Positions 1 to 64,000 of a stretch of DNA of 64,000 nt are shown piece by piece. Below the pieces are notes generated by a model, which was given only the letters and a program-made list of their open reading frames with translations, was not told the DNA's origin and searched no databases. The position numbers were made by a program, and so were the translations under genes. The stretch is taken from IMG/VR virus record IMGVR_UViG_3300009000_000003. One strand, 5' to 3'. How positions within the stretch are numbered: the stretch's first letter is position 1; each line of letters begins with the position of its first letter. The DNA comes from a virus.

Positions 1-2
1 AA

Positions 3-1199
3 TTAGTAATACAAAACAATTCAAACTATGTAGAAATTAAACAAGAAAAAGTAAAATCAATTAAATTAGTACTTACTAAAGAAGTGTCTGACTATACAGA
101 TGCTGGGAAATACGTTTATTTATTTACTTTAGATTTTATTGGTTATACTGAAAATTCATATAAAATAAATACTGATTCTACAATGTATTTAGGTCCATAT
201 GAAATATTAGATGAAAACGATGAGCCAGTAAACTTTAGTTTAGCAACAGTAAAGGGAGGTACTTGCTGCATCATACCAGATGAAACTTCTATAGATATGT
301 TTGTATCTAAAGATAATTCTAGTTGGATAAAAGCAGATTTTAAAGGTACTTCTCAACAAGTAATACAATTTTCTGAATCAGAAGAAAATGCAGAAACATA
401 TAACATCTTTAATATTTTAGATGAAAGTTCTGAAAGCAACTGGGTTGCTGAAAACTATCCAGAAGAATTAAGTTTAAAGAAAAATGAAAGATGTTTAAAT
501 GTTTATGTACCAAAAGAAAACAAAGCGCTTATAAATTTTAATTCTTTAAACATACAAAGAAATATTTTAAAAGAAGATAAAGTAAAACTTTATAAGGCTT
601 ACTCAGGCTGGGAATATAAAGAAGGGTATTATCACACCAATATTATCTGCAATTCAATTGAAGGTATGTATATAGATTTTGGAAATAGAAGTTGTTTTTT
701 AAATGGACAGCAAACCAATGGAAAAACTTTTATTAGTTTTGGAAAGCATTCTTTTAAAACTTCTAAAGAGAATTGGTTACATATTAAAGACGAACCCAAT
801 ATAAATTCATTAAAATCTTTAAAAGAAAAAGATAAGCTGTATCCTTTTAATCACAAGTATTTGATAGAAGGTTTTGATTACAAAATTGATTTTAGAGGAA
901 ATAAAAAGTATAAAAAGAAATTAGATATTTTTTCATTTGATTTAAAATTACTTAGTAATTCAAAGTTTGCTTATGAAAATGAGTTAGATGTATTTACTTT
1001 GAAAGAAGTTGACGAAAATATTTACATCATAGTAAAATGTAAAGAAATTAGTGGTGAAGAAAAAATAGAAGACTACAACATCACTTATCGTAAAAACGAC
1101 ACAATCAATTCAAATAAATTATATATTAAAGCAATTTTAAGAAGTGCAAATGAAAAAGTAACTCCTAAAATAGATCAAATCCAAGTCAGGGTAATCTAA
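3..1199 (+). CDS. Hypothetical, probably virion structural protein (5'-truncated by window edge)
   Basis: Frame is open from position 3, upstream of the GTG at 84; C-terminal TPKIDQIQVRVI; lies in the + strand cluster. Confidence 0.5.
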   Translation, partial: LVIQNNSNYVEIKQEKVKSIKLVLTKEVSDYTDAGKYVYLFTLDFIGYTENSYKINTDSTMYLGPYEILDENDEPVNFSLATVKGGTCCIIPDETSIDMFVSKDNSSWIKADFKGTSQQVIQFSESEENAETYNIFNILDESSESNWVAENYPEELSLKKNERCLNVYVPKENKALINFNSLNIQRNILKEDKVKLYKAYSGWEYKEGYYHTNIICNSIEGMYIDFGNRSCFLNGQQTNGKTFISFGKHSFKTSKENWLHIKDEPNINSLKSLKEKDKLYPFNHKYLIEGFDYKIDFRGNKKYKKKLDIFSFDLKLLSNSKFAYENELDVFTLKEVDENIYIIVKCKEISGEEKIEDYNITYRKNDTINSNKLYIKAILRSANEKVTPKIDQIQVRVI

Positions 1200-3266
1200 A
1201 TGGCAACCAACTTTTTAAATAATCTAAACTATCCAATAGTAATAAATTCATCAGCAGTAACAAATGCAGATAATAAAGAGGCTATATATTTAAACTCTGT
1301 AAAGAACAGAAATGATTTAAACAATATAAGCGCTTATATTAACACTTTATTGGTACCTGCTATGCAGGGGTTAGCTAGCGGGCCAAAGTATCCTTATGAT
1401 GCCGTTGTAGATGGTATTTCAGGGCTTACTACAATTACTTATCCAGAGGAAAAAGGTAACAATCAATTTAACATTGGATTATACTGGAAAAAAGATTCAG
1501 AAACAGAACCAGGTAGACCTTGTACTATTAAGGAATCTTTTGATTATTTATTAAGCAACTTAGTAGACAGAATTGTTGAAGTACAACAATCGACTACAGA
1601 CTTAACTGAAGTTTGGGAACAAATTAGATGCAACTCTTTAAATTTAGAAAGAGTTAAAAAAGACAGTTTGGGCGAACAATATATTCTTGAATGCTTATCA
1701 AATAAGCAAAGAGAATGGGATCTTTCTAAACATATCTATGAAATTTTATTTCAACTTACAGAAGGTCATGATGAAGCTCAATTAGCTGAATTAGATTCTG
1801 GAGCTGATTATCCGAGCTTATCTATTAAAACTTCTTTATTAATTCCTGGGCCAGAAGGTCCCGCTGGGCCAACTGGGCCTCAAGGGCCTGCTGGAGTAGA
1901 CGGCGGGAATGCAATATTTTATTCTAGAGAGCAATTGGCACCTACAATTGAAAATGTTAAAGAAACTACTTTAGATAAATTAAGTAGCGCTAATAACTTT
2001 AAATTTAATTCAATTGAAAATCAATTTAATATTGTTAATGCTGGTAAAGACAGAGGATTATCTTTAGGAGAAACTTTAAATTTAACAGTTTTTGGAGATT
2101 TTCCTGGAACTGGAATACCAGATCATGGAGAAGCTAGAGCATATACTTTTTGTAGTACAGGAAGTCCCGACATAAATAGAATTATTGATTTAATTGAATA
2201 CGAATCAAACGGTGTACCTTCATTAAAAAGTTTAATGCAAAATGTATCAACTTTAAATAATAATTTAAATGCAAAGTTTATCGCACCTATTTGGAATAGA
2301 AATTATTTAACAAATAAAGTAGGGGATGAAATTTTAGCTGTAGAAGAATCTTACACGCCAATCATTGGCGTATCTAGAGATGATATAACTTATTCAGACA
2401 TCACTTTTAATAGCGCATTCGTTTGGAACGAAGAAGAGTATGTTGGATTGCAAGATGATTACGAAAATGCCAATGCATTTAATTTAGGAGAAACTGCTAC
2501 TTTAAAAAGACATTATTGTTCAATGGGCGAGTCACCTATAATTATGCTAGGTGAATACTTGCAAGGAGACGAAATTGTAGCAGTACCTTTTCAACTGTTA
2601 ATAAATAGAGGAATACCTGTTAGATTTTTGCTTACTGGGCTGCAAGATATTGATAGTAGCGAGCCGCACCATTTTAATGCTAATGTAATAGGAATGTCTA
2701 AAAGGTATTTTGAAGAATCTATATTAGACAGTTATTTATTAGATCCAGATCCAGAAAATAATGCTCAAGAAAAAATTCAAGAACAACTTTTTAATTCTTT
2801 AAATATTATTGAAGATGATCAAGGAAATCTAGTGGGGGCCGCTTACGAAAAATTGCCTTCTTTAATGTTTAGGGAAGATGTTGATTTTGGTAGCGAAAAT
2901 AGCGATGACTTGAGAATATATACAAAAGGAAATTGGGAAAAATATATCAACTTAAATACATTGGGAATTATTACTAATAAATCAAATTATGGAGAAGTAG
3001 AAGAAAATCCTAGATTGTTTAATGAAGATCCAAACCTTGGACTTTTAGATCTTGGAATTTTAAATTCTGATGCTAATAAAATGTGCAGCGATATTTTAAA
3101 TATACAAGATGACAATTTTGCTAGTGGAATAATTTATTACCCTTACATAGAAAAAGTTTGGGAACTTTTGTTTGGAGAAACAAAAGATAAAACAAACATA
3201 ACTCAAAGATTAGCTGTAGCTAAACATTCAAGACTAAGCATAGCTTATGCTAATATAAAAGTGTAA
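1200..3266 (+). CDS. Putative virion structural protein with short collagen-like segment
   Basis: 688 aa acidic protein containing GPEGPAGPTGPQGPAG; abuts previous ORF. Confidence 0.5.
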   Translation: MATNFLNNLNYPIVINSSAVTNADNKEAIYLNSVKNRNDLNNISAYINTLLVPAMQGLASGPKYPYDAVVDGISGLTTITYPEEKGNNQFNIGLYWKKDSETEPGRPCTIKESFDYLLSNLVDRIVEVQQSTTDLTEVWEQIRCNSLNLERVKKDSLGEQYILECLSNKQREWDLSKHIYEILFQLTEGHDEAQLAELDSGADYPSLSIKTSLLIPGPEGPAGPTGPQGPAGVDGGNAIFYSREQLAPTIENVKETTLDKLSSANNFKFNSIENQFNIVNAGKDRGLSLGETLNLTVFGDFPGTGIPDHGEARAYTFCSTGSPDINRIIDLIEYESNGVPSLKSLMQNVSTLNNNLNAKFIAPIWNRNYLTNKVGDEILAVEESYTPIIGVSRDDITYSDITFNSAFVWNEEEYVGLQDDYENANAFNLGETATLKRHYCSMGESPIIMLGEYLQGDEIVAVPFQLLINRGIPVRFLLTGLQDIDSSEPHHFNANVIGMSKRYFEESILDSYLLDPDPENNAQEKIQEQLFNSLNIIEDDQGNLVGAAYEKLPSLMFREDVDFGSENSDDLRIYTKGNWEKYINLNTLGIITNKSNYGEVEENPRLFNEDPNLGLLDLGILNSDANKMCSDILNIQDDNFASGIIYYPYIEKVWELLFGETKDKTNITQRLAVAKHSRLSIAYANIKV

Positions 3267-3276
3267 GGAGAAATAA

Positions 3277-3591
3277 ATGAAAGAAGACCAAGATATAAAT
3301 CTAGTTTCTTACCGCTTAAAAGAAATTGAAAATAGTTTAGACAAGCACTTAGAAAAGCTGTCTAATAAAATTGATCTTCTTTTAGAACAAGTAAATAAAA
3401 CAACTATTGCTCAATCTGAAACTAAAGTAAAAGTACAAAAGTTAGAAAGTGACGTACAAAATTTAATTAAAGCAGATGAAAATTTAAAAGAAGAAATTAC
3501 AAAACTAAAAGTTACGCTTGCAGAAAAATTAGGATGGGGAGCTGTAGGCGGAATTTTAAGTGGAGTAATTTTAAAAATGTTAGGACAATAA
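3277..3591 (+). CDS. Coiled-coil protein with C-terminal transmembrane helix (holin/XhlA-like possible)
   Basis: AGGAG RBS; heptad-rich body then LGWGAVGGILSGVILKML. Confidence 0.4.
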   Translation: MKEDQDINLVSYRLKEIENSLDKHLEKLSNKIDLLLEQVNKTTIAQSETKVKVQKLESDVQNLIKADENLKEEITKLKVTLAEKLGWGAVGGILSGVILKMLGQ

Positions 3592-3592
3592 T

Positions 3593-3820
3593 ATGCCATT
3601 AGATCCAAATAATAATTTTGATAGAATTACTTTAAATAGAATTTCTAATCTTGAAGAAAGAATTAGAGACTTATTTACAGTTCAAAACAATCTTGTATCT
3701 AATGCACAAGTATCAGAACTACTTACAGCTATATCAACAGAACTTAGCGTGATTAAAGAAACGCTAAGCTCATTAGAAAAAAGAGTAAGTATTTTAGAAG
3801 ATATTCCAGAAATTAATTAA
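3593..3820 (+). CDS. Hypothetical coiled-coil protein
   Basis: 75 aa ORF starting 1 nt after the upstream stop. Confidence 0.5.
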   Translation: MPLDPNNNFDRITLNRISNLEERIRDLFTVQNNLVSNAQVSELLTAISTELSVIKETLSSLEKRVSILEDIPEIN

Positions 3821-3947
3821 CATTTAAAACTGAATTAATTTTAGTAATAATATCTTTAATCTTTAATTTGCTAGACTCTAGATCATTAATATTTTTTTGA
3901 ATTTTTTTTAATGAATTAGAGTCTTTATTTCGTTTGCAATTACACAT
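3813..3947 (-). CDS. Small hypothetical protein (44 aa, not in ORF track)
   Basis: MCNCKRNKDSNSLKKIQ...VLNVN*; start overlaps the end of the upstream ORF. Confidence 0.35.
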   Translation of the reverse strand: MCNCKRNKDSNSLKKIQKNINDLESSKLKIKDIITKINSVLNVN

Positions 3948-4251
3948 CTTGCTCTAAGTCCTTCAACTTGTTTTTAAGGCGTGTATTTTCAGAACGTACT
4001 TTTTTAAGATCTGCTTTAAGATCAGATGCCTCTTCAGCAAGTTGAGTAAGCAAACGATTCAAGTCTTCAATTTTTTGATCAGAATCTTTTTGCAAAAGCT
4101 CTAACTCAGCTTCAAGCTCTGGACATCTAGTACATGCAGCTTGCTTAGTATTAGATTTGCAAGAAGCCAGTTGTTGTTTAAGAGAAATGATTTCATTTTG
4201 AAGTTGAACAACTTTTTTAGCAGACGCTTGTCTTTCTTTAAATAAGCTCAT
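3940..4251 (-). CDS. Hypothetical coiled-coil protein
   Basis: Likely start MSLFKE at 4251, just after the upstream stop. Confidence 0.55.
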   Translation of the reverse strand: MSLFKERQASAKKVVQLQNEIISLKQQLASCKSNTKQAACTRCPELEAELELLQKDSDQKIEDLNRLLTQLAEEASDLKADLKKVRSENTRLKNKLKDLEQDV

Positions 4252-4253
4252 AA

Positions 4254-4751
4254 TTAAAATCCTGTAGGCTTGTGTGGAGTAAAAATGAGATGAGGCTCCC
4301 AAGAATCAGAATCATTATTAAATGATTGATCTTTATCTAATACCACATGAATACCAATTTTATCTACTTTTACAGAAAGCACATTATCCATACTAATAAC
4401 ATTAGCGATTTGCTCTGCTAGCCACTTCTTACCTTGAACCTCCCATTGGGGGAGTTTTGTAGTATTATTAAAATCTACTACAGTAGCAACTTGAGTATTT
4501 TTATTAGAGTATGAATTAATTAAAGAAATTTCTACATCTTTAAAATGGCGACACCTTCTAAGCCAAGTAAAAATTGCAGTAGGCAATTGTTCAGCGCTGA
4601 CTAAGTCAGTTAAATTTTTACCACCTGGAATTACCATTTTAAGTTGTTTGTTAATTTTAGGACCTTGTAGTTTTTTAACTAAAGATTCTTGATTTGCAAT
4701 AGAAGAATTAGTGCCTAATTGCTTGATTGCATCTGTTTTATTAATAGACAT
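4254..4751 (-). CDS. Hypothetical protein
   Basis: 165 aa ORF in a tight operon. Confidence 0.55.
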   Translation of the reverse strand: MSINKTDAIKQLGTNSSIANQESLVKKLQGPKINKQLKMVIPGGKNLTDLVSAEQLPTAIFTWLRRCRHFKDVEISLINSYSNKNTQVATVVDFNNTTKLPQWEVQGKKWLAEQIANVISMDNVLSVKVDKIGIHVVLDKDQSFNNDSDSWEPHLIFTPHKPTGF

Positions 4752-5425
4752 AAATTATCTCTTTTCTCAGATAAATTTGAAGTATATTTAAAGTTTTTGT
4801 TTTCAACGCTAGGTTTATAATAAGTAAGTTTATTATAAAGATACATTTTTAGATCATCGCCATCAAAATTATCTGGAATAGATAAGTCAATATATTTGAA
4901 TGGCTCTATTATAAAATAATCAATTTCTTCAGTAGCTCTATAAAGTAAGTCTCTATTAACTTCTAAAATATATTTTCGTATAATAGAAAAGATAAACATT
5001 TTAATTTCATTAACAATATAAAACCAAAATTTCTTTTCTTTTTTATATCTAGAAGCAGGTATATGAGCTTTTTTATTTAAGTGCAAAATAAAAGCCTCAA
5101 TGCATATATCTAAAAAAGACATGTTGTTATTCTTTAAATATGTGTCTAGCAAAGAGAATTTTTTTTCTAAAGTAAAAGGAGTGCCATCATCTGCTTCTAG
5201 TAATCTTAATAAAGTATAGAAAGTTATATCTTTATAATAATTTCTGTTTTCGTAACAAGCTTGCCATACTAAAAACGTAGGAAGTATTTTATTTAAAATA
5301 TAACTATAACTTTTTTTACACTTATGTTTTTTAACAGCTATATACTTGCTTTGAAAAATCTCAAAATTTATATTGCTGTAAATAGGTATTACATTAGTAT
5401 CTAAAGTTATAGTTTCTAATTTCAT
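4715..5425 (-). CDS. Hypothetical protein (weak sigma-factor region 2-like helix)
   Basis: 236 aa; FWFYIVNEIKMFIFSIIRK only loosely resembles sigma region 2. Confidence 0.3.
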   Translation of the reverse strand: MKLETITLDTNVIPIYSNINFEIFQSKYIAVKKHKCKKSYSYILNKILPTFLVWQACYENRNYYKDITFYTLLRLLEADDGTPFTLEKKFSLLDTYLKNNNMSFLDICIEAFILHLNKKAHIPASRYKKEKKFWFYIVNEIKMFIFSIIRKYILEVNRDLLYRATEEIDYFIIEPFKYIDLSIPDNFDGDDLKMYLYNKLTYYKPSVENKNFKYTSNLSEKRDNLCLLIKQMQSSN

Positions 5426-5772
5426 TTATCACATGTGTCTATGTATGCATTGAAAAGATGAATCCAGTCATCTAAACGCATAGTACATAGAATGTCTTCT
5501 CTATCATCTTTTGTTATGGCTACAGGAATCTTACCATTAATATTAGCATCTTCTATAGCTTGTTTTAAAGCAGCTTTAATATTGCAACGTTTATGACGCT
5601 TAGCCTCTATATGAAATATAGGTATATCTACATCAGAAACTTCAGCTCCACCAGACCTAGTTTGGCCTATACCTCTCTTAGCTTCAAGAGAAGTATTATC
5701 AGTTATATACTTTGCAAGCTTACGTTCAAATGCTGCACCTTTTAATCTAGCACCTCTACCTCTACTCGTCAT
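5422..5772 (-). CDS. Holliday junction resolvase, Hjc-like PD-(D/E)XK
   Basis: KGAAFER...SD...IEAKR motif pattern; likely start MTSRGRG at 5772. Confidence 0.75.
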   Translation of the reverse strand: MTSRGRGARLKGAAFERKLAKYITDNTSLEAKRGIGQTRSGGAEVSDVDIPIFHIEAKRHKRCNIKAALKQAIEDANINGKIPVAITKDDREDILCTMRLDDWIHLFNAYIDTCDK

Positions 5773-6409
5773 CTTCTTCATCCTTTTCAAAAGAGACTTC
5801 ATATTTTCTTGAATCCATAACTGAATCAATTAAATTGAAATCTAAAGCTTCTTGAGTAGAAAAATAAAAAGAAGTTTTATTTTTAAAATTAAGATTCCAA
5901 ACTGATTTTTTCATTTCAGTTCTTTCTCGAATAATTTTATCTGCTACTTTTTGACAATGCTCATAATAATGAGCAAAAGATTTCATACCATCAATAGAGT
6001 CTATGCTGCCGGAATGAACTACAGGTTGATGATAAAAGAAAGTAGTAGTAGGAGTAGCAATTCTATAATCAGCTGCACTTAAAATAATTAATCCAGCACT
6101 ACTACATAAACCAGTAGTAACTAAAATAACTGGGCAACTAATTGTTTTGATTGCATCATATATAGCAAGGCCATCAGTTAAAGAGCCTCCTTCTGTATTT
6201 AAATATACAGTAATTGGCTCTTCATCATTTAATTTTTCTAAATGAAATAATTGAGAAATAAATAGTTCTGCTTTTTCTCCAGAAACTTCACCAAAAAAAG
6301 ATAAAGCTCTAGTAGTATCACCAAAGAACTTATGTTCATAAGGCGACCAAGTAGAAAGATCTTGAGAAGATAGAAGTTCCTCAAGTAGTGCTTGTTTTAA
6401 TTCGCTCAT
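5762..6409 (-). CDS. clpP: ClpP-like serine peptidase
   Basis: ITVYLNTEGGS...GLAIYD, GLCSSAG (catalytic Ser), FFYHQP (His), EALDFNLID. Confidence 0.85.
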   Translation of the reverse strand: MSELKQALLEELLSSQDLSTWSPYEHKFFGDTTRALSFFGEVSGEKAELFISQLFHLEKLNDEEPITVYLNTEGGSLTDGLAIYDAIKTISCPVILVTTGLCSSAGLIILSAADYRIATPTTTFFYHQPVVHSGSIDSIDGMKSFAHYYEHCQKVADKIIRERTEMKKSVWNLNFKNKTSFYFSTQEALDFNLIDSVMDSRKYEVSFEKDEEDDE

Positions 6410-6844
6410 TTAATAGCTTTCGAATATTTTTTGTTTAATGTAATCAGAAGTTATTTTTTTAGCTTCTTTGTAAGATACTTCCACATAATTATAACCGGCG
6501 TCAATTAAAAAAGTTTTTTTGCGATTGTCTCGATATTGAATATTATGAAAATCTTTTTTAGCTTCTTCATATGGTTTATAACCAAAAAGAACCTGCTCAT
6601 AATGTTGTTTACCGTGAAGCTCAATAACAGTATTTAACTCATCTATAAACCAGTCTACTGCATCGTAATTATTAGGATAAGAAGAAACCAATCCACTTAA
6701 AGGAACTTCTTGATAACATTTTAAATTTTTAAAATAAGTGTCAGTCCTAAAAAGATCTCTAAGTTTATTGTGAAATTTAGAAGCGTTCGGATAATGAAAA
6801 AACTGATCTGACCAACCGGAACGTTTATCATTTGTCATAATCAT
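6410..6844 (-). CDS. Vsr/DUF559-like endonuclease
   Basis: VD...VIELHGKQHY...DNRKK...GYNYVEV pattern. Confidence 0.6.
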   Translation of the reverse strand: MIMTNDKRSGWSDQFFHYPNASKFHNKLRDLFRTDTYFKNLKCYQEVPLSGLVSSYPNNYDAVDWFIDELNTVIELHGKQHYEQVLFGYKPYEEAKKDFHNIQYRDNRKKTFLIDAGYNYVEVSYKEAKKITSDYIKQKIFESY

Positions 6845-7135
6845 GCCCTACAACAATTTCTTTATCTTTAACAAAACCAATAATCCCTTTAGAAAAAAAG
6901 AAATTTAATAAATCTTCCCAAAGTTTATCGTCTGCTATTTCGTGAAATTGACCAGTAGCGCTAATTTCTTCTAAATAAATTTTTTGAGTAGGCTCATGTA
7001 ATATGCAAACAAACTCCCTAAATGATCGTTTAGCAGTAGCTAAATGAACCCAAGGGCCATTTTTGAATACATGAGTAGGCAAATTTATTCTTACTGAAGA
7101 AGCTAAAATAAAATCGCCATAAGTAGCTGTAGTCA
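6828..7135 (-). CDS. Hypothetical protein
   Basis: Operon-packed ORF; likely start near MTTATY. Confidence 0.45.
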
Positions 7136-7876
7136 TTTGAAACAATCCGATCTTTTTACACAAGTAAAATTAGTGCAATAAGGTTTTATTTTGTATTGAT
7201 TTAAAGCAACATAAGTTTCAAAATATTTAGTATAATGTGAAATATCTTTAATATCTGTATCTTTAATATCAATATGCTTTAAACGATCAAGTAAAGCTTT
7301 TTTATTTTCAGATCTTATTTTTGAATAACAAATAATAGAATAGTCTATAGATACTTTAGAAAATGTATCTTTAAGCCTTTGCTTTAAAATTAAAGCTTTG
7401 TATTCAAAAAGATCTTGCATCCTTTTTATTTGATAATCTAAAAAAGGATAAAAAGAAATACCAACAAATTTTTTAGAAAATCTTTTAGTAGTTATATCTC
7501 TTAAAATAAAATGATATTTAAAATTTACATTAACATAACTGCTATAAGAAGGTACTTCTAAATCAGATAAAATCAATCTATATTTATCAAATGAATATAA
7601 CTTGTTAAAATTGTAAATAAATAAAGTAACATATTTAAACAATTGTCTCATTTCAGGCATTTGTTCAATAGTAAAATATTTAACAGTTTTATTAAAACAA
7701 GAATAAATTCTATCGTCTAAATCTTTAAAAGGATCTTTATCTAAACTTTTAAATAAAGCTTTTAAAGTTTTAAGAGCTATTACTTGAGAGTAATCGAGTT
7801 TAATAACAGAATGACCATATACAGGAAGTAGGGGGCATTCAAAAGTAGTTAAAAATTTATCTTCAGATATTTTCAT
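7133..7876 (-). CDS. Hypothetical protein with C-terminal Cys cluster
   Basis: 247 aa, ends YCTNFTCVKRSDCFK. Confidence 0.45.
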   Translation of the reverse strand: MKISEDKFLTTFECPLLPVYGHSVIKLDYSQVIALKTLKALFKSLDKDPFKDLDDRIYSCFNKTVKYFTIEQMPEMRQLFKYVTLFIYNFNKLYSFDKYRLILSDLEVPSYSSYVNVNFKYHFILRDITTKRFSKKFVGISFYPFLDYQIKRMQDLFEYKALILKQRLKDTFSKVSIDYSIICYSKIRSENKKALLDRLKHIDIKDTDIKDISHYTKYFETYVALNQYKIKPYCTNFTCVKRSDCFK

Positions 7877-8337
7877 TTTACCAAATGATAAGTATACAAT
7901 CCTGCTGTAAAAGCTAAAGGTAAGGCTATATACATGACAAGTTTGTGTTTAAATAAAGTGTTACTTAATAATTTATTTTCTTTTTCAAGAAGAAGATTTC
8001 GTTCCTCATAAAAAGCAGCAGCAGTTTTAATATCTTCTATAACTTGATCGCATTGAGTTCTAAATAAAGATATTTTATTTTCACATAAGCGATCTTGGTG
8101 CTCAAGTTGAGCAGCCATGTCTTTATGAAGATTATCTAAAGTATCTCTAAATATTACTAATTGATAAGGTTTAATTAAAAAAGCATGATAAGGAGCTTTT
8201 TCACCTTTAAAAATTTGATCACAACATTGCAAATCTTGATCTTCAAAAAAAGAAAAATCAAAAAGGTTTACTTGAAAAGTATCTGCATATAAATTTAAAG
8301 GCAAACTAAAAAGTAAAAACAATAAAATTTTTTTCAT
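7873..8337 (-). CDS. Secreted/membrane protein (signal peptide, coiled coil, C-terminal TM)
   Basis: MKKILLFLLFSLPLNLYA signal; hydrophobic C-terminus. Confidence 0.5.
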   Translation of the reverse strand: MKKILLFLLFSLPLNLYADTFQVNLFDFSFFEDQDLQCCDQIFKGEKAPYHAFLIKPYQLVIFRDTLDNLHKDMAAQLEHQDRLCENKISLFRTQCDQVIEDIKTAAAFYEERNLLLEKENKLLSNTLFKHKLVMYIALPLAFTAGLYTYHLVK

Positions 8338-8654
8338 TTCTTTTTATCTCGCTTGCATTGAAGACAATCAAGTTCGTTACAAGCCTCTTCAAGGCGTTTA
8401 TACTTTTTTTGAAAGGTCTCTTTATTAGTTTTGCTTTCAATTTTTACAGCAGCATCTATTTTCTGTAAACACAGATTATTAGAATCTGTTAATTGAATTT
8501 TTAAAGATTTTACTTGAGCAATATCTAGTTTACATACTTCTGAATGAGGCCTTGGTGGTCTTTTTAAAACAAAAGTATAAAAAACTATACCAAAGAAAAA
8601 ACCAGTAGCAAAAACAATAGCTAAGATTTGTAAATTTTCTTTAAGTTCTTTCAT
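8334..8654 (-). CDS. Membrane-anchored protein (N-terminal TM)
   Basis: ILAIVFATGFFFGIVFYTFVL followed by a helical soluble part. Confidence 0.5.
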   Translation of the reverse strand: MKELKENLQILAIVFATGFFFGIVFYTFVLKRPPRPHSEVCKLDIAQVKSLKIQLTDSNNLCLQKIDAAVKIESKTNKETFQKKYKRLEEACNELDCLQCKRDKKK

Positions 8655-8986
8655 TTAAAAGCTCCTGAATTTTTATTCTCTTTAGACTTATACATATTTT
8701 CTACATGTTTAGAAATAAATATAGGTTGCAAAGAATAATCTTTTTTAACAGCTTCTTCATATGAAAGAATATCGTACGAAGCAGCCATTGGAGCATCAGT
8801 AAGACCCTGAATAAGGCCGCGTTGAATTAACGCTTTACGAACCCTATCCAGAGTATTACCGATGTGGTTATCTCCAGCTTCTAAATAATAATATGTTTTG
8901 TTAGAGTATAAATATACACCCATTGATTTTTTTTGAGGCATTTTTGAATCCTTAATAATCTTGATCGTACTCTTCAGCACGAACAT
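8651..8986 (-). CDS. Hypothetical protein
   Basis: ORF in operon. Confidence 0.4.
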   Translation of the reverse strand: MFVLKSTIKIIKDSKMPQKKSMGVYLYSNKTYYYLEAGDNHIGNTLDRVRKALIQRGLIQGLTDAPMAASYDILSYEEAVKKDYSLQPIFISKHVENMYKSKENKNSGAFK

Positions 8987-11444
8987 ATTTTATTTGTTTT
9001 CCATCAGTTTGTACATACCCAGAATCTTTTAGATCTCTAAAAGTCTCTGCTTCTTGCAAAGCAGATTCTCTACTTTTGGGAGAAAGAGAAACAGTCTTAG
9101 GGTCAAGATCAAGAATAAGTTTATCTTTGAAACCAGATATTTTATTCTTTGTAAAGTGTAAAAGAAGTCTAGGTTTGATATTACCTTCTTCGTCTTTCCA
9201 AAAGATTTCTGCGTGCTCTTTGCGATCGTGCATGTCATTGTAAACATGCCAAATAACGTTTGGACGATACATTAGTGCACGTGCATCTGCAAGGTCATCA
9301 TCTACAGGTAAACGAAGTTTGCTGTGATCCATAGGCATATTTTTACGATACTCAGCAGTAGCAATCATGCAAGCATGATATTTAACAGTAAGGTTCTTTT
9401 GTTGATTCGAAATCATTGTCATCCGACTAGATTGTTCCATATTCATAAAATCCATATAGTTATGAGTATTGTCACAAACCATTAAGATTTTTCGATTAGG
9501 GTATCTATTTCTGTAATAGCGAACATTTCTTTCCAAAGTAGAAAGATTAGCGCCATCTTCAGAGTCAATAATAACAAGTCTCTCTTGCTCAATCAAATCT
9601 CTAAATATTTCATTTGCTTGATTAAAAGCAGCTGTATATTCTTCAGGCAATTGAGATAAATGAAATTTAGGTTGAACAACCATACCAATAGTAAGAGGGA
9701 TACTATCTGGAAAGGCCATTTTATAAATGTTAGTTTTAATTCTAGGTTCAATTTGCTCATAAGAATCGTCAGTAGAGTGAATAATAACTAAAGCGTTTTC
9801 ATCACTCATAGCGATATCAGTACCTATCATAAGGCAAGTAGCAGTTTTACCTGAATTAGCACGACCACCGACATACATTAAGCTGCCAGTAGTCCAAGGC
9901 ATACCACCATTCATATTGTCTGCAAACTCTCTAAAATAATTCATTTTAAAAGAAGTAGCAGCTTCATCATCTCCAGCTTGCTCTCTTAGCTCTTGAATGG
10001 ATTCGAATCTATTAAGCTGATAATTAATACCGATGGAATCAGTTTTAAATTCTTTTTCTATAAGCTCAATGTTTTGTTCATGCATAGCAACATGAGATCT
10101 GATATTATCTGGATCTTCAGACACAGCTCTCATATATGCTTCTGCTGACAATTTAATTCTATCTATTTTTTCTGAAAATTTATTATTGCGAATAGCATTA
10201 ACATCTGCCGTAATAGATGTAGTAGAAACAGTAGTATATTGAGCAAGCTCTTTAATAAGAAGCTCACGTTTTACTCCAGTTTCTTCTGCTGCAATAATAG
10301 GAATCATCTTTTGACAGATAACATCTGGTGTTTCACTATCTGAAAAAGAAGTAAGTTGCCAATTAAAAGCAGGTACTTTTTCTAATGAAAGATAAGTAGA
10401 AGGGTCGTCGTGATTCTTAAGGTAATCATCAACGTCCTTAACATCTTCTTCAGGTGCAGAAACTACATAAACAGAAAAACCAGAAATAGACTTTAATATG
10501 TTTTCTAAAACTCTGTGAGTAGCAGCATAACCTGCTTGATCCCAATCAAAGTTAAGATATATTTTGCGAATACCAATTTGCTTTAAAAACAATAAATGAT
10601 TTTCAGTAAAAGCAGTACCGCAAACTGCAACTGCATTCAAAATACCAAGTCGATAAAGTTGCATAAGGTCGCCTGGACCCTCGACAACATAAAGACCATA
10701 TTTTTTAGCTTCTCTATAAGCTACATCAATACCCATAAGAGCTTGGTTCTTTTTATAAATAACAGACTCAGGAGTATTAATATACTTTGGTAAACCATCT
10801 TCTTGATAATTTAAATTTCTACAAATAAAACCAACAGTGCGTTTACAATGATCTTTAATTGGAAAAGTTAATTTATCTTCGCCAAAATAAGAAACATATC
10901 TAGTTCTAATTAAATTTGTAGTAGCAATATAAGAAGAATCCCACCCTTTTTCAATAAGTTTATTAATCAAAAGGTCGGGATCAATACTACCTAGAGGGAC
11001 ATAACGTTGAATCCAATTTCTCTCGACAGCATAATCATTATCTTGAATAGATAAAGAACCCAAAATATCAGAAATATCTTGAGCAATTTTAAATAAAGAG
11101 ATTCTCTCTCTGTCTTCTTGTGTCAAAGAACCTGGAGAGTAATTAATATCCAAGTCATCACAAAGTTGAGGAATAGTAACTTTAAGCCACTCTGGACCAT
11201 TTAAAGGTAAATTATCAAAATGATTTGCAGCAGTAAATATATCACCATGAAAACCACAAGAAAAACATTTTACTGTTTCATTCGCAGTTTTTGGATTAAT
11301 ATGCATACTAGGATCGGAATCATCATGAGCAAAACATTTAAATTTTTTAGTAGAAGAAAAATCTTCTTTTAACTTTAAAGATAAATAATCTGTAAGTTTG
11401 GATCGTAATAAAGAAACTACTTCATCAACATCTGTGATGTACAA
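8952..11444 (-). CDS. DNA primase-helicase fusion (CHC2 Zn finger, DnaG TOPRIM, DnaB-like helicase)
   Basis: CFAHDDSDPS..CFSC; PKYINTPE; VVEGPGD; FDWDQAG; Walker A GGRANSGKT; TKNK. Confidence 0.9.
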   Translation of the reverse strand: MYITDVDEVVSLLRSKLTDYLSLKLKEDFSSTKKFKCFAHDDSDPSMHINPKTANETVKCFSCGFHGDIFTAANHFDNLPLNGPEWLKVTIPQLCDDLDINYSPGSLTQEDRERISLFKIAQDISDILGSLSIQDNDYAVERNWIQRYVPLGSIDPDLLINKLIEKGWDSSYIATTNLIRTRYVSYFGEDKLTFPIKDHCKRTVGFICRNLNYQEDGLPKYINTPESVIYKKNQALMGIDVAYREAKKYGLYVVEGPGDLMQLYRLGILNAVAVCGTAFTENHLLFLKQIGIRKIYLNFDWDQAGYAATHRVLENILKSISGFSVYVVSAPEEDVKDVDDYLKNHDDPSTYLSLEKVPAFNWQLTSFSDSETPDVICQKMIPIIAAEETGVKRELLIKELAQYTTVSTTSITADVNAIRNNKFSEKIDRIKLSAEAYMRAVSEDPDNIRSHVAMHEQNIELIEKEFKTDSIGINYQLNRFESIQELREQAGDDEAATSFKMNYFREFADNMNGGMPWTTGSLMYVGGRANSGKTATCLMIGTDIAMSDENALVIIHSTDDSYEQIEPRIKTNIYKMAFPDSIPLTIGMVVQPKFHLSQLPEEYTAAFNQANEIFRDLIEQERLVIIDSEDGANLSTLERNVRYYRNRYPNRKILMVCDNTHNYMDFMNMEQSSRMTMISNQQKNLTVKYHACMIATAEYRKNMPMDHSKLRLPVDDDLADARALMYRPNVIWHVYNDMHDRKEHAEIFWKDEEGNIKPRLLLHFTKNKISGFKDKLILDLDPKTVSLSPKSRESALQEAETFRDLKDSGYVQTDGKQIKYVRAEEYDQDY

Positions 11445-11454
11445 TAGAAATCTC

Positions 11455-12516
11455 CTAATTTAAAATATGTGGGCGACTCTCATTAAAACCACTAGATGTA
11501 ATTTTTACAAATTTTACATTTTCAGGTTTTAAATCTGAGATTTGTTTTATAGACAAATAAGAAATTGTAGAAGCTAAAGCAGACTTAACTTCTTTATTAA
11601 AAGTATAAAAAGATTTTGTTGGGTGTATTTTTTTATTATTTTGTACACCTTCTGGAACACCATTAATTTTACCACGCTTATCTTTTTGAAATTCAGCAGA
11701 AGCTTGTCCTCTATAATATTTATAAGGTTTAGAAAAGAGTGGACGAATCCAACCTTCTGACTCATATATAGTTGAAAGCATACTACCTATCATCACGCCA
11801 TTAGCTCCAGCGGCTAGATATTTTGCAATATCACCAGTATTTTTAATTCCACCATCGGCAATTAATTTAAAGTTATTATATTCTTGAAATTGAAAATAAC
11901 GATAAATTTCATAAACTGCCGAAAGGTTAGGATAACCGCAACCAGTAACGATTCTTGTACTGCAAGCACTACCAGGGCCAATTCCAATGCGAACATGATT
12001 ACAACCAGCGGTATGAACAAATTCCGCTGCCCCAGGGGTTGCTACAGTACCTGACATTAAATTTTTACACCAAGAAAACCTAGAATAAGTTTCATATATT
12101 ATTTCCATTTCTTGAGTAGCACCATGGGCTACATCTACAGATATATTTAAATAAAAATCTTCTGGAAGTTGTTTAGTTTGTTTTAAATATTCAATTAATT
12201 CCCAATCGGAATCAAAAGCTCCAACGCTATACCAAAAATTTTCTTGAGAATGAAATTTTAAAATAGCTTTAACTTTTTGATCTAAAGGTAAAAATCTACA
12301 AAATACTGGATTTTGATTTTCAGCAATCATAGCTTCAGACATATTTAAACCAGTAACCACATCCATGGGACTGGAAAAAATAAAAGATGAATCAATAATA
12401 GCTTCAGATCTAGATTTTAAAAGACCAATAGAAGGTTGTAACAATACATCGTTAGTAGAAAGTTTTACTTGCGATGCATCTTCAAGACTAAAAACAAGAT
12501 CGTTGTATTTTATCAT
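11455..12516 (-). CDS. IMP dehydrogenase / GMP reductase family protein (no CBS domains)
   Basis: SSPMDVV, VDVAHG, GIGPGSACSTR, IADGGIK, VMIGS. Confidence 0.9.
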   Translation of the reverse strand: MIKYNDLVFSLEDASQVKLSTNDVLLQPSIGLLKSRSEAIIDSSFIFSSPMDVVTGLNMSEAMIAENQNPVFCRFLPLDQKVKAILKFHSQENFWYSVGAFDSDWELIEYLKQTKQLPEDFYLNISVDVAHGATQEMEIIYETYSRFSWCKNLMSGTVATPGAAEFVHTAGCNHVRIGIGPGSACSTRIVTGCGYPNLSAVYEIYRYFQFQEYNNFKLIADGGIKNTGDIAKYLAAGANGVMIGSMLSTIYESEGWIRPLFSKPYKYYRGQASAEFQKDKRGKINGVPEGVQNNKKIHPTKSFYTFNKEVKSALASTISYLSIKQISDLKPENVKFVKITSSGFNESRPHILN

Positions 12517-12745
12517 ATTTAATTTTAACTGACTCTTTCTTACCTAAAATCCATTTAGTGCCATCATCTTGCCTTAAGTACAAGGCTCCTGAAAAAACAA
12601 AATCGTTTTTTGGATTAACTTTAGTTTTAGCATGTGAGTATAATTCTCGAACCCAGAACTTAGAAGCTTTTTCAAAAGTCCAAGGCCCAAGAATTGATTT
12701 ATCAATACCATGCACATGTATATCTATATAATATTTGTGTTTCAT
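12488..12745 (-). CDS. Hypothetical protein
   Basis: 85 aa ORF in operon. Confidence 0.45.
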   Translation of the reverse strand: MKHKYYIDIHVHGIDKSILGPWTFEKASKFWVRELYSHAKTKVNPKNDFVFSGALYLRQDDGTKWILGKKESVKIKYDKIQRSCF

Positions 12746-12774
12746 TTTTAATTAATCTTTTATTTATTTGTTTG

Positions 12775-13761
12775 TTAATCTTGATAACAAACGTTTTTAT
12801 ATTCGCAAAGACGACATTGCCAATCACCTTTTTCTACAGGCTTGACAAGTCTAGTCTTTCCTTCTTCAATTTGTTTTTTACGTTTTTCATATTGAGTAGT
12901 TTCAGTTTTATTTAACTGCCCAGCTTCATATAAAGAATCAATCATTTCCTCAGTATAAGATAAATAATAATCTCTATCTGGGATTTGATTATTTTCTAAA
13001 GCAGTCATAATAGAAGCATAATTAGTCATAATAGACTGAATAGTGATTCCGCTATTAACTTTTTTAGTTTGAATGGGGTAGTTACCTTGATACCAAATAT
13101 AATCAAGACCATCTTCTTCATTATGTTCTACTGTAACAAGAAATTCTGCAAAACGACCTGTATCACGAGCACCATAAAGTAGTATGCCTGGGCCCCACTC
13201 TTTAGGGTTGGCGTACCAAGATTGATAAATACCAAGCTGCATTAAGTGAGACTCTCTGGGAGTACCCATTTCCATCTTTTTATGCATGGCTTCAGTACCG
13301 ATAATGTTATTAGCATTAAAACCATAAATAGATTTAACTTCTATAATTTGATAATTAGAATCTTCAGGATTTAAAACTATTAAGTCAATTTTACCAGAAA
13401 CGTTAAATTTAGGCACATAAATAGATATTTGTGTACCAACGTAAACTCCAGCTTGTTTTGCAAGCTCAATGCAGTACTCCTCGTAAAGTTCACCAGCACG
13501 CCAAATCCATTTAGTGTATTGACTTACTGGAAGTTTTTTTTCTTTAATTTCTAAAGCTAAGGGTTCAATATAATCATATTTCTCATTAAAATTATATGAA
13601 TCTGTAGCATAACGATAATAAGATTGGCGGCGACACTTACCAACAACTTTCCCACCTACCATAGCTGTAGCAGCAGAAGGCCATAAGGTAGGGGCTTTTT
13701 GTTCATCTAAAAAGCCTCTGGAAAGCTCGTTAGTAATTTGATTTACAAATGACCATGTCAA
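12775..13761 (-). CDS. Cas4-like / PD-(D/E)XK exonuclease
   Basis: C-R-R...SGKIDL...EVKS...QLGIY...CRLCEYKNVC (Cys cluster typical of Cas4-like nucleases). Confidence 0.8.
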   Translation of the reverse strand: MTWSFVNQITNELSRGFLDEQKAPTLWPSAATAMVGGKVVGKCRRQSYYRYATDSYNFNEKYDYIEPLALEIKEKKLPVSQYTKWIWRAGELYEEYCIELAKQAGVYVGTQISIYVPKFNVSGKIDLIVLNPEDSNYQIIEVKSIYGFNANNIIGTEAMHKKMEMGTPRESHLMQLGIYQSWYANPKEWGPGILLYGARDTGRFAEFLVTVEHNEEDGLDYIWYQGNYPIQTKKVNSGITIQSIMTNYASIMTALENNQIPDRDYYLSYTEEMIDSLYEAGQLNKTETTQYEKRKKQIEEGKTRLVKPVEKGDWQCRLCEYKNVCYQD

Positions 13762-14094
13762 TTAACTGTCCTCCATATTGACATCTTGTTTGAAAACTTC
13801 TTCAGCGGCTTCTTGTGGGTCTTTAATGCCTTGTTTAATCTTTTCAAACTGTTGAGTAATTTCTTCTAAGCGTGAGTTTTGAAACTCTTCAAATTTTTCA
13901 TCAAGTTTAATTTCGATACCTTTTTCCTCTAACTGAGAATACATATATTCTACTAAAAGAGATACTTGAATCATTGAATTAAAATTGTAATCAATTCTTG
14001 CTTCAAGAGCATCTGCAATATTAATAAAAAATTGAAAAGGTACTGGTTTATCTTTTAATTCATCTGGAAGATTAATTTCTTTTTGGTCGCTCAT
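13762..14094 (-). CDS. Hypothetical acidic protein
   Basis: 110 aa ORF in operon. Confidence 0.5.
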   Translation of the reverse strand: MSDQKEINLPDELKDKPVPFQFFINIADALEARIDYNFNSMIQVSLLVEYMYSQLEEKGIEIKLDEKFEEFQNSRLEEITQQFEKIKQGIKDPQEAAEEVFKQDVNMEDS

Positions 14095-15170
14095 AAAGCT
14101 CCTTTTTTTGTAGGTAAATGTGAGCCTAAATAATAGGTTTGAGAATCATTAAAATTAGTATTTCCGTAAGCATCTTGATAAATTACAGCATAACCATTCA
14201 TTGCGTTTTTAAATCTAAGATCAGGTTGGAATTGATAGGGAAGCTTATGAGCCATAGCCCCTTGCTCAATTAACATTTTTCCTGATACAATTCCTTTATA
14301 AACTTTATGAGTATGCCCAACAACAATAGAATCAAAATCGTCGTAATGCATTCTTTCAGAAAAATGATCAAGTAATTTAACAACTGTAGCGCCAGGATAT
14401 TTAGAGCCAAAACCACTAGGATGGCAAAAAATAGTTTTACCAACCCTAACATACCATGGATCATGTCTTTGATAGAGGACGTTATCGAAATTAAGTTTTT
14501 CAATTAATTCTCCTCTGTCATTTAGTTTTTCACCATTGCTAATCTTAAACAATAGATCAGTACCAAATACTGAGCTAGCATCTTGATTAAAGCCTGCTTG
14601 TTTAACAGCTCGAGTAGTTCTATAATCATGGTTGCCGCATACTAATATTACTGTTTCAAAATGATCAGATAAGTAATGTACTAAATCAAATGCTACTTTA
14701 TATTCTTTTAAAGCAGCAATATTTTTGCTTTTAGAAAATGTACTAAATATATAAGCATCTAATATGTCGCCATTTAAAACAACAACATTAGCATCGGAAT
14801 GCAAAGTTAAAGCAGCTTCCATATCTTCCCAAAGGAAAAATGGAACATGTAAATCACTAAAAGTAATGATTTTACGTTCTTTAGAAGTCGTAAGACCTAA
14901 ATCTTTTTTAACAGATTTGGATCTATAGTCTTTAGTAGTTTTAATAATATAATCCCAAGAATCATTATAAGAAACAACGCTTTTAACATCAGGATCTCTA
15001 GAGATTTTATCTCTAGCAATCTTTCTGCGAATAGCATGTTCCGTTCTTTCAAAAGGAAAGCCTGGAACATTGTTTAAATGAAATTGAGAATATTTTTCTG
15101 CTAATTCTGAATTAGAATATTTGTTAATATTTTCAATTAGGAAGTTCTCTTCTTCAGGAGTCCACTTCAT
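14091..15170 (-). CDS. Calcineurin-like metallophosphoesterase with N-terminal helical (Myb/HTH-like) domain
   Basis: SDLH, GDILD, GNHD, GHTH motifs; MKWTPEEENFL start. Confidence 0.85.
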   Translation of the reverse strand: MKWTPEEENFLIENINKYSNSELAEKYSQFHLNNVPGFPFERTEHAIRRKIARDKISRDPDVKSVVSYNDSWDYIIKTTKDYRSKSVKKDLGLTTSKERKIITFSDLHVPFFLWEDMEAALTLHSDANVVVLNGDILDAYIFSTFSKSKNIAALKEYKVAFDLVHYLSDHFETVILVCGNHDYRTTRAVKQAGFNQDASSVFGTDLLFKISNGEKLNDRGELIEKLNFDNVLYQRHDPWYVRVGKTIFCHPSGFGSKYPGATVVKLLDHFSERMHYDDFDSIVVGHTHKVYKGIVSGKMLIEQGAMAHKLPYQFQPDLRFKNAMNGYAVIYQDAYGNTNFNDSQTYYLGSHLPTKKGAL

Positions 15171-16413
15171 CTGTTTGTATTCTTTCTAAATGTTTTAAAA
15201 TTAATTTTATATCTGGATCTGTTTGTTCTACTTTTACTTTAGCTTTTATAATATCTGATTCTTTTAAACCAGTAGCTTTTATTTTTTCCCATATAGAAGG
15301 AAACAATACAATCTCAGCACTAGCTGTAGAGTCATCTATTTCCATAAAAGCCATCATTTGTCCACGTCTAGTTTTAATTTCTTTTAACGATAAAATTACT
15401 CCAGCTACTCTAGCATCTAAACCAGGAGTAAGTGAAGATAAATCTTCTTTATTAATTTGAATTAAATCCAAAGGATGACCGCCAATATAGCAGCCAATAT
15501 AATTGGCTTGATCCATTATTTGTTTTAAAGTCAAAGGAACAAATTCTGTACGTTCAATTTCAGGAAAAGTAGGCTTTTCTTTTTTAGCTAAAGCAGGAAG
15601 CCTTTTTAATTTTTGATCTTCTAAATCTTGAAGCTCAGGTTCATAAATGTGAAGATTTGAAACATCTTCTTCTTTTTCTTTACCTTTAGAAATACGATTA
15701 GTTATTTTTTTAACTTCATTGCGTAAATAATTACGTCTTTCAATTAAAGGTTCTACGCGCTCATTATGCCTTTGACGTTCTACATAGTCAATTTCTCTTT
15801 GAGCATAATCTTCTAAATCTCTTACATATTGGTAAATACTAGAAGTATATTGAATCAAAGAATCTCGAGTATAACCCATTCGGTCAAAAGCACCTGCATG
15901 GACTAAAGCTTCAAAAACTTTTGTATTTACTTTTTGTAAATTAACTCTATCGAGAAAATCTCTTACGCTTTTAAAAGGTAGATTACCTCTAGCTTTAATA
16001 ATAGCTTTAGCTGCAGTTTTACCAACATCTCGAATAGCATTTAATCCAAAGTATATTTCATGATCTACAATGGTGAATTCATAACCGCTTTGATTAACAC
16101 TAGGCGGATAAACATTTACATTAAAACGTTTGGCTTCATTAATATATTCAGGAGCTTTAACTGCCCAAGATTTAGGTTGTAAAGTTTTACTTCGAGTACT
16201 CATTAAGGCAGCAAAAAATTCTACAGGATAATGAGCCTTCATATATGCAGTAATATAAGTCAACATAGAATAACTTACACTGTGTGCTTTATTAAAACAA
16301 TTTGAAGCAACAAGACCATTAGCTAAAGTAAAATTATGAGTATTGGTGCTAGATGCAACACCAATATCATATACTTGTTGCTCTCCAAGATATTCTTTTT
16401 TAATAATTTTCAA
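15154..16413 (-). CDS. dnaE: DNA polymerase III alpha, C-terminal part, preceded by split intein C-half (38 aa)
   Basis: MKIIKKEYLGEQQVYDIGV...HNFTLANGLVASN|CFNKAHSVSY...YPVEFFAALM; HhH and OB-fold motifs; TTG start. Confidence 0.95.
   Translation of the reverse strand: MKIIKKEYLGEQQVYDIGVASSTNTHNFTLANGLVASNCFNKAHSVSYSMLTYITAYMKAHYPVEFFAALMSTRSKTLQPKSWAVKAPEYINEAKRFNVNVYPPSVNQSGYEFTIVDHEIYFGLNAIRDVGKTAAKAIIKARGNLPFKSVRDFLDRVNLQKVNTKVFEALVHAGAFDRMGYTRDSLIQYTSSIYQYVRDLEDYAQREIDYVERQRHNERVEPLIERRNYLRNEVKKITNRISKGKEKEEDVSNLHIYEPELQDLEDQKLKRLPALAKKEKPTFPEIERTEFVPLTLKQIMDQANYIGCYIGGHPLDLIQINKEDLSSLTPGLDARVAGVILSLKEIKTRRGQMMAFMEIDDSTASAEIVLFPSIWEKIKATGLKESDIIKAKVKVEQTDPDIKLILKHLERIQTDEVDS
16300..16413 (-). 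mobile_element. Split intein, C-terminal half (IntC)
   Basis: Block F VYDIGV..HNF, terminal Ser-Asn, +1 Cys. Confidence 0.95.
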
Positions 16414-16415
16414 AA

Positions 16416-16649
16416 TTAATCTTCCACTTTAATATTTAAATCAGACATTTTTAAAGGTCGACCAGAGTCGCCATGAAAAGAATAAAAAGTAATTCCTTTA
16501 ACATGGTTTTTTAATTTATCAAAACTATCAATTACAATATTTTTTGTTTCATAACCATCAGGAATATATTTAGTAGCATAAGTATTTATGCCACAAAGAG
16601 ATCTTTGCCGATAGTATTTTGGATTTTTATAAGAAGCAATAATACGCAT
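16416..16649 (-). CDS. Hypothetical protein
   Basis: AAAGGA RBS; stop lies 2 nt before the IntC start. Confidence 0.5.
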   Translation of the reverse strand: MRIIASYKNPKYYRQRSLCGINTYATKYIPDGYETKNIVIDSFDKLKNHVKGITFYSFHGDSGRPLKMSDLNIKVED

Positions 16650-16669
16650 AATATTCCTTTATTAAAAAT

Positions 16670-16705
16670 AAAAAAAGGGCAGCTTGAATAAACAAGCCAC
16701 CCTTT
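16670..16705 (-). terminator. Rho-independent terminator
   Basis: Minus strand GGGTGGCTTG-TTTATT-CAAGCTGCCC followed by a T7 tract, downstream of the 1107 aa gene. Confidence 0.8.
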
Positions 16706-16749
16706 AAAAACAAGAAATTACTTTATTTGTTAAAGTGTATTAGTTTTGA

Positions 16750-19700
16750 TTAAACTTGATACCAGTCGGTAGAATTAATTGCTATTAAACGTAAAGTTTG
16801 TTTAGCAGCTAAAGTTATTAAAGTTGCACTAGAGCTTTGACCAGACTCATAGATTACATCGTTCCCATCTGCTGATACGGTGATACTATTACTATTAGTA
16901 TTAATATAAATCATTTCTAACCCTTGAGATGCTGAAGGTAATGTAGCATTGCTAGAAGTAACGATAATATGATTACCTAAATCATATTTCATCGTGCCTT
17001 CAAATTCAATCCCACTTGACCCGCCTGTTATTTTTGCTTGGGCTACAAGATTGCTTGAAATAATTACATCACTTGCAGACCCAGCACTTATAGTTAAATC
17101 GCCTGAATTTGCATAAAGTTCTGGAGTAATGACGCTATCAGCAGTCAAGTCGCCACCAGTCAAAGTAGCAATACCATCTGTGAAAGTGCCGGAAGCTACT
17201 TTACTAAGATTTGCAATTTCTCTATTTGAATTAACTACAAGAGCTTTATTTGCAGCAGCAGTGCCATCAGTAATATCGTCAATTTTCTCTAAATCAGCTG
17301 CATCAAGAACAGCGCTACCTACAGTAATAGTAGTAGCAGAAATACTACTTGCTAAATCAAAATCAAGAGAATTTGTTGCACTATCTGCAGAAATAACAAT
17401 GTTCCCTCTAGCTTCAGAAGAAAATATAACAGTTTGACCAAGATTAGGAGAAATAGTAAGACCACCAATACCTGCGCCAGTAGTACCTTTAATAAAGAAA
17501 CCAGAATTATCTAATTTGGCATTAGTAACACCACCATCTTTAATTTCTACAGAACCAGCTGTAACATCAAAATTAGCACCATTAAACTTAGCAACACCAA
17601 GAGTTGCCGCAGTAGCAGTTTCTACAGAAATAGAAAGCGCATCCGTATTAGCGTCATATGAAGTAGAGAGATTAGAAGTGGTTGCTCCACTTACAAGAGC
17701 TCCTGCAAGATCAGTTACTTCAGCATCAAAATCAGTAATTTGAGTATGATCAATACTAATATTTTGATGAGTAGCAGCTGTTAAACGACCTTGAGCATCA
17801 ACACTAATAGACAAAGATTTAGAAGCTTCACCATAATCGCCCGCAGTTACATTTGTATTATCAAGTGCAAAAGAGACTTGATCATCGCTGACTGTAGAAG
17901 TAAGAGCAGTTCCACCAACAAAAGTAAGAGTGCCACCAAGCAATGCAAGAGAATCCGCACCAGAATCACCTTTAAAAGCAAGGCTTGTAGCAACATCAGC
18001 AGTGCTGATACTGCGGACTCTACCACGAGTATCTACTTCAACTACAGGGATTTCAGTAGCAGAGCCATAAGTATCTGCAGTGAGGCCTGAAATAGTTGCT
18101 AAAGCAATTGTAGCTGCACCATTTTCTTGGTTGCTATTAGCTAAAACAAAATCTGAATTAGAGCCGCTTTCATTAAGTGTAGCAACATAATCACCAGTAG
18201 TATGAGTACCAAGATCAACTGAATCACTTTGCATTAATACGCTAACTGTAGCAGTACCAGTACCATTAGTAGTTACTGAGCCAGCCACATCACCTGCAAT
18301 AGCAATTGTAAAATTTGAAGCTAAAGCAGAAGCAGTGTCTGCATTCCCTTCAAGAGCACCACTAAATGTAGTTGCTGTAATTTTTTGCATTCCAGCAATA
18401 ACAGTATTCGTAGCGCCAAGAGTGAGAGCGGTGCTACCTAAAGTAGTAATTGAATTAGCTAACTGAGCATTAGAAACGCCTGCAGCCTTAATACTAACTG
18501 CGCCAGAAGTAACACTAAAATCTGAAGATGCAAATGAAGCTACACCCTTATTACTTTCAGAAGCATCTTCTGCAGCAACAGTAAGAGTATTAGCTACATC
18601 GTCATAAGTTAAAACAATAGCTTCACCTTGAGTAAGAAGATTGTCAACTCGATCGTCTACTCTTTCATCAGTGTAATAAAGATTAGTACCTTCTGCTAAA
18701 TTATCAGTGCTGTGATTAGAGAGTGTGCTGATTTTACCTATAAAAGTAGTAGCAGTAACAGTATCAAATGTAACATCATCTGTAGTTCCTACAGCCTGAC
18801 CAATTGAAATTGTTGAAGAACCAGTAATTGTAATACCAGTTCCAGCTTCAAGAATGTTGTTTACTGCTGAAGGAAGATCAGAAAGTTTAGCAGAGTCAAT
18901 TGTTGAATCAACAATATTTGCATTAGTAATAGTTCCAACTTTAAGAGTATCGGCGTCAATAAGAATAGACGCGCCATCAACATTAACACTAAGCTGACCA
19001 TTAGTATCAGCTAAACCAGCACCGTCAAGTCCTGTAACTTTACTTGCAGCAATTTGACCATCAGTAAGAGTCAAAGTGCCTGTTGAAACATCTAAAGCTT
19101 TTACTGTACCTAAAGAAGTTAATTCAGAACCTGCAAAGCTGTAAGTTCCAGCTGCAAAAGTACCTTCTGAAACCTTATTTGCAGGAATTTGACCTGCAGC
19201 AAGAGTTAAAGTAGCAGCACTTACATCTAAAGTAGAACCATCAGCAACTGTAATATCTTTAGAAAGTAAAGCTTGTTCAAATTGAATTTGAGAGTCAGCA
19301 GTATCTAAAACGATATAATCTGAAGCTCCAGCAGAAATGCTCAAAGCGTCTTGTTTAGTTTCAGGAAGCTTAACAGTAAATTGAGCAGTATCTAAAGCAG
19401 AACCATCAATAGTTAATTCAGCGTCATTAGATGCAATTACTGAAGAGCTAACAGTAGAAGCAGTCAAAGTAGAATCTAAAGAAACATTTCTAAAACCAGA
19501 AATATCTTTAGAAGAATCAACGACTACAGCAAGACCTTGAGAAACTGAACCAACAGTAACACCATCAAGTAAATTTAATTCAGAAGCAGTAGATGTAACT
19601 GCAGTTGCACCTAAAGTAATTCCTCCCTCAGGAGCAATAATTTTAGTTTTAATTGTACCTAAAGAAGCAGAACTAAAGTCAACTGTTGTGCCATCGCCGC

Positions 19701-20073
19701 TTAAAGGGTCAGTAGTAAGACCTTCAAACGTTTGCCAAACTTTATCGCTATCACTAGCATCGCGTGCAAAACCGCTATAAACTGGAGTACCATCAGTATC
19801 TTCAGCACCAACAAGACCAATGTCAGCAGTAGTACCAGTATTAGTTTTACCTAATTTAATTAATGTTTCATCAACAGCAAGTTGAGAAACTGTAACTTCA
19901 TTTGCATCTCCAGTAATCGTAAGATCGCCTTCAATAGTAACGTCACCTTTTGCAGTAAGGTTTACAGTATGAACGTCTTTCCAAGGCACTGTAGAAGTAC
20001 CAAGTGTATCTTGTCCACCTTCAGCATAACTTGCACCTGAAGGTGCTGTTTTTTGTCTTAAGCTTGAAGCCAT
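16750..20073 (-). CDS. Large Thr/Ser/Ala/Gly-rich virion fibre / tail fibre protein
   Basis: 1107 aa; TNLYYTDER, DAQGRLTAA and GVTNAKL repeats typical of fibre proteins; GGAG RBS. Confidence 0.7.
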   Translation of the reverse strand: MASSLRQKTAPSGASYAEGGQDTLGTSTVPWKDVHTVNLTAKGDVTIEGDLTITGDANEVTVSQLAVDETLIKLGKTNTGTTADIGLVGAEDTDGTPVYSGFARDASDSDKVWQTFEGLTTDPLSGDGTTVDFSSASLGTIKTKIIAPEGGITLGATAVTSTASELNLLDGVTVGSVSQGLAVVVDSSKDISGFRNVSLDSTLTASTVSSSVIASNDAELTIDGSALDTAQFTVKLPETKQDALSISAGASDYIVLDTADSQIQFEQALLSKDITVADGSTLDVSAATLTLAAGQIPANKVSEGTFAAGTYSFAGSELTSLGTVKALDVSTGTLTLTDGQIAASKVTGLDGAGLADTNGQLSVNVDGASILIDADTLKVGTITNANIVDSTIDSAKLSDLPSAVNNILEAGTGITITGSSTISIGQAVGTTDDVTFDTVTATTFIGKISTLSNHSTDNLAEGTNLYYTDERVDDRVDNLLTQGEAIVLTYDDVANTLTVAAEDASESNKGVASFASSDFSVTSGAVSIKAAGVSNAQLANSITTLGSTALTLGATNTVIAGMQKITATTFSGALEGNADTASALASNFTIAIAGDVAGSVTTNGTGTATVSVLMQSDSVDLGTHTTGDYVATLNESGSNSDFVLANSNQENGAATIALATISGLTADTYGSATEIPVVEVDTRGRVRSISTADVATSLAFKGDSGADSLALLGGTLTFVGGTALTSTVSDDQVSFALDNTNVTAGDYGEASKSLSISVDAQGRLTAATHQNISIDHTQITDFDAEVTDLAGALVSGATTSNLSTSYDANTDALSISVETATAATLGVAKFNGANFDVTAGSVEIKDGGVTNAKLDNSGFFIKGTTGAGIGGLTISPNLGQTVIFSSEARGNIVISADSATNSLDFDLASSISATTITVGSAVLDAADLEKIDDITDGTAAANKALVVNSNREIANLSKVASGTFTDGIATLTGGDLTADSVITPELYANSGDLTISAGSASDVIISSNLVAQAKITGGSSGIEFEGTMKYDLGNHIIVTSSNATLPSASQGLEMIYINTNSNSITVSADGNDVIYESGQSSSATLITLAAKQTLRLIAINSTDWYQV

Positions 20074-20095
20074 ATTTTTAATCTCCTGTTTTTAA

Positions 20096-23000
20096 TTATT
20101 CTGAATATCCAGTGAATATCGCATCACCTGTTGAAATGTCAATTTCAAAGTGTTTGTCTTCGTGTTTGATTGATTTGGAACCGAAGAACACTAGATCTCC
20201 AGCACCAGAATTAGCAATTACTTCAGCTAAGTCAATCTCAAAAGGACCTAAATGACCAGAAATCTTAATAGTTTCTGGAAGATAAACAATCTTAGGACCA
20301 ACTCCACTCCACTCTTGTTCTAAAAGACCACCATCTCTAGTATTCAGGGAAGCAATTTCTGAAACTAAGTCAACAACTTGAGACTGAGCAATTTGAATAT
20401 TTTGCAAAGTTGCAGAAGTGATCATACCATGAGAATCAAAAGCAAGACTTACAGTTTTAGCTGCATCATCTAAAGTTCCAGCAGTTACAGAATTAGTAAT
20501 ACTAAATTCTTCATCACTTAAAGTAAGCCCAGAACCTGCAGTATAAGTTGTATCAGTATTCACAACAGTTTCAGTAGCTGTGGAAACTGAAGTAACGTGC
20601 CCATTGCTATCTAAAGTAATGCTTTGGATATAAGTTCGGTCAGAATTACTCAAGTTAAGAGTAGCCGCAACAATATCTGGGTGAGTAGTTAAATAACCTA
20701 CGTTATTAACTAATTCAGATATATTATCATTAGGTTGCAAAGCAGAGTCAGCAGTAGTACCTTGAGCTGTAGTAGCATAGTTAGTTGAATCTGTATAGGC
20801 CGCAGTACCAAGCCCAAGAGCATTTTTCAGCGTTGTTTCAGCTGTAAGATCTGCATCAATAGCTGCTACAATTTCTTGTGCAGTTTGATCAGCAGTAGCT
20901 CCAGGTTCAATGCCAGCAACTTTATCGACTACAGTTTGTAAACCAGTAATAGCAGAAATAGGGTGTTGATCAGAAAGAGTTCTTTCAGTTAAAGCATCGT
21001 GGCTTGTAGCTGAGAATGCAGCATTAAGAGAAGATTGACGCCCTGAAAGCTGAGCAACAGAATTGATTTCACATTTATAAGCACCAGAAGTTTTAGCTTG
21101 AAGAACAATCTTGTAAAGAGGAACGAGCTCTGGAACAGAAAAACCTAAGTTAACAAACTCTTCAGCTTCAGCAGCGGCGACAGTTGTATACTGATCGTGG
21201 CCCATCATCAATTTAATAGGATATGTAGAATCATTAGTAGCAACCATATAATAGCTGATATAATTGCCATTAGAAACGGTTGCTAAAGATCCAACATTAT
21301 TAACAATTTGATTAAATTGAATACTAGTGGCATTTGCAAGCCAAGGAACACTAGTTGGTGAAGTTTGAACGACTGCTGAACCACTTTGGTGAATTACAGG
21401 AATTTCCGCATCACCGCTTAAAACTTGCTCATAAGGATTAGCTGAAGAACCATGCTGAATAACGTGTACAAGATCTTCATCAGCAATTGTAATTTGACCT
21501 AAAGACAAAGTTACATCAGTGTCATCTTCTAATTGATAGCTAAGAGCGCCGCCACTTCTCCAAATAGCACCTACATCGAGGTGTTGAGAAAGATGCCATT
21601 GAGTATCTCTATGAGATGAGTGTCTTTCATCACCAAAAATAATTGCTTCGGAATTAGTAGCGTCCCAGTAAACATAAGCAACAAGTAAATCTTCAATTAA
21701 CGAAGGATGTGCTCCAATAGCCAACTCTTGTAATGAATCTGTTGATGGATTATATTTAATATAACGACCACCAGCAGAATTAGTAATTTGAAGAGTTTTA
21801 GAAGAAGAAACAGTGATCTCTTGACCGCGATACCAAAGAGTAAATGAATCACCGACAGGTGACAAAGTAAAAGTGTTGGTAGAATTATCAAAAGAAAGAG
21901 ATGAATCATCCCTGTTGGGGAAACCAGTCATATCTAATGTAATAGAGCCAACAGCCTCGAGAGCCTCTGAACTAGTTATAAAATCAGAGATTTCAGAACT
22001 AATTTTAGAAGAAGACCATAAGCTATTTGCAGATACAACCGCATCATCAATATAGGTGTCAGCATTAAGACCTTGAGGACCTGTAGCACCTTGAGCTCCA
22101 GTTAGCCCTACAGGGCCAGTAGATCCCTGCGCACCAGTAGCGCCGGTAGGTCCTTGAAGACCTTGAGGGCCAACTTCACCCTGAAGGCCTTGTTCTCCCT
22201 GCGCTCCAGTCGGTCCTGCAAGACCTTGAGGCCCTTGTACCCCGGTAGGTCCTTGAGAGCCTTGTAGTCCTTGAGGACCTGTAGGTCCGATTGAACCTGC
22301 AGCTCCAGTTGCACCTGTGGGTCCAACTGGACCTTGAATGCCTTGCTCACCTTGCGGGCCTTGCTCACCTTGGAGACCCTGAGGGCCTTGTGGCCCCGTT
22401 GCCCCAATCGCACCAGTATCACCAGTAGCTCCAGTAATACCTTGAGGCCCGGTTGGGCCAGTCAAACCAATTAAACCTTGAGGGCCTTGTGGCCCGGTAG
22501 CGCCAATCGGTCCTTGGATGCCTTGAATACCTTGCGGACCGATTTCACCTTGTTCACCTTGTACCCCCTGAAGGCCTTGAGGTCCTGTAGCACCAGTCAA
22601 GCCAATAGAGCCTTGCGGCCCAACAGGGCCTGTTGGGCCTTGAATACCTTGTTCGCCTTGAGCCCCAGCCGGGCCTTGTTCACCTTGAGCTCCAGTAGGA
22701 CCTGTAAGTCCGGTAGGGCCAACTGCTCCAGTAACACCAGCTAAACCTTGCTCACCTTGGGGGCCAGTAGGGCCTTGGATACCCTGAGCTCCTTGGGCCC
22801 CGGTGGGGCCAACAGGTCCTTGAATTCCCTGGTCTCCCTGAAGCCCTTGAGGGCCTTGAGGCCCTGTTGCGCCAGTTAAACCTGTAGGTCCAGTAGGGCC
22901 TGTAGCACCTTGTGGACCTTGAGTTCCTGCAAATTGTCCAAAATCACTCCAAGTAGTACCGTTATAAACAATAAGATGATTTGTTAAATCATTAGTTAAA

Positions 23001-23947
23001 TAAGAAATAGAAGTAGAGCGATTATCTAAAGTTACTACAACAAAAAATAAATTAGAAGTAGTAATGGTGTCATCAGATTCAATTTGAGTGACAATAGTGT
23101 CGTTAAGCTCACCAGAATAATCAACATTAAAAGCTTGACCTGGGTCACCTTTAGGACCCGTAACTCCTGTTGGTCCAACAGGTCCCTGAAGGCCTGTTGT
23201 TCCTGCTAGCCCTTGCAAACCCTGAAGCCCTTGAGGGCCTTGAGCGCCAGTAGGGCCAATGGCACCAGTTGGGCCTTGCGGCCCTTGTGGACCAATAAGA
23301 CCTTGCGCTCCTGTAGGTCCTACGGGACCTTGGACACCTTGAATTCCTTGAAGACCTTGAGGGCCAACTTCGCCTTGTAAACCCTGCATGCCTTGAGGCC
23401 CCTGTGCACCTGTAGCACCTTGAGGGCCAGTTGGACCGATATCTCCTTGATCTCCTTTAAGGCCAGTTGCTCCGGTAAGTCCGGTTGGACCTGTAAGACC
23501 TTGCAATCCCTGAGGGCCTGTAGGGCCTCTTTGACCAATAGCCCCTGTGGGGCCTTGAGCTCCATCAAGACCGGATGCACCTTGAGGGCCAGCTTCACCT
23601 TGAGGCCCTTGTAGACCGGTTGGACCTACTAATCCTTGAGGACCAGTAGCACCCGTTGGTCCTTGTGGCCCAACTAAACCTTGAGGGCCTTGTAAGCCTT
23701 GAAGGCCTTGTGGTCCGGTTGGACCTTGCAATCCAGTAGGTCCCGAAGCTCCTGTTGGTCCTACTGGCCCAGTAGGACCAACAATACCTGATCCGGCTCC
23801 TCCAATAGCAGTAGCAATTTTTGCATCAATATCGGCTTCAGGTAAACCAAGAATAATTTTACCATCTGCATCTTTTTGATTTGGCTTGTCAAACAGATTG
23901 TCTAAATCTAAAGACCCTCTGCGTAAGTCTGTTCTTCTATTAGCCAT
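20096..23947 (-). CDS. Collagen-like fibre protein
   Basis: Two long Gly-X-Y blocks (GPTGPQGLQ...) plus globular and fibre domains. Confidence 0.85.
22070..23780 (-). repeat. Gly-X-Y collagen coding repeats in two blocks (approx. 22070-22930 and 23137-23780)
   Basis: 9-nt periodic, visibly GC-rich sequence (ccttgagggcc, gcaccagtagg etc.). Confidence 0.9.
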
Positions 23948-23960
23948 CTATGTTCTCCTA

Positions 23961-24326
23961 TTAATCGTCTATTGAATATCTTGCAAGTAGAACAGGAGTA
24001 TCATCTGGACTAGCTTTTTTTAAACCTACATCCCAAACAAACTCGAAGGTACTAGAGCTTGTAATTCTGTAATCGCCTAAAGAGTCAGGAGTTTCTTGAG
24101 GAGAAAGTACCAAGCCATCTAAAGTAATGATTATGCTGTTTCTTTTAGCGGGAAATGGTAGCGTAAATAAAAACTTGCCATCAGGATAATCAACATCGTC
24201 ATGTTCAGGAATCTGATCAGTAAGATCAAAAGTTCTAACAGTATGTTCTTGATTATAAATATTAACAGTATTTACTGTTATTGTAGAATTATCTACTGCG
24301 ACTAATTTTGGATAAACTGGATCCAT
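23961..24326 (-). CDS. Hypothetical, probably fibre-associated structural protein
   Basis: GGAG RBS; beta-rich; ITLDGLVL..DY motif. Confidence 0.5.
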   Translation of the reverse strand: MDPVYPKLVAVDNSTITVNTVNIYNQEHTVRTFDLTDQIPEHDDVDYPDGKFLFTLPFPAKRNSIIITLDGLVLSPQETPDSLGDYRITSSSTFEFVWDVGLKKASPDDTPVLLARYSIDD

Positions 24327-24335
24327 ATTTATCTC

Positions 24336-24707
24336 CTAAGCAGGTGTGTAAAAAATAGTGACGTCTGTTTGATCATTTATCAATGCTGTATATTCGCCAA
24401 GAATATATAACTTATTAAATTCACTATCTATATAAAAACCATCACCTAGCATAGATTCAAGTCTTGGAATAATGTCACCATTAATAAATAACATTACAAA
24501 TTTTTCAAAACCTTCCTTTATATAAGGGAAGATTTCATAAAATGAATCATTTTGATCAAATGAAGAAAAAGCTAAAGCTTTTTGTAAAGGCAAATTGTCT
24601 ACAATATTTCCAACAGTAGTAGTTTTATCAACATTCAAAGTATCAATTGTAATGTTGCTATCAGAAATAACTGTAACGGGTGTTCTTGTTTGAGCATGAG
24701 TCGCCAT
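24336..24707 (-). CDS. Hypothetical, probably fibre-associated structural protein
   Basis: GAGG RBS; LFING motif; N-terminus resembles the neighbour (DSNITIDTLNV vs NSTITVNTVNI). Confidence 0.5.
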   Translation of the reverse strand: MATHAQTRTPVTVISDSNITIDTLNVDKTTTVGNIVDNLPLQKALAFSSFDQNDSFYEIFPYIKEGFEKFVMLFINGDIIPRLESMLGDGFYIDSEFNKLYILGEYTALINDQTDVTIFYTPA

Positions 24708-24771
24708 ATAAACCTCGCCTTTTTGTTTAGTTTTAATATATTTTTGCTATTATTTTCAAGAGTATAGAAAA

Positions 24772-25089
24772 TTATATATTATCTTTTGTAGAAAAAATAT
24801 CTATTTCTTTAGTAAATAATAAATCAATTGGGAGCATTTGATTATTAGAAGACATAAATTTATGGTCTTCTGTACAATCAACATAATCTCCATTTTCTAA
24901 AGTGTATCTGTAAACAGTTTTAATACCTTTATCGTGCCATTGAGTGACTTGTTGAGCAACCCAAGGGGTAGCTTGAGTTGAATCATTACTAAGTACAAAA
25001 CCAGAATATTGAGCTTTAACAATATCTTCAATAGTTCTAGATCTTTTTGTAAGAGTAGGAATTAATATTTCGGTATTTCCTGCTAAACA
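24772..25089 (-). mobile_element. Split intein, N-terminal half (IntN)
   Basis: Cys1 in CLAGNTEI; block B CTEDHKF; QWHDKG; QMLPID; stop codon follows with no endonuclease domain. Confidence 0.95.
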
Positions 25090-26388
25090 ATAATCAGCAA
25101 AACCTAAAATATCTTTCCAAAGATCTTTAGCATAGTCAGATAACAAGCCACCTACTTTTACAGAATTTTCTATAAATTTTTCTTCATATTTTTCAAGAAC
25201 GGAAAGTTTTTTCTTACCCATAGCTCGTCGAACATCATCTGCTTCTTGTTGAGTAAAACCTGCTAAATCGGTAAATAATTTCATAATTTGTTCCTGATAT
25301 ATTAAAGTCCAATAAGAAGCTTTTAGAATTTCAGCAACTTGAAGAGGTAAATCTTCAGGCGGAGAATTATTTAATTTATTAGCAATATAAGTTTTATCAA
25401 GACCAGCTTGCAAAGGGCCAGGGCGGTTGATAGCACTGATAGCACTAAGATCCTCTATGCTAGCGGGTTGTATGTCATTAATTAATCGTTTAGCGGTACC
25501 GGATGTTTCCATTTGAAAAATACCAGTTAAACAACCTAAATTTAAATATTTATAAGCTAACTCGTCGCCATCTGGTATAGAATAAGGCTCTAAATCTATG
25601 TTGTAATTTTGTTTAATTAAATTTTTACATTCTTTGATAATAGATAAAGTGTCAATACCTAAAAAATCAAACTTAATAAGCCCAAGCTCTTCACATTCAT
25701 CTTTATCATATTGAGTAATTCTTTCTGCTTTACTATTAGACCAAACAGGGACAGTATCATGTATTTCTTTATCTGAAATAATGACACCTGCTGCATGGAT
25801 GCCAAAATTAGCAACCATGTTTTCTATTCTATCAGCAAATTCTAAAAAAGCAGAATATCTTTGATCATCAGAAAGGTCGGGATTTTCTTCAAGAACTTCT
25901 TCTAAAGTAGGTTCTTTGCCATACTTAGGAGGAGGAAACATTTTTAATAACTCGTTAAGTTCAGAAGAATCACCTTCGTGTATTCTATAAAAAGAACGAG
26001 CTAATGATTTTGGTTTAAAAGTTCCATGAGTTATAATATTGGCAACTCTCTCACGCCCCCAATAATCAATGCACCATTGTATTGCTTTCTCTCTATCTAA
26101 AGCATCATGGTCTATATCAATATCGGGAGTCGCACCCCCAATAGTATCTGATCTCATTTTATTAAAATCAAACACATCGGTAAGTCCAGTAATATAAAGT
26201 AAAATACTATTATATGGATTTTCTAAAAAAGAATGTTTAGACTGTAAACAAGATTCAATTCTGTCTAAATCTTCTAAAGAAATCATAGCAACTTCTTGAT
26301 GGAGAAAATCTGGATCTACTTTTTGATAACGATCTTCAATAATATAAGAATCTATTTCTTTTAAAAAAGTTTCTCGAGATTTAAACAT
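24772..26388 (-). CDS. dnaE: DNA polymerase III alpha, catalytic core, ending in split intein N-half (105 aa)
   Basis: PDIDID, GIHAAGV, KFDFLG, GIFQME, NRPGP, YQEQ, RRAMGKK; GFADY|CLAGNTEI. Confidence 0.95.
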   Translation of the reverse strand: MFKSRETFLKEIDSYIIEDRYQKVDPDFLHQEVAMISLEDLDRIESCLQSKHSFLENPYNSILLYITGLTDVFDFNKMRSDTIGGATPDIDIDHDALDREKAIQWCIDYWGRERVANIITHGTFKPKSLARSFYRIHEGDSSELNELLKMFPPPKYGKEPTLEEVLEENPDLSDDQRYSAFLEFADRIENMVANFGIHAAGVIISDKEIHDTVPVWSNSKAERITQYDKDECEELGLIKFDFLGIDTLSIIKECKNLIKQNYNIDLEPYSIPDGDELAYKYLNLGCLTGIFQMETSGTAKRLINDIQPASIEDLSAISAINRPGPLQAGLDKTYIANKLNNSPPEDLPLQVAEILKASYWTLIYQEQIMKLFTDLAGFTQQEADDVRRAMGKKKLSVLEKYEEKFIENSVKVGGLLSDYAKDLWKDILGFADYCLAGNTEILIPTLTKRSRTIEDIVKAQYSGFVLSNDSTQATPWVAQQVTQWHDKGIKTVYRYTLENGDYVDCTEDHKFMSSNNQMLPIDLLFTKEIDIFSTKDNI

Positions 26389-26451
26389 GTTAAACTTTCA
26401 AATAATAAAAAGATGGAAATTACCTAAAGTAAGAAACTGCAAAGGTGGTTG

Positions 26452-26796
26452 TTAAACCACCCAAGATTTGTTTAAATAATATTCAGGATTTTCTATAGAT
26501 ATATTAAATACTTGGGAAAGATTTTGTTTTTCTTGAATAGAAAATAATCTTTCGTTTAAAGAAAATAAAATTTGTAAAACTTTTTGAGTTTGACTATTTG
26601 CTTCACAAATAATTGTATAGTTAGCAGTCAAGTTATAAAGCAAAGCACTTATAATGTAGTTTGTTTCATTACCTACAAAAAATTTTGCACATTTATAATT
26701 AGATTCGTCAGTAAAACACTTTTTTAAATTCTTAAATAAAGAACTTGTTGGATCTACATTTAAGTTAAAAAGCGAGTTATTTGTATCCATATGCAC
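26452..26796 (-). CDS. Hypothetical protein
   Basis: ORF between dnaE pieces. Confidence 0.45.
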   Translation of the reverse strand: MHMDTNNSLFNLNVDPTSSLFKNLKKCFTDESNYKCAKFFVGNETNYIISALLYNLTANYTIICEANSQTQKVLQILFSLNERLFSIQEKQNLSQVFNISIENPEYYLNKSWVV

Positions 26797-26803
26797 CTGC
26801 TTG

Positions 26804-27031
26804 TTATCTTACAGATGTCCAATCTGTATAATTTGTAAAATCACATTTCATAATTTTAACATCAGTTCTCTGAGTTAATCTTCTGTAAGATCTAGCATCA
26901 GATCTAGTAGTGTGTAATGTCCTACCTTTAATAGTTATAGGTGTATTTGTCGTTTGATCGACAACAGCATAAAGAGTGGTAGCACAAGTATCTATAGGAG
27001 TAACTAGATTAGTCATAATTATTTCTTTCAA
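26804..27031 (-). CDS. Hypothetical protein
   Basis: ORF between dnaE pieces. Confidence 0.45.
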   Translation of the reverse strand: MKEIIMTNLVTPIDTCATTLYAVVDQTTNTPITIKGRTLHTTRSDARSYRRLTQRTDVKIMKCDFTNYTDWTSVR

Positions 27032-28338
27032 AAAGGTAAAGTAAACTGATCTGCTTGCTCAGCCATTTGTTTATTAAAAATAAGAGGGGTAGCAGCACGA
27101 CCCTCATTAAGAAAACGAGAAAACATAAGATCGTATTTAATTGGATCAATTTCAGTAATGCCTAAAGACCAGGCTACAAGAGAACCAGCAGCAGAACCTC
27201 GACCGGGCCCATGCATTACTCCATAATCTCTAGCACCATTCATAAATTGAGAAACAATTAACATATAATCAGAAAAACCCATACGTTTAATTACATTTAA
27301 TTCATGATCAAGCCTATCTCGATATTCTTGAGGAGGCATATCATTAAACCTATTGTATAAACCGTGTTGAGATTCTAAAGTAAGGAATTCAAAACTTTTA
27401 TAAGTTTCTGGAAGATCTTGAAACTTAGGATAACGGTTCATTCTATCCATAAAATAAGTTTCATTATCTATCAAATCAGCTACATGAACTGTATTAGATA
27501 TGACGTCGTAAGGCATATTTTGTTGGTTAGCTTCATTCCAAGTCCAATCATGAGATGCAAAATGAACATCTATTGGTCCGAAACTAAATCTTTTTTCATC
27601 AGAAAGTACAGTTTTAGTTTGCATACACAAAGCGGCTTCATGATGTTGTTTATCATGTTCATGAGTGTAATGACAATCACATGTAAGTACCATAGGTAAA
27701 TTATGTTTAGAAGCAATTTCTTGCAAAACTTTATTTACAGCTTGTTGCTCTTCATCTTTATGGAGTTGAAGTTCCACAAGAAATCTATCTTTAAACATTT
27801 CTTTATGATGTAAAATAAGATTTTCTGCGGCTTTTTTCTCACCCATAAGGATGAGTTGACTTGCTCTACTACCCAAACAAGTAGTGGTAGCAATAATACC
27901 TTCAGAATATTGAGCAATAAGAGCATCATCAATACGTGGTTTACGATACATACCTTCAGTATAAGCATAAGAACTGAGCTTCATGAGGTTATGTAAACCA
28001 ATATTATTTTGAGCTAACAAAATCAAATGATAATAAGACTTGCCTAAATGGTCAGGTTCTTTTGCAGTTCTATCATTTATAGTATAATAAGCTTCCATAC
28101 CGATAATTGGTTTTATATCTTGTTTTTTACATTCTTTATAAAATTTGTAACTACCTGATACATTACCATGATCTGTCATCGCTACAGCAGGCATACCCAT
28201 TTGTTTTGCATAAGCAGGAAGCCTATTAACTTTATTAATTCCATCTAAAAGACTATATTCTGTATGTACATGCAAATGCACATAAGGCTTTTCAGACGGA
28301 TTCTGATGTTGGTTTTGATGATTGCATGTCGTTGCCAT
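27028..28338 (-). CDS. dnaE: DNA polymerase III alpha, N-terminal PHP piece
   Basis: HLHVHTEYSLLDG, MTDHG, IGMEAY, DCHY, GPGRGSAAGSLV, FSRFLNEGR, then stop. Confidence 0.95.
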   Translation of the reverse strand: MATTCNHQNQHQNPSEKPYVHLHVHTEYSLLDGINKVNRLPAYAKQMGMPAVAMTDHGNVSGSYKFYKECKKQDIKPIIGMEAYYTINDRTAKEPDHLGKSYYHLILLAQNNIGLHNLMKLSSYAYTEGMYRKPRIDDALIAQYSEGIIATTTCLGSRASQLILMGEKKAAENLILHHKEMFKDRFLVELQLHKDEEQQAVNKVLQEIASKHNLPMVLTCDCHYTHEHDKQHHEAALCMQTKTVLSDEKRFSFGPIDVHFASHDWTWNEANQQNMPYDVISNTVHVADLIDNETYFMDRMNRYPKFQDLPETYKSFEFLTLESQHGLYNRFNDMPPQEYRDRLDHELNVIKRMGFSDYMLIVSQFMNGARDYGVMHGPGRGSAAGSLVAWSLGITEIDPIKYDLMFSRFLNEGRAATPLIFNKQMAEQADQFTLPF

Positions 28339-28732
28339 TTAATAAATTGCTTTCTTTTCCAGTACACACAAGCTTAAAATGTTCAAAGTAATTGGGTTGC
28401 TCTTCAATTAAAGCACGTAAACCCATCTTACCACCAGTGCAAAGAGTTTCTTCTTCACTTGTCGTGGGATTTTGCCACTTTACTGCAGAGCCAGCAAAAC
28501 GAACAAAACCCATGTCTTTTGCAAGACCAATGACATCCATGATTTTATCAGTGCCTTTAGCACATTCAAATTCAAATTCAGCTACTTTATTAAGAGCTGG
28601 AGCAACTTTGTTCTTAACTATTTTTACTTTCATAGCCAAAGTATTAGGAGAGTCAGAGCTAGGCTTAGAACTAACCCTGAGCCTAACAGAAGCGTAAAAT
28701 GGAATAGCATTGCCACCTGAAGTTGTTTCTGG
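28292..28732 (-). CDS. recA: RecA exon 2
   Basis: PETTSGGNAIPFYASVRL...KIVKNKVAP; continues exon 1 in frame after the intron. Confidence 0.93.
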   Translation of the reverse strand, partial: PETTSGGNAIPFYASVRLRVSSKPSSDSPNTLAMKVKIVKNKVAPALNKVAEFEFECAKGTDKIMDVIGLAKDMGFVRFAGSAVKWQNPTTSEEETLCTGGKMGLRALIEEQPNYFEHFKLVCTGKESNLLNGNDMQSSKPTSESV

Positions 28733-29673
28733 CACGAAACTCCACAAGTTTACCATACTTGTGGCGTGGACTATATCTTCATCTTTCTCTCGAAAGAGCC
28801 TTGCGCTTGGGGAACGTACCAATCTCATTCCCTACTCTACTCACTTCCATCTTTCGATGTGTTTTCGATAGTCTCTACACCTTCCTCTATTAAAGAGGCT
28901 TGGCACGGTATTGCCCAATAAATGGAGGGGTTCACCGTTAGCCCGTAATGGACACCCACTGGTAGTGGTTCACAAGGTTTTTTTCCTAGAGTCGCCTCTA
29001 GGGGAAACCGTAGAAACTGAAGTATAGTTTCTTTAGCAGTGTCAATATTCTCTTCTAATATAACGCAATAATGATAACCCATAGAAGTTAGCTCTTTGAT
29101 TTTTCTTTGATCACTCTTCTTTTGTTTTTCGAAAGAGTGAGCCCAAGAGCCATGAATATCTATACAATACTTTTGACCAAGATAAAAATCAATAGACCAT
29201 TGATTAATTCGTTTTTCATAGATATAAGCTAAATCTAATTCATCTAAAATTTCTTTAAGCTTTTCTTCTAAACGATTCATGGAAACATTTCTTCTAACAG
29301 AAACGCCCATGGCTTTTCTTTTGTGGCCAACAGCAGATTCACTACAGCCCCAAAGATCAGCTAGTTTAACATGGCTAAGATAAGGGTCTTTAAGCATTTG
29401 GATAGCTTCAGGAGTATTGGGAATTTTCTTACGATACATACGTTGTCTTTTTAAACCTAAGGCTTTTAAAAGACGGTAAACTGTTTCGTCACAAAAATTT
29501 AAATACTCTTGAAGTTCTGTTAATTTCATTAAATTGTAATTCTTTTGAACAAATTGAATTTGTTCTTGAGTAATTTCTTTATTAAAAGTGACACCGTTTA
29601 TAGTAGTTGACATATAACCTCCTGTAAAGTTGGCATATAGTAAACTACACAAAACAATACTTATTTCAAGTTA
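28733..29673 (-). mobile_element. Group I intron (IA2-like), 941 nt, in recA
   Basis: 5' exon ends in U (AAT|TAA), intron ends in G (GTG|CCA); IGS GTTTCC; P2 with GCGA loop; R GTAGAGACTA; S AAGATATAGTCC; P7.1/P7.2 hairpins; P9. Confidence 0.95.
28837..29613 (-). CDS. Intron-encoded homing endonuclease, Vsr-like (EDxHD) family
   Basis: GGAGG RBS before ATG at 29613; HTH-like N-terminal repeats; E..IDF...IDIHGSWAH...DQRK. Confidence 0.8.
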   Translation of the reverse strand: MSTTINGVTFNKEITQEQIQFVQKNYNLMKLTELQEYLNFCDETVYRLLKALGLKRQRMYRKKIPNTPEAIQMLKDPYLSHVKLADLWGCSESAVGHKRKAMGVSVRRNVSMNRLEEKLKEILDELDLAYIYEKRINQWSIDFYLGQKYCIDIHGSWAHSFEKQKKSDQRKIKELTSMGYHYCVILEENIDTAKETILQFLRFPLEATLGKKPCEPLPVGVHYGLTVNPSIYWAIPCQASLIEEGVETIENTSKDGSE

Positions 29674-30300
29674 ATTTCCGTACATGACACCAATATTCAT
29701 GCGAACTTGGTTAATAAATAAATATAAACAATCATGATCTACACTAATTTTGCTAATAGCTCGGAGAGCTTTAGAAAGTAATCTAGGTAAATCACCAACG
29801 CCCATCTCATTCATAAGTCGTTTAGTATCTCGTTCTGATTGAGCAGCGTCAATAGAGTCAAATACAATAACGCCTACTTTACCAGTCTTGCCAAGATCTT
29901 GGCAAAGCTGAAGCGCTTCTTCAGCAGTATCAGGGTAACAGAAAACCATACGATCAGGGTCGATTCCCATAGACTTAATAAGATCTAAACCAGTAGTACG
30001 CTCTAAATCTACAAATACTGGGACTCTATCGTAACCATAAGTATCTACATAAGACTTAACGATTTGAAGGCAAAGACTAGTTTTGCCAGCGCTTGGAGGA
30101 CCAAATATTTCTACAACTCTATCTGAAGGTAAACCTCCGACACCTAAAGCAGAGTCAAGAGTTACAGAACCTGTAGAAATTGCTTTTACTTTTTCATACT
30201 TTGGACCAAGAGAAATAGAATCTTCTTTGCCAAACTTTTTACTAATACTATTAGCAATTGCATCAATTTCTGGAATACCTGTAATTTTTTTAATTGCCAT
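29674..30300 (-). CDS. recA: RecA exon 1
   Basis: ISTGSVTLDSALGVGGLP, Walker A GPPSAGKT, FDSI, FINQVRMNIGVMYGN. Confidence 0.95.
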
Positions 30301-30488
30301 TAATCATCTCTTTCAGGATTTAAAACATGTTTTACTTCCTGAGGATCAGGAAGAGTGCAATCATGAATTTTATTTGCAATATCAGTATTGCCAAGCAAAT
30401 GAACAATTTCTGATAATGGGTGAGCTATTAAATTATGGATTGTCCATTTATATCTAATAGGTAAAATATTAATAATTTTTTTTATCAT
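30300..30488 (-). CDS. Small hypothetical protein
   Basis: WTIHNLIAHPLSE...HD motif; coupled to recA start. Confidence 0.5.
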   Translation of the reverse strand: MIKKIINILPIRYKWTIHNLIAHPLSEIVHLLGNTDIANKIHDCTLPDPQEVKHVLNPERDD

Positions 30489-30713
30489 TTAAATTTCCTG
30501 ATAGTAAAAAGTAGAATCATGCAAAACAACTTTTTTCCATAAAGAGACTTCTAAAGAAACATTTTCTTTAGTAGGATAGGAAAATAAATCGTAATCTTTA
30601 CAATTGAATTTATTATATAAAGTAATTACAGAAAGATTTACGTCTTTTGAAGAAATAGAAATAAAAATATTTTTATTTGTTTTAGTTTTTGCTGGGACTA
30701 ATATTTGGGTCAT
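30489..30713 (-). CDS. Hypothetical protein
   Basis: ORF in operon. Confidence 0.4.
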   Translation of the reverse strand: MTQILVPAKTKTNKNIFISISSKDVNLSVITLYNKFNCKDYDLFSYPTKENVSLEVSLWKKVVLHDSTFYYQEI

Positions 30714-31053
30714 TTAATATTTTCTTATCAATATTAATTACTTCAAAAAATTGAGAATCTAAAGTACCATAATCATATGGAGCGTTAGTTTTATGGCCTT
30801 CTCTAAAAAAGAAACCAGAAGAACCACTATTGATTGGATAAGTTACATCCTCCATTATACCTCTAGACAAATATTCTCCAGAGCCAGAAAGTACTTTAAA
30901 AGGTACATCTGACAACCTAGTAGGCGAAGATACTATTTCAACTAAAGTTCCAGGATTTAAATAGCCTGGTCCAGGACGATTGTAATCGTTATCTTTAATC
31001 TTTACTTTCTTGAGGACTTTTAGTTTGAGCCCTTTCTTCAGCTTTATTGTCAT
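30682..31053 (-). CDS. Hypothetical protein
   Basis: GAGG RBS; 123 aa. Confidence 0.45.
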   Translation of the reverse strand: MTIKLKKGLKLKVLKKVKIKDNDYNRPGPGYLNPGTLVEIVSSPTRLSDVPFKVLSGSGEYLSRGIMEDVTYPINSGSSGFFFREGHKTNAPYDYGTLDSQFFEVINIDKKILNDPNISPSKN

Positions 31054-31633
31054 TTAACACCTCGTCTAAATTAATTACTTCAAAAGTAACTTTATTATCT
31101 TTAATTGCGTCTCTAATTCGTCTTTGAGATTTGTTTAAAGAAGATTTACCAGTTTTTATATCTATGAATTTTATAGAAACTATCTCATCAGACTTTTTAT
31201 CTAATAAATCACTAAGGCCTTCAAAAAGAACATAATCCACAGGATTGCCCATAAAGCGATAATCTTTAGGATTAGTACCTTTAATTATAAAAGGTGCAAG
31301 ATGTTCTGTAGCTTGGCCACGCATAACTGATCTAGATTTATCTAAAGCGTCTTTTCTTGCTTTAATAAGTTCATTTTTATGAGAAGCTTTTAAAATTGTT
31401 ATTTGATTTTCTAAAGAATATACTTCTTCAAGAGAATTAGATAACTTGTTTTGGTTTTCTTCAAACTGATCAAAAAGTTTTTCTTTAGCTTCTTTAACTT
31501 CAAGAGATTTAGTTACTAATTGAGTAGCTAATTCAGAAAGAACAGTATTGAGCTCTTTGTTTTTTTTGTTTAAAAAATAAGCATAAATTAATAAAGAAAA
31601 ATATGCTATTATAAATAATATTTTATAAATCAT
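30995..31633 (-). CDS. Membrane-anchored Holliday junction resolvase-like endonuclease (Endonuc_Holl type)
   Basis: N-terminal TM and coiled coil; SRSVMRGQATEHLAPF...FMGNPVDYV...DIKTGKS.L...QRRIRD. Confidence 0.75.
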   Translation of the reverse strand: MIYKILFIIAYFSLLIYAYFLNKKNKELNTVLSELATQLVTKSLEVKEAKEKLFDQFEENQNKLSNSLEEVYSLENQITILKASHKNELIKARKDALDKSRSVMRGQATEHLAPFIIKGTNPKDYRFMGNPVDYVLFEGLSDLLDKKSDEIVSIKFIDIKTGKSSLNKSQRRIRDAIKDNKVTFEVINLDEVLNDNKAEERAQTKSPQESKD

Positions 31634-31634
31634 T

Positions 31635-32213
31635 TTAATTAAATGCTGAATTTATTTTTAAAAATAAATAAAAATGTTTAAATAAAGAATCTAATTCAGA
31701 ATCAGATAAATTAATATTTGATTCTAAAAGTATTATTTTTAAACATAATTTTAAATAAATTCTATCAGCGCCTTTTTTCTTAACAGGACAATAAATTCGA
31801 TTATTTTCATAGTCAATATAATGATTTTTTGGAGAGTTTATTATTGAATAAACTTTACCAGATATAGATATTTTTTCTGGTATCTTTATATCATGGAAAT
31901 TTTTATTCCACCAGTAATCAATTGAATCTGAAATAATATTATTTCGTATCTGTTCCATATTGACCTGTGTAGTGTTTAATATATTAATTAATAAATCTCT
32001 TGTAGATAAATGAATTGAATCATCTTCATCATCTACAAAAGATTCAAAAGTGTATGTATCGTCAAAAAATAAATCAACTGAGTTGTTAAATGATTCTTCA
32101 AGAAAAGTTTTATTTCTGTTTTTCTTATGTTGGAGTTTTATATAATCAGTTGCTGCTGCTTCTAAAACAGCGCGCATGATTTTTTTTACATCTTCAGAAG
32201 AATCATATTTCAT
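31635..32213 (-). CDS. Hypothetical protein
   Basis: 192 aa ORF in operon. Confidence 0.5.
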   Translation of the reverse strand: MKYDSSEDVKKIMRAVLEAAATDYIKLQHKKNRNKTFLEESFNNSVDLFFDDTYTFESFVDDEDDSIHLSTRDLLINILNTTQVNMEQIRNNIISDSIDYWWNKNFHDIKIPEKISISGKVYSIINSPKNHYIDYENNRIYCPVKKKGADRIYLKLCLKIILLESNINLSDSELDSLFKHFYLFLKINSAFN

Positions 32214-32216
32214 TGA

Positions 32217-32564
32217 TTATACTTTTTTGCCACCATGGCGATGTGGTCTAGATTTATTATAAATGATCTTTTCATTTAATGCTTCCTCTAGATCAATACC
32301 ATACTTACCGCAAAAATCAAATATTCTGATAACACAATCTGCAAGCTCAATAGGAATGCCTTCAGGCTTTCTAGGTTTATCAGGATTATAATAAACCTCT
32401 GTAGGGGTACGACCATTGCGGTACTCCTCTAAAGCTTCACTAAGTTCAGAATGCATAAGAGCAATTAGATCACCAATAGATCTTTCTTGTTCATGCCAAC
32501 CTTTTTCTACAGCGTTATCGTAAGAAATTTGAACATATTCGTTGACGTAATGTCTGTTAATCAT
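32217..32564 (-). CDS. MazG-like NTP pyrophosphohydrolase
   Basis: HSELSEALE...ELADCVIR...NKSRPHRHG. Confidence 0.85.
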   Translation of the reverse strand: MINRHYVNEYVQISYDNAVEKGWHEQERSIGDLIALMHSELSEALEEYRNGRTPTEVYYNPDKPRKPEGIPIELADCVIRIFDFCGKYGIDLEEALNEKIIYNKSRPHRHGGKKV

Positions 32565-32572
32565 TTTTTTCC

Positions 32573-33547
32573 TTAATTAATTAAAGACCAATCTAGTTCT
32601 CCAGAAAGGCCAGAAGCGTTATAATCAGTAACTGTTCCTTCAAAAAAATTCTTAAAGGAATCTCCAGAAACAATCCAATCAAGCCAAGGCAATGGGTTGT
32701 CTTTTTGTTTAAAAATAGGTTTCATACCAAGCTGAAGCAGTCTTCTATCCGCTAAATAAGAAATATACTTTTTAACTTCTTCACGAGTTAAACCTTGAGA
32801 AGAAGAGTTATCGTATATTAAGTCAATTAAATCATGCTCTAATTTAACAGCTTGAGTAAAATTACTATAAATATATGTTTTTAAAGTATCTGTAACTAAA
32901 TGAGGGTTTTCTTCTAGGTATGTATGAAATAATTTAGTTATAGCCTCTACATGAAGAGTTTCATCTCGTATAGACCATTCAACAATCTCACACATGCCTT
33001 TCATTTTACCAAATCTTTGATAGTTTAAAAGCATTACAAATGCAGAAAAAAGAGACATGCCTTCATTACAAACGCTCCTTGCTAATTCAAAAGCAAGATT
33101 TTGATCATGCTTCTTCATGCTTTTAGGAGGTTGCATCATAAAATCAATTTTATCTGACATCTCTTTAAATTTTAAAAATAAAGAATATTCTTCTTCAGGA
33201 ATTCCTAAAGTATCATTTAAGAGTGCATATGATCTTTGGTGAGTTCCTTCGCGATTAGCAAAAGAAAGAAGCATATTGCGTATTTCATTATTTTTAAAAG
33301 CCTGTATAAATATATCACAATAATTTCCTCCGACAGCTACATCTGACTGAGTAAAAATTCTCAAGATATTTGTGATATGATTTTTTTCTTCTTGAGTAAT
33401 TTTATTTGATTTCCATTGGTTTAAATCTTCTTGAAGTTTAGCTTCCCAAGAACCCCAATGAATTTTTTCGTGTTGTTCAGCATATTCCATAGCCCAAGGA
33501 TAATTAAAGGGCTTATAAGTTTTAGAGTATTCGGTTAACCTTGACAT
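32573..33547 (-). CDS. nrdB: Ribonucleotide reductase class Ia beta subunit
   Basis: FTQSD, EGTHQRSY (radical Tyr), EG..LFSAF, RDETLH, NFFE. Confidence 0.95.
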   Translation of the reverse strand: MSRLTEYSKTYKPFNYPWAMEYAEQHEKIHWGSWEAKLQEDLNQWKSNKITQEEKNHITNILRIFTQSDVAVGGNYCDIFIQAFKNNEIRNMLLSFANREGTHQRSYALLNDTLGIPEEEYSLFLKFKEMSDKIDFMMQPPKSMKKHDQNLAFELARSVCNEGMSLFSAFVMLLNYQRFGKMKGMCEIVEWSIRDETLHVEAITKLFHTYLEENPHLVTDTLKTYIYSNFTQAVKLEHDLIDLIYDNSSSQGLTREEVKKYISYLADRRLLQLGMKPIFKQKDNPLPWLDWIVSGDSFKNFFEGTVTDYNASGLSGELDWSLIN

Positions 33548-35250
33548 GAAAGGCACTCCTCAAAATCTTTTAAAGTTTTTCGTTCGATTTTATTAGAAAC
33601 TTTTTCTCCAGAAACACCAGCATTAGTTCTTAAATAATAAAGACCTTTTAGATTGCGTTTCCAAGCAATAATATGAGTCATATTGACATTATTGATATCG
33701 GTACCGCTAGGAAAGAAAAGATTTACAGATTGTCCCTGACAAATCCATTCCTGCCTAATAGCTGCATGTTCAATTATCCAGGTTTGGTCTAATTCAAACG
33801 CAGTTTTAAATACTTGTTTTTCGTAATCAGTCAAATAATCAAGGTGTTGAATTGAACCTTGAGCAAGAATAATAGATTGAATTTGATCATCAAGCCAAGA
33901 GTCTTCTTCAGAAAGAATATTTTGATGTTTTTTTAAACATTCTAAAAGATATTTATTTACTTGAAGAAAAGAACCTGCTCTTGTTCTATGGGTAAAAGCA
34001 TTAGATTTCCAAGGCTCAATACTAGGAGAAGTATTAAGAATAATACTACTATTGGCGTTAGGAGCAATAGCAAGTAAATGGCTATTCCTTCTTGTTTTAG
34101 TATCGTCATCTAAATAAGCACCTTTTTCTTTTGCTAATCTTTCAGTTGCAAGCACAGCTTCAGATTTAATAAAAGAAAATATATTTCTATTTAAAGAAAT
34201 AGCTAAAGCAGATTCAAAAGCAATATTTTTTCTTTGAAGCAAGCTATGAAATCCCATAGCTCCAAGACCAAGAGATCTTTCTCTTGTAGCAGAAAAAACT
34301 GCTTTTTCTAAATGACTAGGAGCGTTAACAATAAAATATTGCAAAACATCGTCTAAATATTCAATTAAATCTTGGACAATTGAAGTTTCTTTCCAATCAT
34401 CAAAATATTCAAGATTTAAAGATGATAAGCAGCAAACTGCAGACCTATCAGGGGACGTGGGTAAGTGAATTTCATTGCATAAATTAGATCCATTTATTTT
34501 AAGTCCTTTATTTTTTAATTGAATGGGAAGTTTATTATTTGCACTGTCAATAAAATTTAAATAAGGTTCACCAGTTCGAAATCTTGCTTCTAATATTCTA
34601 GTCCAAAGTTTTCTAGCTGATAAAGTATCAAAAATTGTTTTATGTTTAGGATCGACAAGATCCCACTTTTTATCTAGAAGAACAGCTTCCATAAAAGAGT
34701 CAGTAATGTTTATTGCATTATGTATATTAAAACATTTACGATTTGAATCACCGCCAGTAGGCATTCTAATATTTAAAAATTCCAAAATATCAGGATGACT
34801 AATGTCTATGTAAGCAGCATAACTTCCTCTGCGAGTGCTACCTTGAGAATAAGCTAGCATGTCGGAATCAACTGTTTTTAAAAAAGGTATAGGTCCTGGA
34901 GACTTCTTTGAAACAGAACGAATGTCGGACCAATGGCCTCCAACGCCTCCACCCATAACACTCATCCACCGCAATTCTTCTGTATGCTGAATTAAACCTT
35001 CAACTGAATCGGGTACATAAGATAAGAAACAAGATATAGGTAGTCCAGTTCTGCCAGCGTTTGACAAAATAGGACTGCTAAACATAAACCAACCTTTTTT
35101 AGCATATTCTGCAATTCTAGAAGCTAGATCTTTGTTATCAGTATAAGCATAAGCTGCTCGAGTAAAAGCTTCTTCAGGAGAAGTCTCTCCATCAGCAAAA
35201 TAATAATTTTGTAATAATGAAATTGCGTGATCTGAAAAGACAAAATTCAT
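33535..35250 (-). CDS. nrdA: Ribonucleotide reductase class Ia alpha subunit
   Basis: PISCF, SNLCNEI, APNANSS, QGQSVN, LYYLR, C-terminal CLSCQG. Confidence 0.95.
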   Translation of the reverse strand: MNFVFSDHAISLLQNYYFADGETSPEEAFTRAAYAYTDNKDLASRIAEYAKKGWFMFSSPILSNAGRTGLPISCFLSYVPDSVEGLIQHTEELRWMSVMGGGVGGHWSDIRSVSKKSPGPIPFLKTVDSDMLAYSQGSTRRGSYAAYIDISHPDILEFLNIRMPTGGDSNRKCFNIHNAINITDSFMEAVLLDKKWDLVDPKHKTIFDTLSARKLWTRILEARFRTGEPYLNFIDSANNKLPIQLKNKGLKINGSNLCNEIHLPTSPDRSAVCCLSSLNLEYFDDWKETSIVQDLIEYLDDVLQYFIVNAPSHLEKAVFSATRERSLGLGAMGFHSLLQRKNIAFESALAISLNRNIFSFIKSEAVLATERLAKEKGAYLDDDTKTRRNSHLLAIAPNANSSIILNTSPSIEPWKSNAFTHRTRAGSFLQVNKYLLECLKKHQNILSEEDSWLDDQIQSIILAQGSIQHLDYLTDYEKQVFKTAFELDQTWIIEHAAIRQEWICQGQSVNLFFPSGTDINNVNMTHIIAWKRNLKGLYYLRTNAGVSGEKVSNKIERKTLKDFEECLSCQG

Positions 35251-35261
35251 TTTAATATCCT

Positions 35262-35531
35262 TTAATTAAATATTTTTATTAATCTTTCCAAATAATTTCT
35301 TTTGTAAAAGATTAAAGTAAAATTAACTAGCAAACCACAAACTACAGAAGCAATTACTGCCGAAAGTGATTTGCTTATACTAGTTAAAAGCAAGAAAGAA
35401 GTCAATACAGAGAGCAAATCTGTTAAAGCAAAATGCTTTAATAAAATTCTTTTCAAAAAATTAGGAAAATGTTGAAAAGAAAAAATAAAACTAATCCATG
35501 TAATGACTCCAAGTATCATTCCATCATACAA
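35262..35531 (-). CDS. Small multi-pass membrane protein
   Basis: Three hydrophobic segments. Confidence 0.5.
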   Translation of the reverse strand: MYDGMILGVITWISFIFSFQHFPNFLKRILLKHFALTDLLSVLTSFLLLTSISKSLSAVIASVVCGLLVNFTLIFYKRNYLERLIKIFN

Positions 35532-35540
35532 AATAAAAGC

Positions 35541-36104
35541 CTATTGAGAGGTAAATTTCATTTCTACGGAAAGAGATAATCCAATTTGCTCAAATACTTT
35601 TCTAAGTTCAAGTAATGTATCGAATCTTTGTTTCCAAAAAGTCTTTACAATTCTTGCTGCTTTTTCTGCAGAAACTGTGTTGGATAAATAACTATCCGCC
35701 ATTCTTTCAATAACAGTTGCAGCTGGACGCTTTGCTCCCTTGGCTGCAAAATTTGAGACAATAATATTTATCAAATCACTTTTTTTAATACTATTGCCAC
35801 CACCTATAGCATCAACCATAGAAGAGGCAAGAGAATAATAATTTGAAGAAATTTGAATATTGTTAGCAAGCTTAGTTAAAAGAGCTCTAAATTTTAAAAT
35901 ATCAAGCTCTTTAACAGTAGGAACTTCAATCATAAGATCAGAAGCCCATTCATATAAGGTTTTATCATAAAAGATAAACTCTTTTATAAAGCTTTCAGTA
36001 ATAGCTGAGTAAGTTTCAGCACCAATTTTAAGCTCATCTACAAGCTCTTGAGCTTCAATATTTATAAGCTCAATAACTTTTTCTTCATTGGTTTCTGCTG
36101 TCAT
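35541..36104 (-). CDS. Hypothetical helical protein
   Basis: Likely start MTAETNEE overlapping the upstream stop. Confidence 0.5.
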   Translation of the reverse strand: MTAETNEEKVIELINIEAQELVDELKIGAETYSAITESFIKEFIFYDKTLYEWASDLMIEVPTVKELDILKFRALLTKLANNIQISSNYYSLASSMVDAIGGGNSIKKSDLINIIVSNFAAKGAKRPAATVIERMADSYLSNTVSAEKAARIVKTFWKQRFDTLLELRKVFEQIGLSLSVEMKFTSQ

Positions 36105-36517
36105 TAAAAGCCCCAAAGAGGTTTACGTTCGCGAGAAGTAACTGCACCGGGATCAGATTGTGCTGCAACCTCTCTAGCTGCGCTAACTTTAGCTTTAGAA
36201 GGAGCCGAAGATGCAGATGTAGCAGCTAGTGGGTCTGAAGTAGATGCATAAGAATTTAAAATAGAATCTTTAAGCTCTTTAGAGAAAGCTAAACCATCTT
36301 CATTCTTGAATCGAATATCATCAAAATATTTTTCGACTTTTTGACCATCTTCCATAATAGTACCTTTGTGGCTTGGAACAGATACAAAAAGACCATTAGA
36401 ACCTTGAATGATTTTAAAGCCGTCAATCTCCATGATATCGTCAATAATAACAGAAGCAATACCTTTAAGCTTTGATGCTGAATTAATTTTTCTTACATTA
36501 ATCGTATATGAAAACAT
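36104..36517 (-). CDS. spoVG: SpoVG-family nucleic-acid-binding protein
   Basis: KLKGIASVIID...IDGFKIIQGSNGLFVSVPS.K...YFD. Confidence 0.8.
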   Translation of the reverse strand: MFSYTINVRKINSASKLKGIASVIIDDIMEIDGFKIIQGSNGLFVSVPSHKGTIMEDGQKVEKYFDDIRFKNEDGLAFSKELKDSILNSYASTSDPLAATSASSAPSKAKVSAAREVAAQSDPGAVTSRERKPLWGF

Positions 36518-36795
36518 TATTTATCCTTAATAATTTCAACATTATTTTTTACTAAAAATAATTTATAATAATAGCCAACTAAAAAATATATAGAGAGTAA
36601 TTGTTTTAAAGTTAAATCATCGACTTTATCAAAATTTGCAAAATAAGAATTTAATTCTTTTACAAAAGCATCAATAACTTCTTGATCTTTTTGTTCTAAA
36701 TTTTCGTTTACATGCTTTAATAAGTTTAAAGTGAGCTGATTGAGATTTAAATTAAAAGAATCACCCTGAGAAGGAGAAACTTTAAATTTAAACAT
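36517..36795 (-). CDS. Hypothetical protein
   Basis: ORF in operon. Confidence 0.45.
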   Translation of the reverse strand: MFKFKVSPSQGDSFNLNLNQLTLNLLKHVNENLEQKDQEVIDAFVKELNSYFANFDKVDDLTLKQLLSIYFLVGYYYKLFLVKNNVEIIKDK

Positions 36796-36796
36796 A

Positions 36797-37225
36797 CTAC
36801 TGCCACCCTAACATTCGAGGAAGAGCAGCAGTAAATAATCTACCAAGAACTTGAAACTCTCCAGCAGATAAAGAAACAGAAACTCTTTTATCCCCTGAAG
36901 AAAGACCCATCATAAAAGTACCAGCATATTTACCTTCGCCAGGTGTAATAGTAAGCTTTTTGCCAGTACCATCATTATCATGATAAAAACTTCCCCACTT
37001 TGGGGAAGAAGGATCATCAAAAAATTGAGTTAAATCATTGATACCAAAAGCAAATGTAATCTTTTGATTTTTCCAATCATAAGATTTTTCTCCTTGAGAA
37101 GGAGCCATCTCTAAAAGCACCGCACCAGTTTTTTGAATTCTATTATTATCGTCTACTCTAGGAGGCAATAAAGTGAATTGAGCTGCTGCAGATTTTTTAT
37201 AAATGTTAAATGAAGTTGGATACAT
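36797..37225 (-). CDS. Whirly-family ssDNA-binding protein
   Basis: IYKKSAAA, LLEMAP, YDW, FYHD, GEFQVL...LPRMLGW match the motif order of plant Whirly; AAGGA RBS before ATG at 37225. Confidence 0.7.
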   Translation of the reverse strand: MYPTSFNIYKKSAAAQFTLLPPRVDDNNRIQKTGAVLLEMAPSQGEKSYDWKNQKITFAFGINDLTQFFDDPSSPKWGSFYHDNDGTGKKLTITPGEGKYAGTFMMGLSSGDKRVSVSLSAGEFQVLGRLFTAALPRMLGWQ

Positions 37226-38081
37226 TATTTTCCTTTTCCAAGTTATAATATTCGTCGGAAATTGATTCACAAAGATCAGCTAATACAGATCTATATTGTG
37301 AAGTTAAAGTTATTTGTGAAGTTGCTGTAGAATCTTTAAATGCATAAGATTCTAAAAAAATGTGTAAACCAGATTCCTTTTTTCTAAAAGGAGCATCTAT
37401 TTGACCTAAATCACCAAGGCAAATTAATTTACTTGTAGAAGCAACTCTAGAAACAATAGTTTTCATTGTATGGATATCTGCATTTTGACATTCATCAAAT
37501 ATAACAACTGAATTTTCTAAAGACATGCCTCTTGCTAATTCTACTGGAAGGTATTTTAACCTGTTGTTTTCAAGCATTTCGAATATAAAATGCTCAGCAT
37601 CTCTACCTAAAAGAGAGTTTATATGTACCATATAACTAGACATGATACCAGACATTTTATCGTTTACATCACCAGGTAAAATGCCCATAACATTAGATTT
37701 ACCTCCTACATATATAGAAGGTTTAATTAAAACAATATCTTTGTCATTTTTAAAATATTCATTTAAAGCGTAAGCTATAGAAAGCAAGGTTTTGCCAGTA
37801 CCAGCTTTTCCTAAAGCAACAGACATTAAAATATTTTTATCTAATAAGGAATCAATAAAAGCTTTTTGTTTAGAGTCTTTTGGTTTGATTCCTTGTAAAT
37901 CTTTATAAGATAAAAGAGTAAAGTATGGAGATTTATATTTAGCTAAAGCTGAAGAAGTAGAAGATTTTAAAACTAAATATTCATTTTCATCTGGTTCAAA
38001 ATCAAAAAAATCAGGTATTTTTAATTTCTTTTCTTTAAAAAATGAATCAATATAATTTTGGTCTATATGCAGATCTCTCAT
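37206..38081 (-). CDS. phoH: PhoH-like ATPase
   Basis: GKAGTGKT, GILPG, RGMSL, DECQN, GDLGQID. Confidence 0.92.
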   Translation of the reverse strand: MRDLHIDQNYIDSFFKEKKLKIPDFFDFEPDENEYLVLKSSTSSALAKYKSPYFTLLSYKDLQGIKPKDSKQKAFIDSLLDKNILMSVALGKAGTGKTLLSIAYALNEYFKNDKDIVLIKPSIYVGGKSNVMGILPGDVNDKMSGIMSSYMVHINSLLGRDAEHFIFEMLENNRLKYLPVELARGMSLENSVVIFDECQNADIHTMKTIVSRVASTSKLICLGDLGQIDAPFRKKESGLHIFLESYAFKDSTATSQITLTSQYRSVLADLCESISDEYYNLEKENNVSNFI

Positions 38082-38193
38082 ATGTATTCCTTTTTATGGA
38101 AAGGTTGAGATAGTCTACTTTAAGACTAATAAAAACAACAAGCTTTGAAAAAATAAACAACAAGTATATATTTTGTATTTTAAAAATAAGAAC

Positions 38194-38478
38194 TTATGTT
38201 TTGATTTTCCATTTTTGAAACATTTCTTTACGTTGTTGACGAATAGATTTATTCATTTCATAATATGATTTTTTATTACTGAATAATACATGAAGACCAG
38301 ACGCACGCAAACGTTTATCTGGCCGAACTTTAACATGATTACCTTTATTTCTTTCTTCTATAATTAAACTAGAAAGAGCTAAAATATAATCAGTGTAATT
38401 TGTTTTTATATTTAAATCGTAATAAAATAAAGTACTATTTTCGTCAATCTTTTTATGTAAAAAAGATTTGACTGTCAT
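38194..38478 (-). CDS. Hypothetical protein
   Basis: ORF in operon. Confidence 0.4.
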   Translation of the reverse strand: MTVKSFLHKKIDENSTLFYYDLNIKTNYTDYILALSSLIIEERNKGNHVKVRPDKRLRASGLHVLFSNKKSYYEMNKSIRQQRKEMFQKWKIKT

Positions 38479-38876
38479 GCTTTTACCCAATAAGTAGTTT
38501 TGCGGTTATTATCATTTTGAATAATATCTCTTACATAATTATTAGAAATTAAATAATTAGATAAGGCTACATTAGAAGGAGTATTTTTAGGCATAACTTT
38601 TTTGACATGATCAAAAAGCTTAGAAAAAATAACTGTTTTATTTTTTTGTAAATATCTTGCTACAATAGTAGCTTGTTTTGAATTTAAAGAACGAGTAGAT
38701 CTTGTTCTATTTACTGGCCAGACTTTGTAATCAGTAATTCTTTTCTTTTTTTGTTTAACAATAGGCTTTTGTTGTTGAGAAACAGTAAAAGGTGAATGTT
38801 GATTTTTTACAAAAGTTTTAAAAGAAGAATTTACCTCGTCAGAAGTTCCTTCAAAAACATATACTTTTAAATTCAT
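38475..38876 (-). CDS. Hypothetical basic protein (possible winged helix)
   Basis: 133 aa, Lys/Arg-rich. Confidence 0.4.
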   Translation of the reverse strand: MNLKVYVFEGTSDEVNSSFKTFVKNQHSPFTVSQQQKPIVKQKKKRITDYKVWPVNRTRSTRSLNSKQATIVARYLQKNKTVIFSKLFDHVKKVMPKNTPSNVALSNYLISNNYVRDIIQNDNNRKTTYWVKA

Positions 38877-38878
38877 AA

Positions 38879-39184
38879 TTAGTCTTTCTTCAAAGGAAAA
38901 AATAAGTAACTATCATTTTCCAAAATTAAAGCACCAGCAGTATTTTTTCTAAATTTATAATTAGATTCATAATCAGAATTTAGAAAATCATGTAACCAAA
39001 CTAAAGCTTCTTCTTTAGAAGGAAAAATATCAATAGTTAAAATATAATACCTTTTGGTATTAAGAAGTACAGGAGTATAATCGGGATAAGCTTCTAGCCA
39101 ATGAGAATCAGATTCTTTAGCAGCTAAATAAGCTTTTTTTCCTGATTCACCCCGGCTAATAATATAATCAGGAAGTGCGGGCAT
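38879..39184 (-). CDS. Hypothetical protein
   Basis: Coupled to the di-Ubl stop (TAATG). Confidence 0.5.
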   Translation of the reverse strand: MPALPDYIISRGESGKKAYLAAKESDSHWLEAYPDYTPVLLNTKRYYILTIDIFPSKEEALVWLHDFLNSDYESNYKFRKNTAGALILENDSYLFFPLKKD

Positions 39185-39615
39185 TAAATATTGCCCTTAA
39201 CACTACCTGTAGCAAAAACTTCTGAATTTGGTGCAACAAGAGTTGCTTCCCATTGAGTTGCAGGGATGCCTGCACCATTAACAATGATATCTCTACCATG
39301 CAAATTCTCTTGGCAAACAAGTTCAGCAAGAGTCATAGTTTGAGAAACATTTACAACTCTGGCGCCAGGACCAGGGATAACAACTAAAGTAATCGTATCT
39401 TGATTACCTTTAACGCTGCCTGTAGCAAATATTTCTGCATTTTGAGAGATAAGGGTAGTCTCCCACTGTGATGCAGGAATTCCTGTACCATTAATAATAA
39501 TATCGCGGCCATGCAAATTCTCTTGACAAGCGAGCTGAGCAACAGTCATGTCGGGAGTAATAGTTACGGTGCGAGCACCAGGGCCAGGAATAACAACAAG
39601 TGTAACTGTAGACAT
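39184..39615 (-). CDS. Tandem di-ubiquitin-like (beta-grasp) precursor
   Basis: Two ~70 aa repeats each ending ATGSVKG|N; ThiS/MoaD/Ub-like pattern TVAQL..IIING; near an E1. Confidence 0.8.
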   Translation of the reverse strand: MSTVTLVVIPGPGARTVTITPDMTVAQLACQENLHGRDIIINGTGIPASQWETTLISQNAEIFATGSVKGNQDTITLVVIPGPGARVVNVSQTMTLAELVCQENLHGRDIIVNGAGIPATQWEATLVAPNSEVFATGSVKGNI

Positions 39616-39683
39616 AAATTAAATAAAATCCTAAAATAAGTTAAAATATTTTTTATTTAATTTTATTTTACTTTAATATATTT

Positions 39684-39971
39684 TTATTTTCCGCGAGGAG
39701 GATTATTACCACGGCTACCACCGCTTGGGCGGCCAGTAGTAGATGGACCATTCTTCATATTGCCTTTTACAGAACCAGTAGCAAAAATTTCTGAACCTGA
39801 AGCAATTAATGTTGTTGGAAAAGTATTTGGAGCAACACCTGATCCATCAACAATAATATCTCTTCCATGAAGATTTTCTTGAATAACAAGTTGTTCTACA
39901 GTCATGTCGGGAGTAATAGTTACAGTACGGGCTCCAGGCCCAGGAATAACGACTAAAGTAATTGTAGACAT
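39684..39971 (-). CDS. Ubiquitin-like protein with 25 aa C-terminal extension
   Basis: 70 aa unit ending ATGSVKG, followed by NMKNGPSTTGRPSGGSRGNNPPRGK. Confidence 0.8.
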   Translation of the reverse strand: MSTITLVVIPGPGARTVTITPDMTVEQLVIQENLHGRDIIVDGSGVAPNTFPTTLIASGSEIFATGSVKGNMKNGPSTTGRPSGGSRGNNPPRGK

Positions 39972-39984
39972 AAATTATAAATCC

Positions 39985-40179
39985 TTATTTATCAGTTTTT
40001 CTTTGGTTTCTAACAGCTTGAATGTCGCTGCGTAAAGTTTTACAGCTTGCTGCTGTTTTAGATAAAGCGACTCTAATACGGCGTCCAGCCGCGTCTTGAC
40101 CTCTTTCAAATTTATCTGCATCTTCTAAAGCAGAATTAAGAAGTTCAATCATATAGGTTAATGTTTCTTTAGCGTCCAT
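39985..40179 (-). CDS. Small histone H1-like (Hc1-type) nucleoid protein
   Basis: DADKFERGQDAAGRRIRVAL...K.LR motif; AAGGA RBS. Confidence 0.65.
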   Translation of the reverse strand: MDAKETLTYMIELLNSALEDADKFERGQDAAGRRIRVALSKTAASCKTLRSDIQAVRNQRKTDK

Positions 40180-40190
40180 AAAAATTTCCT

Positions 40191-40901
40191 TTATTTAAAG
40201 ACAGTTAGTTGAGAGTTGTTGAGGCTGAATATATGCTGACCATAATATTCAGATTTTTGTTGAGGGTTTCTATCTTCTGCAGCGTGCATACATAAAGCGT
40301 GTACGACATTAGAAGATACAATGTTAGTTAAAGTAGTAATAATTCTTTCGTTACAAGCAGATTCTGTAACTTCGTCATCAGACTTGAGAAGATCAACGAA
40401 ATTAGTCATCTTTTCTTTATTATCTGTTTTAATAATATTAAGAATAGCATGAGAGAAACCCATTTTAGTTTCAAACATAGTATGAACGAAAGGATGATAA
40501 ATTAAAGAAGAAGCTATTTCTTTTCTAGCAGATAATGAGTCAACAGCTACAAAAACGTAGTCTTCCAATTCTGATGAATGAGAAAGATCATTACCATCAA
40601 AAAAATGATTAAATGTTTGTACATTTACTTGAGGATTAAAAGTTTCTAATACTTCTTTAAGTGCAGTAACTTTAGGTTGACCAACATGAGAGAGATTGTA
40701 AACTTGGTTTGGTAAGTTATGAGACTCGACAATATCTGCATCCCAAATTTTAAAATTATGCCAACCCATTTTTGCAGCCAACAAAGCAACCCAGGAACCA
40801 GTTGCACCTGCACCAATAATATTTAAAAATTTACCAGAAGCATCTTCAGGACCAAAAAAAGCTCCATGGCGTAAAAAACTCACTTGATTAATAACTGACA
40901 T
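40191..40901 (-). CDS. ThiF/MoeB/E1-like adenylating enzyme
   Basis: IIGAGATGS, DADIVESHNLPNQ, PKV, VDSLSARK; lone C-terminal SAC. Confidence 0.9.
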   Translation of the reverse strand: MSVINQVSFLRHGAFFGPEDASGKFLNIIGAGATGSWVALLAAKMGWHNFKIWDADIVESHNLPNQVYNLSHVGQPKVTALKEVLETFNPQVNVQTFNHFFDGNDLSHSSELEDYVFVAVDSLSARKEIASSLIYHPFVHTMFETKMGFSHAILNIIKTDNKEKMTNFVDLLKSDDEVTESACNERIITTLTNIVSSNVVHALCMHAAEDRNPQQKSEYYGQHIFSLNNSQLTVFK

Positions 40902-40907
40902 ATTATT

Positions 40908-41963
40908 TTACGTTCCTAAGTAACTTAAAAAATCTTTTAAAGTTCTCTTATCTGTTAAATTTAAAACAAACATTAAATATTTAGAAAAATCATTTACAGT
41001 ATGATTGGTTTTTAAAAAATAGTTTTTAAATTCTTTTTTTAAATTAAAAGACTTATTAGAATTCAAATAATACTCTACTGAATCTGGGTCAAACATTTTA
41101 GATAATAAATGTTTATTATCATTTAAACTAAAGAAAAGCCATAACATTTCTTGTTCATCTAAATGGCCAGATAAAGTTTCATAATATTCTTCAGCTTTTG
41201 TACTATTTGTTTTAATAGTAGAAAGTTTACGTTTTCTTGGAAATAAATCTTTTATAATGTGTTCGGATACATCTAAATTTATATAAGTATCAGAAGTAGT
41301 ATGGGAATATTTATCTTCAGTATACCAAGAAGGATAATTAAAACCTGATTTATTTAATAAAGAAGATTTAGAGTTTTTGAAAGAATATGTTTTCTTTTTA
41401 AATTTAGTTTTTGCTGCTTCTTGAATGTAAGAAAGATCAAAATCACTTGTTTGAATAAAAGAAACACCTTCATAAATATTTTTTGTAGTTGGATCGTAAA
41501 CTCTAGAATAAAATTCATTTTGCTTATTAAAAATAAGCATAACTTGCCAAGTATCTTGTCCTTGATCAAGAGCTGATTGAATAAAAGAATTAAACTGATT
41601 TACATCCTGAAGGCTGGGAGAAACGCCCATGTTGTGGTGAGAATGACTCCAGCAAGTCATACTTTGAATAATACTATTAGTCTCTTCTAAAGAATGATCC
41701 TGCATAAGCTCTTTGTAAAAAGAAACCATCATTTGAGAATCAGTGTCAACTTCAGCAGCAGAACAATATTGCTCAGGAATGTATAACTGGTCTCCTAGGT
41801 TCAAATAAATATAATTATCATTAGTTGTGACATTGACAGTATTAAACCATTGAGCCTCTTGAGGGGCTAAATTAACAATAGTTTTTACAGATTCTAAATA
41901 TTTTTGATTTATTACTAATTTAATTTCTTTATTAATTAAAGAAAAAGTAGATACATTCTTCAT
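40908..41963 (-). CDS. JAB/MPN+ metalloisopeptidase (deubiquitinase-like)
   Basis: PQEAQW...WSHSHHNMGVSPSLQD fits E...HxH-x7-S-x2-D exactly. Confidence 0.85.
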   Translation of the reverse strand: MKNVSTFSLINKEIKLVINQKYLESVKTIVNLAPQEAQWFNTVNVTTNDNYIYLNLGDQLYIPEQYCSAAEVDTDSQMMVSFYKELMQDHSLEETNSIIQSMTCWSHSHHNMGVSPSLQDVNQFNSFIQSALDQGQDTWQVMLIFNKQNEFYSRVYDPTTKNIYEGVSFIQTSDFDLSYIQEAAKTKFKKKTYSFKNSKSSLLNKSGFNYPSWYTEDKYSHTTSDTYINLDVSEHIIKDLFPRKRKLSTIKTNSTKAEEYYETLSGHLDEQEMLWLFFSLNDNKHLLSKMFDPDSVEYYLNSNKSFNLKKEFKNYFLKTNHTVNDFSKYLMFVLNLTDKRTLKDFLSYLGT

Positions 41964-41973
41964 ATTGAATTAA

Positions 41974-44196
41974 TTACGTTTCATTCAAAGTGTTATAAGT
42001 AGCAAAGGGGACATAATTATTATTGTTTATTTGATCTTCTTGTAAATTATTTTGTTCTGGTTGGTCTGGAATATCTTGACTTTCTTCTGAATCTTCTTCA
42101 GTGAAAGAACTTAAAAAGTTATTGACGTCAGTATCAGTAACAATTTCTTTTTCAGATTCTAATTTCAAAGATAAAGGTTTTAACTCATTTGAAAAATAAA
42201 TATAATTAGAACCCCAAGGATCTGCAGAGTTGGCTGATCTAACCCAAGTCAAAGCAGACAAAAGAATTAACTTTAAATCATTTTGTTGAAATGCATTATA
42301 AATTAAAGGAGAAGCTTCTCCAAGACAAGCATTCGACCATTCAAATAAAGTGTCAATATTAGATGTACCACCAGTATGTGGATGGATATAGTAATACGCA
42401 TTACTTGAATTATAACCAAACAAAGAAGAATTATAAGCCAATTTAACTTTTAATCTATTTTGTGTAACCTGAATAAGATAAGGTCCGCCAAAAATTGATT
42501 GATTTTTATCTACGACTTTAATTTCTGCAGGGCAGTTTAACAAAAAAGTTACTTGTTTAATTTTATAATAATTTTTAGAAACATTTGTATAAAAATCAAT
42601 TTTATCTTGATCGGATAAATTATCAAAATTTTTAGTAGTTAAATCAAAATTATAATTTTGAGAATAATATTCTATTGAATGAATAAAAATATTTTCTTTA
42701 GTCAAATTATTTAAAAAATCATTAGTTTCAAAATTTTGATTTTCATAAGAAAGAGCTAAAGCTGAATTATAATTTGATTTAACTTGATTATATAAAGGAT
42801 AATTAGAAGATATATAATTGAAAGAATCAGATATAGTTTGAAAATTTTCTACAAGAGATTTTTTTTCAATATCAATTCGATCAATTGCTTTTTTTATTTC
42901 TTTAGCAAGACTTAAAAGAGAAGCCTTGTTTCTTCGTAAAGAAGATAAATTTGTTGCTAAATCAATTGATTTAATATTTGATTGATTGTTTTCAATTAAA
43001 GTTTTAAATTTATTAAACTTTTGCTCAAGTTTAAAATCTATTTTAGGTTTATTTAAAATAGAACTATTAATTTTTTTAGAAAAAGGCTCATATTCAGGAT
43101 TAGTAATTAAAAGCAAAGTATCAATTAAATGAGAAGGAATTTCTTCCAAATGGGTAGAAGAAAAAGCAGCAAGACTTTTGAGTTTTTCAGCTACAAGCTT
43201 ATTATACTCTTCTATATTAGTAAGTTTTAAACCATCATAATCAAATAATATATTAATTAAATCTTTAAAACGAGCTTTTGGATTTTTTCTATTTTCTACT
43301 TCATTTATAAGAGCATTAGAAATAAAAGAAAAAATATAACAATCTTTTTCATTTAAAGAAGAATCTAAATATTTCATCTTGAATAATACAGGAATTAAAC
43401 AAGTTTTTCTTTTAAGGGCTTGATTCTTAGTATAACTAGTAAATTCAATTTCTTTATCTTTTGACCTAGCAGACCAAGAAGGAACTTTCAAAACCTGAAG
43501 TCGGGAAGAATTTATTGAATCTAAATAAGATGTTAAATCAAAATCAAAAGCAAAATTTAATAAATTTAAAATATCAAATTTTTTATTTTTACTATTAATA
43601 GTTCTAGTAAAACTATTGTTTAATTTATATGTTCTAAAAGATGTATTTGAAATAATTTCTTCAGTAAAATAATCAGGATTAGCAATGTTTGCAGCATCAT
43701 AAATATTTTTAGAAAAAACAGAAAAAACAGGTTTGTCATTATAAGATGAAATTTGTTTTAAAGAATAATCAAAAATATTTATATCAAAAGTTTGTTCTTG
43801 ATTATTTTGTTTAAATAAAAAACATTTAATTAAATCTTGTTGAGAATATGTTTCTGAATTTAAAAGAAATAAATTATTTAATTCATCAGAAATTTCAGAA
43901 AAAGCAGTCGAGTCAGACCAACTATTTTCAAAATAATTGATTCCAGAAAGAAAAGAAGAATATCTGTTAACAAGAGTAAAAAAAGGAATTTTTTTTTCTA
44001 GAAACGAAGAGTAAGTAGATTTTAAACTATAAGGAAAATTATATAAAAACCAATCTTTAGTCTTACGATTATAATAAATATCTTTATTTAAAATTTCAAT
44101 AGAATTTAAATCTGAATTTAATTTAAAAAGATTGTTAATTTGAGAAAGCGTTTCAGGAGTGTAATCAGAAGTACAATAGTAATATTTTCTATTCAT
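41974..44196 (-). CDS. Large protein with coiled coil and C-terminal prokaryotic E2-like domain
   Basis: YIHPHT...NACLG...L...NSADPWG (HP..CLG of the UBC fold); adjacent to JAB and E1. Confidence 0.6.
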   Translation of the reverse strand: MNRKYYYCTSDYTPETLSQINNLFKLNSDLNSIEILNKDIYYNRKTKDWFLYNFPYSLKSTYSSFLEKKIPFFTLVNRYSSFLSGINYFENSWSDSTAFSEISDELNNLFLLNSETYSQQDLIKCFLFKQNNQEQTFDINIFDYSLKQISSYNDKPVFSVFSKNIYDAANIANPDYFTEEIISNTSFRTYKLNNSFTRTINSKNKKFDILNLLNFAFDFDLTSYLDSINSSRLQVLKVPSWSARSKDKEIEFTSYTKNQALKRKTCLIPVLFKMKYLDSSLNEKDCYIFSFISNALINEVENRKNPKARFKDLINILFDYDGLKLTNIEEYNKLVAEKLKSLAAFSSTHLEEIPSHLIDTLLLITNPEYEPFSKKINSSILNKPKIDFKLEQKFNKFKTLIENNQSNIKSIDLATNLSSLRRNKASLLSLAKEIKKAIDRIDIEKKSLVENFQTISDSFNYISSNYPLYNQVKSNYNSALALSYENQNFETNDFLNNLTKENIFIHSIEYYSQNYNFDLTTKNFDNLSDQDKIDFYTNVSKNYYKIKQVTFLLNCPAEIKVVDKNQSIFGGPYLIQVTQNRLKVKLAYNSSLFGYNSSNAYYYIHPHTGGTSNIDTLFEWSNACLGEASPLIYNAFQQNDLKLILLSALTWVRSANSADPWGSNYIYFSNELKPLSLKLESEKEIVTDTDVNNFLSSFTEEDSEESQDIPDQPEQNNLQEDQINNNNYVPFATYNTLNET

Positions 44197-44410
44197 TTAA
44201 ATGTTTAATAACCTTATTTAAAGTACGGATAGAATTAATAAAAAAATCATCATCAAAAGTTATTTGAAAATCATCTTCTACAATTAATGAATAATAATTA
44301 CACTCTTCGCAAATTCCAAATGGAGAATTAAAATCAATTGTTTTATATTCTTCATCAGTAAGTTGTCTCGAAAAAGCACATTCATCAAAAGAAAGACAAA
44401 TTATTTTCAT
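44189..44410 (-). CDS. Small Cys-containing (possible Zn-binding) protein
   Basis: C-x5-C ... CEEC. Confidence 0.45.
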   Translation of the reverse strand: MKIICLSFDECAFSRQLTDEEYKTIDFNSPFGICEECNYYSLIVEDDFQITFDDDFFINSIRTLNKVIKHLNE

Positions 44411-45143
44411 CTAAATAACTTTCATGTTTTTGATTAGTAAGTTGATCAATTATAGCTAACCACGAATTTAAGGAATCTTCCATCGTAACATCATTGTCGT
44501 AATAATCTTTACACAACTTTAAATTTTTAATTTCTTCATCATGAAGTAAATTTTCATTAATATACTTTTTAACATAATCTAATATTTCAATAGATTTTAA
44601 AGATAAAGAAAATTCATACCTAGTTAAATACTTTTGAACTCTAGAAAGTATTTGAGTAATTTTAGAAGCAATTTCTTGTTTGTTTTTTAAACCTTCAAGT
44701 TGAAAAGAACGAATATCTAATTCATCTTTAGACCAAGATTTAAAAGTATCTAATGAAGTATAGATATTATTATTGTGTATAGCTACTGAAGCATTAACGA
44801 AATCATGCTTATAAATTAATTCTTCAGGACTAATAAAATATTTTTTAATTAATTGACAATTTAAATTTAAAAAAGTATCAGCATTATCAGTAGATATAGG
44901 AGTTTCTATTTTAGATAATAGTGTAAAAGCTTTTTTATAATTCTCTTCAGATGCAAAATAAAAATCAATATCATGATATTCGCTAGAAGGAGAATAAACT
45001 AAATTAATCGCAAAAGAACCAGAAAGTATTGGTTCGCAATCAATTAAACCTGGAGCAATGGAATTTAACTTTTGTATGTATTTCGATATGACCTTATGAT
45101 GATAAGGTATAATCATATTATTAAGTGTCGAAATTTGTAACAA
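44385..45143 (-). CDS. Nucleotidyltransferase (CCA/poly(A) polymerase head-like)
   Basis: LSGSF...DIDFYF; HDFVNASVAI resembles RDFTINA. Confidence 0.65.
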   Translation of the reverse strand: MLQISTLNNMIIPYHHKVISKYIQKLNSIAPGLIDCEPILSGSFAINLVYSPSSEYHDIDFYFASEENYKKAFTLLSKIETPISTDNADTFLNLNCQLIKKYFISPEELIYKHDFVNASVAIHNNNIYTSLDTFKSWSKDELDIRSFQLEGLKNKQEIASKITQILSRVQKYLTRYEFSLSLKSIEILDYVKKYINENLLHDEEIKNLKLCKDYYDNDVTMEDSLNSWLAIIDQLTNQKHESYLDENNLSFF

Positions 45144-46743
45144 AGCCTATCCTTTTCTTAGAAATAGAAATATTTTTATTAAATTTTAAATGAGTTTTTA
45201 ATTTTATTTCATTTTTATAAGAAGAAGTTAAAATTTCTTTAGCTTTATTTCTTAAAAGTTTTTCTAGATGTTTTTTCATATCTCTTAAATTATAAGTTTT
45301 AGCAAAAAAATCTATAAGTTCTTGCTCTAAAATTAAATCATAAGAGTTCATATTGTATTTAGACAAAGCAGATTTAAATAAAAATTTAGTTAAAATAACT
45401 GTTTTTTCTTCAGTAGTATAATCTACAAAATTAATTTGAAGCATACGATCTAAAAGAGGCGCAGGTATATTAGATTTAAAATTAGATGTACAAATAAATA
45501 TGCATTTAGATAAATCTATAGGTATTTCTAAAAAACGATCAATAAATTTATCATTTTGTTCAGTATCTAAAAGTTCTAAAAGTGCTGCAAAAGGATCACC
45601 TTTATCTTTTGAAATTTTATCTATTTCATCTAAAAGTATAACAGGGTTTAAACTTTTAAGAGTAGACAAGCCTTGCACTATTCTACCTGGTTTAGAACCT
45701 ACATAAGTACGTCTATGGCCACGTATTTCTGATTCATCTGAAATCCCACCTAAAGATATATGTAAAAAATCTCTATCTGTAGATTCGGCTATTTGTTTTG
45801 CAATAGATGTTTTACCAGTGCCCGGCGGACCATCAAAAAGAAAAACTGCCCCATCTAAAGATTTTGTGAGCTCGTAAAGATAAAAGTATTCTAAAATAGA
45901 TTCTTTGACATCATCTAAACCATAATGTTTTTGGTTTAAATCTTTTTCTATTTGAAGTGTTTCTTTGTTAGATTGACGTAAAGTAGACCAAGGCAAATTA
46001 TCTAACAAATCAATATAATCTAATGTAGTTGAATATTCCGCAGAAGCGGTATTTATTTTTTCAAGACGAGTTCTTTCTTTAACATATTTTTCTTGAACAT
46101 ATTCTGGCCAAGATAAAAATCCAGATTCTTCAGAATCAATTACATCATTTTCGATAGATGAATGATCGTAAAGTAATAAAGTATCAAGTATGGCTTGGTA
46201 AATTAAAGTTCTTTTTTTAACTTGGCTTTCGGCTAAAAAGAATTCTAAATCATATGATAAAGCAGGAGTAAGATAAGCAAATATTTGATCATAAAGTGAC
46301 GTATCTTCTATTTCCATCAAAGGAACATTAGCGCGAAGATAATTAAAAGCGTCATGAACATTTAAAAAAGTTAATATTAAATTAAGTTCTTTAGTTTTTT
46401 TGATTTTTTTAAAATCAATAACATCAAATGTAACTAAATCATTAGAACATTCTTTTACATTAGTTACTTTATTTAAAGAATGAAAAACAATATTTATTTC
46501 TTTTTTGCTTTCTACCAATTCTATCAAACTGCAAAGTACAGAAAAATTTAAATATTTTTCCTTTGAAGTTATCCTTAAAATAAAAACATCTTTATAAGTA
46601 TTGGATTTATATTGATACTCGTCTGCTGTCAAAAAAATAAATTGCTTAGGCAATTTTCTTTTATCAAGATTAATTACATAATCATTTGCAGGATGAGGAA
46701 TAATATATTCTTCAGATATTTCAAAATAAGGTAAGCTGGACAT
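45121..46743 (-). CDS. Lon-type AAA+ ATPase lacking the protease domain
   Basis: LPW, HYGL..VKE, GPPGTGKTS, GHRRTYVG..PG, LLDEIDK, LLDRM; ends KKRIGF with no Ser-Lys protease domain. Confidence 0.9.
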   Translation of the reverse strand: MSSLPYFEISEEYIIPHPANDYVINLDKRKLPKQFIFLTADEYQYKSNTYKDVFILRITSKEKYLNFSVLCSLIELVESKKEINIVFHSLNKVTNVKECSNDLVTFDVIDFKKIKKTKELNLILTFLNVHDAFNYLRANVPLMEIEDTSLYDQIFAYLTPALSYDLEFFLAESQVKKRTLIYQAILDTLLLYDHSSIENDVIDSEESGFLSWPEYVQEKYVKERTRLEKINTASAEYSTTLDYIDLLDNLPWSTLRQSNKETLQIEKDLNQKHYGLDDVKESILEYFYLYELTKSLDGAVFLFDGPPGTGKTSIAKQIAESTDRDFLHISLGGISDESEIRGHRRTYVGSKPGRIVQGLSTLKSLNPVILLDEIDKISKDKGDPFAALLELLDTEQNDKFIDRFLEIPIDLSKCIFICTSNFKSNIPAPLLDRMLQINFVDYTTEEKTVILTKFLFKSALSKYNMNSYDLILEQELIDFFAKTYNLRDMKKHLEKLLRNKAKEILTSSYKNEIKLKTHLKFNKNISISKKRIGFVTNFDT

Positions 46744-46801
46744 AATAATCCCTTAACACGATTATAAAAAAACTATAATCAATGCTAAGGGAAAATCAAA
46801 A

Positions 46802-47107
46802 TTAGTTTCTAGAAAATCGAGTATATCCAGAAACAACAGCAGGTGAAGACTGTTGAAAAGAAGTCATGGGAGTATATGAATTAGATTGCTGAGGAGTTTG
46901 TGAATTTTGTAAAAGCAAAGAAGTCATAGAAGTATATGAAGGTGCAGGAAGAATTTCATCAAAATCTGTTACTTCAAAAGAAAGAAACTCTTCGTTATTT
47001 TCAAAACGATGATAAAGAATATCAATAGCTTCGTTTAAAGAAGAAGCCTCAATATTTTGAGCTGTGTGACGGGAAGTTACTCTTAAAGTTAAATTGTATG
47101 TAGGCAT
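46802..47107 (-). CDS. Hypothetical protein with internal SYTxMTS repeat
   Basis: AGGA RBS; 60-nt-spaced imperfect repeat. Confidence 0.5.
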   Translation of the reverse strand: MPTYNLTLRVTSRHTAQNIEASSLNEAIDILYHRFENNEEFLSFEVTDFDEILPAPSYTSMTSLLLQNSQTPQQSNSYTPMTSFQQSSPAVVSGYTRFSRN

Positions 47108-47116
47108 ACATAATCC

Positions 47117-47371
47117 TTAATTAAGTTTATTTATTAAAGAAGAAAAAATCTTTTCATTTTCTTCTTCAAGAAGAGAAATTTTTTGCTTTAATTTTTTGTT
47201 TTCTTCAAGCATAATAAAGTATTTTAATTGTTCTGGAGTCATGTAAGGTTTTTTATAAATATATTTATATGTAAAGAGTTTAGACAAATACATTAAATAA
47301 TGTATTAAAAAACCAGCTCCAGTAAACATTAATACACCAATTATAACTTTTGGAATATAAAAGTGATACAT
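47117..47371 (-). CDS. Small membrane protein
   Basis: N-terminal TM, coiled-coil tail. Confidence 0.5.
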   Translation of the reverse strand: MYHFYIPKVIIGVLMFTGAGFLIHYLMYLSKLFTYKYIYKKPYMTPEQLKYFIMLEENKKLKQKISLLEEENEKIFSSLINKLN

Positions 47372-47490
47372 TTTAAATCCAAATAAGTCTTAGACTTTTA
47401 AATGTTGATACTAATATATTTATTGTTTCAATAATTTTTGGTATGTTAAATAATAAAGATAACATTTTTTTCCTTTTTTGAGAGATTTTA

Positions 47491-48396
47491 ATGAAAAAAT
47501 TAATTACTTATAATTTAAATTCATCTAAAAAACACGGTTGGACTCCAGAGTGGTTTGGAGCAGATTCTTTTGACGAGTCTTTAATTAAAAAAATTAAAGA
47601 ATTTCAAAAAGAATATCAACTAGAAAGTGATGGCCTTGTAGGACCTTCAACTTTAAGAAGACTTGAAACAAAACTTCTTGAAGAAGAAAGTTATAGTATC
47701 AAAAACAAACGTTTTAAAAATGAAGATAAATATATTGTATATAATAATAAAAAGTTTCCCATTGCGTGGAATAAAGTAATACTTTGGGATGAATCCAGAG
47801 GATTAAAAGCTAAAGAGGGATGCTATTATGATTGGTCAGGAAGACCTGATAGAAAACCTATTCAATTTGTAAACCATTGGGACGCAACATTATCTAGCGA
47901 AGCTTGCGCTAAGATTATTAATAAGAGAGGCTTATCTATGCATTTCTTAATTGATAATGATGGAACTATATATCAGATGCTAGACATCCAACATGTGGCT
48001 TGGCAAGCTGGATCTAAATTGTGGAATACTAATGGTATTGGAGTAGAAATTAGTAATGCTTTTTACACTAAATATCAGAACTGGTATGTAAAAAATGGTT
48101 TTGGTGAAAGACCAATTGTTACTTCTGAAGTAAATAGTAAAAAAGTAGGACCGCACTTAGATTTCTATCCAGTACAACTGCAAGCGCTAGCTGCTTTATG
48201 GGCAGCCATTGCAGATTCAACAGGAATGAATTTAGAAGTATGTAATACTAAAGGGGTAGATGAAGATTGCAGAACAATGAAATTTAATGGTTTTGTAAAC
48301 CATTATAATTTAACTGCTAATAAAATTGATTGCGCATCTTTAAATATGGAAAAAATATTAAAGATGGCAAAAGATTTCAGTCAGCAGAATTGTTAG
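47491..48396 (+). CDS. N-acetylmuramoyl-L-alanine amidase with N-terminal peptidoglycan-binding domain (endolysin-like)
   Basis: FQKEYQLESDGLVGPST; VNHWD, SMHFLIDNDGTIYQ, AWQAG, IGVEI, NH...KID. Confidence 0.85.
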   Translation: MKKLITYNLNSSKKHGWTPEWFGADSFDESLIKKIKEFQKEYQLESDGLVGPSTLRRLETKLLEEESYSIKNKRFKNEDKYIVYNNKKFPIAWNKVILWDESRGLKAKEGCYYDWSGRPDRKPIQFVNHWDATLSSEACAKIINKRGLSMHFLIDNDGTIYQMLDIQHVAWQAGSKLWNTNGIGVEISNAFYTKYQNWYVKNGFGERPIVTSEVNSKKVGPHLDFYPVQLQALAALWAAIADSTGMNLEVCNTKGVDEDCRTMKFNGFVNHYNLTANKIDCASLNMEKILKMAKDFSQQNC

Positions 48397-48739
48397 GCCT
48401 TCTAATTAAAGAAATATCATCTACAACAACTTCAAAAGCATTAAAATAAATTCCTTCTTTTTGAATACTTCGAGTACGTAAATGGCCGACAAGTCGAACT
48501 TTGTCACCTTTTTTAAAATTACTGCAAATCATTTCAGCTTTATTAGCCCAAGCTACAACTGGAATTTTAGAAGTTCTTTTTTTGTAAGTAGATTCTTCTG
48601 AATCTACTTTGCTTTTATAATTACTATCTACATATAAATTAAAATTAGTAACAGCTTTTTGATTATCAAAAGTATGTCGAAGCTCAGGGTCACAACTAAT
48701 GTTACCTTCACCAATCCATTGATTCATATTACGTGACAT
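48377..48739 (-). CDS. ssb: Single-stranded DNA-binding protein (OB fold)
   Basis: GNISCDPELR, VVAW..KAE, KKGDKV.LVG.LRT; no acidic tail. Confidence 0.85.
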   Translation of the reverse strand: MSRNMNQWIGEGNISCDPELRHTFDNQKAVTNFNLYVDSNYKSKVDSEESTYKKRTSKIPVVAWANKAEMICSNFKKGDKVRLVGHLRTRSIQKEGIYFNAFEVVVDDISLIRRPNNSAD

Positions 48740-48749
48740 AAAAAGTTCC

Positions 48750-49571
48750 TTACAAAGATTGTAATGTTTTAATAAAGTTTTGTTTTTCTTGAATATCAAG
48801 AGATTTAAAATAACTTAAAGCTAAAGATGATTTCTTTTCATCTTTTGCTAAATTATATAATGAGAAAGTTAAAGGCCAAACTTCAGCAGCTAATTCTTTA
48901 CAAGCAATAGCTAAGTCTTGTATTTCTTCTTGAGCGCCTTCATGTATTCTTAAATCGCAAAATTTAAAAAAATTATTTAGGTTAACAGTAGCCCAATAGT
49001 GAGTATATAAATTTTGAGGAAGAACCATGCGAGCTTGCTCTCTAGCTACTCCAGCATCAATCATCTGATTATACAATTGTAAAGAATTACTAACATGATC
49101 TTGTAAAGCTTTGTCTGCTTTACAATCATAATTCATAGTAGTTCCTTCGATAATATGCAAAACAGGATTGTGCTCAGATCCACTGATACTAGCTTGTCTA
49201 TTAGACTTAGATTGCTGGCGAAAATTAACAGGCATATAAAAATCTAAATCTTTATCAGTATATCGCCTGCTTATTTCATTATAAGACCAAGTTCTATGCC
49301 TCATATGTTGTCTAGCAACAAATAAAGGCGTCTTGATGGCAAAAGTTAAAGTGTTATGCTCAAGTATAGAAGTATGACCTTCTCTAACGCAGTATTTATA
49401 AAGTTTTTTATCTCTTTCAGTAAGAGAGTCGACCTCGACACCAAAAGACGCTCTAGCAGCATTTACGGGTGTAATAACATCATCACCCATATAATTAACT
49501 AGCTCAACGTAACCAGTATTAGTAGGTGAGTTTTTTTGATATAAAATTTTTGTTAATTTATATTCATTCAA
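48750..49571 (-). CDS. thyX: Flavin-dependent thymidylate synthase
   Basis: GHTSILEH, RQHMRHRTWSYNEISRRY, REQARMVLP. Confidence 0.95.
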   Translation of the reverse strand: MNEYKLTKILYQKNSPTNTGYVELVNYMGDDVITPVNAARASFGVEVDSLTERDKKLYKYCVREGHTSILEHNTLTFAIKTPLFVARQHMRHRTWSYNEISRRYTDKDLDFYMPVNFRQQSKSNRQASISGSEHNPVLHIIEGTTMNYDCKADKALQDHVSNSLQLYNQMIDAGVAREQARMVLPQNLYTHYWATVNLNNFFKFCDLRIHEGAQEEIQDLAIACKELAAEVWPLTFSLYNLAKDEKKSSLALSYFKSLDIQEKQNFIKTLQSL

Positions 49572-49897
49572 AACTGTATACCATCTTCATTAAGAGAAGT
49601 TTGTTGAGAATTGTTACGAAGATTTTCTAATTCAGAATATTGGCAAAAAGCAATAATGATTAAATCATAATAATATTTTTGCAATTTTTTTAAAAATTCT
49701 TCTTTTTGATTGGATTTTAAAGTATTTGCAAATTCGCTAGAATAATAATAAAATTCAGAATCAGAAATGTGAGTTAAAATATTTTGAATTGCTTTTAATA
49801 AATCCTGAGGATTATAATGAGGTTCGGAATAATATTTAATAAGATAATTTGATTTCAAATTATCTTTCAAAAATTCATTTTGATTAGATGTAAACAT
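49568..49897 (-). CDS. Hypothetical protein
   Basis: ORF in operon. Confidence 0.45.
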   Translation of the reverse strand: MFTSNQNEFLKDNLKSNYLIKYYSEPHYNPQDLLKAIQNILTHISDSEFYYYSSEFANTLKSNQKEEFLKKLQKYYYDLIIIAFCQYSELENLRNNSQQTSLNEDGIQF

Positions 49898-49902
49898 AGT
49901 AA

Positions 49903-50601
49903 TTAAACCTCTGAAAGGTCTTGCGGCTCTGGGCTTGGTTGATTAGTCTCTTCTGTAGAATCTGAAGTTAATTTAATATTTTTAATTAAATCAGAATTTA
50001 AATGATTGGGAGTATTAACAACTTCATTTGCATCTACGTTATAACTTGGAGGATTCGGGCCAGAAGACAAAAATAAAACTGTTTCTCCGAGAGGAGATTC
50101 TTTAATTAAAGTACACCCTCTAACGGCTTTATTTGGACCAGTTCTATTTGGCCAATTAAAACTATTAACCATATTGATAAACTCTGAAATAAAAGTATTA
50201 TTTGCTAAATGTTTATCAAAGTCTTCAAAAACTGCTGTTTCTAAACTAACAGTATTTTCTTTTTTATTAAACTCAATTTTAACTTCTGGAGTTGCCAGAG
50301 TTAAAGTCCTATTATTAAAGCTTTGAAAATGATTTTTCTTGGGCTTGTAAATTTTAGTATTAGTTTTTGTCATTGATGTTTCAATTAAAAACTTTCTAAA
50401 AGCTGTAACTTCGTTTTCAGAAAAATAAACATTTAATGCTGTAAGGAAAGCATTGTAATTTAAATTTTTATTTTCTAAATAAAAATTAGTAGCCTCAGTA
50501 TAAGCAACATCAATTTCTTGATTAAAATAATTTAAAATAGTGCTGTATACATATTTCCAGTCCCCCATAGGAACTGTTAAAGATCCATAAATCTTACTCA
50601 T
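49903..50601 (-). CDS. Hypothetical protein
   Basis: Likely start MSKIYG with AGGA RBS. Confidence 0.5.
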   Translation of the reverse strand: MSKIYGSLTVPMGDWKYVYSTILNYFNQEIDVAYTEATNFYLENKNLNYNAFLTALNVYFSENEVTAFRKFLIETSMTKTNTKIYKPKKNHFQSFNNRTLTLATPEVKIEFNKKENTVSLETAVFEDFDKHLANNTFISEFINMVNSFNWPNRTGPNKAVRGCTLIKESPLGETVLFLSSGPNPPSYNVDANEVVNTPNHLNSDLIKNIKLTSDSTEETNQPSPEPQDLSEV

Positions 50602-50755
50602 TTGTTTTCCTGTAATATGATTTTGCAATAAGAATATTTAAATCCATATGCATGAATTTTAGGTTTAAGACAAATATATTTATATTTTTTTTTGCTAGAA
50701 GGAAATAGAAAAAAGAAAATAAACATAAAAAATATTAATAATAAAGAAAAATAGT

Positions 50756-51256
50756 TCAAAGAGAATTCTCTAAATCTAAATAGTATTTTTGAAATACTTT
50801 AGCATTATGAAGTATTTTTTTAGAATACAAAGGGTAATTGCATTTAACTCCTGTAGAATAGCATTGCAAAGCTTTTTCAATATTAGGAATTTTTAAAAAT
50901 TCATATTTATATTTTTGCAAAACATATGCTCCAGCTTCTATAGCTAAATCTGGGGCACCTAAAAGAAAATCGCATTCTTGACCCAAATAACGAGGAATGA
51001 CTTGCGTTAAACCACAAGCCCCTACGCTACTTGTTAAATTAGAAATCCATCTAGATTCTTGATAAATTAAAGCTGCTAAAATAAAAGGATTAATTTTATT
51101 TTCTTCTGCAGATAAAACAAGATCTTCTGAATATTTACAAAAATTAATTAAACCTTCAGATTTAATATTTATTTTGTGATCTAAATGCACATTGTAAAAA
51201 GATACGCAAAGTATAGCTGAATTAATCTTTGCTAAAAATAAACTCGTCAGACTCAT
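50756..51256 (-). CDS. Lytic transglycosylase (SLT domain)
   Basis: ALIYQES, SSVGACGLTQV, AGAYVL, ALQCYS.G. Confidence 0.85.
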   Translation of the reverse strand: MSLTSLFLAKINSAILCVSFYNVHLDHKINIKSEGLINFCKYSEDLVLSAEENKINPFILAALIYQESRWISNLTSSVGACGLTQVIPRYLGQECDFLLGAPDLAIEAGAYVLQKYKYEFLKIPNIEKALQCYSTGVKCNYPLYSKKILHNAKVFQKYYLDLENSL

Positions 51257-51455
51257 AATGTAATAAAGATTCTTCGTCTTCTAATAAAAGAGTTGTATCT
51301 TGGTCTTCAAGTAAACCTACATACTTATAATCAAAATAAAGAGAGCCTTCATTAAAATCTATAGTAATTTTAGATTCTCTCATAAGAGTATTAAGATCGT
51401 TTAAAAAAGTATTTATTCTTTTTTTATATTCATTACTGTAATTATAACAACTCAT
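51222..51455 (-). CDS. Hypothetical protein
   Basis: ORF in operon. Confidence 0.4.
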   Translation of the reverse strand: MSCYNYSNEYKKRINTFLNDLNTLMRESKITIDFNEGSLYFDYKYVGLLEDQDTTLLLEDEESLLHYESDEFIFSKD

Positions 51456-51468
51456 TTATATAAATATC

Positions 51469-52122
51469 CTATCTTTTCCAAGGGTTTTGTTGAGTATAAA
51501 AATTACTTTTAGAATTTTCAAGGTTTTTACCTACATTATAAGTATAATAATTATAAGAACCTCTTTCATTTAAAGCTTTTCTAAAAGTAATGCTATATCT
51601 AATTTGTTCAAAATTATCAATTTTAGGAACACTGTGCTGATAATCTTTTTGACAATTATTTTGCATAATAAATAAATCGCCATGAGAAAGATTCCAAGAT
51701 TGAGTTTGTTTAGTTTCTTTATTCTTTAAACAAAAAGGTCTAGAAGCTCCTAAAGTTAAAGAAGGTATCATAGGGTTTTTACCTAAAAAGATTTCATCAT
51801 CAGAATGGTATGCAATAGAATCTTTACCGTTTCTATACTTTGCAAAAAGCATAAAATTAAATTCTTGTTTTGCAAAATCTTGAATCAATAATTTTAATTC
51901 AACAAGTTTATCTGGGATCGGAGAGGGTTTTATATTATTGACTGGATAATATAAATTATTGTGAAAACCTGCACACCAAGTTTCTCTAGGAGTTTGAACG
52001 TAACCTCTTTCAGGTTTAAAATATCTTACTTGACGCCAAGGAATTTCATTTTCTAAATAACTTAATAAATAATCAGCCTCGTTCTTATAAAGAAACTGAG
52101 GGTGATACTGGTAATGACTCAT
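51469..52122 (-). CDS. AlkB-family 2OG-Fe(II) dioxygenase (ALKBH2/3-like)
   Basis: YRNGKDSIAYHSDDE, SLTLGASR, HSVPK, RYSITFR. Confidence 0.9.
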   Translation of the reverse strand: MSHYQYHPQFLYKNEADYLLSYLENEIPWRQVRYFKPERGYVQTPRETWCAGFHNNLYYPVNNIKPSPIPDKLVELKLLIQDFAKQEFNFMLFAKYRNGKDSIAYHSDDEIFLGKNPMIPSLTLGASRPFCLKNKETKQTQSWNLSHGDLFIMQNNCQKDYQHSVPKIDNFEQIRYSITFRKALNERGSYNYYTYNVGKNLENSKSNFYTQQNPWKR

Positions 52123-52396
52123 TTTTCTTCTTTTCTCTCCAGCGACGTTTACGTTGTCTAGCAGCGCAACGATCACTGCAATACTTAGAATCTTTATGTA
52201 CTTTTTTTAAATTAGTACATTCGACTACTTCACAAAAAATAGTAGAGGGTGGAGGTTTAACACCTTTGCAATTATACCTCCAGCATCTTTTAGCAGAAGC
52301 TGGTTGTATTGCTCTATTACCCATTCGAATAGGGCATTGCCAAAGTAATTCGCCAGTTTTTGGGTCATTAAAGTAACTTACGGAACATTTAGACAT
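52085..52396 (-). CDS. Cys-rich zinc-finger protein
   Basis: Multiple Cys; YCSDRC..RQRKRRWR. Confidence 0.55.
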   Translation of the reverse strand: MSKCSVSYFNDPKTGELLWQCPIRMGNRAIQPASAKRCWRYNCKGVKPPPSTIFCEVVECTNLKKVHKDSKYCSDRCAARQRKRRWREKKKNESLPVSPSVSL

Positions 52397-52543
52397 AATT
52401 AACCTTACTTATTATAATTAGGATTGATTATCATTGAATCAAATTCAAGGACTTCCATATCGTAACTAAAATCATTTAATTCATAATCACAATATATAAT
52501 AAAAGAAGGAACCTTAAAATCTTCTTCAGTTACATACTGTGAT

Positions 52544-52756
52544 TCACAAGCTGTTACAAACCAAAAGTTGAATAAAATCAACAAAATCGGCTTGTAAACT
52601 ATTAATAAGTTTTGAATCGGGTTCATATTCCTCATCTAGGGATTCATCTTCAGGGTTGCAAGAACAGTAGTTTTCAGATTGATGATAAAGTTTACCGCAA
52701 TCTGGACAGTTAGAATAGTAGAGATGCCAATCATCAGGTACGTTAGAAGGAAACAT
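52544..52756 (-). CDS. Small Zn-ribbon protein
   Basis: CPDCG...CSC. Confidence 0.45.
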   Translation of the reverse strand: MFPSNVPDDWHLYYSNCPDCGKLYHQSENYCSCNPEDESLDEEYEPDSKLINSLQADFVDFIQLLVCNSL

Positions 52757-52758
52757 TC

Positions 52759-52998
52759 TTACCCTTTTAAATTGTTAACAAAAGTATAAGTAATAGGATC
52801 TAAAGAATTTATTTCTTTCCAAAAAATTAAACTTTCTTCATAAGAATCAAAATAAATTTTTTTAGTATAAGAATCAGAATCTTGAATAAAAATTTCAAAA
52901 CCTTTTTTTAAATGCTCAAAAGAAAGATAAATTTTATTATCTGAAAAAAGTTTCCAATTATCATCAATTGCAGCGTCTTTTAAAACTCTAATTTTCAT
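52759..52998 (-). CDS. Hypothetical protein
   Basis: ORF in operon. Confidence 0.4.
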   Translation of the reverse strand: MKIRVLKDAAIDDNWKLFSDNKIYLSFEHLKKGFEIFIQDSDSYTKKIYFDSYEESLIFWKEINSLDPITYTFVNNLKG

Positions 52999-53239
52999 CT
53001 TTATCCTTATCTAATAAATCTTTAGAAAGATTAGTATATTTATCTAAAGCGGCTTGACCAAGAATATAACCTACTTGAATAAAACCACTTACAATTAAAA
53101 GCGTTATAATTACAGAAAAACTATAATGATCAAACTTACTTTTTGATTGATAAAGAATATAAAACAAGCTTAGTTTCCATCCTAAATCAGCAATCAAATA
53201 AGCTATAAATTTTTTAGATTGTAAAGGTTTTTTATCCAT
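52988..53239 (-). CDS. Small 2-TM membrane protein (holin-like possible)
   Basis: SKKFIAYL...YILGQAALD. Confidence 0.5.
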   Translation of the reverse strand: MDKKPLQSKKFIAYLIADLGWKLSLFYILYQSKSKFDHYSFSVIITLLIVSGFIQVGYILGQAALDKYTNLSKDLLDKDKDEN

Positions 53240-53711
53240 TGTAATTGTCTCTATCTGTAGGAAGCCACTCTTCTACATGTTTATCAAGTACAACTTGAGA
53301 TTCACTTTTTGTTCTGATTGGATTTTCATTAACAAATAATGAAAGTTTATTAATGACAGCATTTTGAAGTTCAAAAATTTGCTCTCTAAGAAGCTGCATT
53401 TGTATTTGACTATCTCTAAGTCTAGCAATTAAAGCTTGTCTATCAGCATTAGCTGACGAAAGCTTATCTTTTAATTCTTCAACTTCGCTAGGATCTCTGC
53501 CACTAGCAATTGCTAGCATAGAGCTTATAGCGCCAGTAATCATACCAATTAAACCAACTAAAACATCTCTATTCTTTTCTTGTATTTCAACAAAAGAAAG
53601 AAACATTATTAAAGCTACAACAAGTATCATAAAAAATACAGAGAACCACCAACCTCTTTTAGCTTTGTCTATCTGTATATCTTGTTTATTTGTATTTTTT
53701 TCTAATTTCAT
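53232..53711 (-). CDS. 2-TM membrane protein with C-terminal coiled coil
   Basis: Two hydrophobic helices then heptad repeats. Confidence 0.6.
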   Translation of the reverse strand: MKLEKNTNKQDIQIDKAKRGWWFSVFFMILVVALIMFLSFVEIQEKNRDVLVGLIGMITGAISSMLAIASGRDPSEVEELKDKLSSANADRQALIARLRDSQIQMQLLREQIFELQNAVINKLSLFVNENPIRTKSESQVVLDKHVEEWLPTDRDNYNG

Positions 53712-54559
53712 AATAAACCTTTTAAATATATTAATAAATTTCTTATATACTCAAAAGGTTTAAAAATTAAATAATCTAAATTCCAAGCTTTTTTATAATA
53801 AGGAGAAGAAAGGAATGGATATAAAATATACAAAATATAAAAAAGAAAAATAAAACATGATTTCCAATAAAAGAATTCAATAAGCTCTTTTATTTTTTTA
53901 TGTTTGAGTTGAGTTCTTATTTTATTTTTACCACCTAATCTTTTTGCTTTTTCAGAATCAAGAGGAGGTTGCAAGTGAGATTCTTCTGTACCTAAAGCAT
54001 AAATTTTTTCTGGATTAGCAACACCTTTAAACTTATATAAACCGACTAAAGCGGATAAAGCATCTTTAGGTATGTAATTTGAATTAGAAAGTCTTGATTT
54101 AAATTTTAAATAAGCTTTTTCTGAAAGTAAAATTTGATCTGGACCGCACAAAGACATTGTCCTCGCAGCAATATTTTTACCTATTCCTTCAATGTTAATC
54201 CTTTTTACGCCACCACGAACAAGCTTTTCAGAAGTTTTAACAATAATCATATTGTCATAATGTATGCCTACTCTGCTTTTGAAAGGAAATCTATATTTCT
54301 TTAATTTTGTTTTATAAGCAAAAGCAAAACCAATAGCATCTTGTATTGAGTTAAAATACATTAAATGGCCATCTGAATTATCTACCCAAGTACCATTAAA
54401 TCTTCCAATTAAACCCATAACAAATCTGTCATGTTGACTAAATTTGATTGCAGCTTGATGAGCACCTGCTGCTTGCACAAACTTAGTACTACCAATTATA
54501 TCAGTAAGTACTATAGCTATTTGTGCATTTTGCATGTCTTCAGGTTTTGGAATAGTCAT
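53708..54559 (-). CDS. Class III nucleotidyl (adenylate/guanylate) cyclase-like protein with C-terminal TM
   Basis: LTDIIGST, SDG, RVGIH, NIAAR, QILLSE, FKGV. Confidence 0.8.
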   Translation of the reverse strand: MTIPKPEDMQNAQIAIVLTDIIGSTKFVQAAGAHQAAIKFSQHDRFVMGLIGRFNGTWVDNSDGHLMYFNSIQDAIGFAFAYKTKLKKYRFPFKSRVGIHYDNMIIVKTSEKLVRGGVKRINIEGIGKNIAARTMSLCGPDQILLSEKAYLKFKSRLSNSNYIPKDALSALVGLYKFKGVANPEKIYALGTEESHLQPPLDSEKAKRLGGKNKIRTQLKHKKIKELIEFFYWKSCFIFLFYILYILYPFLSSPYYKKAWNLDYLIFKPFEYIRNLLIYLKGLL

Positions 54560-54710
54560 TATTTTTATTTAAGCAATGCTGTTTATTTTCAAAACAATCA
54601 TCTAATGATAAGTGGCAATTACAAAGTAAGACAATACAAGAACAAAACATGTTACCACAAAAAGAGCAGGGGTATTTGATTATTAAGAAATCTAATATTT
54701 TTCTCCACAT
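54540..54710 (-). CDS. Small Cys-rich protein (56 aa, not in ORF track)
   Basis: GGAG RBS; MWRKILDFLIIKYPCSFCGNMFCSCIVLLCNCHLSLDDCFENKQHCLNKNNDYSKT. Confidence 0.45.
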   Translation of the reverse strand: MWRKILDFLIIKYPCSFCGNMFCSCIVLLCNCHLSLDDCFENKQHCLNKNNDYSKT

Positions 54711-54881
54711 TACTTACTCCTTAATTATTATAGTAATAATTTGTTAATAAATTCTACATGTATACTAAAGTAAGAAAAGTAATAGAAAAAAGATAAAAAC
54801 TAATAACAGTTTTTTCATTAATATAAGTCATTTAAATTCTCCTAAAATCTTGAATGGCTTTAACAAAAATATTTTTTAAAA

Positions 54882-55412
54882 TCAAGGAGGAGAATTAAAA
54901 TAATTGCTAACATGATTCATTAATATTCCCGAAGCAGTACCAACATTTAAACTGCGTACGCTTCCGTATTGAGGAATATAAATACAAGCAGAACAAAGTT
55001 TTAGTACTTCAGGTAAAATCCCTGAAGACTCTTCTCCAAAAATATAAATATCTTCAGGTTGGGGGGTAAAGGAGTTTAAAGAGACAGTATTAGAAATATT
55101 ATTTTCAACCCCAATCAAACGATACTTTCTTGACAATTCTATAATTTCAGAATAATCAGAAAGGTGTGTTAATTGTTTATAATTATGACTTCCTACAGAC
55201 CCTCTTCTGTCCCAACGTTTCTTTCCGTAATAATAAATTTCTTCAACACCAAAAGCATTTCCGTTTCTAATAAATGTAGAAATGTTAAAATCACCATTAA
55301 TGTGTTGCATCATAATTTTATAAGGAAAAGCTTTTCTAGCAAGATCTTCTTTAATTAAAGCTGTTTCCATAACTTTATAACTATCCATTACATTCATCGT
55401 AAATACTTTCAA
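54882..55412 (-). CDS. TrmH/SpoU-family (SPOUT) RNA methyltransferase
   Basis: FNISTFIR, FGEESSG, IPQYGSVRSLNVGTASGI. Confidence 0.9.
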   Translation of the reverse strand: MKVFTMNVMDSYKVMETALIKEDLARKAFPYKIMMQHINGDFNISTFIRNGNAFGVEEIYYYGKKRWDRRGSVGSHNYKQLTHLSDYSEIIELSRKYRLIGVENNISNTVSLNSFTPQPEDIYIFGEESSGILPEVLKLCSACIYIPQYGSVRSLNVGTASGILMNHVSNYFNSPP

Positions 55413-55424
55413 AATAATAAATTA

Positions 55425-55495
55425 AGGATTTGATAGGATTCAAACCTATATCTAAGTGTTACAAACACTTGCTTTATCAATTAAGCTACAAATCC
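55425..55495 (-). tRNA. Atypical tRNA, probably Thr(UGU); no encoded CCA
   Basis: GGATTTG/CAAATCC acceptor; GCTT/AAGC D stem; AAGTG-TTTGTAA-CACTT; ATAGG-TTTGAAT-CCTAT. Confidence 0.65.
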
Positions 55496-55500
55496 AAAAT

Positions 55501-55593
55501 GCCCCTACACGATAAAAAAGTTAAGTGGTTTAAGCTCTCTTTTGTTTATCGACATATGATGCGCCTTTCATTATAAATGCAAAGGGTAGGGGC
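55501..55593 (-). ncRNA. Putative structured RNA (three-way junction); strand inferred from neighbours
   Basis: Closing stem GCCCCTAC/GTAGGGGC enclosing CCTTTGCAT/ATGAAAGG and CGATAAA/TTTATCG stems. Confidence 0.5.
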
Positions 55594-55595
55594 TA

Positions 55596-55645
55596 AGCGT
55601 TATTTAGGAATCGAACCTAAAAAAACTACCGTCAAGTTATAACGC
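55596..55645 (-). ncRNA. tRNA-like element lacking the anticodon arm
   Basis: GCGTTAT/ATAACGC stem; AACT-TGACGGT-AGTT D-like arm; TTAGG-TTCGATT-CCTAA T arm. Confidence 0.6.
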
Positions 55646-55647
55646 GA

Positions 55648-55944
55648 TTAATGAGTATAATCAGAATAAGAATCAAAAGAAGATAAAGTAACTTTTGGAT
55701 CTGTTAAAAATTTTTCTCTAGCTTCAGGAGTAAGCTCTGGAAAAATTCTTTGAATATAAATGTCTTGATTACAATAAGTATGCAAGCGACTGCAAAGTAA
55801 ATCGTAATCCATATTAATTTCAAAAGACCAAGAGCCAAGAAAATTAGAAATAACTTTTACTTCGCAAAGATTATTAGAAATTGTTTTAACAGTATAAGTT
55901 TTATTTACAAATTTATTTGGTGCTTTAAATACAAAAGTAGACAT
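55648..55944 (-). CDS. Hypothetical protein
   Basis: IQRIFPELTPEAREKFLT motif. Confidence 0.5.
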   Translation of the reverse strand: MSTFVFKAPNKFVNKTYTVKTISNNLCEVKVISNFLGSWSFEINMDYDLLCSRLHTYCNQDIYIQRIFPELTPEAREKFLTDPKVTLSSFDSYSDYTH

Positions 55945-55945
55945 A

Positions 55946-56185
55946 TTAATCTTTCTTGATAAGGTTTACATAAAAGCGAGTATAATATTTTTCTTCACAA
56001 GTCAAATGATCTAAAGAATTGGTTTTTTGTAAAACTTTATATTCATATTCAGACAAAGGTTTTAATGTTTTTGTTTTGCTAAAACATTCATAATATAAAT
56101 ATTTATTATGTTTATAATCATAAAAATTAAAAACTAATAAAAAAATTACAAATATTGAAAAACAAAATAAAAATATTTTTTCCAT
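55946..56185 (-). CDS. Membrane-anchored hypothetical protein
   Basis: N-terminal TM. Confidence 0.45.
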   Translation of the reverse strand: MEKIFLFCFSIFVIFLLVFNFYDYKHNKYLYYECFSKTKTLKPLSEYEYKVLQKTNSLDHLTCEEKYYTRFYVNLIKKD

Positions 56186-56187
56186 AA

Positions 56188-56562
56188 TTAATTTAAATAA
56201 GTGCAGTTTAAGTTGGACATAGAATCATACCAATAAACTCTCTTAACACCTTTCCTAGTTAAAAGTTTAGTACACCCTTTACAAGGAGCGCCAGAACTTA
56301 ATGTTCCATCAGGCCGTATTCTAATTGCAAGTACATTAGCGCCATGGATTTGATCTTGGCGTAAACCTGCTAAAGCATCTTTTTCACTGTGTATAGAACA
56401 TTTTCTTCCGTCTTTATTAGAAGTAGTTTTAGCATAATTGTAACCAGCACCAAGAACAGTTTTATTTTTCCATATAACTGCTCCATGCCTATGCAACATT
56501 TGAGATTTTGATGCTTGCTGGATTGCTAAGGGAAGAAATTTTTCTATTATTTTATTAGCCAA
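56188..56562 (-). CDS. Cytidine/dCMP deaminase-fold protein
   Basis: HGAVI, HSE, PCKGC. Confidence 0.8.
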   Translation of the reverse strand: MANKIIEKFLPLAIQQASKSQMLHRHGAVIWKNKTVLGAGYNYAKTTSNKDGRKCSIHSEKDALAGLRQDQIHGANVLAIRIRPDGTLSSGAPCKGCTKLLTRKGVKRVYWYDSMSNLNCTYLN

Positions 56563-56797
56563 AATTAATCTTAGTATTGTTAAATATTACACAAGCGTAA
56601 TAAGTAAAATCAGAACAGTATATTTCAGTTTCATTATAATTATTTTTTTTAATTTGATAATCATCAAACATATAATCAGTAATAAATTGCTTAATATTTA
56701 AAATTGCTTCTGCCTCTGAATTAAAAATTAAAAATTTAGAAAAACCATGATTATGTGAACCTTGCACATCATCTACAATAAAATCTACAGAATACAT
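56555..56797 (-). CDS. Hypothetical protein
   Basis: ORF in operon. Confidence 0.4.
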   Translation of the reverse strand: MYSVDFIVDDVQGSHNHGFSKFLIFNSEAEAILNIKQFITDYMFDDYQIKKNNYNETEIYCSDFTYYACVIFNNTKINFG

Positions 56798-56802
56798 AAT
56801 AC

Positions 56803-57285
56803 CTACTTAGTAAATTTATCTGCAACAGAACTAGCTGCCCAAGAGTTAGGTTTAACTTCAACATCAGGATAATCATAAGCTTTTACAAGATTAATTAAAC
56901 CATTAGAATATTTACTTGTTTTAGTTCTAGCTTCATCAGAAGAAACATCTAAATGAATTGCAATATTTAATTTGTTATTAAAATTTAAAGAATGATCTCT
57001 TAAATTATTTGCAACATTAATTGAAACTTGAGTTTCATAAGAAACTCTTTTGTATAAATCAAAAAATTTAGAAACTTTTTCTTTTCCATAATAAAAAGTG
57101 CGGCTAAACCCAGGCATATCAGAAATAATACAAACAGCTACTACTACAACAGTACCACCTGTGATAGGTTGAGAATCAGTACCTATCGTAATTTTATGTT
57201 CATAGCCTTGGTTCACCATGTAAGCGATGCTGTTTGTAATTTCTTGCCAATTAATATGCTCTTTATTAGGTTTAAACCATTTCAT
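56803..57285 (-). CDS. RNase H-like YkuK (DUF458) family protein
   Basis: IGTDSQ, R..YET..S, IHLDV, KPNSWAASSVAD. Confidence 0.85.
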   Translation of the reverse strand: MKWFKPNKEHINWQEITNSIAYMVNQGYEHKITIGTDSQPITGGTVVVVAVCIISDMPGFSRTFYYGKEKVSKFFDLYKRVSYETQVSINVANNLRDHSLNFNNKLNIAIHLDVSSDEARTKTSKYSNGLINLVKAYDYPDVEVKPNSWAASSVADKFTK

Positions 57286-57306
57286 TATAAAAACTTTCTT
57301 AAAAAA

Positions 57307-57483
57307 TTATTTATAAGTCTTTTCTATTCCAGGATATTTTTCAGGATTGAGTGCTTGTTTCTCTAGTATTTGGATAATTAAACTTGGAGAATTAATATCA
57401 AAATTATTAGGTTTAATTTTAGTGTTAAATTCTCGTTCTATTTCTTGAATTTTTTGTTTGTAAGTTAATTTATTTTCAGTCAT
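57307..57483 (-). CDS. Small hypothetical protein (58 aa, not in ORF track)
   Basis: MTENKLTYKQ...EKTYK*; fills the gap in the operon. Confidence 0.4.
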   Translation of the reverse strand: MTENKLTYKQKIQEIEREFNTKIKPNNFDINSPSLIIQILEKQALNPEKYPGIEKTYK

Positions 57484-57679
57484 AAAATTTAAGCTCTAAT
57501 TGATCTGGATGAACTTTTTGTTCAGTTGGAATTATTTGTAATGGTTTCCAACTAGATTTAAAAGAAATATTTTCTTGTAACTCAATTTGAACTGAAAAAC
57601 TATTATCAGTAATTCTAGTTACATTGTAATAGTAATTTTTAGATTCGTTTAAATCTAAATTTAATAAAACTCGTGTCAT
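57476..57679 (-). CDS. Hypothetical protein
   Basis: ORF in operon. Confidence 0.4.
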   Translation of the reverse strand: MTRVLLNLDLNESKNYYYNVTRITDNSFSVQIELQENISFKSSWKPLQIIPTEQKVHPDQLELKFYD

Positions 57680-57681
57680 AA

Positions 57682-58038
57682 TTAAAGACTTTCATTTAAG
57701 CAATTTAAAATTGATTGAATTTGCGAAATAGTAAGATATGGAGCAAGATAAGGATTTTGGGAATCTTCAAACAAGTTTAAAAGGTCTGCATGTACATACC
57801 CCATGCAATCGAACCAACCCTCTTTTTTAGGGTTCATAAAAGCAATTTCATAACGATCATAATCATTGAAATTATTTAAATAATGCCTAGGAGAAGAATA
57901 TAAATAATCTCCTGCAATAATTGAAATTTTAACTTTATCTTTTAAAATAAATGTTAAAGACCATTTTCCTGTAATAGGATTATCTTTTAAAGATAAGTTT
58001 TCAGGAGAAAAACTCTCTACTAAATTCATAATATTCAT
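57682..58038 (-). CDS. Hypothetical phage protein
   Basis: SIIAG..LYSSPR...YEIA motif. Confidence 0.5.
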   Translation of the reverse strand: MNIMNLVESFSPENLSLKDNPITGKWSLTFILKDKVKISIIAGDYLYSSPRHYLNNFNDYDRYEIAFMNPKKEGWFDCMGYVHADLLNLFEDSQNPYLAPYLTISQIQSILNCLNESL

Positions 58039-58485
58039 TTAAGATACCTCAGTTTCAATAACAATAATGCCGTTTTGTTTTAAAACATTCACACCTGTAT
58101 AATCTGGGTATGAATTTTCTAAAACAAAAACACGTTTTACACCAGCTTGAACAAGCAATTTTGCACAAACTAAACAAGGATAAGTACTAAGAAAAACAAT
58201 ACTATTAACTAAAGAAGTATTAGTTCTGGCAGCATTTACAATTAAATTTTGTTCTGCATGTACACAACCTATTTCCATTTTAGTTCCAGATTGTATTTCT
58301 AATCTACTGCAAGGGCTACCACATACACTTGATTCAGAGCCACGAATCCAACCATTATATGCTTCTGAAAGCACAATATTGTTTTCATCTACAGCAACTG
58401 CACCAACACCTCGTTTAACACAAGAAGAAAGCTTCATAAGTTCTTTTACTTGACGCAAACGATGTTGGATATGTTTCAAATTCAT
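58039..58485 (-). CDS. dCMP deaminase
   Basis: SSCVKRGVGA, YNG, HAEQN, PCLVCAK. Confidence 0.9.
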   Translation of the reverse strand: MNLKHIQHRLRQVKELMKLSSCVKRGVGAVAVDENNIVLSEAYNGWIRGSESSVCGSPCSRLEIQSGTKMEIGCVHAEQNLIVNAARTNTSLVNSIVFLSTYPCLVCAKLLVQAGVKRVFVLENSYPDYTGVNVLKQNGIIVIETEVS

Positions 58486-58487
58486 AA

Positions 58488-58655
58488 TTACTCTTTAGGC
58501 CATTTATTAAGCGGACAATCAAATATTTTTGCTGCAGCTTTAATTAATAAAAAACATCCACATTCTTTGCATTTTTTATAGTTAGGTTGATAACTGGGAC
58601 ATTCAAAACAAATATTTAAACGTTTTTTATAATTTTCTTTATCAATTATTTTCAT
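58488..58655 (-). CDS. Small Cys-rich protein (55 aa, not in ORF track)
   Basis: RLNICFECP...CKECGCF..KA.....CPLNKW. Confidence 0.6.
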   Translation of the reverse strand: MKIIDKENYKKRLNICFECPSYQPNYKKCKECGCFLLIKAAAKIFDCPLNKWPKE

Positions 58656-59518
58656 TATCTATTAATTAAACTAGTATCATTTAAAAAAGAAGAAGTTTTA
58701 TTTAAATAAAGTGTATTTCTTTTTTTAAATTCAAATGGAGCTAAAACAGTTATAGTACTATCTTCTTGATAAGAAGTACTGGTTTCATAAAAAATTAAAT
58801 CAGTAAAATTTATACTAATATAATCATCATGTTTAGGAAGCTCTCTAATTAAATGACGAGTAATAGATTTAGGATAACCTGAAAGCTTAATTATATTAAT
58901 TGCCATGCGATTATCTGCTTTACTTTTTTTAGTAAATAAATGTTTAAATTTAAAACATAAAGATGTTTTTATATGGTTTTCATATGTAGGTTGTTTTGCT
59001 AAACCTAAAAACTTTTCAAAAATCAAAGCATCTGTTTCTGATAATTTAAAAGAATAAGAAGTATTATCTTTTTTAATTAAATTATTAAAACGAATATATT
59101 TAATTTTATAATTTTCAAACCAAGAATTATAACTGTAATTTATAGTTTTAGTTTTCAAATTATAATTTGAAAAATTATTAAAATCTACATTAAAACAAAA
59201 ACGTTTATTGTAAATGCCAGTTTTTAATAACTGCATTTTAGATTTATAATCTTTATATTCTTGAGTTTTTTTAAAAAGTTTTTTTTGCAAAGCAGTAGGA
59301 TATTTTTGTTGAAGATCAAAAAAGTAAACTACGTCTTTTTTATATAAAGCATTTATATAATTAAAAATACATTCAACTTTTTTAGTAAAATCATACTCTT
59401 TGAAACATTTAGATCCATAAATGCTATTATTGTTATAAAAATAAACATCAGGATCTGTTTCAAAAGCAAAAATAGAAGAAGAATAAAATAAAATAAAACT
59501 AACTAGAAACACTTTCAT
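58655..59518 (-). CDS. Secreted hypothetical protein
   Basis: Signal peptide MKVFLVSFILFYSSSIFA. Confidence 0.5.
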   Translation of the reverse strand: MKVFLVSFILFYSSSIFAFETDPDVYFYNNNSIYGSKCFKEYDFTKKVECIFNYINALYKKDVVYFFDLQQKYPTALQKKLFKKTQEYKDYKSKMQLLKTGIYNKRFCFNVDFNNFSNYNLKTKTINYSYNSWFENYKIKYIRFNNLIKKDNTSYSFKLSETDALIFEKFLGLAKQPTYENHIKTSLCFKFKHLFTKKSKADNRMAINIIKLSGYPKSITRHLIRELPKHDDYISINFTDLIFYETSTSYQEDSTITVLAPFEFKKRNTLYLNKTSSFLNDTSLINR

Positions 59519-59786
59519 AAAGTTCCTTTAATTTAATAACTGATTCATTAGTAAGAAACTCTTTACTAGGAGTATTAAGTTTAAATATTTTTTGAGATGT
59601 TTTAACAGTGCGCCTTAAAGAATTAGGTTTATCTAATTTGCAAATTGCAACTTTAAGTCTTGTAAAGTTTGGATCAGAAAGTAAAACTATTCCTACTTCT
59701 AGTGTTAATCCGCCATACCTAGCATTACCGCCAGGAACTAAGAAAAAGTCACCAGAGTTTACTTCTTGACCTATCATATCTAACAT
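59499..59786 (-). CDS. Hypothetical protein
   Basis: GGAG RBS; DMIGQEVNSGD. Confidence 0.5.
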   Translation of the reverse strand: MLDMIGQEVNSGDFFLVPGGNARYGGLTLEVGIVLLSDPNFTRLKVAICKLDKPNSLRRTVKTSQKIFKLNTPSKEFLTNESVIKLKELYESVSS

Positions 59787-59795
59787 TTCATACTC

Positions 59796-60953
59796 CTAAA
59801 GTTTGTATTTAGATTGAACTTTTTCATAAGCATCAAATCTAGTAGAAGATAAAGAAGCTTTGAGTAAGTCTTCATGAGAGTCACAAACACTGTTATCAAG
59901 ATTGTTTTGAATAACATCTTGATTCAAATGCATTGTATTTAAAAGATTAGTAATCTTTGTAGTAAGATTGCATATGAGGTGGAAGGATTGAGGCCAAATA
60001 ATTCTTTCATTTGAAGAATGAGAGATATCTCTTTCCCACCAAAGGGTATTATTATCTAAAGCTACTTGTAAATTACTTTTAATATATCTAGAAAGACCAC
60101 AAATATTTTCAGCTATTACAGGATTATTTTTATGAGGCATGGCAGAGCTGCCAGTTTGACCTGGTGAAAAATGCTCTTGTATCTCATTAATTTCATTAAT
60201 TGCTGATAATCTAATAAAAATAGAAAAGCGCTCATAAAATGTTGCAAGCACAGTTAATGCATACATAGTATGGGTATAATAAAATCTAGGTATAATTTGA
60301 GTTGTAAAATCAGCTTGACAAAGTTTTAATTCGCCTAATGTTTTTTTTGCAGCATCTTTATCAACAAAAGAAGATGTACCAACAGGACCTGTTAGTTTCC
60401 CATAAATAAAACTTTTGGCTTGATGAAGTAATTGTAAAGCATAAATAATTTCTTCTTTGAATAATTCAAATCTATTTGCAAAAGGAAGTTGCTCAGCGTG
60501 TTTACCATGAGTTCTTCCTATAGCTTGAATATTATTTTCTTTACAAAATTTAATTTTTGTTTCAATAGCAGCCTTTAATTCTGTTATTAATTCAATTAAA
60601 TAATTTAAAGACTCTTTAATTTGTAAAGAAAAAGCAGTATCAATAATATCGCTACTTGTTAAACCATAATGTAAATATTGATTAACTTCAGGGTATTTTT
60701 CATGGTAAATATCAAGTCGATAAGAAAGTTCTTTTAGAAAAGCAACCATTTCATGTTTTGTTCGTTTTTCATATTCAGAGAACATATAATAGTCAAATTG
60801 TTGCAAAGGATATAGTTTTTCATTATTCGGGATAATATTTTTATTTTTTAAAATATTATTTAAATAAATTAACTCTATTTTTTGCCACAAAAAGAAACGA
60901 TGATCTTTACGCCAAATACGTTTTATTTTAAGATCTTGATATCTTTCAATCAT
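59796..60953 (-). CDS. purB: Adenylosuccinate lyase
   Basis: HYGLTSSD, GRTHG, GSSAMPHKNNP, ERDISHS. Confidence 0.95.
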   Translation of the reverse strand: MIERYQDLKIKRIWRKDHRFFLWQKIELIYLNNILKNKNIIPNNEKLYPLQQFDYYMFSEYEKRTKHEMVAFLKELSYRLDIYHEKYPEVNQYLHYGLTSSDIIDTAFSLQIKESLNYLIELITELKAAIETKIKFCKENNIQAIGRTHGKHAEQLPFANRFELFKEEIIYALQLLHQAKSFIYGKLTGPVGTSSFVDKDAAKKTLGELKLCQADFTTQIIPRFYYTHTMYALTVLATFYERFSIFIRLSAINEINEIQEHFSPGQTGSSAMPHKNNPVIAENICGLSRYIKSNLQVALDNNTLWWERDISHSSNERIIWPQSFHLICNLTTKITNLLNTMHLNQDVIQNNLDNSVCDSHEDLLKASLSSTRFDAYEKVQSKYKL

Positions 60954-62031
60954 TTAAAACATTCCAATCAATATCATTTTTAGGGGAAGCTGAGAAAATA
61001 ATTTTAGGTGAAGATCTTAAATATCTAGTAGATTCAAAACTATGATTAAAAGCTTCTACAATAGCATTTTGCATAGCGTTTAAGTTTTTAAAAGTAGTCA
61101 ATTCATTATTAAATACCATTGAAAATTGATTAACTTGTTCGAAAATATCCCACTTGTTAATAACAACAATGTTGCAACCAGAAGCATGAGTAGAATGAAT
61201 TAGTTCATCAAGATTTAAAAATCTTACTTTGCGTTGCCTACCAGTAGTAACTCCAAATTCTTTTCCTAAAGAAACAAGCCTATTTAAAACACTTTGGTAT
61301 TTAACTAAAGAATAACTGTTTACATCAGTATAAAAATTGGGATCTTCACCACTTCGGGTTTCATAACATTTAGCAACCCCAATAATGTTTCTAAATTTTC
61401 TAGGATCAAAACCTAAAGTGCCTGCAGCTGCAGCAGGTAAACAATGAGAGCTAGTAGTATAAGGATATCGTCCATTAAAAGGATCTAAATAAAAACCTTG
61501 AGCACCTTCTAATAAGGTATTATTCGCTTTAATATTATCTACAATATTAAAAACATTAATCAAATTAGAATCTTTAATTAATTTAGCTGTTCTATTGTAA
61601 AAATTAGCATATGCAGGAGCAATTCCTTGATTAGTACTACCTTGCTTTGAATGATGGTAAGAAGAATCTTTTTCAATGTCTTCATTTTGAATTAAACAAA
61701 CATTAGAAGAAATACTTAAATTTTTGGTTACATTTATATTTGGATCAATTGACTTAACAATTTGAATTTCTTCAAAAAGTTTTTGTGCATTAATCACGCA
61801 ACCTGAACCAATATGAGCAGGTTTATTATACACAAGACTAGATGGTAATTGATGTAATTTAAAAACTTTACCATCGTCTCTTACAATAGTATGGCCAGCA
61901 TTAGGGCCACCATTATATCTAATACAAATATCATGTTGATTTGAATTGATTAAACCAGCAGTAATTTTACCTTTACCTTCATCGCCATATTGCAAACCAA
62001 CAATAGCATCTACATTCTGTGTAAAAATCAT
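60946..62031 (-). CDS. purA: Adenylosuccinate synthetase
   Basis: GLQYGDEGKGK, GGPNAGHT, EGAQG, YPYTTSS, GVTTGRQR. Confidence 0.95.
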   Translation of the reverse strand: MIFTQNVDAIVGLQYGDEGKGKITAGLINSNQHDICIRYNGGPNAGHTIVRDDGKVFKLHQLPSSLVYNKPAHIGSGCVINAQKLFEEIQIVKSIDPNINVTKNLSISSNVCLIQNEDIEKDSSYHHSKQGSTNQGIAPAYANFYNRTAKLIKDSNLINVFNIVDNIKANNTLLEGAQGFYLDPFNGRYPYTTSSHCLPAAAAGTLGFDPRKFRNIIGVAKCYETRSGEDPNFYTDVNSYSLVKYQSVLNRLVSLGKEFGVTTGRQRKVRFLNLDELIHSTHASGCNIVVINKWDIFEQVNQFSMVFNNELTTFKNLNAMQNAIVEAFNHSFESTRYLRSSPKIIFSASPKNDIDWNVLND

Positions 62032-62288
62032 TTATTTCCTTTAAAATAAGTTAAAATATAATAATTAGAAGATTTTAAATTTTCTAATTCAGATTCAGCA
62101 AGAGGCGGGCAAAGATAAATTTGCTCAGTTTCGTTATCTATACAAATTACAAAAGCAGAATAATTTTTAATTAAACTTTGTATAGTTATTAAAGCTGTTT
62201 TAAATCTTTTTTCTTTTTGTAAAAGAAGAGTGCTTTTTAAATATTGAAGCTTAGGCTTTTCTTTTAAAAAAGAAACAAAATCAATCAT
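62028..62288 (-). CDS. Hypothetical protein
   Basis: ORF in operon. Confidence 0.4.
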   Translation of the reverse strand: MIDFVSFLKEKPKLQYLKSTLLLQKEKRFKTALITIQSLIKNYSAFVICIDNETEQIYLCPPLAESELENLKSSNYYILTYFKGNK

Positions 62289-62545
62289 TTTACATCGCCA
62301 ATTAAAGTTCCAACAATATTAGTAAAAGCGATGCAAGTAATTGCATAAACAAAATTTTGTAAAGAAAAACCATGAAAAAATATAGAAGAAAACAATCCTA
62401 TCCAAAAACTTGTGCAAATCATACAATCTAGCATTTCATTTAAAATATCAGATTGATGAGAAAGCCACAATGCAGAACTTTCAAAAGCTTTGCTATGTAC
62501 AATAAACCAAGTCAAACCATATACAAATAAATAATAAGTAATCAT
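62285..62545 (-). CDS. Small membrane protein with CxxC (DUF1360-like)
   Basis: LDCMICTSFWIG plus hydrophobic helices. Confidence 0.55.
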   Translation of the reverse strand: MITYYLFVYGLTWFIVHSKAFESSALWLSHQSDILNEMLDCMICTSFWIGLFSSIFFHGFSLQNFVYAITCIAFTNIVGTLIGDVK

Positions 62546-62856
62546 ATTTTTATCCTAGTACTTGAGCTGTTAGAAATAACAGCTAAACTGTTGTTTAAAG
62601 TTTCGATGCAGGTTTCATGAAAATCTTGTGCGTTATCTAAAAATTGAGCATGATGCTCAAAAAAATAATTATTGTACTGATCATTCAATACAAAAATAAT
62701 TAAAGACCATTTTCTATCATGAAACTGAGAGTTAATTACAGCAGAATATTCTTGAAGAAAAATATTTAATTTTTGATTGTATTCATTAATTAATTCTTCA
62801 TGTTTATGAGCTCTTGTTATATTTTCTTCAAAAAAAATTTTTGGAGACATAAACAT
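62542..62856 (-). CDS. Hypothetical protein
   Basis: Likely start near 62850-62856; the upstream part of the track ORF overlaps another gene. Confidence 0.4.
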   Translation of the reverse strand: MFMSPKIFFEENITRAHKHEELINEYNQKLNIFLQEYSAVINSQFHDRKWSLIIFVLNDQYNNYFFEHHAQFLDNAQDFHETCIETLNNSLAVISNSSSTRIKI

Positions 62857-62902
62857 ATTTAGTTGAATTAAATAAAGTTTAAGCAACTCATCAAATTCTT
62901 CT

Positions 62903-63175
62903 TCAACTTTTTTCTTTAAGGTAGAGTATAGAATATCCTGCGATGTCTTTAAACGGGTCTTCAAGGTCTTCAGCATTATTAGTTGCAATCCTTTGGAGCT
63001 TGTCAAGCACTCTGGTAACATAGAGTAAAGAGGAATAATCTTCCGGCATAACGCCATTGGGGTAAAGTATTTTTAAAATTTCAGGAGCGGAATTATAAGC
63101 TGAACCATATTGTTCATTTTTAGTTTTTAATAAGGTTGCTAAGCTTGTAGCAATTTCAAGAAACTCATTTTGCAT
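62903..63175 (-). CDS. DUF1599 / nucleotide-modification-associated domain protein
   Basis: KNEQYGSA...DKLQRI...D.FKDIAGYSIL. Confidence 0.65.
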   Translation of the reverse strand: MQNEFLEIATSLATLLKTKNEQYGSAYNSAPEILKILYPNGVMPEDYSSLLYVTRVLDKLQRIATNNAEDLEDPFKDIAGYSILYLKEKS

Positions 63176-63998
63176 TTAAATATTCTCTTTCAAAAGCATA
63201 ATTCATATTAAAGTGTATTCTTTTTAATTCAGAAACTGGAGCTTCAAGTAATAATTCATTACAAAGCTTAAACATAAGTTTATAATCATTATTTCGGTAA
63301 GCAACCATAGAGCATTTATCTTTTAATAACCATTCATAAATAGAAGAAGTTACAAATAAACAATTGGTGTCAACTTGTTGATTAAAATTAATTAATTCAA
63401 TGAATTTATAAGCTTCTGAATATTTGTTTTTATTGTATAAATACTCAATTAAATAATAGTAAATTTCATTTGTTCTGTTTTCATTTATAATTAAAGCTTT
63501 AGGTAAAATATTTAATGCAGAAGAAAGATCGTTGTTATTTAAATAAATAACAATTAATTTTAAACAAGATACAAAACGTTCTTCTGACCAACCATTCATT
63601 TTTATTCTATTTGAATACTCTTGTTCTGCAAGTTCATATTCTTGAGCAGAGAAATAAGATTGAGCTAAATAAAATTGAGATCTAGTGTCATTCGGATTTC
63701 TAATTAATTCATCTTTTAAAAGTTTTGCATCATGCAAATATTTTTCTTTTAAAGATCTTCCTTTAGATTTACCGCCTTGGTTAACATGCGAAAGTATATA
63801 AGTTTCTTTTTTATTTAAATTATAAACAGAATATTGTTTTTGTGCTGTTAAATAATTATGAACAGGTGCATTCCAGCGCCAACCTAAATTATTATAATCT
63901 TTAATATTAATTAAAAAAGGTACAGAATATTCTAAATCAGCATATTTCTTAATAATATAGTAAGAATCATAAGTTAAATTATTAAAATTAAAATCATT
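63165..63998 (-). CDS. Glycosyltransferase family 2 + TPR protein (5'-truncated by window edge)
   Basis: Frame open to the window end: WRWNAPVHNY...KYLHDAKLL...RSQFYLAQSY TPR helices. Confidence 0.7.
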   Translation of the reverse strand, partial: NDFNFNNLTYDSYYIIKKYADLEYSVPFLINIKDYNNLGWRWNAPVHNYLTAQKQYSVYNLNKKETYILSHVNQGGKSKGRSLKEKYLHDAKLLKDELIRNPNDTRSQFYLAQSYFSAQEYELAEQEYSNRIKMNGWSEERFVSCLKLIVIYLNNNDLSSALNILPKALIINENRTNEIYYYLIEYLYNKNKYSEAYKFIELINFNQQVDTNCLFVTSSIYEWLLKDKCSMVAYRNNDYKLMFKLCNELLLEAPVSELKRIHFNMNYAFEREYLNAK

Positions 63999-64000
63999 AA

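Follow-up and report, generated by a model that had tools for sequence, protein, structure and literature searches.

Split Intein at the Cyanobacterial DnaE Site in a Phage DNA Polymerase

The locus analysed here raises the question of whether the split intein known from the DnaE polymerase of cyanobacteria also resides in a virus and, if so, how such a polymerase would be assembled and how the intein came to lie in both. In the window, the 64,000-nucleotide stretch of DNA that was analysed as a whole, the sole DNA polymerase of an uncultured phage (about 155-160 kb) is encoded by three genes, two of which carry intein halves. The genes with the halves, and their parts, are as follows:

24772-26388, (-) strand: P0001, 538 aa, N-extein followed by IntN up to the stop codon
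25090..26388, (-) strand: DnaE piece 2, the N-extein, 433 aa, rest of the palm (PDIDIDHD, HAAG) and fingers, with a GFADY end
24775..25089, (-) strand: IntN, 105 aa, with Cys1, block B Thr-x-x-His (CTEDH), QWHDKG and QMLPID
15154-16413, (-) strand: P0002, 419 aa, TTG start, IntC followed by the C-extein
16300..16413, (-) strand: IntC, 38 aa, TTG start, with VYDIGV (block F Asp), HNF and terminal ...VASN
15154..16299, (-) strand: DnaE piece 3, the C-extein, 381 aa, CFNKAHS start, helix-hairpin-helix and OB-fold domains

The translation of P0001 reads ...ILGFADY and then CLAGNTEI... as far as the stop codon, and that of P0002 begins (M)KIIKKEYLGEQQVYDIGV...HNFTLANGLVASN and continues with CFNKAHS. 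This confirms the preliminary description, which had proposed a split DnaE intein with the junctions GFADY/CLAGNTEI and IntC/CFNKAH and halves of 105 and 38 aa. The split is natural and falls between blocks B and F, with the halves on separate genes. The catalytic set of a class-1 intein is complete, comprising Cys1 (CLAG), CTEDH, the block F Asp (VYDIG) and ASN/C with Cys+1, and the residue before the terminal Asn of IntC is Ser, which bears out the earlier remark that the penultimate His is absent. Judging from the sequence, the locus very probably carries a naturally split class-1 (Cys1 / Asn-Cys+1) intein, allelic to the cyanobacterial DnaE intein, in the only polymerase of the phage. Counted against this explanation are the start codon of the IntC gene, which is TTG here and ATG in relatives, the three residues that IntC has inserted relative to cyanobacterial IntC in most clade members, and the net charges of IntN and IntC, which show no clear or consistent opposite-charge pattern. 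Owing to this inconsistency, oppositely charged halves were rejected as an indication of "capture and collapse".

In the proposed mechanism, the two genes would yield separate proteins, P0001 (palm, fingers, IntN) and P0002 (IntC, HhH and OB domains), whose intein halves would bind and fold into a single HINT domain. Cys1 would then form a thioester, which Cys+1 would attack, and the terminal Asn would cyclise. The predicted product, if the presumed splicing activity is real, would be a chain of 814 aa, joined at GFADY-CFNKAH. The preliminary description had arrived at the same length, and the sum of 433 and 381 is right, but this chain is not the whole enzyme, because a separate gene (27028-28338), which that description had missed, encodes the PHP domain together with the opening 100 positions of the palm profile. 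The product of that gene, P0005, would join the 814-aa chain without an intein; its docking is presumably non-covalent and mediated by two conserved stretches, its own tail and the N-terminal extension of P0001.

An Intein-Free Break Upstream of the Split Intein

The upstream part of the polymerase region contains the following features:

27028..28338, (-) strand: DnaE piece 1 (P0005), 436 aa, PHP domain and first part of the palm
26452..27031, (-) strand: two small ORFs (75 and 114 aa) between DnaE pieces 1 and 2

P0005 matched Pfam PHP (3e-49) and positions 3-102 of the 260 in DNA_pol3_alpha, and DnaE piece 2 matched positions 100-260 of the same profile and the finger domain (5e-43). Residues 85-435 of P0001 align to solved DnaE structures (E 1e-56), and piece 3 matched HHH_6 (1e-28) and the OB fold (4e-7). 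No intein motif was found in P0005, which ends, after RFLNEGRAATP, in an 18-aa tail conserved in 8 clade members. At its N-terminus, P0001 has a conserved extension of 84 aa, with a mean identity of 52% within the clade. The 75- and 114-aa ORFs had no match in Pfam or PHROG, and ORFs of similar size are called at the same spot in independent assemblies. In two complete relatives there is one DnaE set only and no family A or B polymerase; going by this single set, the DnaE gene is essential.

Several ideas about this part of the polymerase were considered and rejected. A group I intron between pieces 1 and 2 had no Rfam match in 26000-30400 even at E 1, and both cut ends are conserved as protein; for the recA-like break, such an intron was likewise rejected for want of an Rfam match at E 1. 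An overlap of the two pieces by a duplicated helix (SLVAWSLGITE versus SILLYITGLTD) gave nothing in BLASTP and a probability of 0.4% (E 0.15) in hhalign. The P0001 extension did not appear to be a dead intein half, as it had no Pfam match and a profile search of solved structures was empty. By hhalign and profile search, no recognisable motif was found that would explain how piece 1 joins, which we also count against the preferred explanation.

The Region Between the Intein Halves

The IntN and IntC genes lie on the same strand, 8.36 kb apart, and are separated by five ORFs, namely two fibre proteins and three small ORFs:

23961..24707, (-) strand: two small ORFs (123 and 121 aa), which open the cassette between the halves
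20096..23947, (-) strand: collagen-repeat tail-fibre protein, 1283 aa
16750..20073, (-) strand: second fibre-like protein, 1107 aa, rich in Thr, Ser, Ala and Gly
16674..16705, (-) strand: strong terminator-like hairpin, 13-bp stem and T run, which closes the fibre cassette
16416..16649, (-) strand: 77-aa ORF, with its stop codon directly next to the start of the IntC gene

The 1283-aa protein matched Pfam Collagen (1e-76) and PHROG tail-fibre families (down to 6e-150), and its gene accounts for a local peak of 0.52 in the GC profile. For the 1107-aa protein, PHROG gave a weak structural match only; locus L005 has a homologue at the equivalent position, and the protein differs in length among near-identical phages. 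A hairpin similar to that closing the cassette lies directly upstream of the IntC gene in L005. The small ORFs had no family match in Pfam or PHROG; the order of the 123- and 121-aa ORFs is unchanged in six independent assemblies, and the 77-aa ORF is conserved in independent assemblies. None of the five ORFs matched an endonuclease family (Pfam, PHROG), and the same was found for L006 and L007. The 8.36 kb between the halves is a variable tail-fibre cassette and not a homing endonuclease.

Conservation Across the Phage Clade

The arrangement recurs widely. At least 40 protein clusters (at 90% identity) were found, all of about 540 aa and all ending in IntN, and no fused form was present among longer proteins. 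In every relative that extends far enough, both halves lie on the same strand, 2.8-13.6 kb apart. Within the clade, IntN measures 96-110 aa and IntC 35-38 aa. Cys1, QWH, G.K and CT..H.F persist in 90% or more of 54 clade sequences, and seven clade members keep VYDIG, HNF (NNF in one of the seven), the terminal Asn and the +1 Cys.

These data bear on two rival readings. A chimeric contig or other assembly artefact, for which no evidence was found, is practically negligible as an explanation, since proteins at least 90% identical occur in the same gene order, from recA to an Mre11-like gene, in six independent ENA and JGI assemblies, and diverged relatives, one of them with direct terminal repeats, show this layout too. 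Splicing may instead have been lost, with the intein halves merely clasping the two polymerase chains together non-covalently. We consider this very improbable, as no catalytic residue is missing (Cys1, block B Thr and His, block F Asp, terminal Asn, Cys+1) and both halves are of full length. Moreover, the catalytic residues were kept while IntN diverged to 43% identity within the clade, which suggests that splicing is under selection.

Relationship to the Cyanobacterial DnaE Inteins

In alignments to solved structures, the IntN junction corresponds to FADY/AF at residue 777 of Mycobacterium tuberculosis DnaE1 and lies around residue 756 of E. coli DnaE; the alignment stops at fadyCL versus fadyAF. 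The position is that of FAEY/CFNK in cyanobacterial DnaE. Cyanobacterial loci were fetched by a degenerate DNA pattern for FAEY/CLSY(D/E)TE, which gave at least 120 matching stretches, nearly all of them cyanobacterial among the matches listed. P0064, in which Npu IntN is artificially fused to an Azotobacter/Pseudomonas-like protein, was rejected as a query for such loci, since a locus scan with it returned Pseudomonas loci. At the same site, dnaE is continuous and intein-free in Prochlorococcus (FAEY-CFNKSH), marine Synechococcus and one Gloeomargaritales genome, and other cyanobacteria have an uninterrupted mini-intein. In a Gloeobacterales genome, the two halves (100 and 36 aa) are neighbours, separated by a free-standing LAGLIDADG gene.

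Among solved structures, Npu, Ssp and consensus DnaE inteins were the best matches of both halves, at a level far above chance. IntN matched 7qil (E 5e-16), Npu (4kl5/2keq, 2e-15) and Ssp (1zd7, 1e-11), and intein families after the DnaE inteins followed only at E 0.01 or worse. IntC with 20 extein residues matched solved DnaE inteins at 2e-9; for the 36-aa Npu IntC chain the value was 5e-7. Among 1.84 billion representatives searched, cyanobacterial DnaE-N proteins (E 8e-16) came directly after the phage clade members, so that the nearest relative outside this clade is the cyanobacterial DnaE split intein. IntN is about 38% identical to its cyanobacterial counterpart and IntC, counted from the alignment, about 60%. 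A cyanobacterial-type split was defined as an IntN of about 100-123 aa and an IntC of about 35-36 aa on separate genes; the cyanobacterial halves measure 100-105 and 36 aa.

The IntN tree unites all inteins at this site in a single clade (support 99/98, stem 0.67), within which the cyanobacterial inteins are monophyletic (97/94). With the site, the split point and this joint clade in common, the phage intein is, by its sequence, a genuine relative of the split intein in cyanobacterial DnaE, as had been proposed, and the element is therefore not confined to cyanobacteria. The free tree hinted that the cyanobacterial inteins are nested in viral diversity, but two sister clades, phage-type and cyanobacterial, pass the AU test too (p 0.65). 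Identity of the phage extein is 32-38% to cyanobacterial DnaE and 31-38% to that of other bacteria, and the phage clade sits alone on a branch of 1.09 substitutions per site in the extein tree, where a clade of phage and cyanobacteria is neither supported nor rejected (AU p 0.40). Of the separate intein and extein phylogenies called for in the preliminary description, the intein tree supports the kinship, and both are compatible with transfer in either direction.

Origin of the Intein and the Host

Transfer between phage and cyanobacteria may account for this kinship, and the polymerase need not have moved with the intein. If the whole split dnaE had recently been captured from a cyanobacterial host, intein and polymerase would both be cyanobacterial. 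Cyanobacterial proteins are indeed the best cellular matches to P0001, but this is because the matches include IntN; the AU test above tolerates such an extein clade as well. The extein, however, is no closer to cyanobacteria than to other bacteria and sits on a long branch of its own, the phage polymerase has an extra break missing in cyanobacteria, and the cyanophage marker genes psbA/psbD and hli were not found in two complete relatives. We regard such a capture as highly improbable. The other reading, that the intein alone moved, in one direction or the other, between phage dnaE and cyanobacterial dnaE at FA(E/D)Y/CFNK after the polymerases had diverged, appears to us evenly poised. Intein distance divided by extein distance gives 2.5 among members of the phage clade and 1.2 among cyanobacteria, but only 1.0 between the groups; the intein is therefore less diverged than co-descent predicts. 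In line with this, the metagenomic P0060 combines an extein 62% identical to the phage clade with an intein that groups with the cyanobacterial clade (99/96). However, the distances are near 1.2 and close to saturation, the extein fragment of P0060 comprises only 64 aa, and the AU tests allow alternative topologies for both the intein and the extein tree. A plausible vehicle for a move of the intein alone would be a cassette of IntN, homing endonuclease and IntC, and the Gloeobacterales arrangement and the uninterrupted mini-inteins are consistent with this, but neither L006 nor L007, the phages checked, had an endonuclease between the halves. That the intein was swapped as such a mobile cassette, with these phages as the vehicle or even the source for cyanobacteria, as the preliminary description had envisaged, seems to us rather unlikely; if true, phage and cyanobacterial halves would still cross-splice.

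Nothing points to a cyanobacterial host. The source is an IMG/VR virus record, and no cellular genome has a close relative: among bacterial and archaeal genomes of 185,579 species, none was closer than 37%, and the purA-like gene of the phage had a single match in cellular genomes, at 27%. Cultured phages were no closer than about 30%. The suggestion that phage halves cross-splice with host DnaE is accordingly a weak one.

Comparison with Known Systems

The cyanobacterial DnaE split intein (Ssp, Npu; PDB 1zd7, 2keq, 4kl5) was described by Wu et al. (1998) and Caspi et al. (2003), as cited in PMC2677866. The phage element resembles it in host protein, site (FA-E/D-Y / CFNK), split point, predicted class-1 chemistry, a Ser in place of His ahead of the terminal Asn, and the motifs QWH.(R/K)G, T.(D/E)HKF, MLPID and YLG.Q.VYDIGV..HNF. 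It differs in lying in a viral genome, with a fibre cassette between its halves, in an extein only about 35% identical, and in the further intein-free break upstream. Dassa et al. (2009; PMC2677866) described "fractured genes" in environmental phage-like DNA, including three DnaE loci, in which adjacent halves (IntN 88-105 aa, IntC 33-54 aa) flank a free-standing homing endonuclease gene; for DnaE, the split inteins of phage-like DNA were placed at other sites than the cyanobacterial one. In both cases split inteins break phage-like replication genes, but the present locus is at the cyanobacterial site and has 8.36 kb of fibre genes, rather than an endonuclease between closely spaced halves. 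The "cyanophage-like" inteins gp41-1, NrdJ-1 and IMPDH-1 are also naturally split, those three in marine phage-like DNA, but they are distant kin (gp41-1 versus IntN, E 0.14) in different host proteins. We found no report of a viral split intein at the cyanobacterial DnaE site in the literature searched, where the intein is described as cyanobacterial.

The finding adds a diverse viral branch of the same allele, comprising the clusters described above. The Npu/Ssp DnaE split intein is the standard tool for protein trans-splicing, and the viral IntN variants, 33-63% identical among themselves and to cyanobacterial ones, offer a ready natural panel for testing orthogonality, speed and extein tolerance. 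The viral branch also provides an outgroup for how and when cyanobacterial dnaE was split and, together with the contiguous, adjacent and endonuclease-bearing cyanobacterial forms, makes the question of origin testable.

Phage genes in pieces also occur without inteins, as in split gene 43 and the mobE-split nrdA of phage Aeh1. The break between P0005 and P0001 resembles these in being intein-free with both cut ends conserved as protein, but no homing endonuclease is recognisable between the two genes. One essential phage polymerase may be assembled by two means, putative protein splicing and an intein-free join, and in some relatives a group I intron is a third means in polymerase assembly.

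Organization of the Phage DnaE Genes and the Intein Junction

The minus strand carries every gene of the DnaE region, the features of which are listed below.

Features of the DnaE region
27028-28338, minus strand: P0005 gene (DnaE piece 1), PHP domain and palm profile positions 3-102
24772-26388, minus strand: P0001 (DnaE piece 2 and the N-terminal intein half, IntN), 538 aa
Between the intein halves: two small ORFs, no assigned function
Between the intein halves: collagen-repeat tail fibre, 1283 aa
Between the intein halves: fibre-like protein, 1107 aa
Between the intein halves: small ORF, 77 aa
16705-16674, minus strand: terminator-like hairpin with a 13-bp stem, closing the fibre cassette
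15154-16413, minus strand: P0002 (the C-terminal intein half, IntC, and DnaE piece 3), 419 aa, TTG start

P0001 contains a palm segment corresponding to positions 100-260 of the Pfam DNA_pol3_alpha profile, followed by the finger domain, and its residues 85-435 matched solved DnaE structures with an E-value of 1e-56. Translation showed that P0001 reads ILGFADY and then 105 aa from CLAGNTEI to the stop. The first 38 residues of P0002 end in GLVASN and are followed by CFNKAHS, which leads into helix-hairpin-helix and OB-fold domains. The sequences, the lengths of the halves and the 814-aa sum in the preliminary description were thus all confirmed by translation. The alignment to M. tuberculosis DnaE1 ends at fady-CL in P0001 versus fady-AF, which puts the P0001 break precisely at the cyanobacterial FAEY/CFNK junction (slashes within motifs mark the point of interruption).

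The two halves and their sum stood, but the same description had overlooked the P0005 gene, and the architecture is richer than it proposed. The P0005 palm segment is complementary to that of P0001. P0005 ends in RFLNEGRAATP and an 18-aa tail, P0001 begins with an 84-aa extension ahead of PDIDIDHD, and both cut ends are conserved at the protein level in the clade of phage relatives sharing this DnaE. Neither end showed an intein motif by Pfam or by profile search of solved structures, no group I intron was detected at the break between pieces 1 and 2, and the ends of P0005 and P0001 showed no significant resemblance. We infer that P0005 and the predicted spliced chain are joined non-covalently. 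Since P0005 is separate, the full enzyme is predicted to comprise 436 + 814 = 1250 aa in two chains.

In three relatives (L008, L009 and L010; L010:10897-12205), the P0001 homologue is further interrupted at SAISAIN/RPGP by a group I intron (Rfam RF00028, 66.8 bits, E 2e-16), which is followed by a 324-aa homing-endonuclease ORF on the reverse strand. The polymerase in these relatives would thus depend on splicing at both the RNA and the protein level as well as on an intein-free join.

Relationship to the Cyanobacterial DnaE Intein

When IntN alone was compared with solved structures, the best match was the consensus DnaE intein 7qil (5e-16), followed by the Npu structures 4kl5 and 2keq (2e-15) and the Ssp structure 1zd7 (1e-11); the next intein families reached just 0.01 (Mtu RecA) and 0.14 (gp41-1). 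Npu IntC matched the phage IntC at 5e-7 to 2e-9, with about 60% identical residues and a 3-residue insertion in the alignment. We also searched 1.84 billion representative proteins with IntN and inspected the flanks of the matches. The top matches were the phage's own clade, with a common GFADY/CLAG context, and the next were proteins with a KFAEY/CLSY(E/D)TE context, namely cyanobacterial DnaE-N. Scanning DNA with a degenerate pattern for the latter junction retrieved at least 120 stretches, and among the matches listed the records were nearly all cyanobacterial, including Gloeobacterales; Gloeomargarita was found by the protein scan and not by this pattern. A homology-based retrieval may be misled by P0064 (483 aa), in which an Azotobacter/Pseudomonas-like protein is artificially fused to Npu IntN.

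IntN spans 96-110 aa in the phage sequences, against 100-105 aa for most cyanobacterial ones; IntC spans 35-38 aa in the phages, and the single cyanobacterial IntC that was read has 36 aa. The matching lengths therefore place the split point at the same position in both groups. These searches, together with the joint IntN clade described below, support the earlier proposal that the phage intein is a relative of the cyanobacterial split intein. In the full-text literature searched, no viral split intein was described for the cyanobacterial DnaE site.

Recurrence and Conservation in Related Phages

Relatives in IMG/VR, IntN included, showed 55-71% identity. In the protein collection, 40 or more clusters (90% identity) were present, each of about 540 aa with a C-terminal IntN, and a longer, fused version closer than 38% was absent. 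Proteins sharing at least 90% identity with P0001 were recovered from six independent assemblies (ENA and JGI) whose gene order is unchanged, so the layout is no assembly artefact, a possibility that the preliminary description had considered.

The IntC gene lies on the same strand wherever the relatives' contigs extend far enough. Its distance downstream, calculated from locus coordinates, was 2.8 kb (L007), 3.9 kb (L006), 7.7 kb (L005), 8.36 kb (window), 11.5 kb (G001), 12.2 kb (G003) and 13.6 kb (G004). Five ORFs separate the halves in the window, where the collagen-repeat tail fibre gene accounts for a GC peak. A hairpin resembling the one at 16705-16674 lies ahead of the IntC gene in L005, and the cassettes of L006 and L007 encode different proteins, including one that has a ConA-like lectin domain. 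The fibre genes vary in length among the six assemblies, and the cassette between the halves is a hot spot of variation. Among loci with polymerases at least 90% identical, L338 has fibre genes of 1364 and 1243 aa, as compared with 1283 and 1107 aa in L335, L336 and L339. No endonuclease was found between the halves in the window, L006 or L007. The window cassette differs from the "fractured gene" arrangement described by Dassa et al. (2009; PMC2677866), whose DnaE examples have integration points other than the cyanobacterial site.

IntN identity within the clade is just 43%. Cys1, QWH, G.K and CT..H.F are each kept in at least 90% of 54 clade sequences, and all seven IntC sequences keep VYDIG, the terminal Asn and Cys+1, with HNF replaced by NNF in one. 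Two complete relatives each have a single DnaE set and no family A or B polymerase; since this set is the sole one, the split dnaE is presumably essential, which would explain purifying selection on the splicing residues.

Evolution of the Intein and the Polymerase

Separate intein and extein phylogenies, as the preliminary description had proposed, recovered a joint intein clade but left the extein backbone without resolution. In the IntN tree (103 rows), all inteins at the FADY or FAEY site formed one clade (support 99/98, stem 0.67), apart from other inteins and from a related GFNK/C group inserted four residues downstream. The cyanobacterial inteins were monophyletic (97/94) with short internal branches, and the phage-type inteins were far more diverse. 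The cyanobacterial clade was nested among phage-type rows in the free tree, and an AU test did not reject the phage-type inteins as one clade (p 0.65); both the sister and the nested arrangement are therefore allowed, as is either direction of any transfer, which makes the phage no more than a possible vector or source of the cyanobacterial intein.

For the extein (residues 86-433), identity was 32-38% with cyanobacterial DnaE and 31-38% with the DnaE of other bacteria. In the extein tree the phage clade stood alone on a branch of 1.09, off a poorly resolved backbone, and phage and cyanobacterial exteins as one clade were not rejected (AU p 0.40). The intein/extein distance ratio was 2.5 within phages, 1.2 within cyanobacteria and 1.0 between the groups, a weak hint, because distances are near saturation, that the intein may have been shared more recently than the polymerases diverged. 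In the metagenomic fragment P0060, the extein resembles those of the phage clade, but the intein falls with the cyanobacterial clade. Its source, L328 (Logan SRR5467136, 2.5 kb, GC 0.48), carries uncharacterised ORFs dissimilar to the window after the IntN-bearing DnaE fragment.

The downstream group comprises GFNK/C or GFNL/C N-inteins of DnaE in the metagenome proteins P0157, P0085, P0073, P0119 and P0151, which share DHKF(R)TTCGQMLPI. P0157, P0085 and P0119 cluster (99/90) just outside the FADY- or FAEY-site clade; P0073 had no firm placement, and P0151 was left out of the tree.

Cyanobacterial Forms of the Site and the Host

Prochlorococcus, marine Synechococcus and the Gloeomargaritales genome VI4D9 (loci L254, L257, L262, L275, L251 and L248) have a continuous dnaE that reads FAEY-CFNKSH and lacks an intein at the site. 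Cys+1 is kept in these intein-free genes; it was not seen in four non-cyanobacterial bacteria checked, the one that aligns there having Ala.

Other arrangements also occur at cyanobacterial loci. In a Gloeobacterales MAG (L148:3994-5180), neighbouring halves flank a free-standing LAGLIDADG gene (266 aa; Pfam 2e-12), which makes this locus a "fractured gene" version of the classical allele; the gaps in L174, L237 and L241 are about as long. In L180 and L202 (an Oscillatoriales MAG and Laspinema palackyanum), the same site has a continuous mini-intein of about 133-137 aa that runs from IntN to IntC without a stop, and the halves are adjacent yet separate in L166 and L157. Both exteins lie on the same strand in 12 of 118 cyanobacterial 8-kb loci.

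The searches gave no sign of a cyanobacterial host. Neither psbA/psbD nor hli was present in two complete relatives, no close relative turned up in any cellular genome searched, no cultured phage closer than about 30% was found, and the purA-like gene gave no informative cellular match. Given this and the intein-free dnaE of Prochlorococcus and others, the cross-splicing between phage and host halves raised earlier stays speculation.

Other Interrupted and Accessory Genes

The window also carries IMPDH/GMP-reductase-like, adenylosuccinate lyase-like and synthetase-like, and phoH genes (11455-12516, 59796-62031 and 37206-38081). The adenylosuccinate synthetase-like gene has hardly any cellular relatives (best match 27%).

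A RecA/UvsX-like gene is likewise in pieces (28292-30300, minus strand). Its N-terminal part of 209 aa ends in GVMYGN, and its C-terminal part of 178 aa has a 32-aa leader before PETTSGGNA; the junction presumably agrees with the RecA motif, with nothing lost. Neither an intein motif nor an Rfam intron was found at this break. The parts are separated by a 271-aa ORF (28837-29652) that weakly matches nucleases of the HNH and intron-encoded types, and the same split was seen in independent assemblies.

What the first reader, a model, noticed from the sequence alone, without database searches (positions are those of the whole stretch)
39184..44196. Phage-encoded ubiquitin-like conjugation system: E2-like, JAB, E1 and three Ubl units
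Seen: one tightly packed minus-strand run encodes a 740 aa protein with C-terminal HPH..CLG, a JAB peptidase with an exact E..HxH-x7-S-x2-D motif, a ThiF/E1 enzyme, a histone-like protein, a Ubl with an extension and a tandem di-Ubl. Every Ubl ends VKG followed by extra residues, so JAB cleavage is needed to expose the Gly. No thiamine, molybdopterin or sulfur-transfer genes are nearby. Established: E1+E2+JAB+Ubl is the architecture of bacterial Bil/Bub and PRTRC-type systems, and of CBASS Cap2/Cap3 minus the Ubl; these are mostly known as host-encoded, with Bil conjugating Ubl to phage tail proteins. Inference: the phage runs its own ubiquitination pathway to tag host or phage proteins, or to jam or reverse host Ubl-based defences. 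Best candidate for an undescribed system in this window.
Basis: partly seen in the sequence, partly recalled or inferred. Interest (0 to 1): 0.93.

Follow-up and report, generated by a model that had tools for sequence, protein, structure and literature searches.

The report
Phage ubiquitin-like tagging cassette, poly-Ubl genes
A family of uncultured marine phages of about 160 kb carries genes for a ubiquitin-like tag made as capped, tandem or fused precursors, an activating enzyme, a trimming protease and a large probable transfer enzyme; such kits have so far been studied only as bacterial anti-phage defences.

Summary

- **E1:** a 236-aa single-domain ThiF-type enzyme with an invariant crossover-loop Cys183.
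- **Ubl units:** ThiS/SAMP2-like. Every unit in every relative ends in an invariant Lys-Gly-Asn. They occur as a single Ubl stopping right after Asn, as tandem arrays of 2-4 units, or fused to a conserved basic tail or an unknown domain. This resembles how eukaryotic ubiquitin genes are organised.
- **740-aa protein:** a poorly conserved N-terminal arm, a coiled coil and a conserved C-terminal domain with invariant HPH and CLGE motifs. An E2/UBC fold is supported only by topology and by ESM Atlas structure matches. No sequence profile detects it, and my fold searches were swamped by the coiled coil.

The cassette is syntenic in 18 further distinct viral loci and is essentially confined to phages. 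Distant E2-like/JAB/E1 modules occur in crAss-like and Xanthomonas jumbo phages.

It fails the membership tests for Bil, Bub, Cap2/Cap3 and PRTRC. No sulfur-transfer partners are encoded.

My best reading is a phage-run Ubl conjugation system (confidence 0.6); its targets are unknown. This scan has noted phage-borne Ubl cassettes before on other DNA.

The parts
39184..39615 (-). Tandem di-Ubl precursor (143 aa): two ThiS-like beta-grasp units, each ending in SVKGN
   Evidence: It hits TIGR01683 ThiS at 2.1e-7. Of 30 family members, 24 hit ThiS (best 1.5e-7) and 3 hit SAMP2. K-G-N is invariant at the end of both units in all 30 members, and 8 of them stop right after Asn.
39684..39971 (-). Single Ubl (residues 1-71, ending VKGN) fused to a conserved basic Gly/Arg-rich tail of 24 residues
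   Evidence: In an alignment of 22 members, K69, G70 and N71 are invariant. The tail motif GRPSGGGRGNN is nearly invariant wherever a tail is present. More than 370 clusters at 90% identity belong to the family.
39985..40179 (-). Histone H1-like Hc1 protein (64 aa), inserted between the E1 and Ubl genes in one clade only
   Evidence: It hits Pfam Hc1 at 8.3e-8, 32.4 bits against a cut-off of 23.5. It is present in 9 of the 18 other distinct loci. Where it is absent, a Ubl gene directly follows the E1.
40191..40901 (-). Minimal E1: a single ThiF-type adenylation domain (236 aa) with a catalytic-type Cys183 in the crossover-loop region
   Evidence: It hits Pfam ThiF at 7.5e-25 and the E1 part of PADLOC Cap2-type E1-E2 models at up to 1.9e-15. 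Invariant in 18 sequences: R11, G30xG32xxG35, D54, D56, K77, D121, R126 and C183.
40908..41963 (-). JAB/JAMM (MPN+) metallopeptidase domain (residues about 10-187) plus a C-terminal helical domain (226-351) of unknown role
42187..42699 (-). C-terminal E2/UBC-like domain of the 740-aa protein (residues about 500-670), with invariant HPH605-607, C624-LGE and ANSxDxWG
   Evidence: pLDDT is 80-93. The order of elements is helix, beta-meander, HPH, loop, Cys, then two helices. ESM Atlas structure rows give TM 0.51 to PRTRC protein B (Prok-E2_D) and 0.44-0.45 to UBC/UQ_con clusters. The domain has 205 representative relatives at 50% clustering. Mean pairwise identity is 48% here against 18% in the N-terminal arm.
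41974..44196 (-). Whole 740-aa protein: a variable N-terminal arm (1-380), a coiled coil (382-488), the E2-like domain, and an acidic tail with a conserved Y-x-P-[FY] motif
   Evidence: Homologues are 700-1150 aa long, and the length variation lies in the N-terminal arm.
44189..44410 (-). Small protein (73 aa) with four invariant Cys (C5, C11, C34, C37), probably a zinc ribbon; its gene overlaps the start of the 740-aa gene
   Evidence: Alignment of 12 homologues. A homologue was found upstream of the large gene in 11 of the 18 other distinct loci (10 by BLASTP, plus L004 by alignment).
44385..45143 (-). 252-aa protein with a pol-beta-type nucleotidyltransferase signature (G42, D58xD60, D114 invariant); homologues carry a precomputed Pfam Gad2 hit
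   Evidence: Alignment of 16 homologues. PF26128 Gad2 is recorded on the homologues in L004 and L002, but the local Pfam copy did not reproduce it. A homologue is present in 16 of the 18 other distinct loci.
45121..46743 (-). Lon-like AAA+ ATPase without a protease domain; an accessory neighbour, not a core part
   Evidence: It matches TIGR00763 Lon positions 133-576 of 795 at 1.8e-105. It is adjacent in the window and in 12 of the 18 other distinct loci. It is absent at E <= 1e-10 from two complete related genomes that carry the cassette.
38879..39184 (-). Conserved 101-aa protein of unknown function; its start codon overlaps the di-Ubl stop
   Evidence: Homologues follow the Ubl genes in L002, L006, L008 and L014. 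It has no family hit in any of the four libraries.

Best explanation
This is a phage-encoded ubiquitin-like protein conjugation system, with steps marked as shown or inferred.

1. The Ubl is translated only in blocked forms. These are Ubl-Asn, head-to-tail arrays of Ubl units, or Ubl fused to a basic tail or another domain (shown from sequence).
2. The JAB metallopeptidase cuts after the invariant Lys-Gly and before the invariant Asn. This releases Ubl monomers with a free C-terminal Gly, plus the fused cargo (inferred by analogy with BubCD, HvJAMM1, QbsD and eukaryotic DUBs).
3. The minimal E1, presumably a homodimer, adenylates that Gly and takes it onto Cys183 as a thioester (inferred from invariant residues).
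4. The Ubl passes to Cys624 of the E2-like domain of the large protein (inferred).
5. The fast-evolving N-terminal arm and coiled coil of that protein choose the target, so it would act as an E2 with a built-in E3-like part. The Ubl ends up on a lysine of a host or phage protein (inferred; targets unknown).

The 4-Cys protein and the NTase-like protein encoded just upstream probably assist or regulate the system. The Lon-like ATPase and the Hc1 protein are optional additions.
For: - The JAB fold and active site are confirmed.
- The E1 is ThiF-type. Its nucleotide-binding, Mg-binding and Arg-finger positions and Cys183 are invariant.
- The Ubl belongs to the ThiS/SAMP2 class: 24 of 30 members hit ThiS.
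- KGN is invariant even at 25-31% identity, and most stand-alone Ubls stop right after Asn.
- Arrays of 2-4 units and fusions to cargo exist. This makes sense only if a peptidase frees each unit.
- The large protein has an invariant HP[H] then Cys pattern in an alpha/beta-meander/alpha domain. Four of the top six Atlas structure rows are E2 families.
- The N-arm averages 18% pairwise identity against 48% in the catalytic domain.
- The order large gene, JAB, E1, Ubl is fixed in all 18 other distinct viral loci examined.
- The same order of an H..C protein, a JAB and an E1 recurs in a crAss-like phage. A Xanthomonas jumbo phage has an IHPH-x13-CLG protein beside its E1.
- No rhodanese, PP-loop ATPase or NifS is encoded in the record or in two complete relatives. 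No ThiG or MoaE is encoded in the record.
Against: - No sequence method links the large protein to any E2 family. This covers Pfam on 50 members, NCBIfam, PADLOC, and hhalign against Bub E2 and Prok-E2_D.
- My own fold searches could not test the domain.
- The E1 is closest to sulfur-carrier ThiF models. It has Asn where ThiF/MoeB have the Arg of the NLxRQ motif (the comparison is from memory).
- The Ubl ends in Lys-Gly rather than Gly-Gly.
- The host could supply sulfur-relay enzymes, so their absence from the phage is weak evidence.
- No conjugate, target or expression data exist.
Confidence: 0.6

Rival explanations
1. Sulfur-carrier pathway. The Ubl would be a ThiS/MoaD-type carrier. JAB matures it (as QbsD does for QbsE, or Mec+ for CysO), the ThiF-type E1 adenylates it, and host sulfur-relay enzymes convert it to a thiocarboxylate. 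That would feed a thio-modification of tRNA, DNA or a small molecule during infection. The large protein would then have an unrelated or scaffolding role.
For: The best E1 models are ThiF/MoeB. The Ubl hits the ThiS model, and JGI annotates several members as ThiS. Cys183 sits where ThiF and MoeB have their crossover-loop Cys (positions of the known enzymes are from memory). JAB-trimmed sulfur carriers are established biology (QbsE/QbsD, CysO/Mec+; from knowledge).
Against: No sulfur-acceptor enzyme or sulfurtransferase was found in the record or in two complete relatives. Tandem arrays of up to four identical-type units and fusions to cargo are not a feature I know from sulfur carriers. The terminus is Lys-Gly, not Gly-Gly. 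A Cys/His enzyme-like protein is locked to the cassette in every locus.
Confidence: 0.15
2. E2-independent tagging, as in archaeal SAMP/UbaA. E1 alone would activate and conjugate the Ubl, and JAB would both mature and remove it. The large protein's Cys/His domain would not be an E2. It could instead be a thiol peptidase or deconjugating enzyme, an acyltransferase of a permuted papain-like type, or an adaptor.
For: No profile detects an E2. A His before a Cys that starts a helix is also the order seen in permuted NlpC/P60-LRAT enzymes (from knowledge). SAMPylation needs no E2 (from knowledge).
Against: The Atlas structure rows for residues 490-680 are E2/UBC families, and no papain-like cluster is in the top ten. 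The local pattern of a hydrophobic strand, HP-x, a loop and C-L-G/D resembles the classical E2 HPN...CLD pattern (E2 motif from knowledge). The gene is fixed next to JAB and E1.
Confidence: 0.15
3. Processing only. The Ubl units would serve as cleavable N-terminal carrier or chaperone modules that deliver the basic tail peptide or the fused domain, as in eukaryotic ubiquitin-ribosomal protein fusions. Conjugation would not be the point of the system.
For: The tail is more conserved than a throw-away propeptide should be. Other cargo domains are fused in L020, L021 and L030.
Against: This does not explain a conserved E1 with intact adenylation residues and Cys. It does not explain stand-alone Ubl-Asn genes with no cargo, which are the only Ubl form in a whole clade. 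It does not explain arrays with no cargo.
Confidence: 0.07

Closest known systems
Bil (BilABCD, types I/II; operon class 6d of Iyer et al. 2006), a bacterial anti-phage Ubl conjugation system (10.1101/2023.09.04.556158; PMC10557695)
   Different: [quoted passage not shown] Here the E1 is one 236-aa adenylation domain. Here the E2-like domain sits at the end of a 700-1150-aa protein and keeps an HP-x motif, which class 6d E2s lack (PMC1779556). The Ubl is made as capped, tandem or fused precursors. The system is encoded by the phage, not the host.
Bub (operon class 6E/DUF6527; PMC11601596, PMC11601603)
   Different: Bub works through Ser/Tyr oxyesters and lacks catalytic cysteines. It uses Ubl-E2, JAB-E1 or E2-E1 fusions and always has the BubE (DUF6527) serine protease. 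Here the Cys residues are invariant, the genes are separate and no DUF6527 was found. Only the last Bub beta-grasp domain is reactive, whereas here every repeat carries the KGN end.
Type II CBASS Cap2/Cap3 (operon class 6b)
   Different: Cap2 is an E2-E1 fusion and conjugates the CD-NTase itself, with no Ubl. Here there are dedicated Ubl genes, and the NTase-like protein hits no CD-NTase family.
PRTRC cassette of plasmids and ICEs (NCBIfam TIGR03734-03742; Pfam Prok-E2_D)
   Same: It is a mobile-element-borne set of a ThiF-type E1, an E2-like protein, a JAB and a small Ubl. The best Atlas structure match with a named family for the E2-like domain is PRTRC protein B (TM 0.51).
   Different: The E1 scores 24 bits against a cut-off of 145 for PRTRC_ThiF. 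No other PRTRC model hits. hhalign against a genuine Prok-E2_D protein gives nothing.
Archaeal SAMP/UbaA/HvJAMM1 and sulfur carriers trimmed by JAB (QbsE/QbsD, CysO/Mec+)
   Same: They combine ThiS/MoaD-like small proteins, a ThiF/MoeB-type single-domain E1 and a JAMM peptidase. The best fold match is PfJAMM1 in complex with SAMP2. Three di-Ubls hit the SAMP2 model.
   Different: Those systems have no E2-like partner, end in Gly-Gly, and double as sulfur carriers alongside dedicated sulfur-acceptor enzymes. None of those enzymes is encoded here.
Eukaryotic ubiquitin gene organisation (polyubiquitin with a capping residue; ubiquitin fused to basic ribosomal proteins); comparison from knowledge
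   Same: It has head-to-tail repeats that must be cut into monomers, one extra residue blocking the last Gly, and fusion of the modifier to a small basic polypeptide.
   Different: The Ubl here is ThiS-like rather than ubiquitin-like in sequence, and the processing enzyme is a JAMM metallopeptidase encoded in the same operon. The resemblance is probably convergent.

Membership tests
JAMM/MPN+ metallopeptidases | E...HxH-x7-S-x2-D zinc site on an MPN fold | tested here: met
ThiF/MoeB/E1 adenylating enzymes | Rossmann-type adenylation domain with a GxGxxG motif, Mg-binding Asp and Arg finger | tested here: met
   Pfam ThiF hits at 7.5e-25, 87.9 bits against a cut-off of 28.1. The key positions are invariant. 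One deviation: Asn65 replaces the Arg of the NLxRQ motif.
ThiS/MoaD/SAMP beta-grasp modifiers | Beta-grasp domain of about 65-75 residues ending in a reactive Gly | tested here: inconclusive
   TIGR01683 scores 31.1 bits, below its cut-off of 37.45, yet 24 of 30 members hit it at <= 0.001. Three members carry a precomputed PF02597 hit. No structure was predicted for the Ubl. The terminus is Lys-Gly followed by Asn, not Gly-Gly.
UBC/E2 superfamily (including the Prok-E2 families) | UBC fold: helix, four-strand meander, HPN-type loop, catalytic Cys, C-terminal helices | tested here: inconclusive
   The topology and the invariant HPH...C pattern fit. Atlas gives TM 0.51 to Prok-E2_D and 0.44-0.45 to UQ_con clusters. 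Foldseek and VIA on the 740-aa model reported only the coiled coil.
UBC/E2 superfamily (including the Prok-E2 families) | Match to a curated E2 sequence model | tested here: not met
   No UQ_con or Prok-E2 hit appears in 50 members at E <= 5. PF14460 finds nothing in the record. hhalign against two Bub-operon proteins at the E2 position (one annotated E2/UBC, one hypothetical) and one Prok-E2_D protein gives probability below 1%.
Bil (BilABCD) | E1 with IAD-AAD-CYS architecture (PMC10557695) | tested here: not met
   The E1 is 236 aa with one adenylation domain and no inserted CYS domain.
Bil (BilABCD) | Separate Ubl, E2, JAB and E1 genes in one operon | tested here: met
   with the caveat that the E2 is only E2-like.
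Bub (6E) | BubE/DUF6527 serine protease in the operon | tested here: not met
   None of the 17 proteins scanned between 35541 and 47107 hits DUF6527.
Bub (6E) | Fused Ubl-E2 plus JAB-E1, or E2-E1; catalysis without Cys | tested here: not met
   The genes are separate. Cys183 (E1) and Cys624 (E2-like) are invariant.
Type II CBASS (Cap2/Cap3) | E2-E1 fusion protein plus CD-NTase and effector, with no Ubl | tested here: not met
   E1 and the E2-like domain are on different proteins and Ubl genes are present. PADLOC hits cover only the E1 part of the Cap2-type models. The NTase-like protein has no CD-NTase hit.
PRTRC | NCBIfam PRTRC models A, B, C, ThiF and ParB above their cut-offs | tested here: not met
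   PRTRC_ThiF scores 24.3 bits against a cut-off of 144.75. No other PRTRC model hits.
Thiamine/molybdopterin sulfur-carrier pathways | Partner enzymes (ThiG, MoaE, rhodanese, NifS/IscS, PP-loop thiolase) encoded with the carrier | tested here: not met
   They are absent from the 73-kb record. Rhodanese, PP-loop and NifS families are also absent from two complete relatives. Host enzymes cannot be excluded.

The most novel reading that the evidence does not exclude
Phages of bacteria would run a true ubiquitin-style economy of their own. Polyubiquitin-like and fusion precursors are cut by an operon-encoded JAMM peptidase. A giant E2 with a rapidly evolving built-in targeting arm then tags chosen host proteins, for example defence or nucleoid proteins. 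In the many members that carry the protease-less Lon-like ATPase, tagged proteins would be handed to that unfoldase. That would be a viral analogue of ubiquitin-directed unfolding or degradation.
Probability: 0.15. Interest if true: 0.9.

Novelty: new variant of a known kind. Interest (0 to 1): 0.72.

Why it matters
Prokaryotic ubiquitin-like conjugation has been characterised only in cells, mostly as defence against phages (Bil, Cap2/Cap3, and probably Bub). A complete, conserved, phage-owned version would reverse that picture: the virus would be the one that tags.

- **Abundance:** hundreds of sequence clusters belong to these families, many from ocean metagenomes.
- **Unclassified components:** the JAB-plus-helical-domain protein, the giant E2-like protein and the KGN-ended Ubl hit no curated family above its cut-off.
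- **Precursor organisation:** capped monomers, tandem arrays and fusions to a basic peptide parallel eukaryotic ubiquitin genes. This gives a simple, testable case of convergent or ancestral logic.
- **Route to experiment:** distant modules in cultured crAss-like, Flavobacterium and Xanthomonas jumbo phages could be tested at the bench.

Tried and rejected
- **Fold searches on the large protein.** Foldseek against the PDB with the full 740-aa model gave nothing below E 0.1. VIA wide and VIA second-look searches returned only coiled-coil matches to residues 382-488. The E2-like domain was therefore effectively untested.
- **Profile searches of PDB sequences** with the large protein, JAB, Ubl, E2-like domain and NTase-like alignments gave no meaningful hit.
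- **Pfam on 50 large-protein relatives** gave only coiled-coil noise.
- **hhalign of the E2-like profile** against two Bub-operon proteins at the E2 position and one Prok-E2_D protein gave nothing.
- **hhalign against the Xanthomonas phage neighbours** gave only a 14-column HPH match. The shared HPH-x13-CLG motif was seen by eye.
- **GenBank phages.** Neither blastn of the cassette nor tblastn of the JAB found a match.
- **Single-sequence locus search** found nothing; the alignment-based search worked.
- **ESM Atlas** holds no model of the Ubl.
- **Local Pfam copy** did not reproduce the precomputed Gad2 hit on the NTase-like protein.
- **Promoter and terminator scan** showed no enrichment over shuffles.
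- **Lon-like ATPase and Hc1 as core parts:** considered and dropped. The ATPase is missing from two complete relatives, and Hc1 is missing from a whole clade.

Full report
**What is there.** The window is most of a 73-kb IMG/VR virus record that CheckV rates 45% complete. It is 29% G+C. It carries primase/helicase, a three-piece DnaE-type polymerase and a collagen-like tail fibre, so it is a tailed phage.

On the minus strand, from 46743 down to 38194, twelve genes follow one another almost without gaps. In order they are:
- a Lon-like AAA+ ATPase without a protease domain;
- a 252-aa protein;
- a 73-aa protein;
- the 740-aa protein;
- the 351-aa JAB;
- the 236-aa E1;
- a 64-aa Hc1 histone-like protein;
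- a 95-aa Ubl with a tail;
- a 143-aa di-Ubl;
- three small unknown proteins.

**JAB.** No curated model reaches significance; only PADLOC JAB gives E 0.012. The family, however, has more than 150 clusters at 90% identity. In 40 of them E36, H107, H109, S117 and D120 are invariant.

**E1.** Pfam ThiF hits at 7.5e-25. The nearest curated models are sulfur-carrier ThiF/MoeB, the E1 part of a 6A-MBL Cap2-type protein and the E1 part of PADLOC Cap2-type models.

Across 18 phage homologues these positions are invariant: the glycine-rich loop, D54/D56, K77, D121, R126, an N-terminal Arg11 and Cys183. Cys183 lies about 60 residues after the Mg-binding Asp, which is where ThiF and MoeB have their crossover-loop cysteine (positions of the known enzymes are from memory). 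The protein is a single adenylation domain. It is therefore of the ThiF/Uba5/Cap2 kind, not the IAD-AAD-CYS kind described for BilD (PMC10557695).

**Ubl.** The three units in the window are one DNA repeat family at 71-74% identity. The di-Ubl hits the ThiS model at 2.1e-7. Of 30 di-Ubl relatives, 24 hit ThiS and 3 hit SAMP2. A few members carry a precomputed Pfam ThiS hit.

The clearest result is the C-terminus. Lys-Gly-Asn is invariant in every unit of every member examined, down to 25-31% identity. In the clade with a single Ubl gene, the protein usually stops right after Asn.

Relatives carry arrays of two, three or four units. Some units are fused to a 24-28-residue basic tail whose GRPSGGGRGNN core is almost invariant. 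In three loci the fusion is to an unknown domain of about 100 residues. So the Gly is always blocked, and a peptidase is needed to free it.

This layout resembles eukaryotic polyubiquitin genes with their capping residue, and ubiquitin fused to basic ribosomal proteins (comparison from knowledge).

**The 740-aa protein.** It has 205 representative relatives at 50% clustering. Nearly all are 700-1150 aa long, with the conserved part at the C-terminus.

- Invariant residues are G571-P572, H605-P606-H607, C624-L-G-E-A, W651 and A655-N-S-x-D-x-W-G.
- In the model, residues 500-670 have pLDDT 80-93. They run helix, five-strand meander, HPH, loop, Cys at the start of a helix, then a second helix. 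Residues 382-488 form a long coiled coil, and residues 1-146 are unmodelled.
- Mean pairwise identity is 18% in the first 220 residues, with lengths of 214-388, against 48% in the C-terminal domain.
- The local pattern is a hydrophobic strand, H-P-x, a loop and C-L-G. Classical E2s have Y-H-P-N, eight residues, then C-L-D (from knowledge).
- The ESM Atlas structure search for residues 490-680 lists PRTRC protein B (Prok-E2_D) at TM 0.51. It also lists three UBC/UQ_con clusters at 0.44-0.45 among its top six rows.

That is the only fold-level evidence. Foldseek and VIA on my own full-length model were swamped by the coiled coil. No sequence profile sees an E2. I rate the E2-like fold at about 70-75%.

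**Upstream genes.** The 73-aa protein has four invariant cysteines (C-x5-C ... C-x2-C), and its gene overlaps the large gene. The 252-aa protein has invariant G42, D58-x-D60 and D114, which is a pol-beta nucleotidyltransferase pattern. Its homologues carry a precomputed Pfam Gad2 hit, which the local Pfam copy did not reproduce.

**Conservation.** An alignment-based scan of IMG/VR returned 19 loci, and look-ups of two homologues added more. After removing duplicates there are 18 distinct loci besides the window.

- In all of them the order large gene, JAB, E1, Ubl is kept.
- The NTase-like gene was detected upstream in 16 of them and the 4-Cys gene in 11.
- The PhoH, Whirly and SpoVG block follows downstream in nearly all.
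- Hc1 is present in one clade only.
- The Lon-like ATPase is adjacent in the window and in 12 of the 18, but is missing from two complete genomes of 158 and 162 kb that have the cassette.

Among 185,579 species genomes only two MAG contigs carry the JAB family. One of them is a 158-kb contig that looks like a mis-binned phage. GenBank phages have no close relative.

The E1 does find distant homologues in crAss-like, Flavobacterium and Xanthomonas/Erwinia jumbo phages. In a crAss-like genome the order is a 433-aa protein with H-S-H, 17 residues, then C; a 401-aa JAB; then E1. In Xanthomonas phage PhiXhv-15 an 892-aa protein with I-H-P-H, 13 residues, then C-L-G sits beside the E1. BFVD structure hits of the large protein include crAss-like and Flavobacterium phage proteins. 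The pairing of an H..C-domain protein with an E1 is thus a wider phage theme.

**Mechanism.** The simplest reading has four steps. JAB cuts Gly|Asn to free the Ubl. E1 adenylates the Gly and carries it on Cys183. Cys624 of the large protein takes it over. The variable arm then picks the lysine-bearing target. The sequence features are shown; every chemical step is inferred.

The main rival is a sulfur-carrier pathway. It is weakened by the arrays and fusions, by the Lys-Gly end, by the locked Cys/His partner, and by the absence of any sulfur-relay or acceptor enzyme in the record and in two complete relatives. It is not excluded, because the host could supply those enzymes.

Two further rivals are E2-independent, SAMP-like tagging, and a processing-only role for the Ubl as a carrier of the tail peptide.

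**Comparison and novelty.** The cassette works like Bil, but it fails Bil's E1 architecture. It fails Bub's fusions, oxyester chemistry and BubE. It fails Cap2's fusion and lack of a Ubl. It fails the PRTRC model cut-offs (PMC11601596, PMC10557695, PMC1779556).

I found no paper describing a phage-encoded E1/E2/JAB/Ubl set. The Bil preprints do not mention phage-encoded versions.

This scan has flagged phage-borne Ubl cassettes on other DNA. One of those notes also mentions distant crAss-like and jumbo-phage versions, which I confirmed here independently. What is particular to this family:
- the KGN cap;
- the poly-Ubl and fusion precursors;
- the giant E2-like protein with a variable arm;
- the co-conserved 4-Cys and NTase-like genes.

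I class it as a new variant of a known kind.

Noticed in passing
window 27028-28338, 24772-26388, 15154-16413 (all minus strand): A DnaE-type DNA polymerase is split collinearly over three genes (phrog_405 positions 30-443, 442-790 and 790-1062). The last two pieces are separated by about 8 kb that holds a 1107-aa gene and a tail-fibre gene. Other notes of this scan read a split intein here; I did not test that.
   Followed up: partly
window 20096-23947 (minus strand): A 1283-aa collagen-like tail-fibre protein (many PHROG tail-fibre families, best 5.9e-150). It raises local G+C to 0.52 in a 0.29 genome.
   Followed up: no
window 36104-38081 (minus strand): A block of PhoH (291 aa), a Whirly-family ssDNA-binding protein (Pfam 2e-13), a 92-aa unknown protein and SpoVG (Pfam 1.9e-13) follows the cassette. 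Most or all of it follows in every related locus.
   Followed up: partly
L021:13045-14196, L020:13137-13856, L030:11142-12077: Poly-Ubl genes with 4, 2 and 3 units whose last KGN is followed by a conserved domain of about 100 aa with no family hit. This would be a Ubl-fusion cargo of unknown function.
   Followed up: partly
L028:1238-3916 (Xanthomonas phage PhiXhv-15, PV764602.1): An 892-aa protein next to the phage's ThiF-like gene has I-H-P-H, 13 residues, then C-L-G, like the window's E2-like domain. It ends in a very Cys-rich tail. No JAB or Ubl was recognised beside it.
   Followed up: partly
L027:1373-4669 (crAss-like Bajarodcaudo virus 1, PQ006092.1): The gene order is a 433-aa protein (H-S-H, 17 residues, then C), a 401-aa JAB with an intact JAMM motif, then an E1. 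This is the same order as in the window, next to primase and uracil-DNA-glycosylase-like genes. No Ubl was identified.
   Followed up: partly
L030 (CAYOWH010000001.1, 158,217 bp, in a 'Bacteriovoracaceae' MAG): This contig has the size of the complete phage genomes of this group and carries the cassette. It is probably a phage genome binned into a bacterial MAG.
   Followed up: no
window 12775-13761 (minus strand): A 328-aa Cas4-domain/PD-(D/E)xK exonuclease-like protein (phrog_1706 at 4.1e-13) lies among the replication genes.
   Followed up: no
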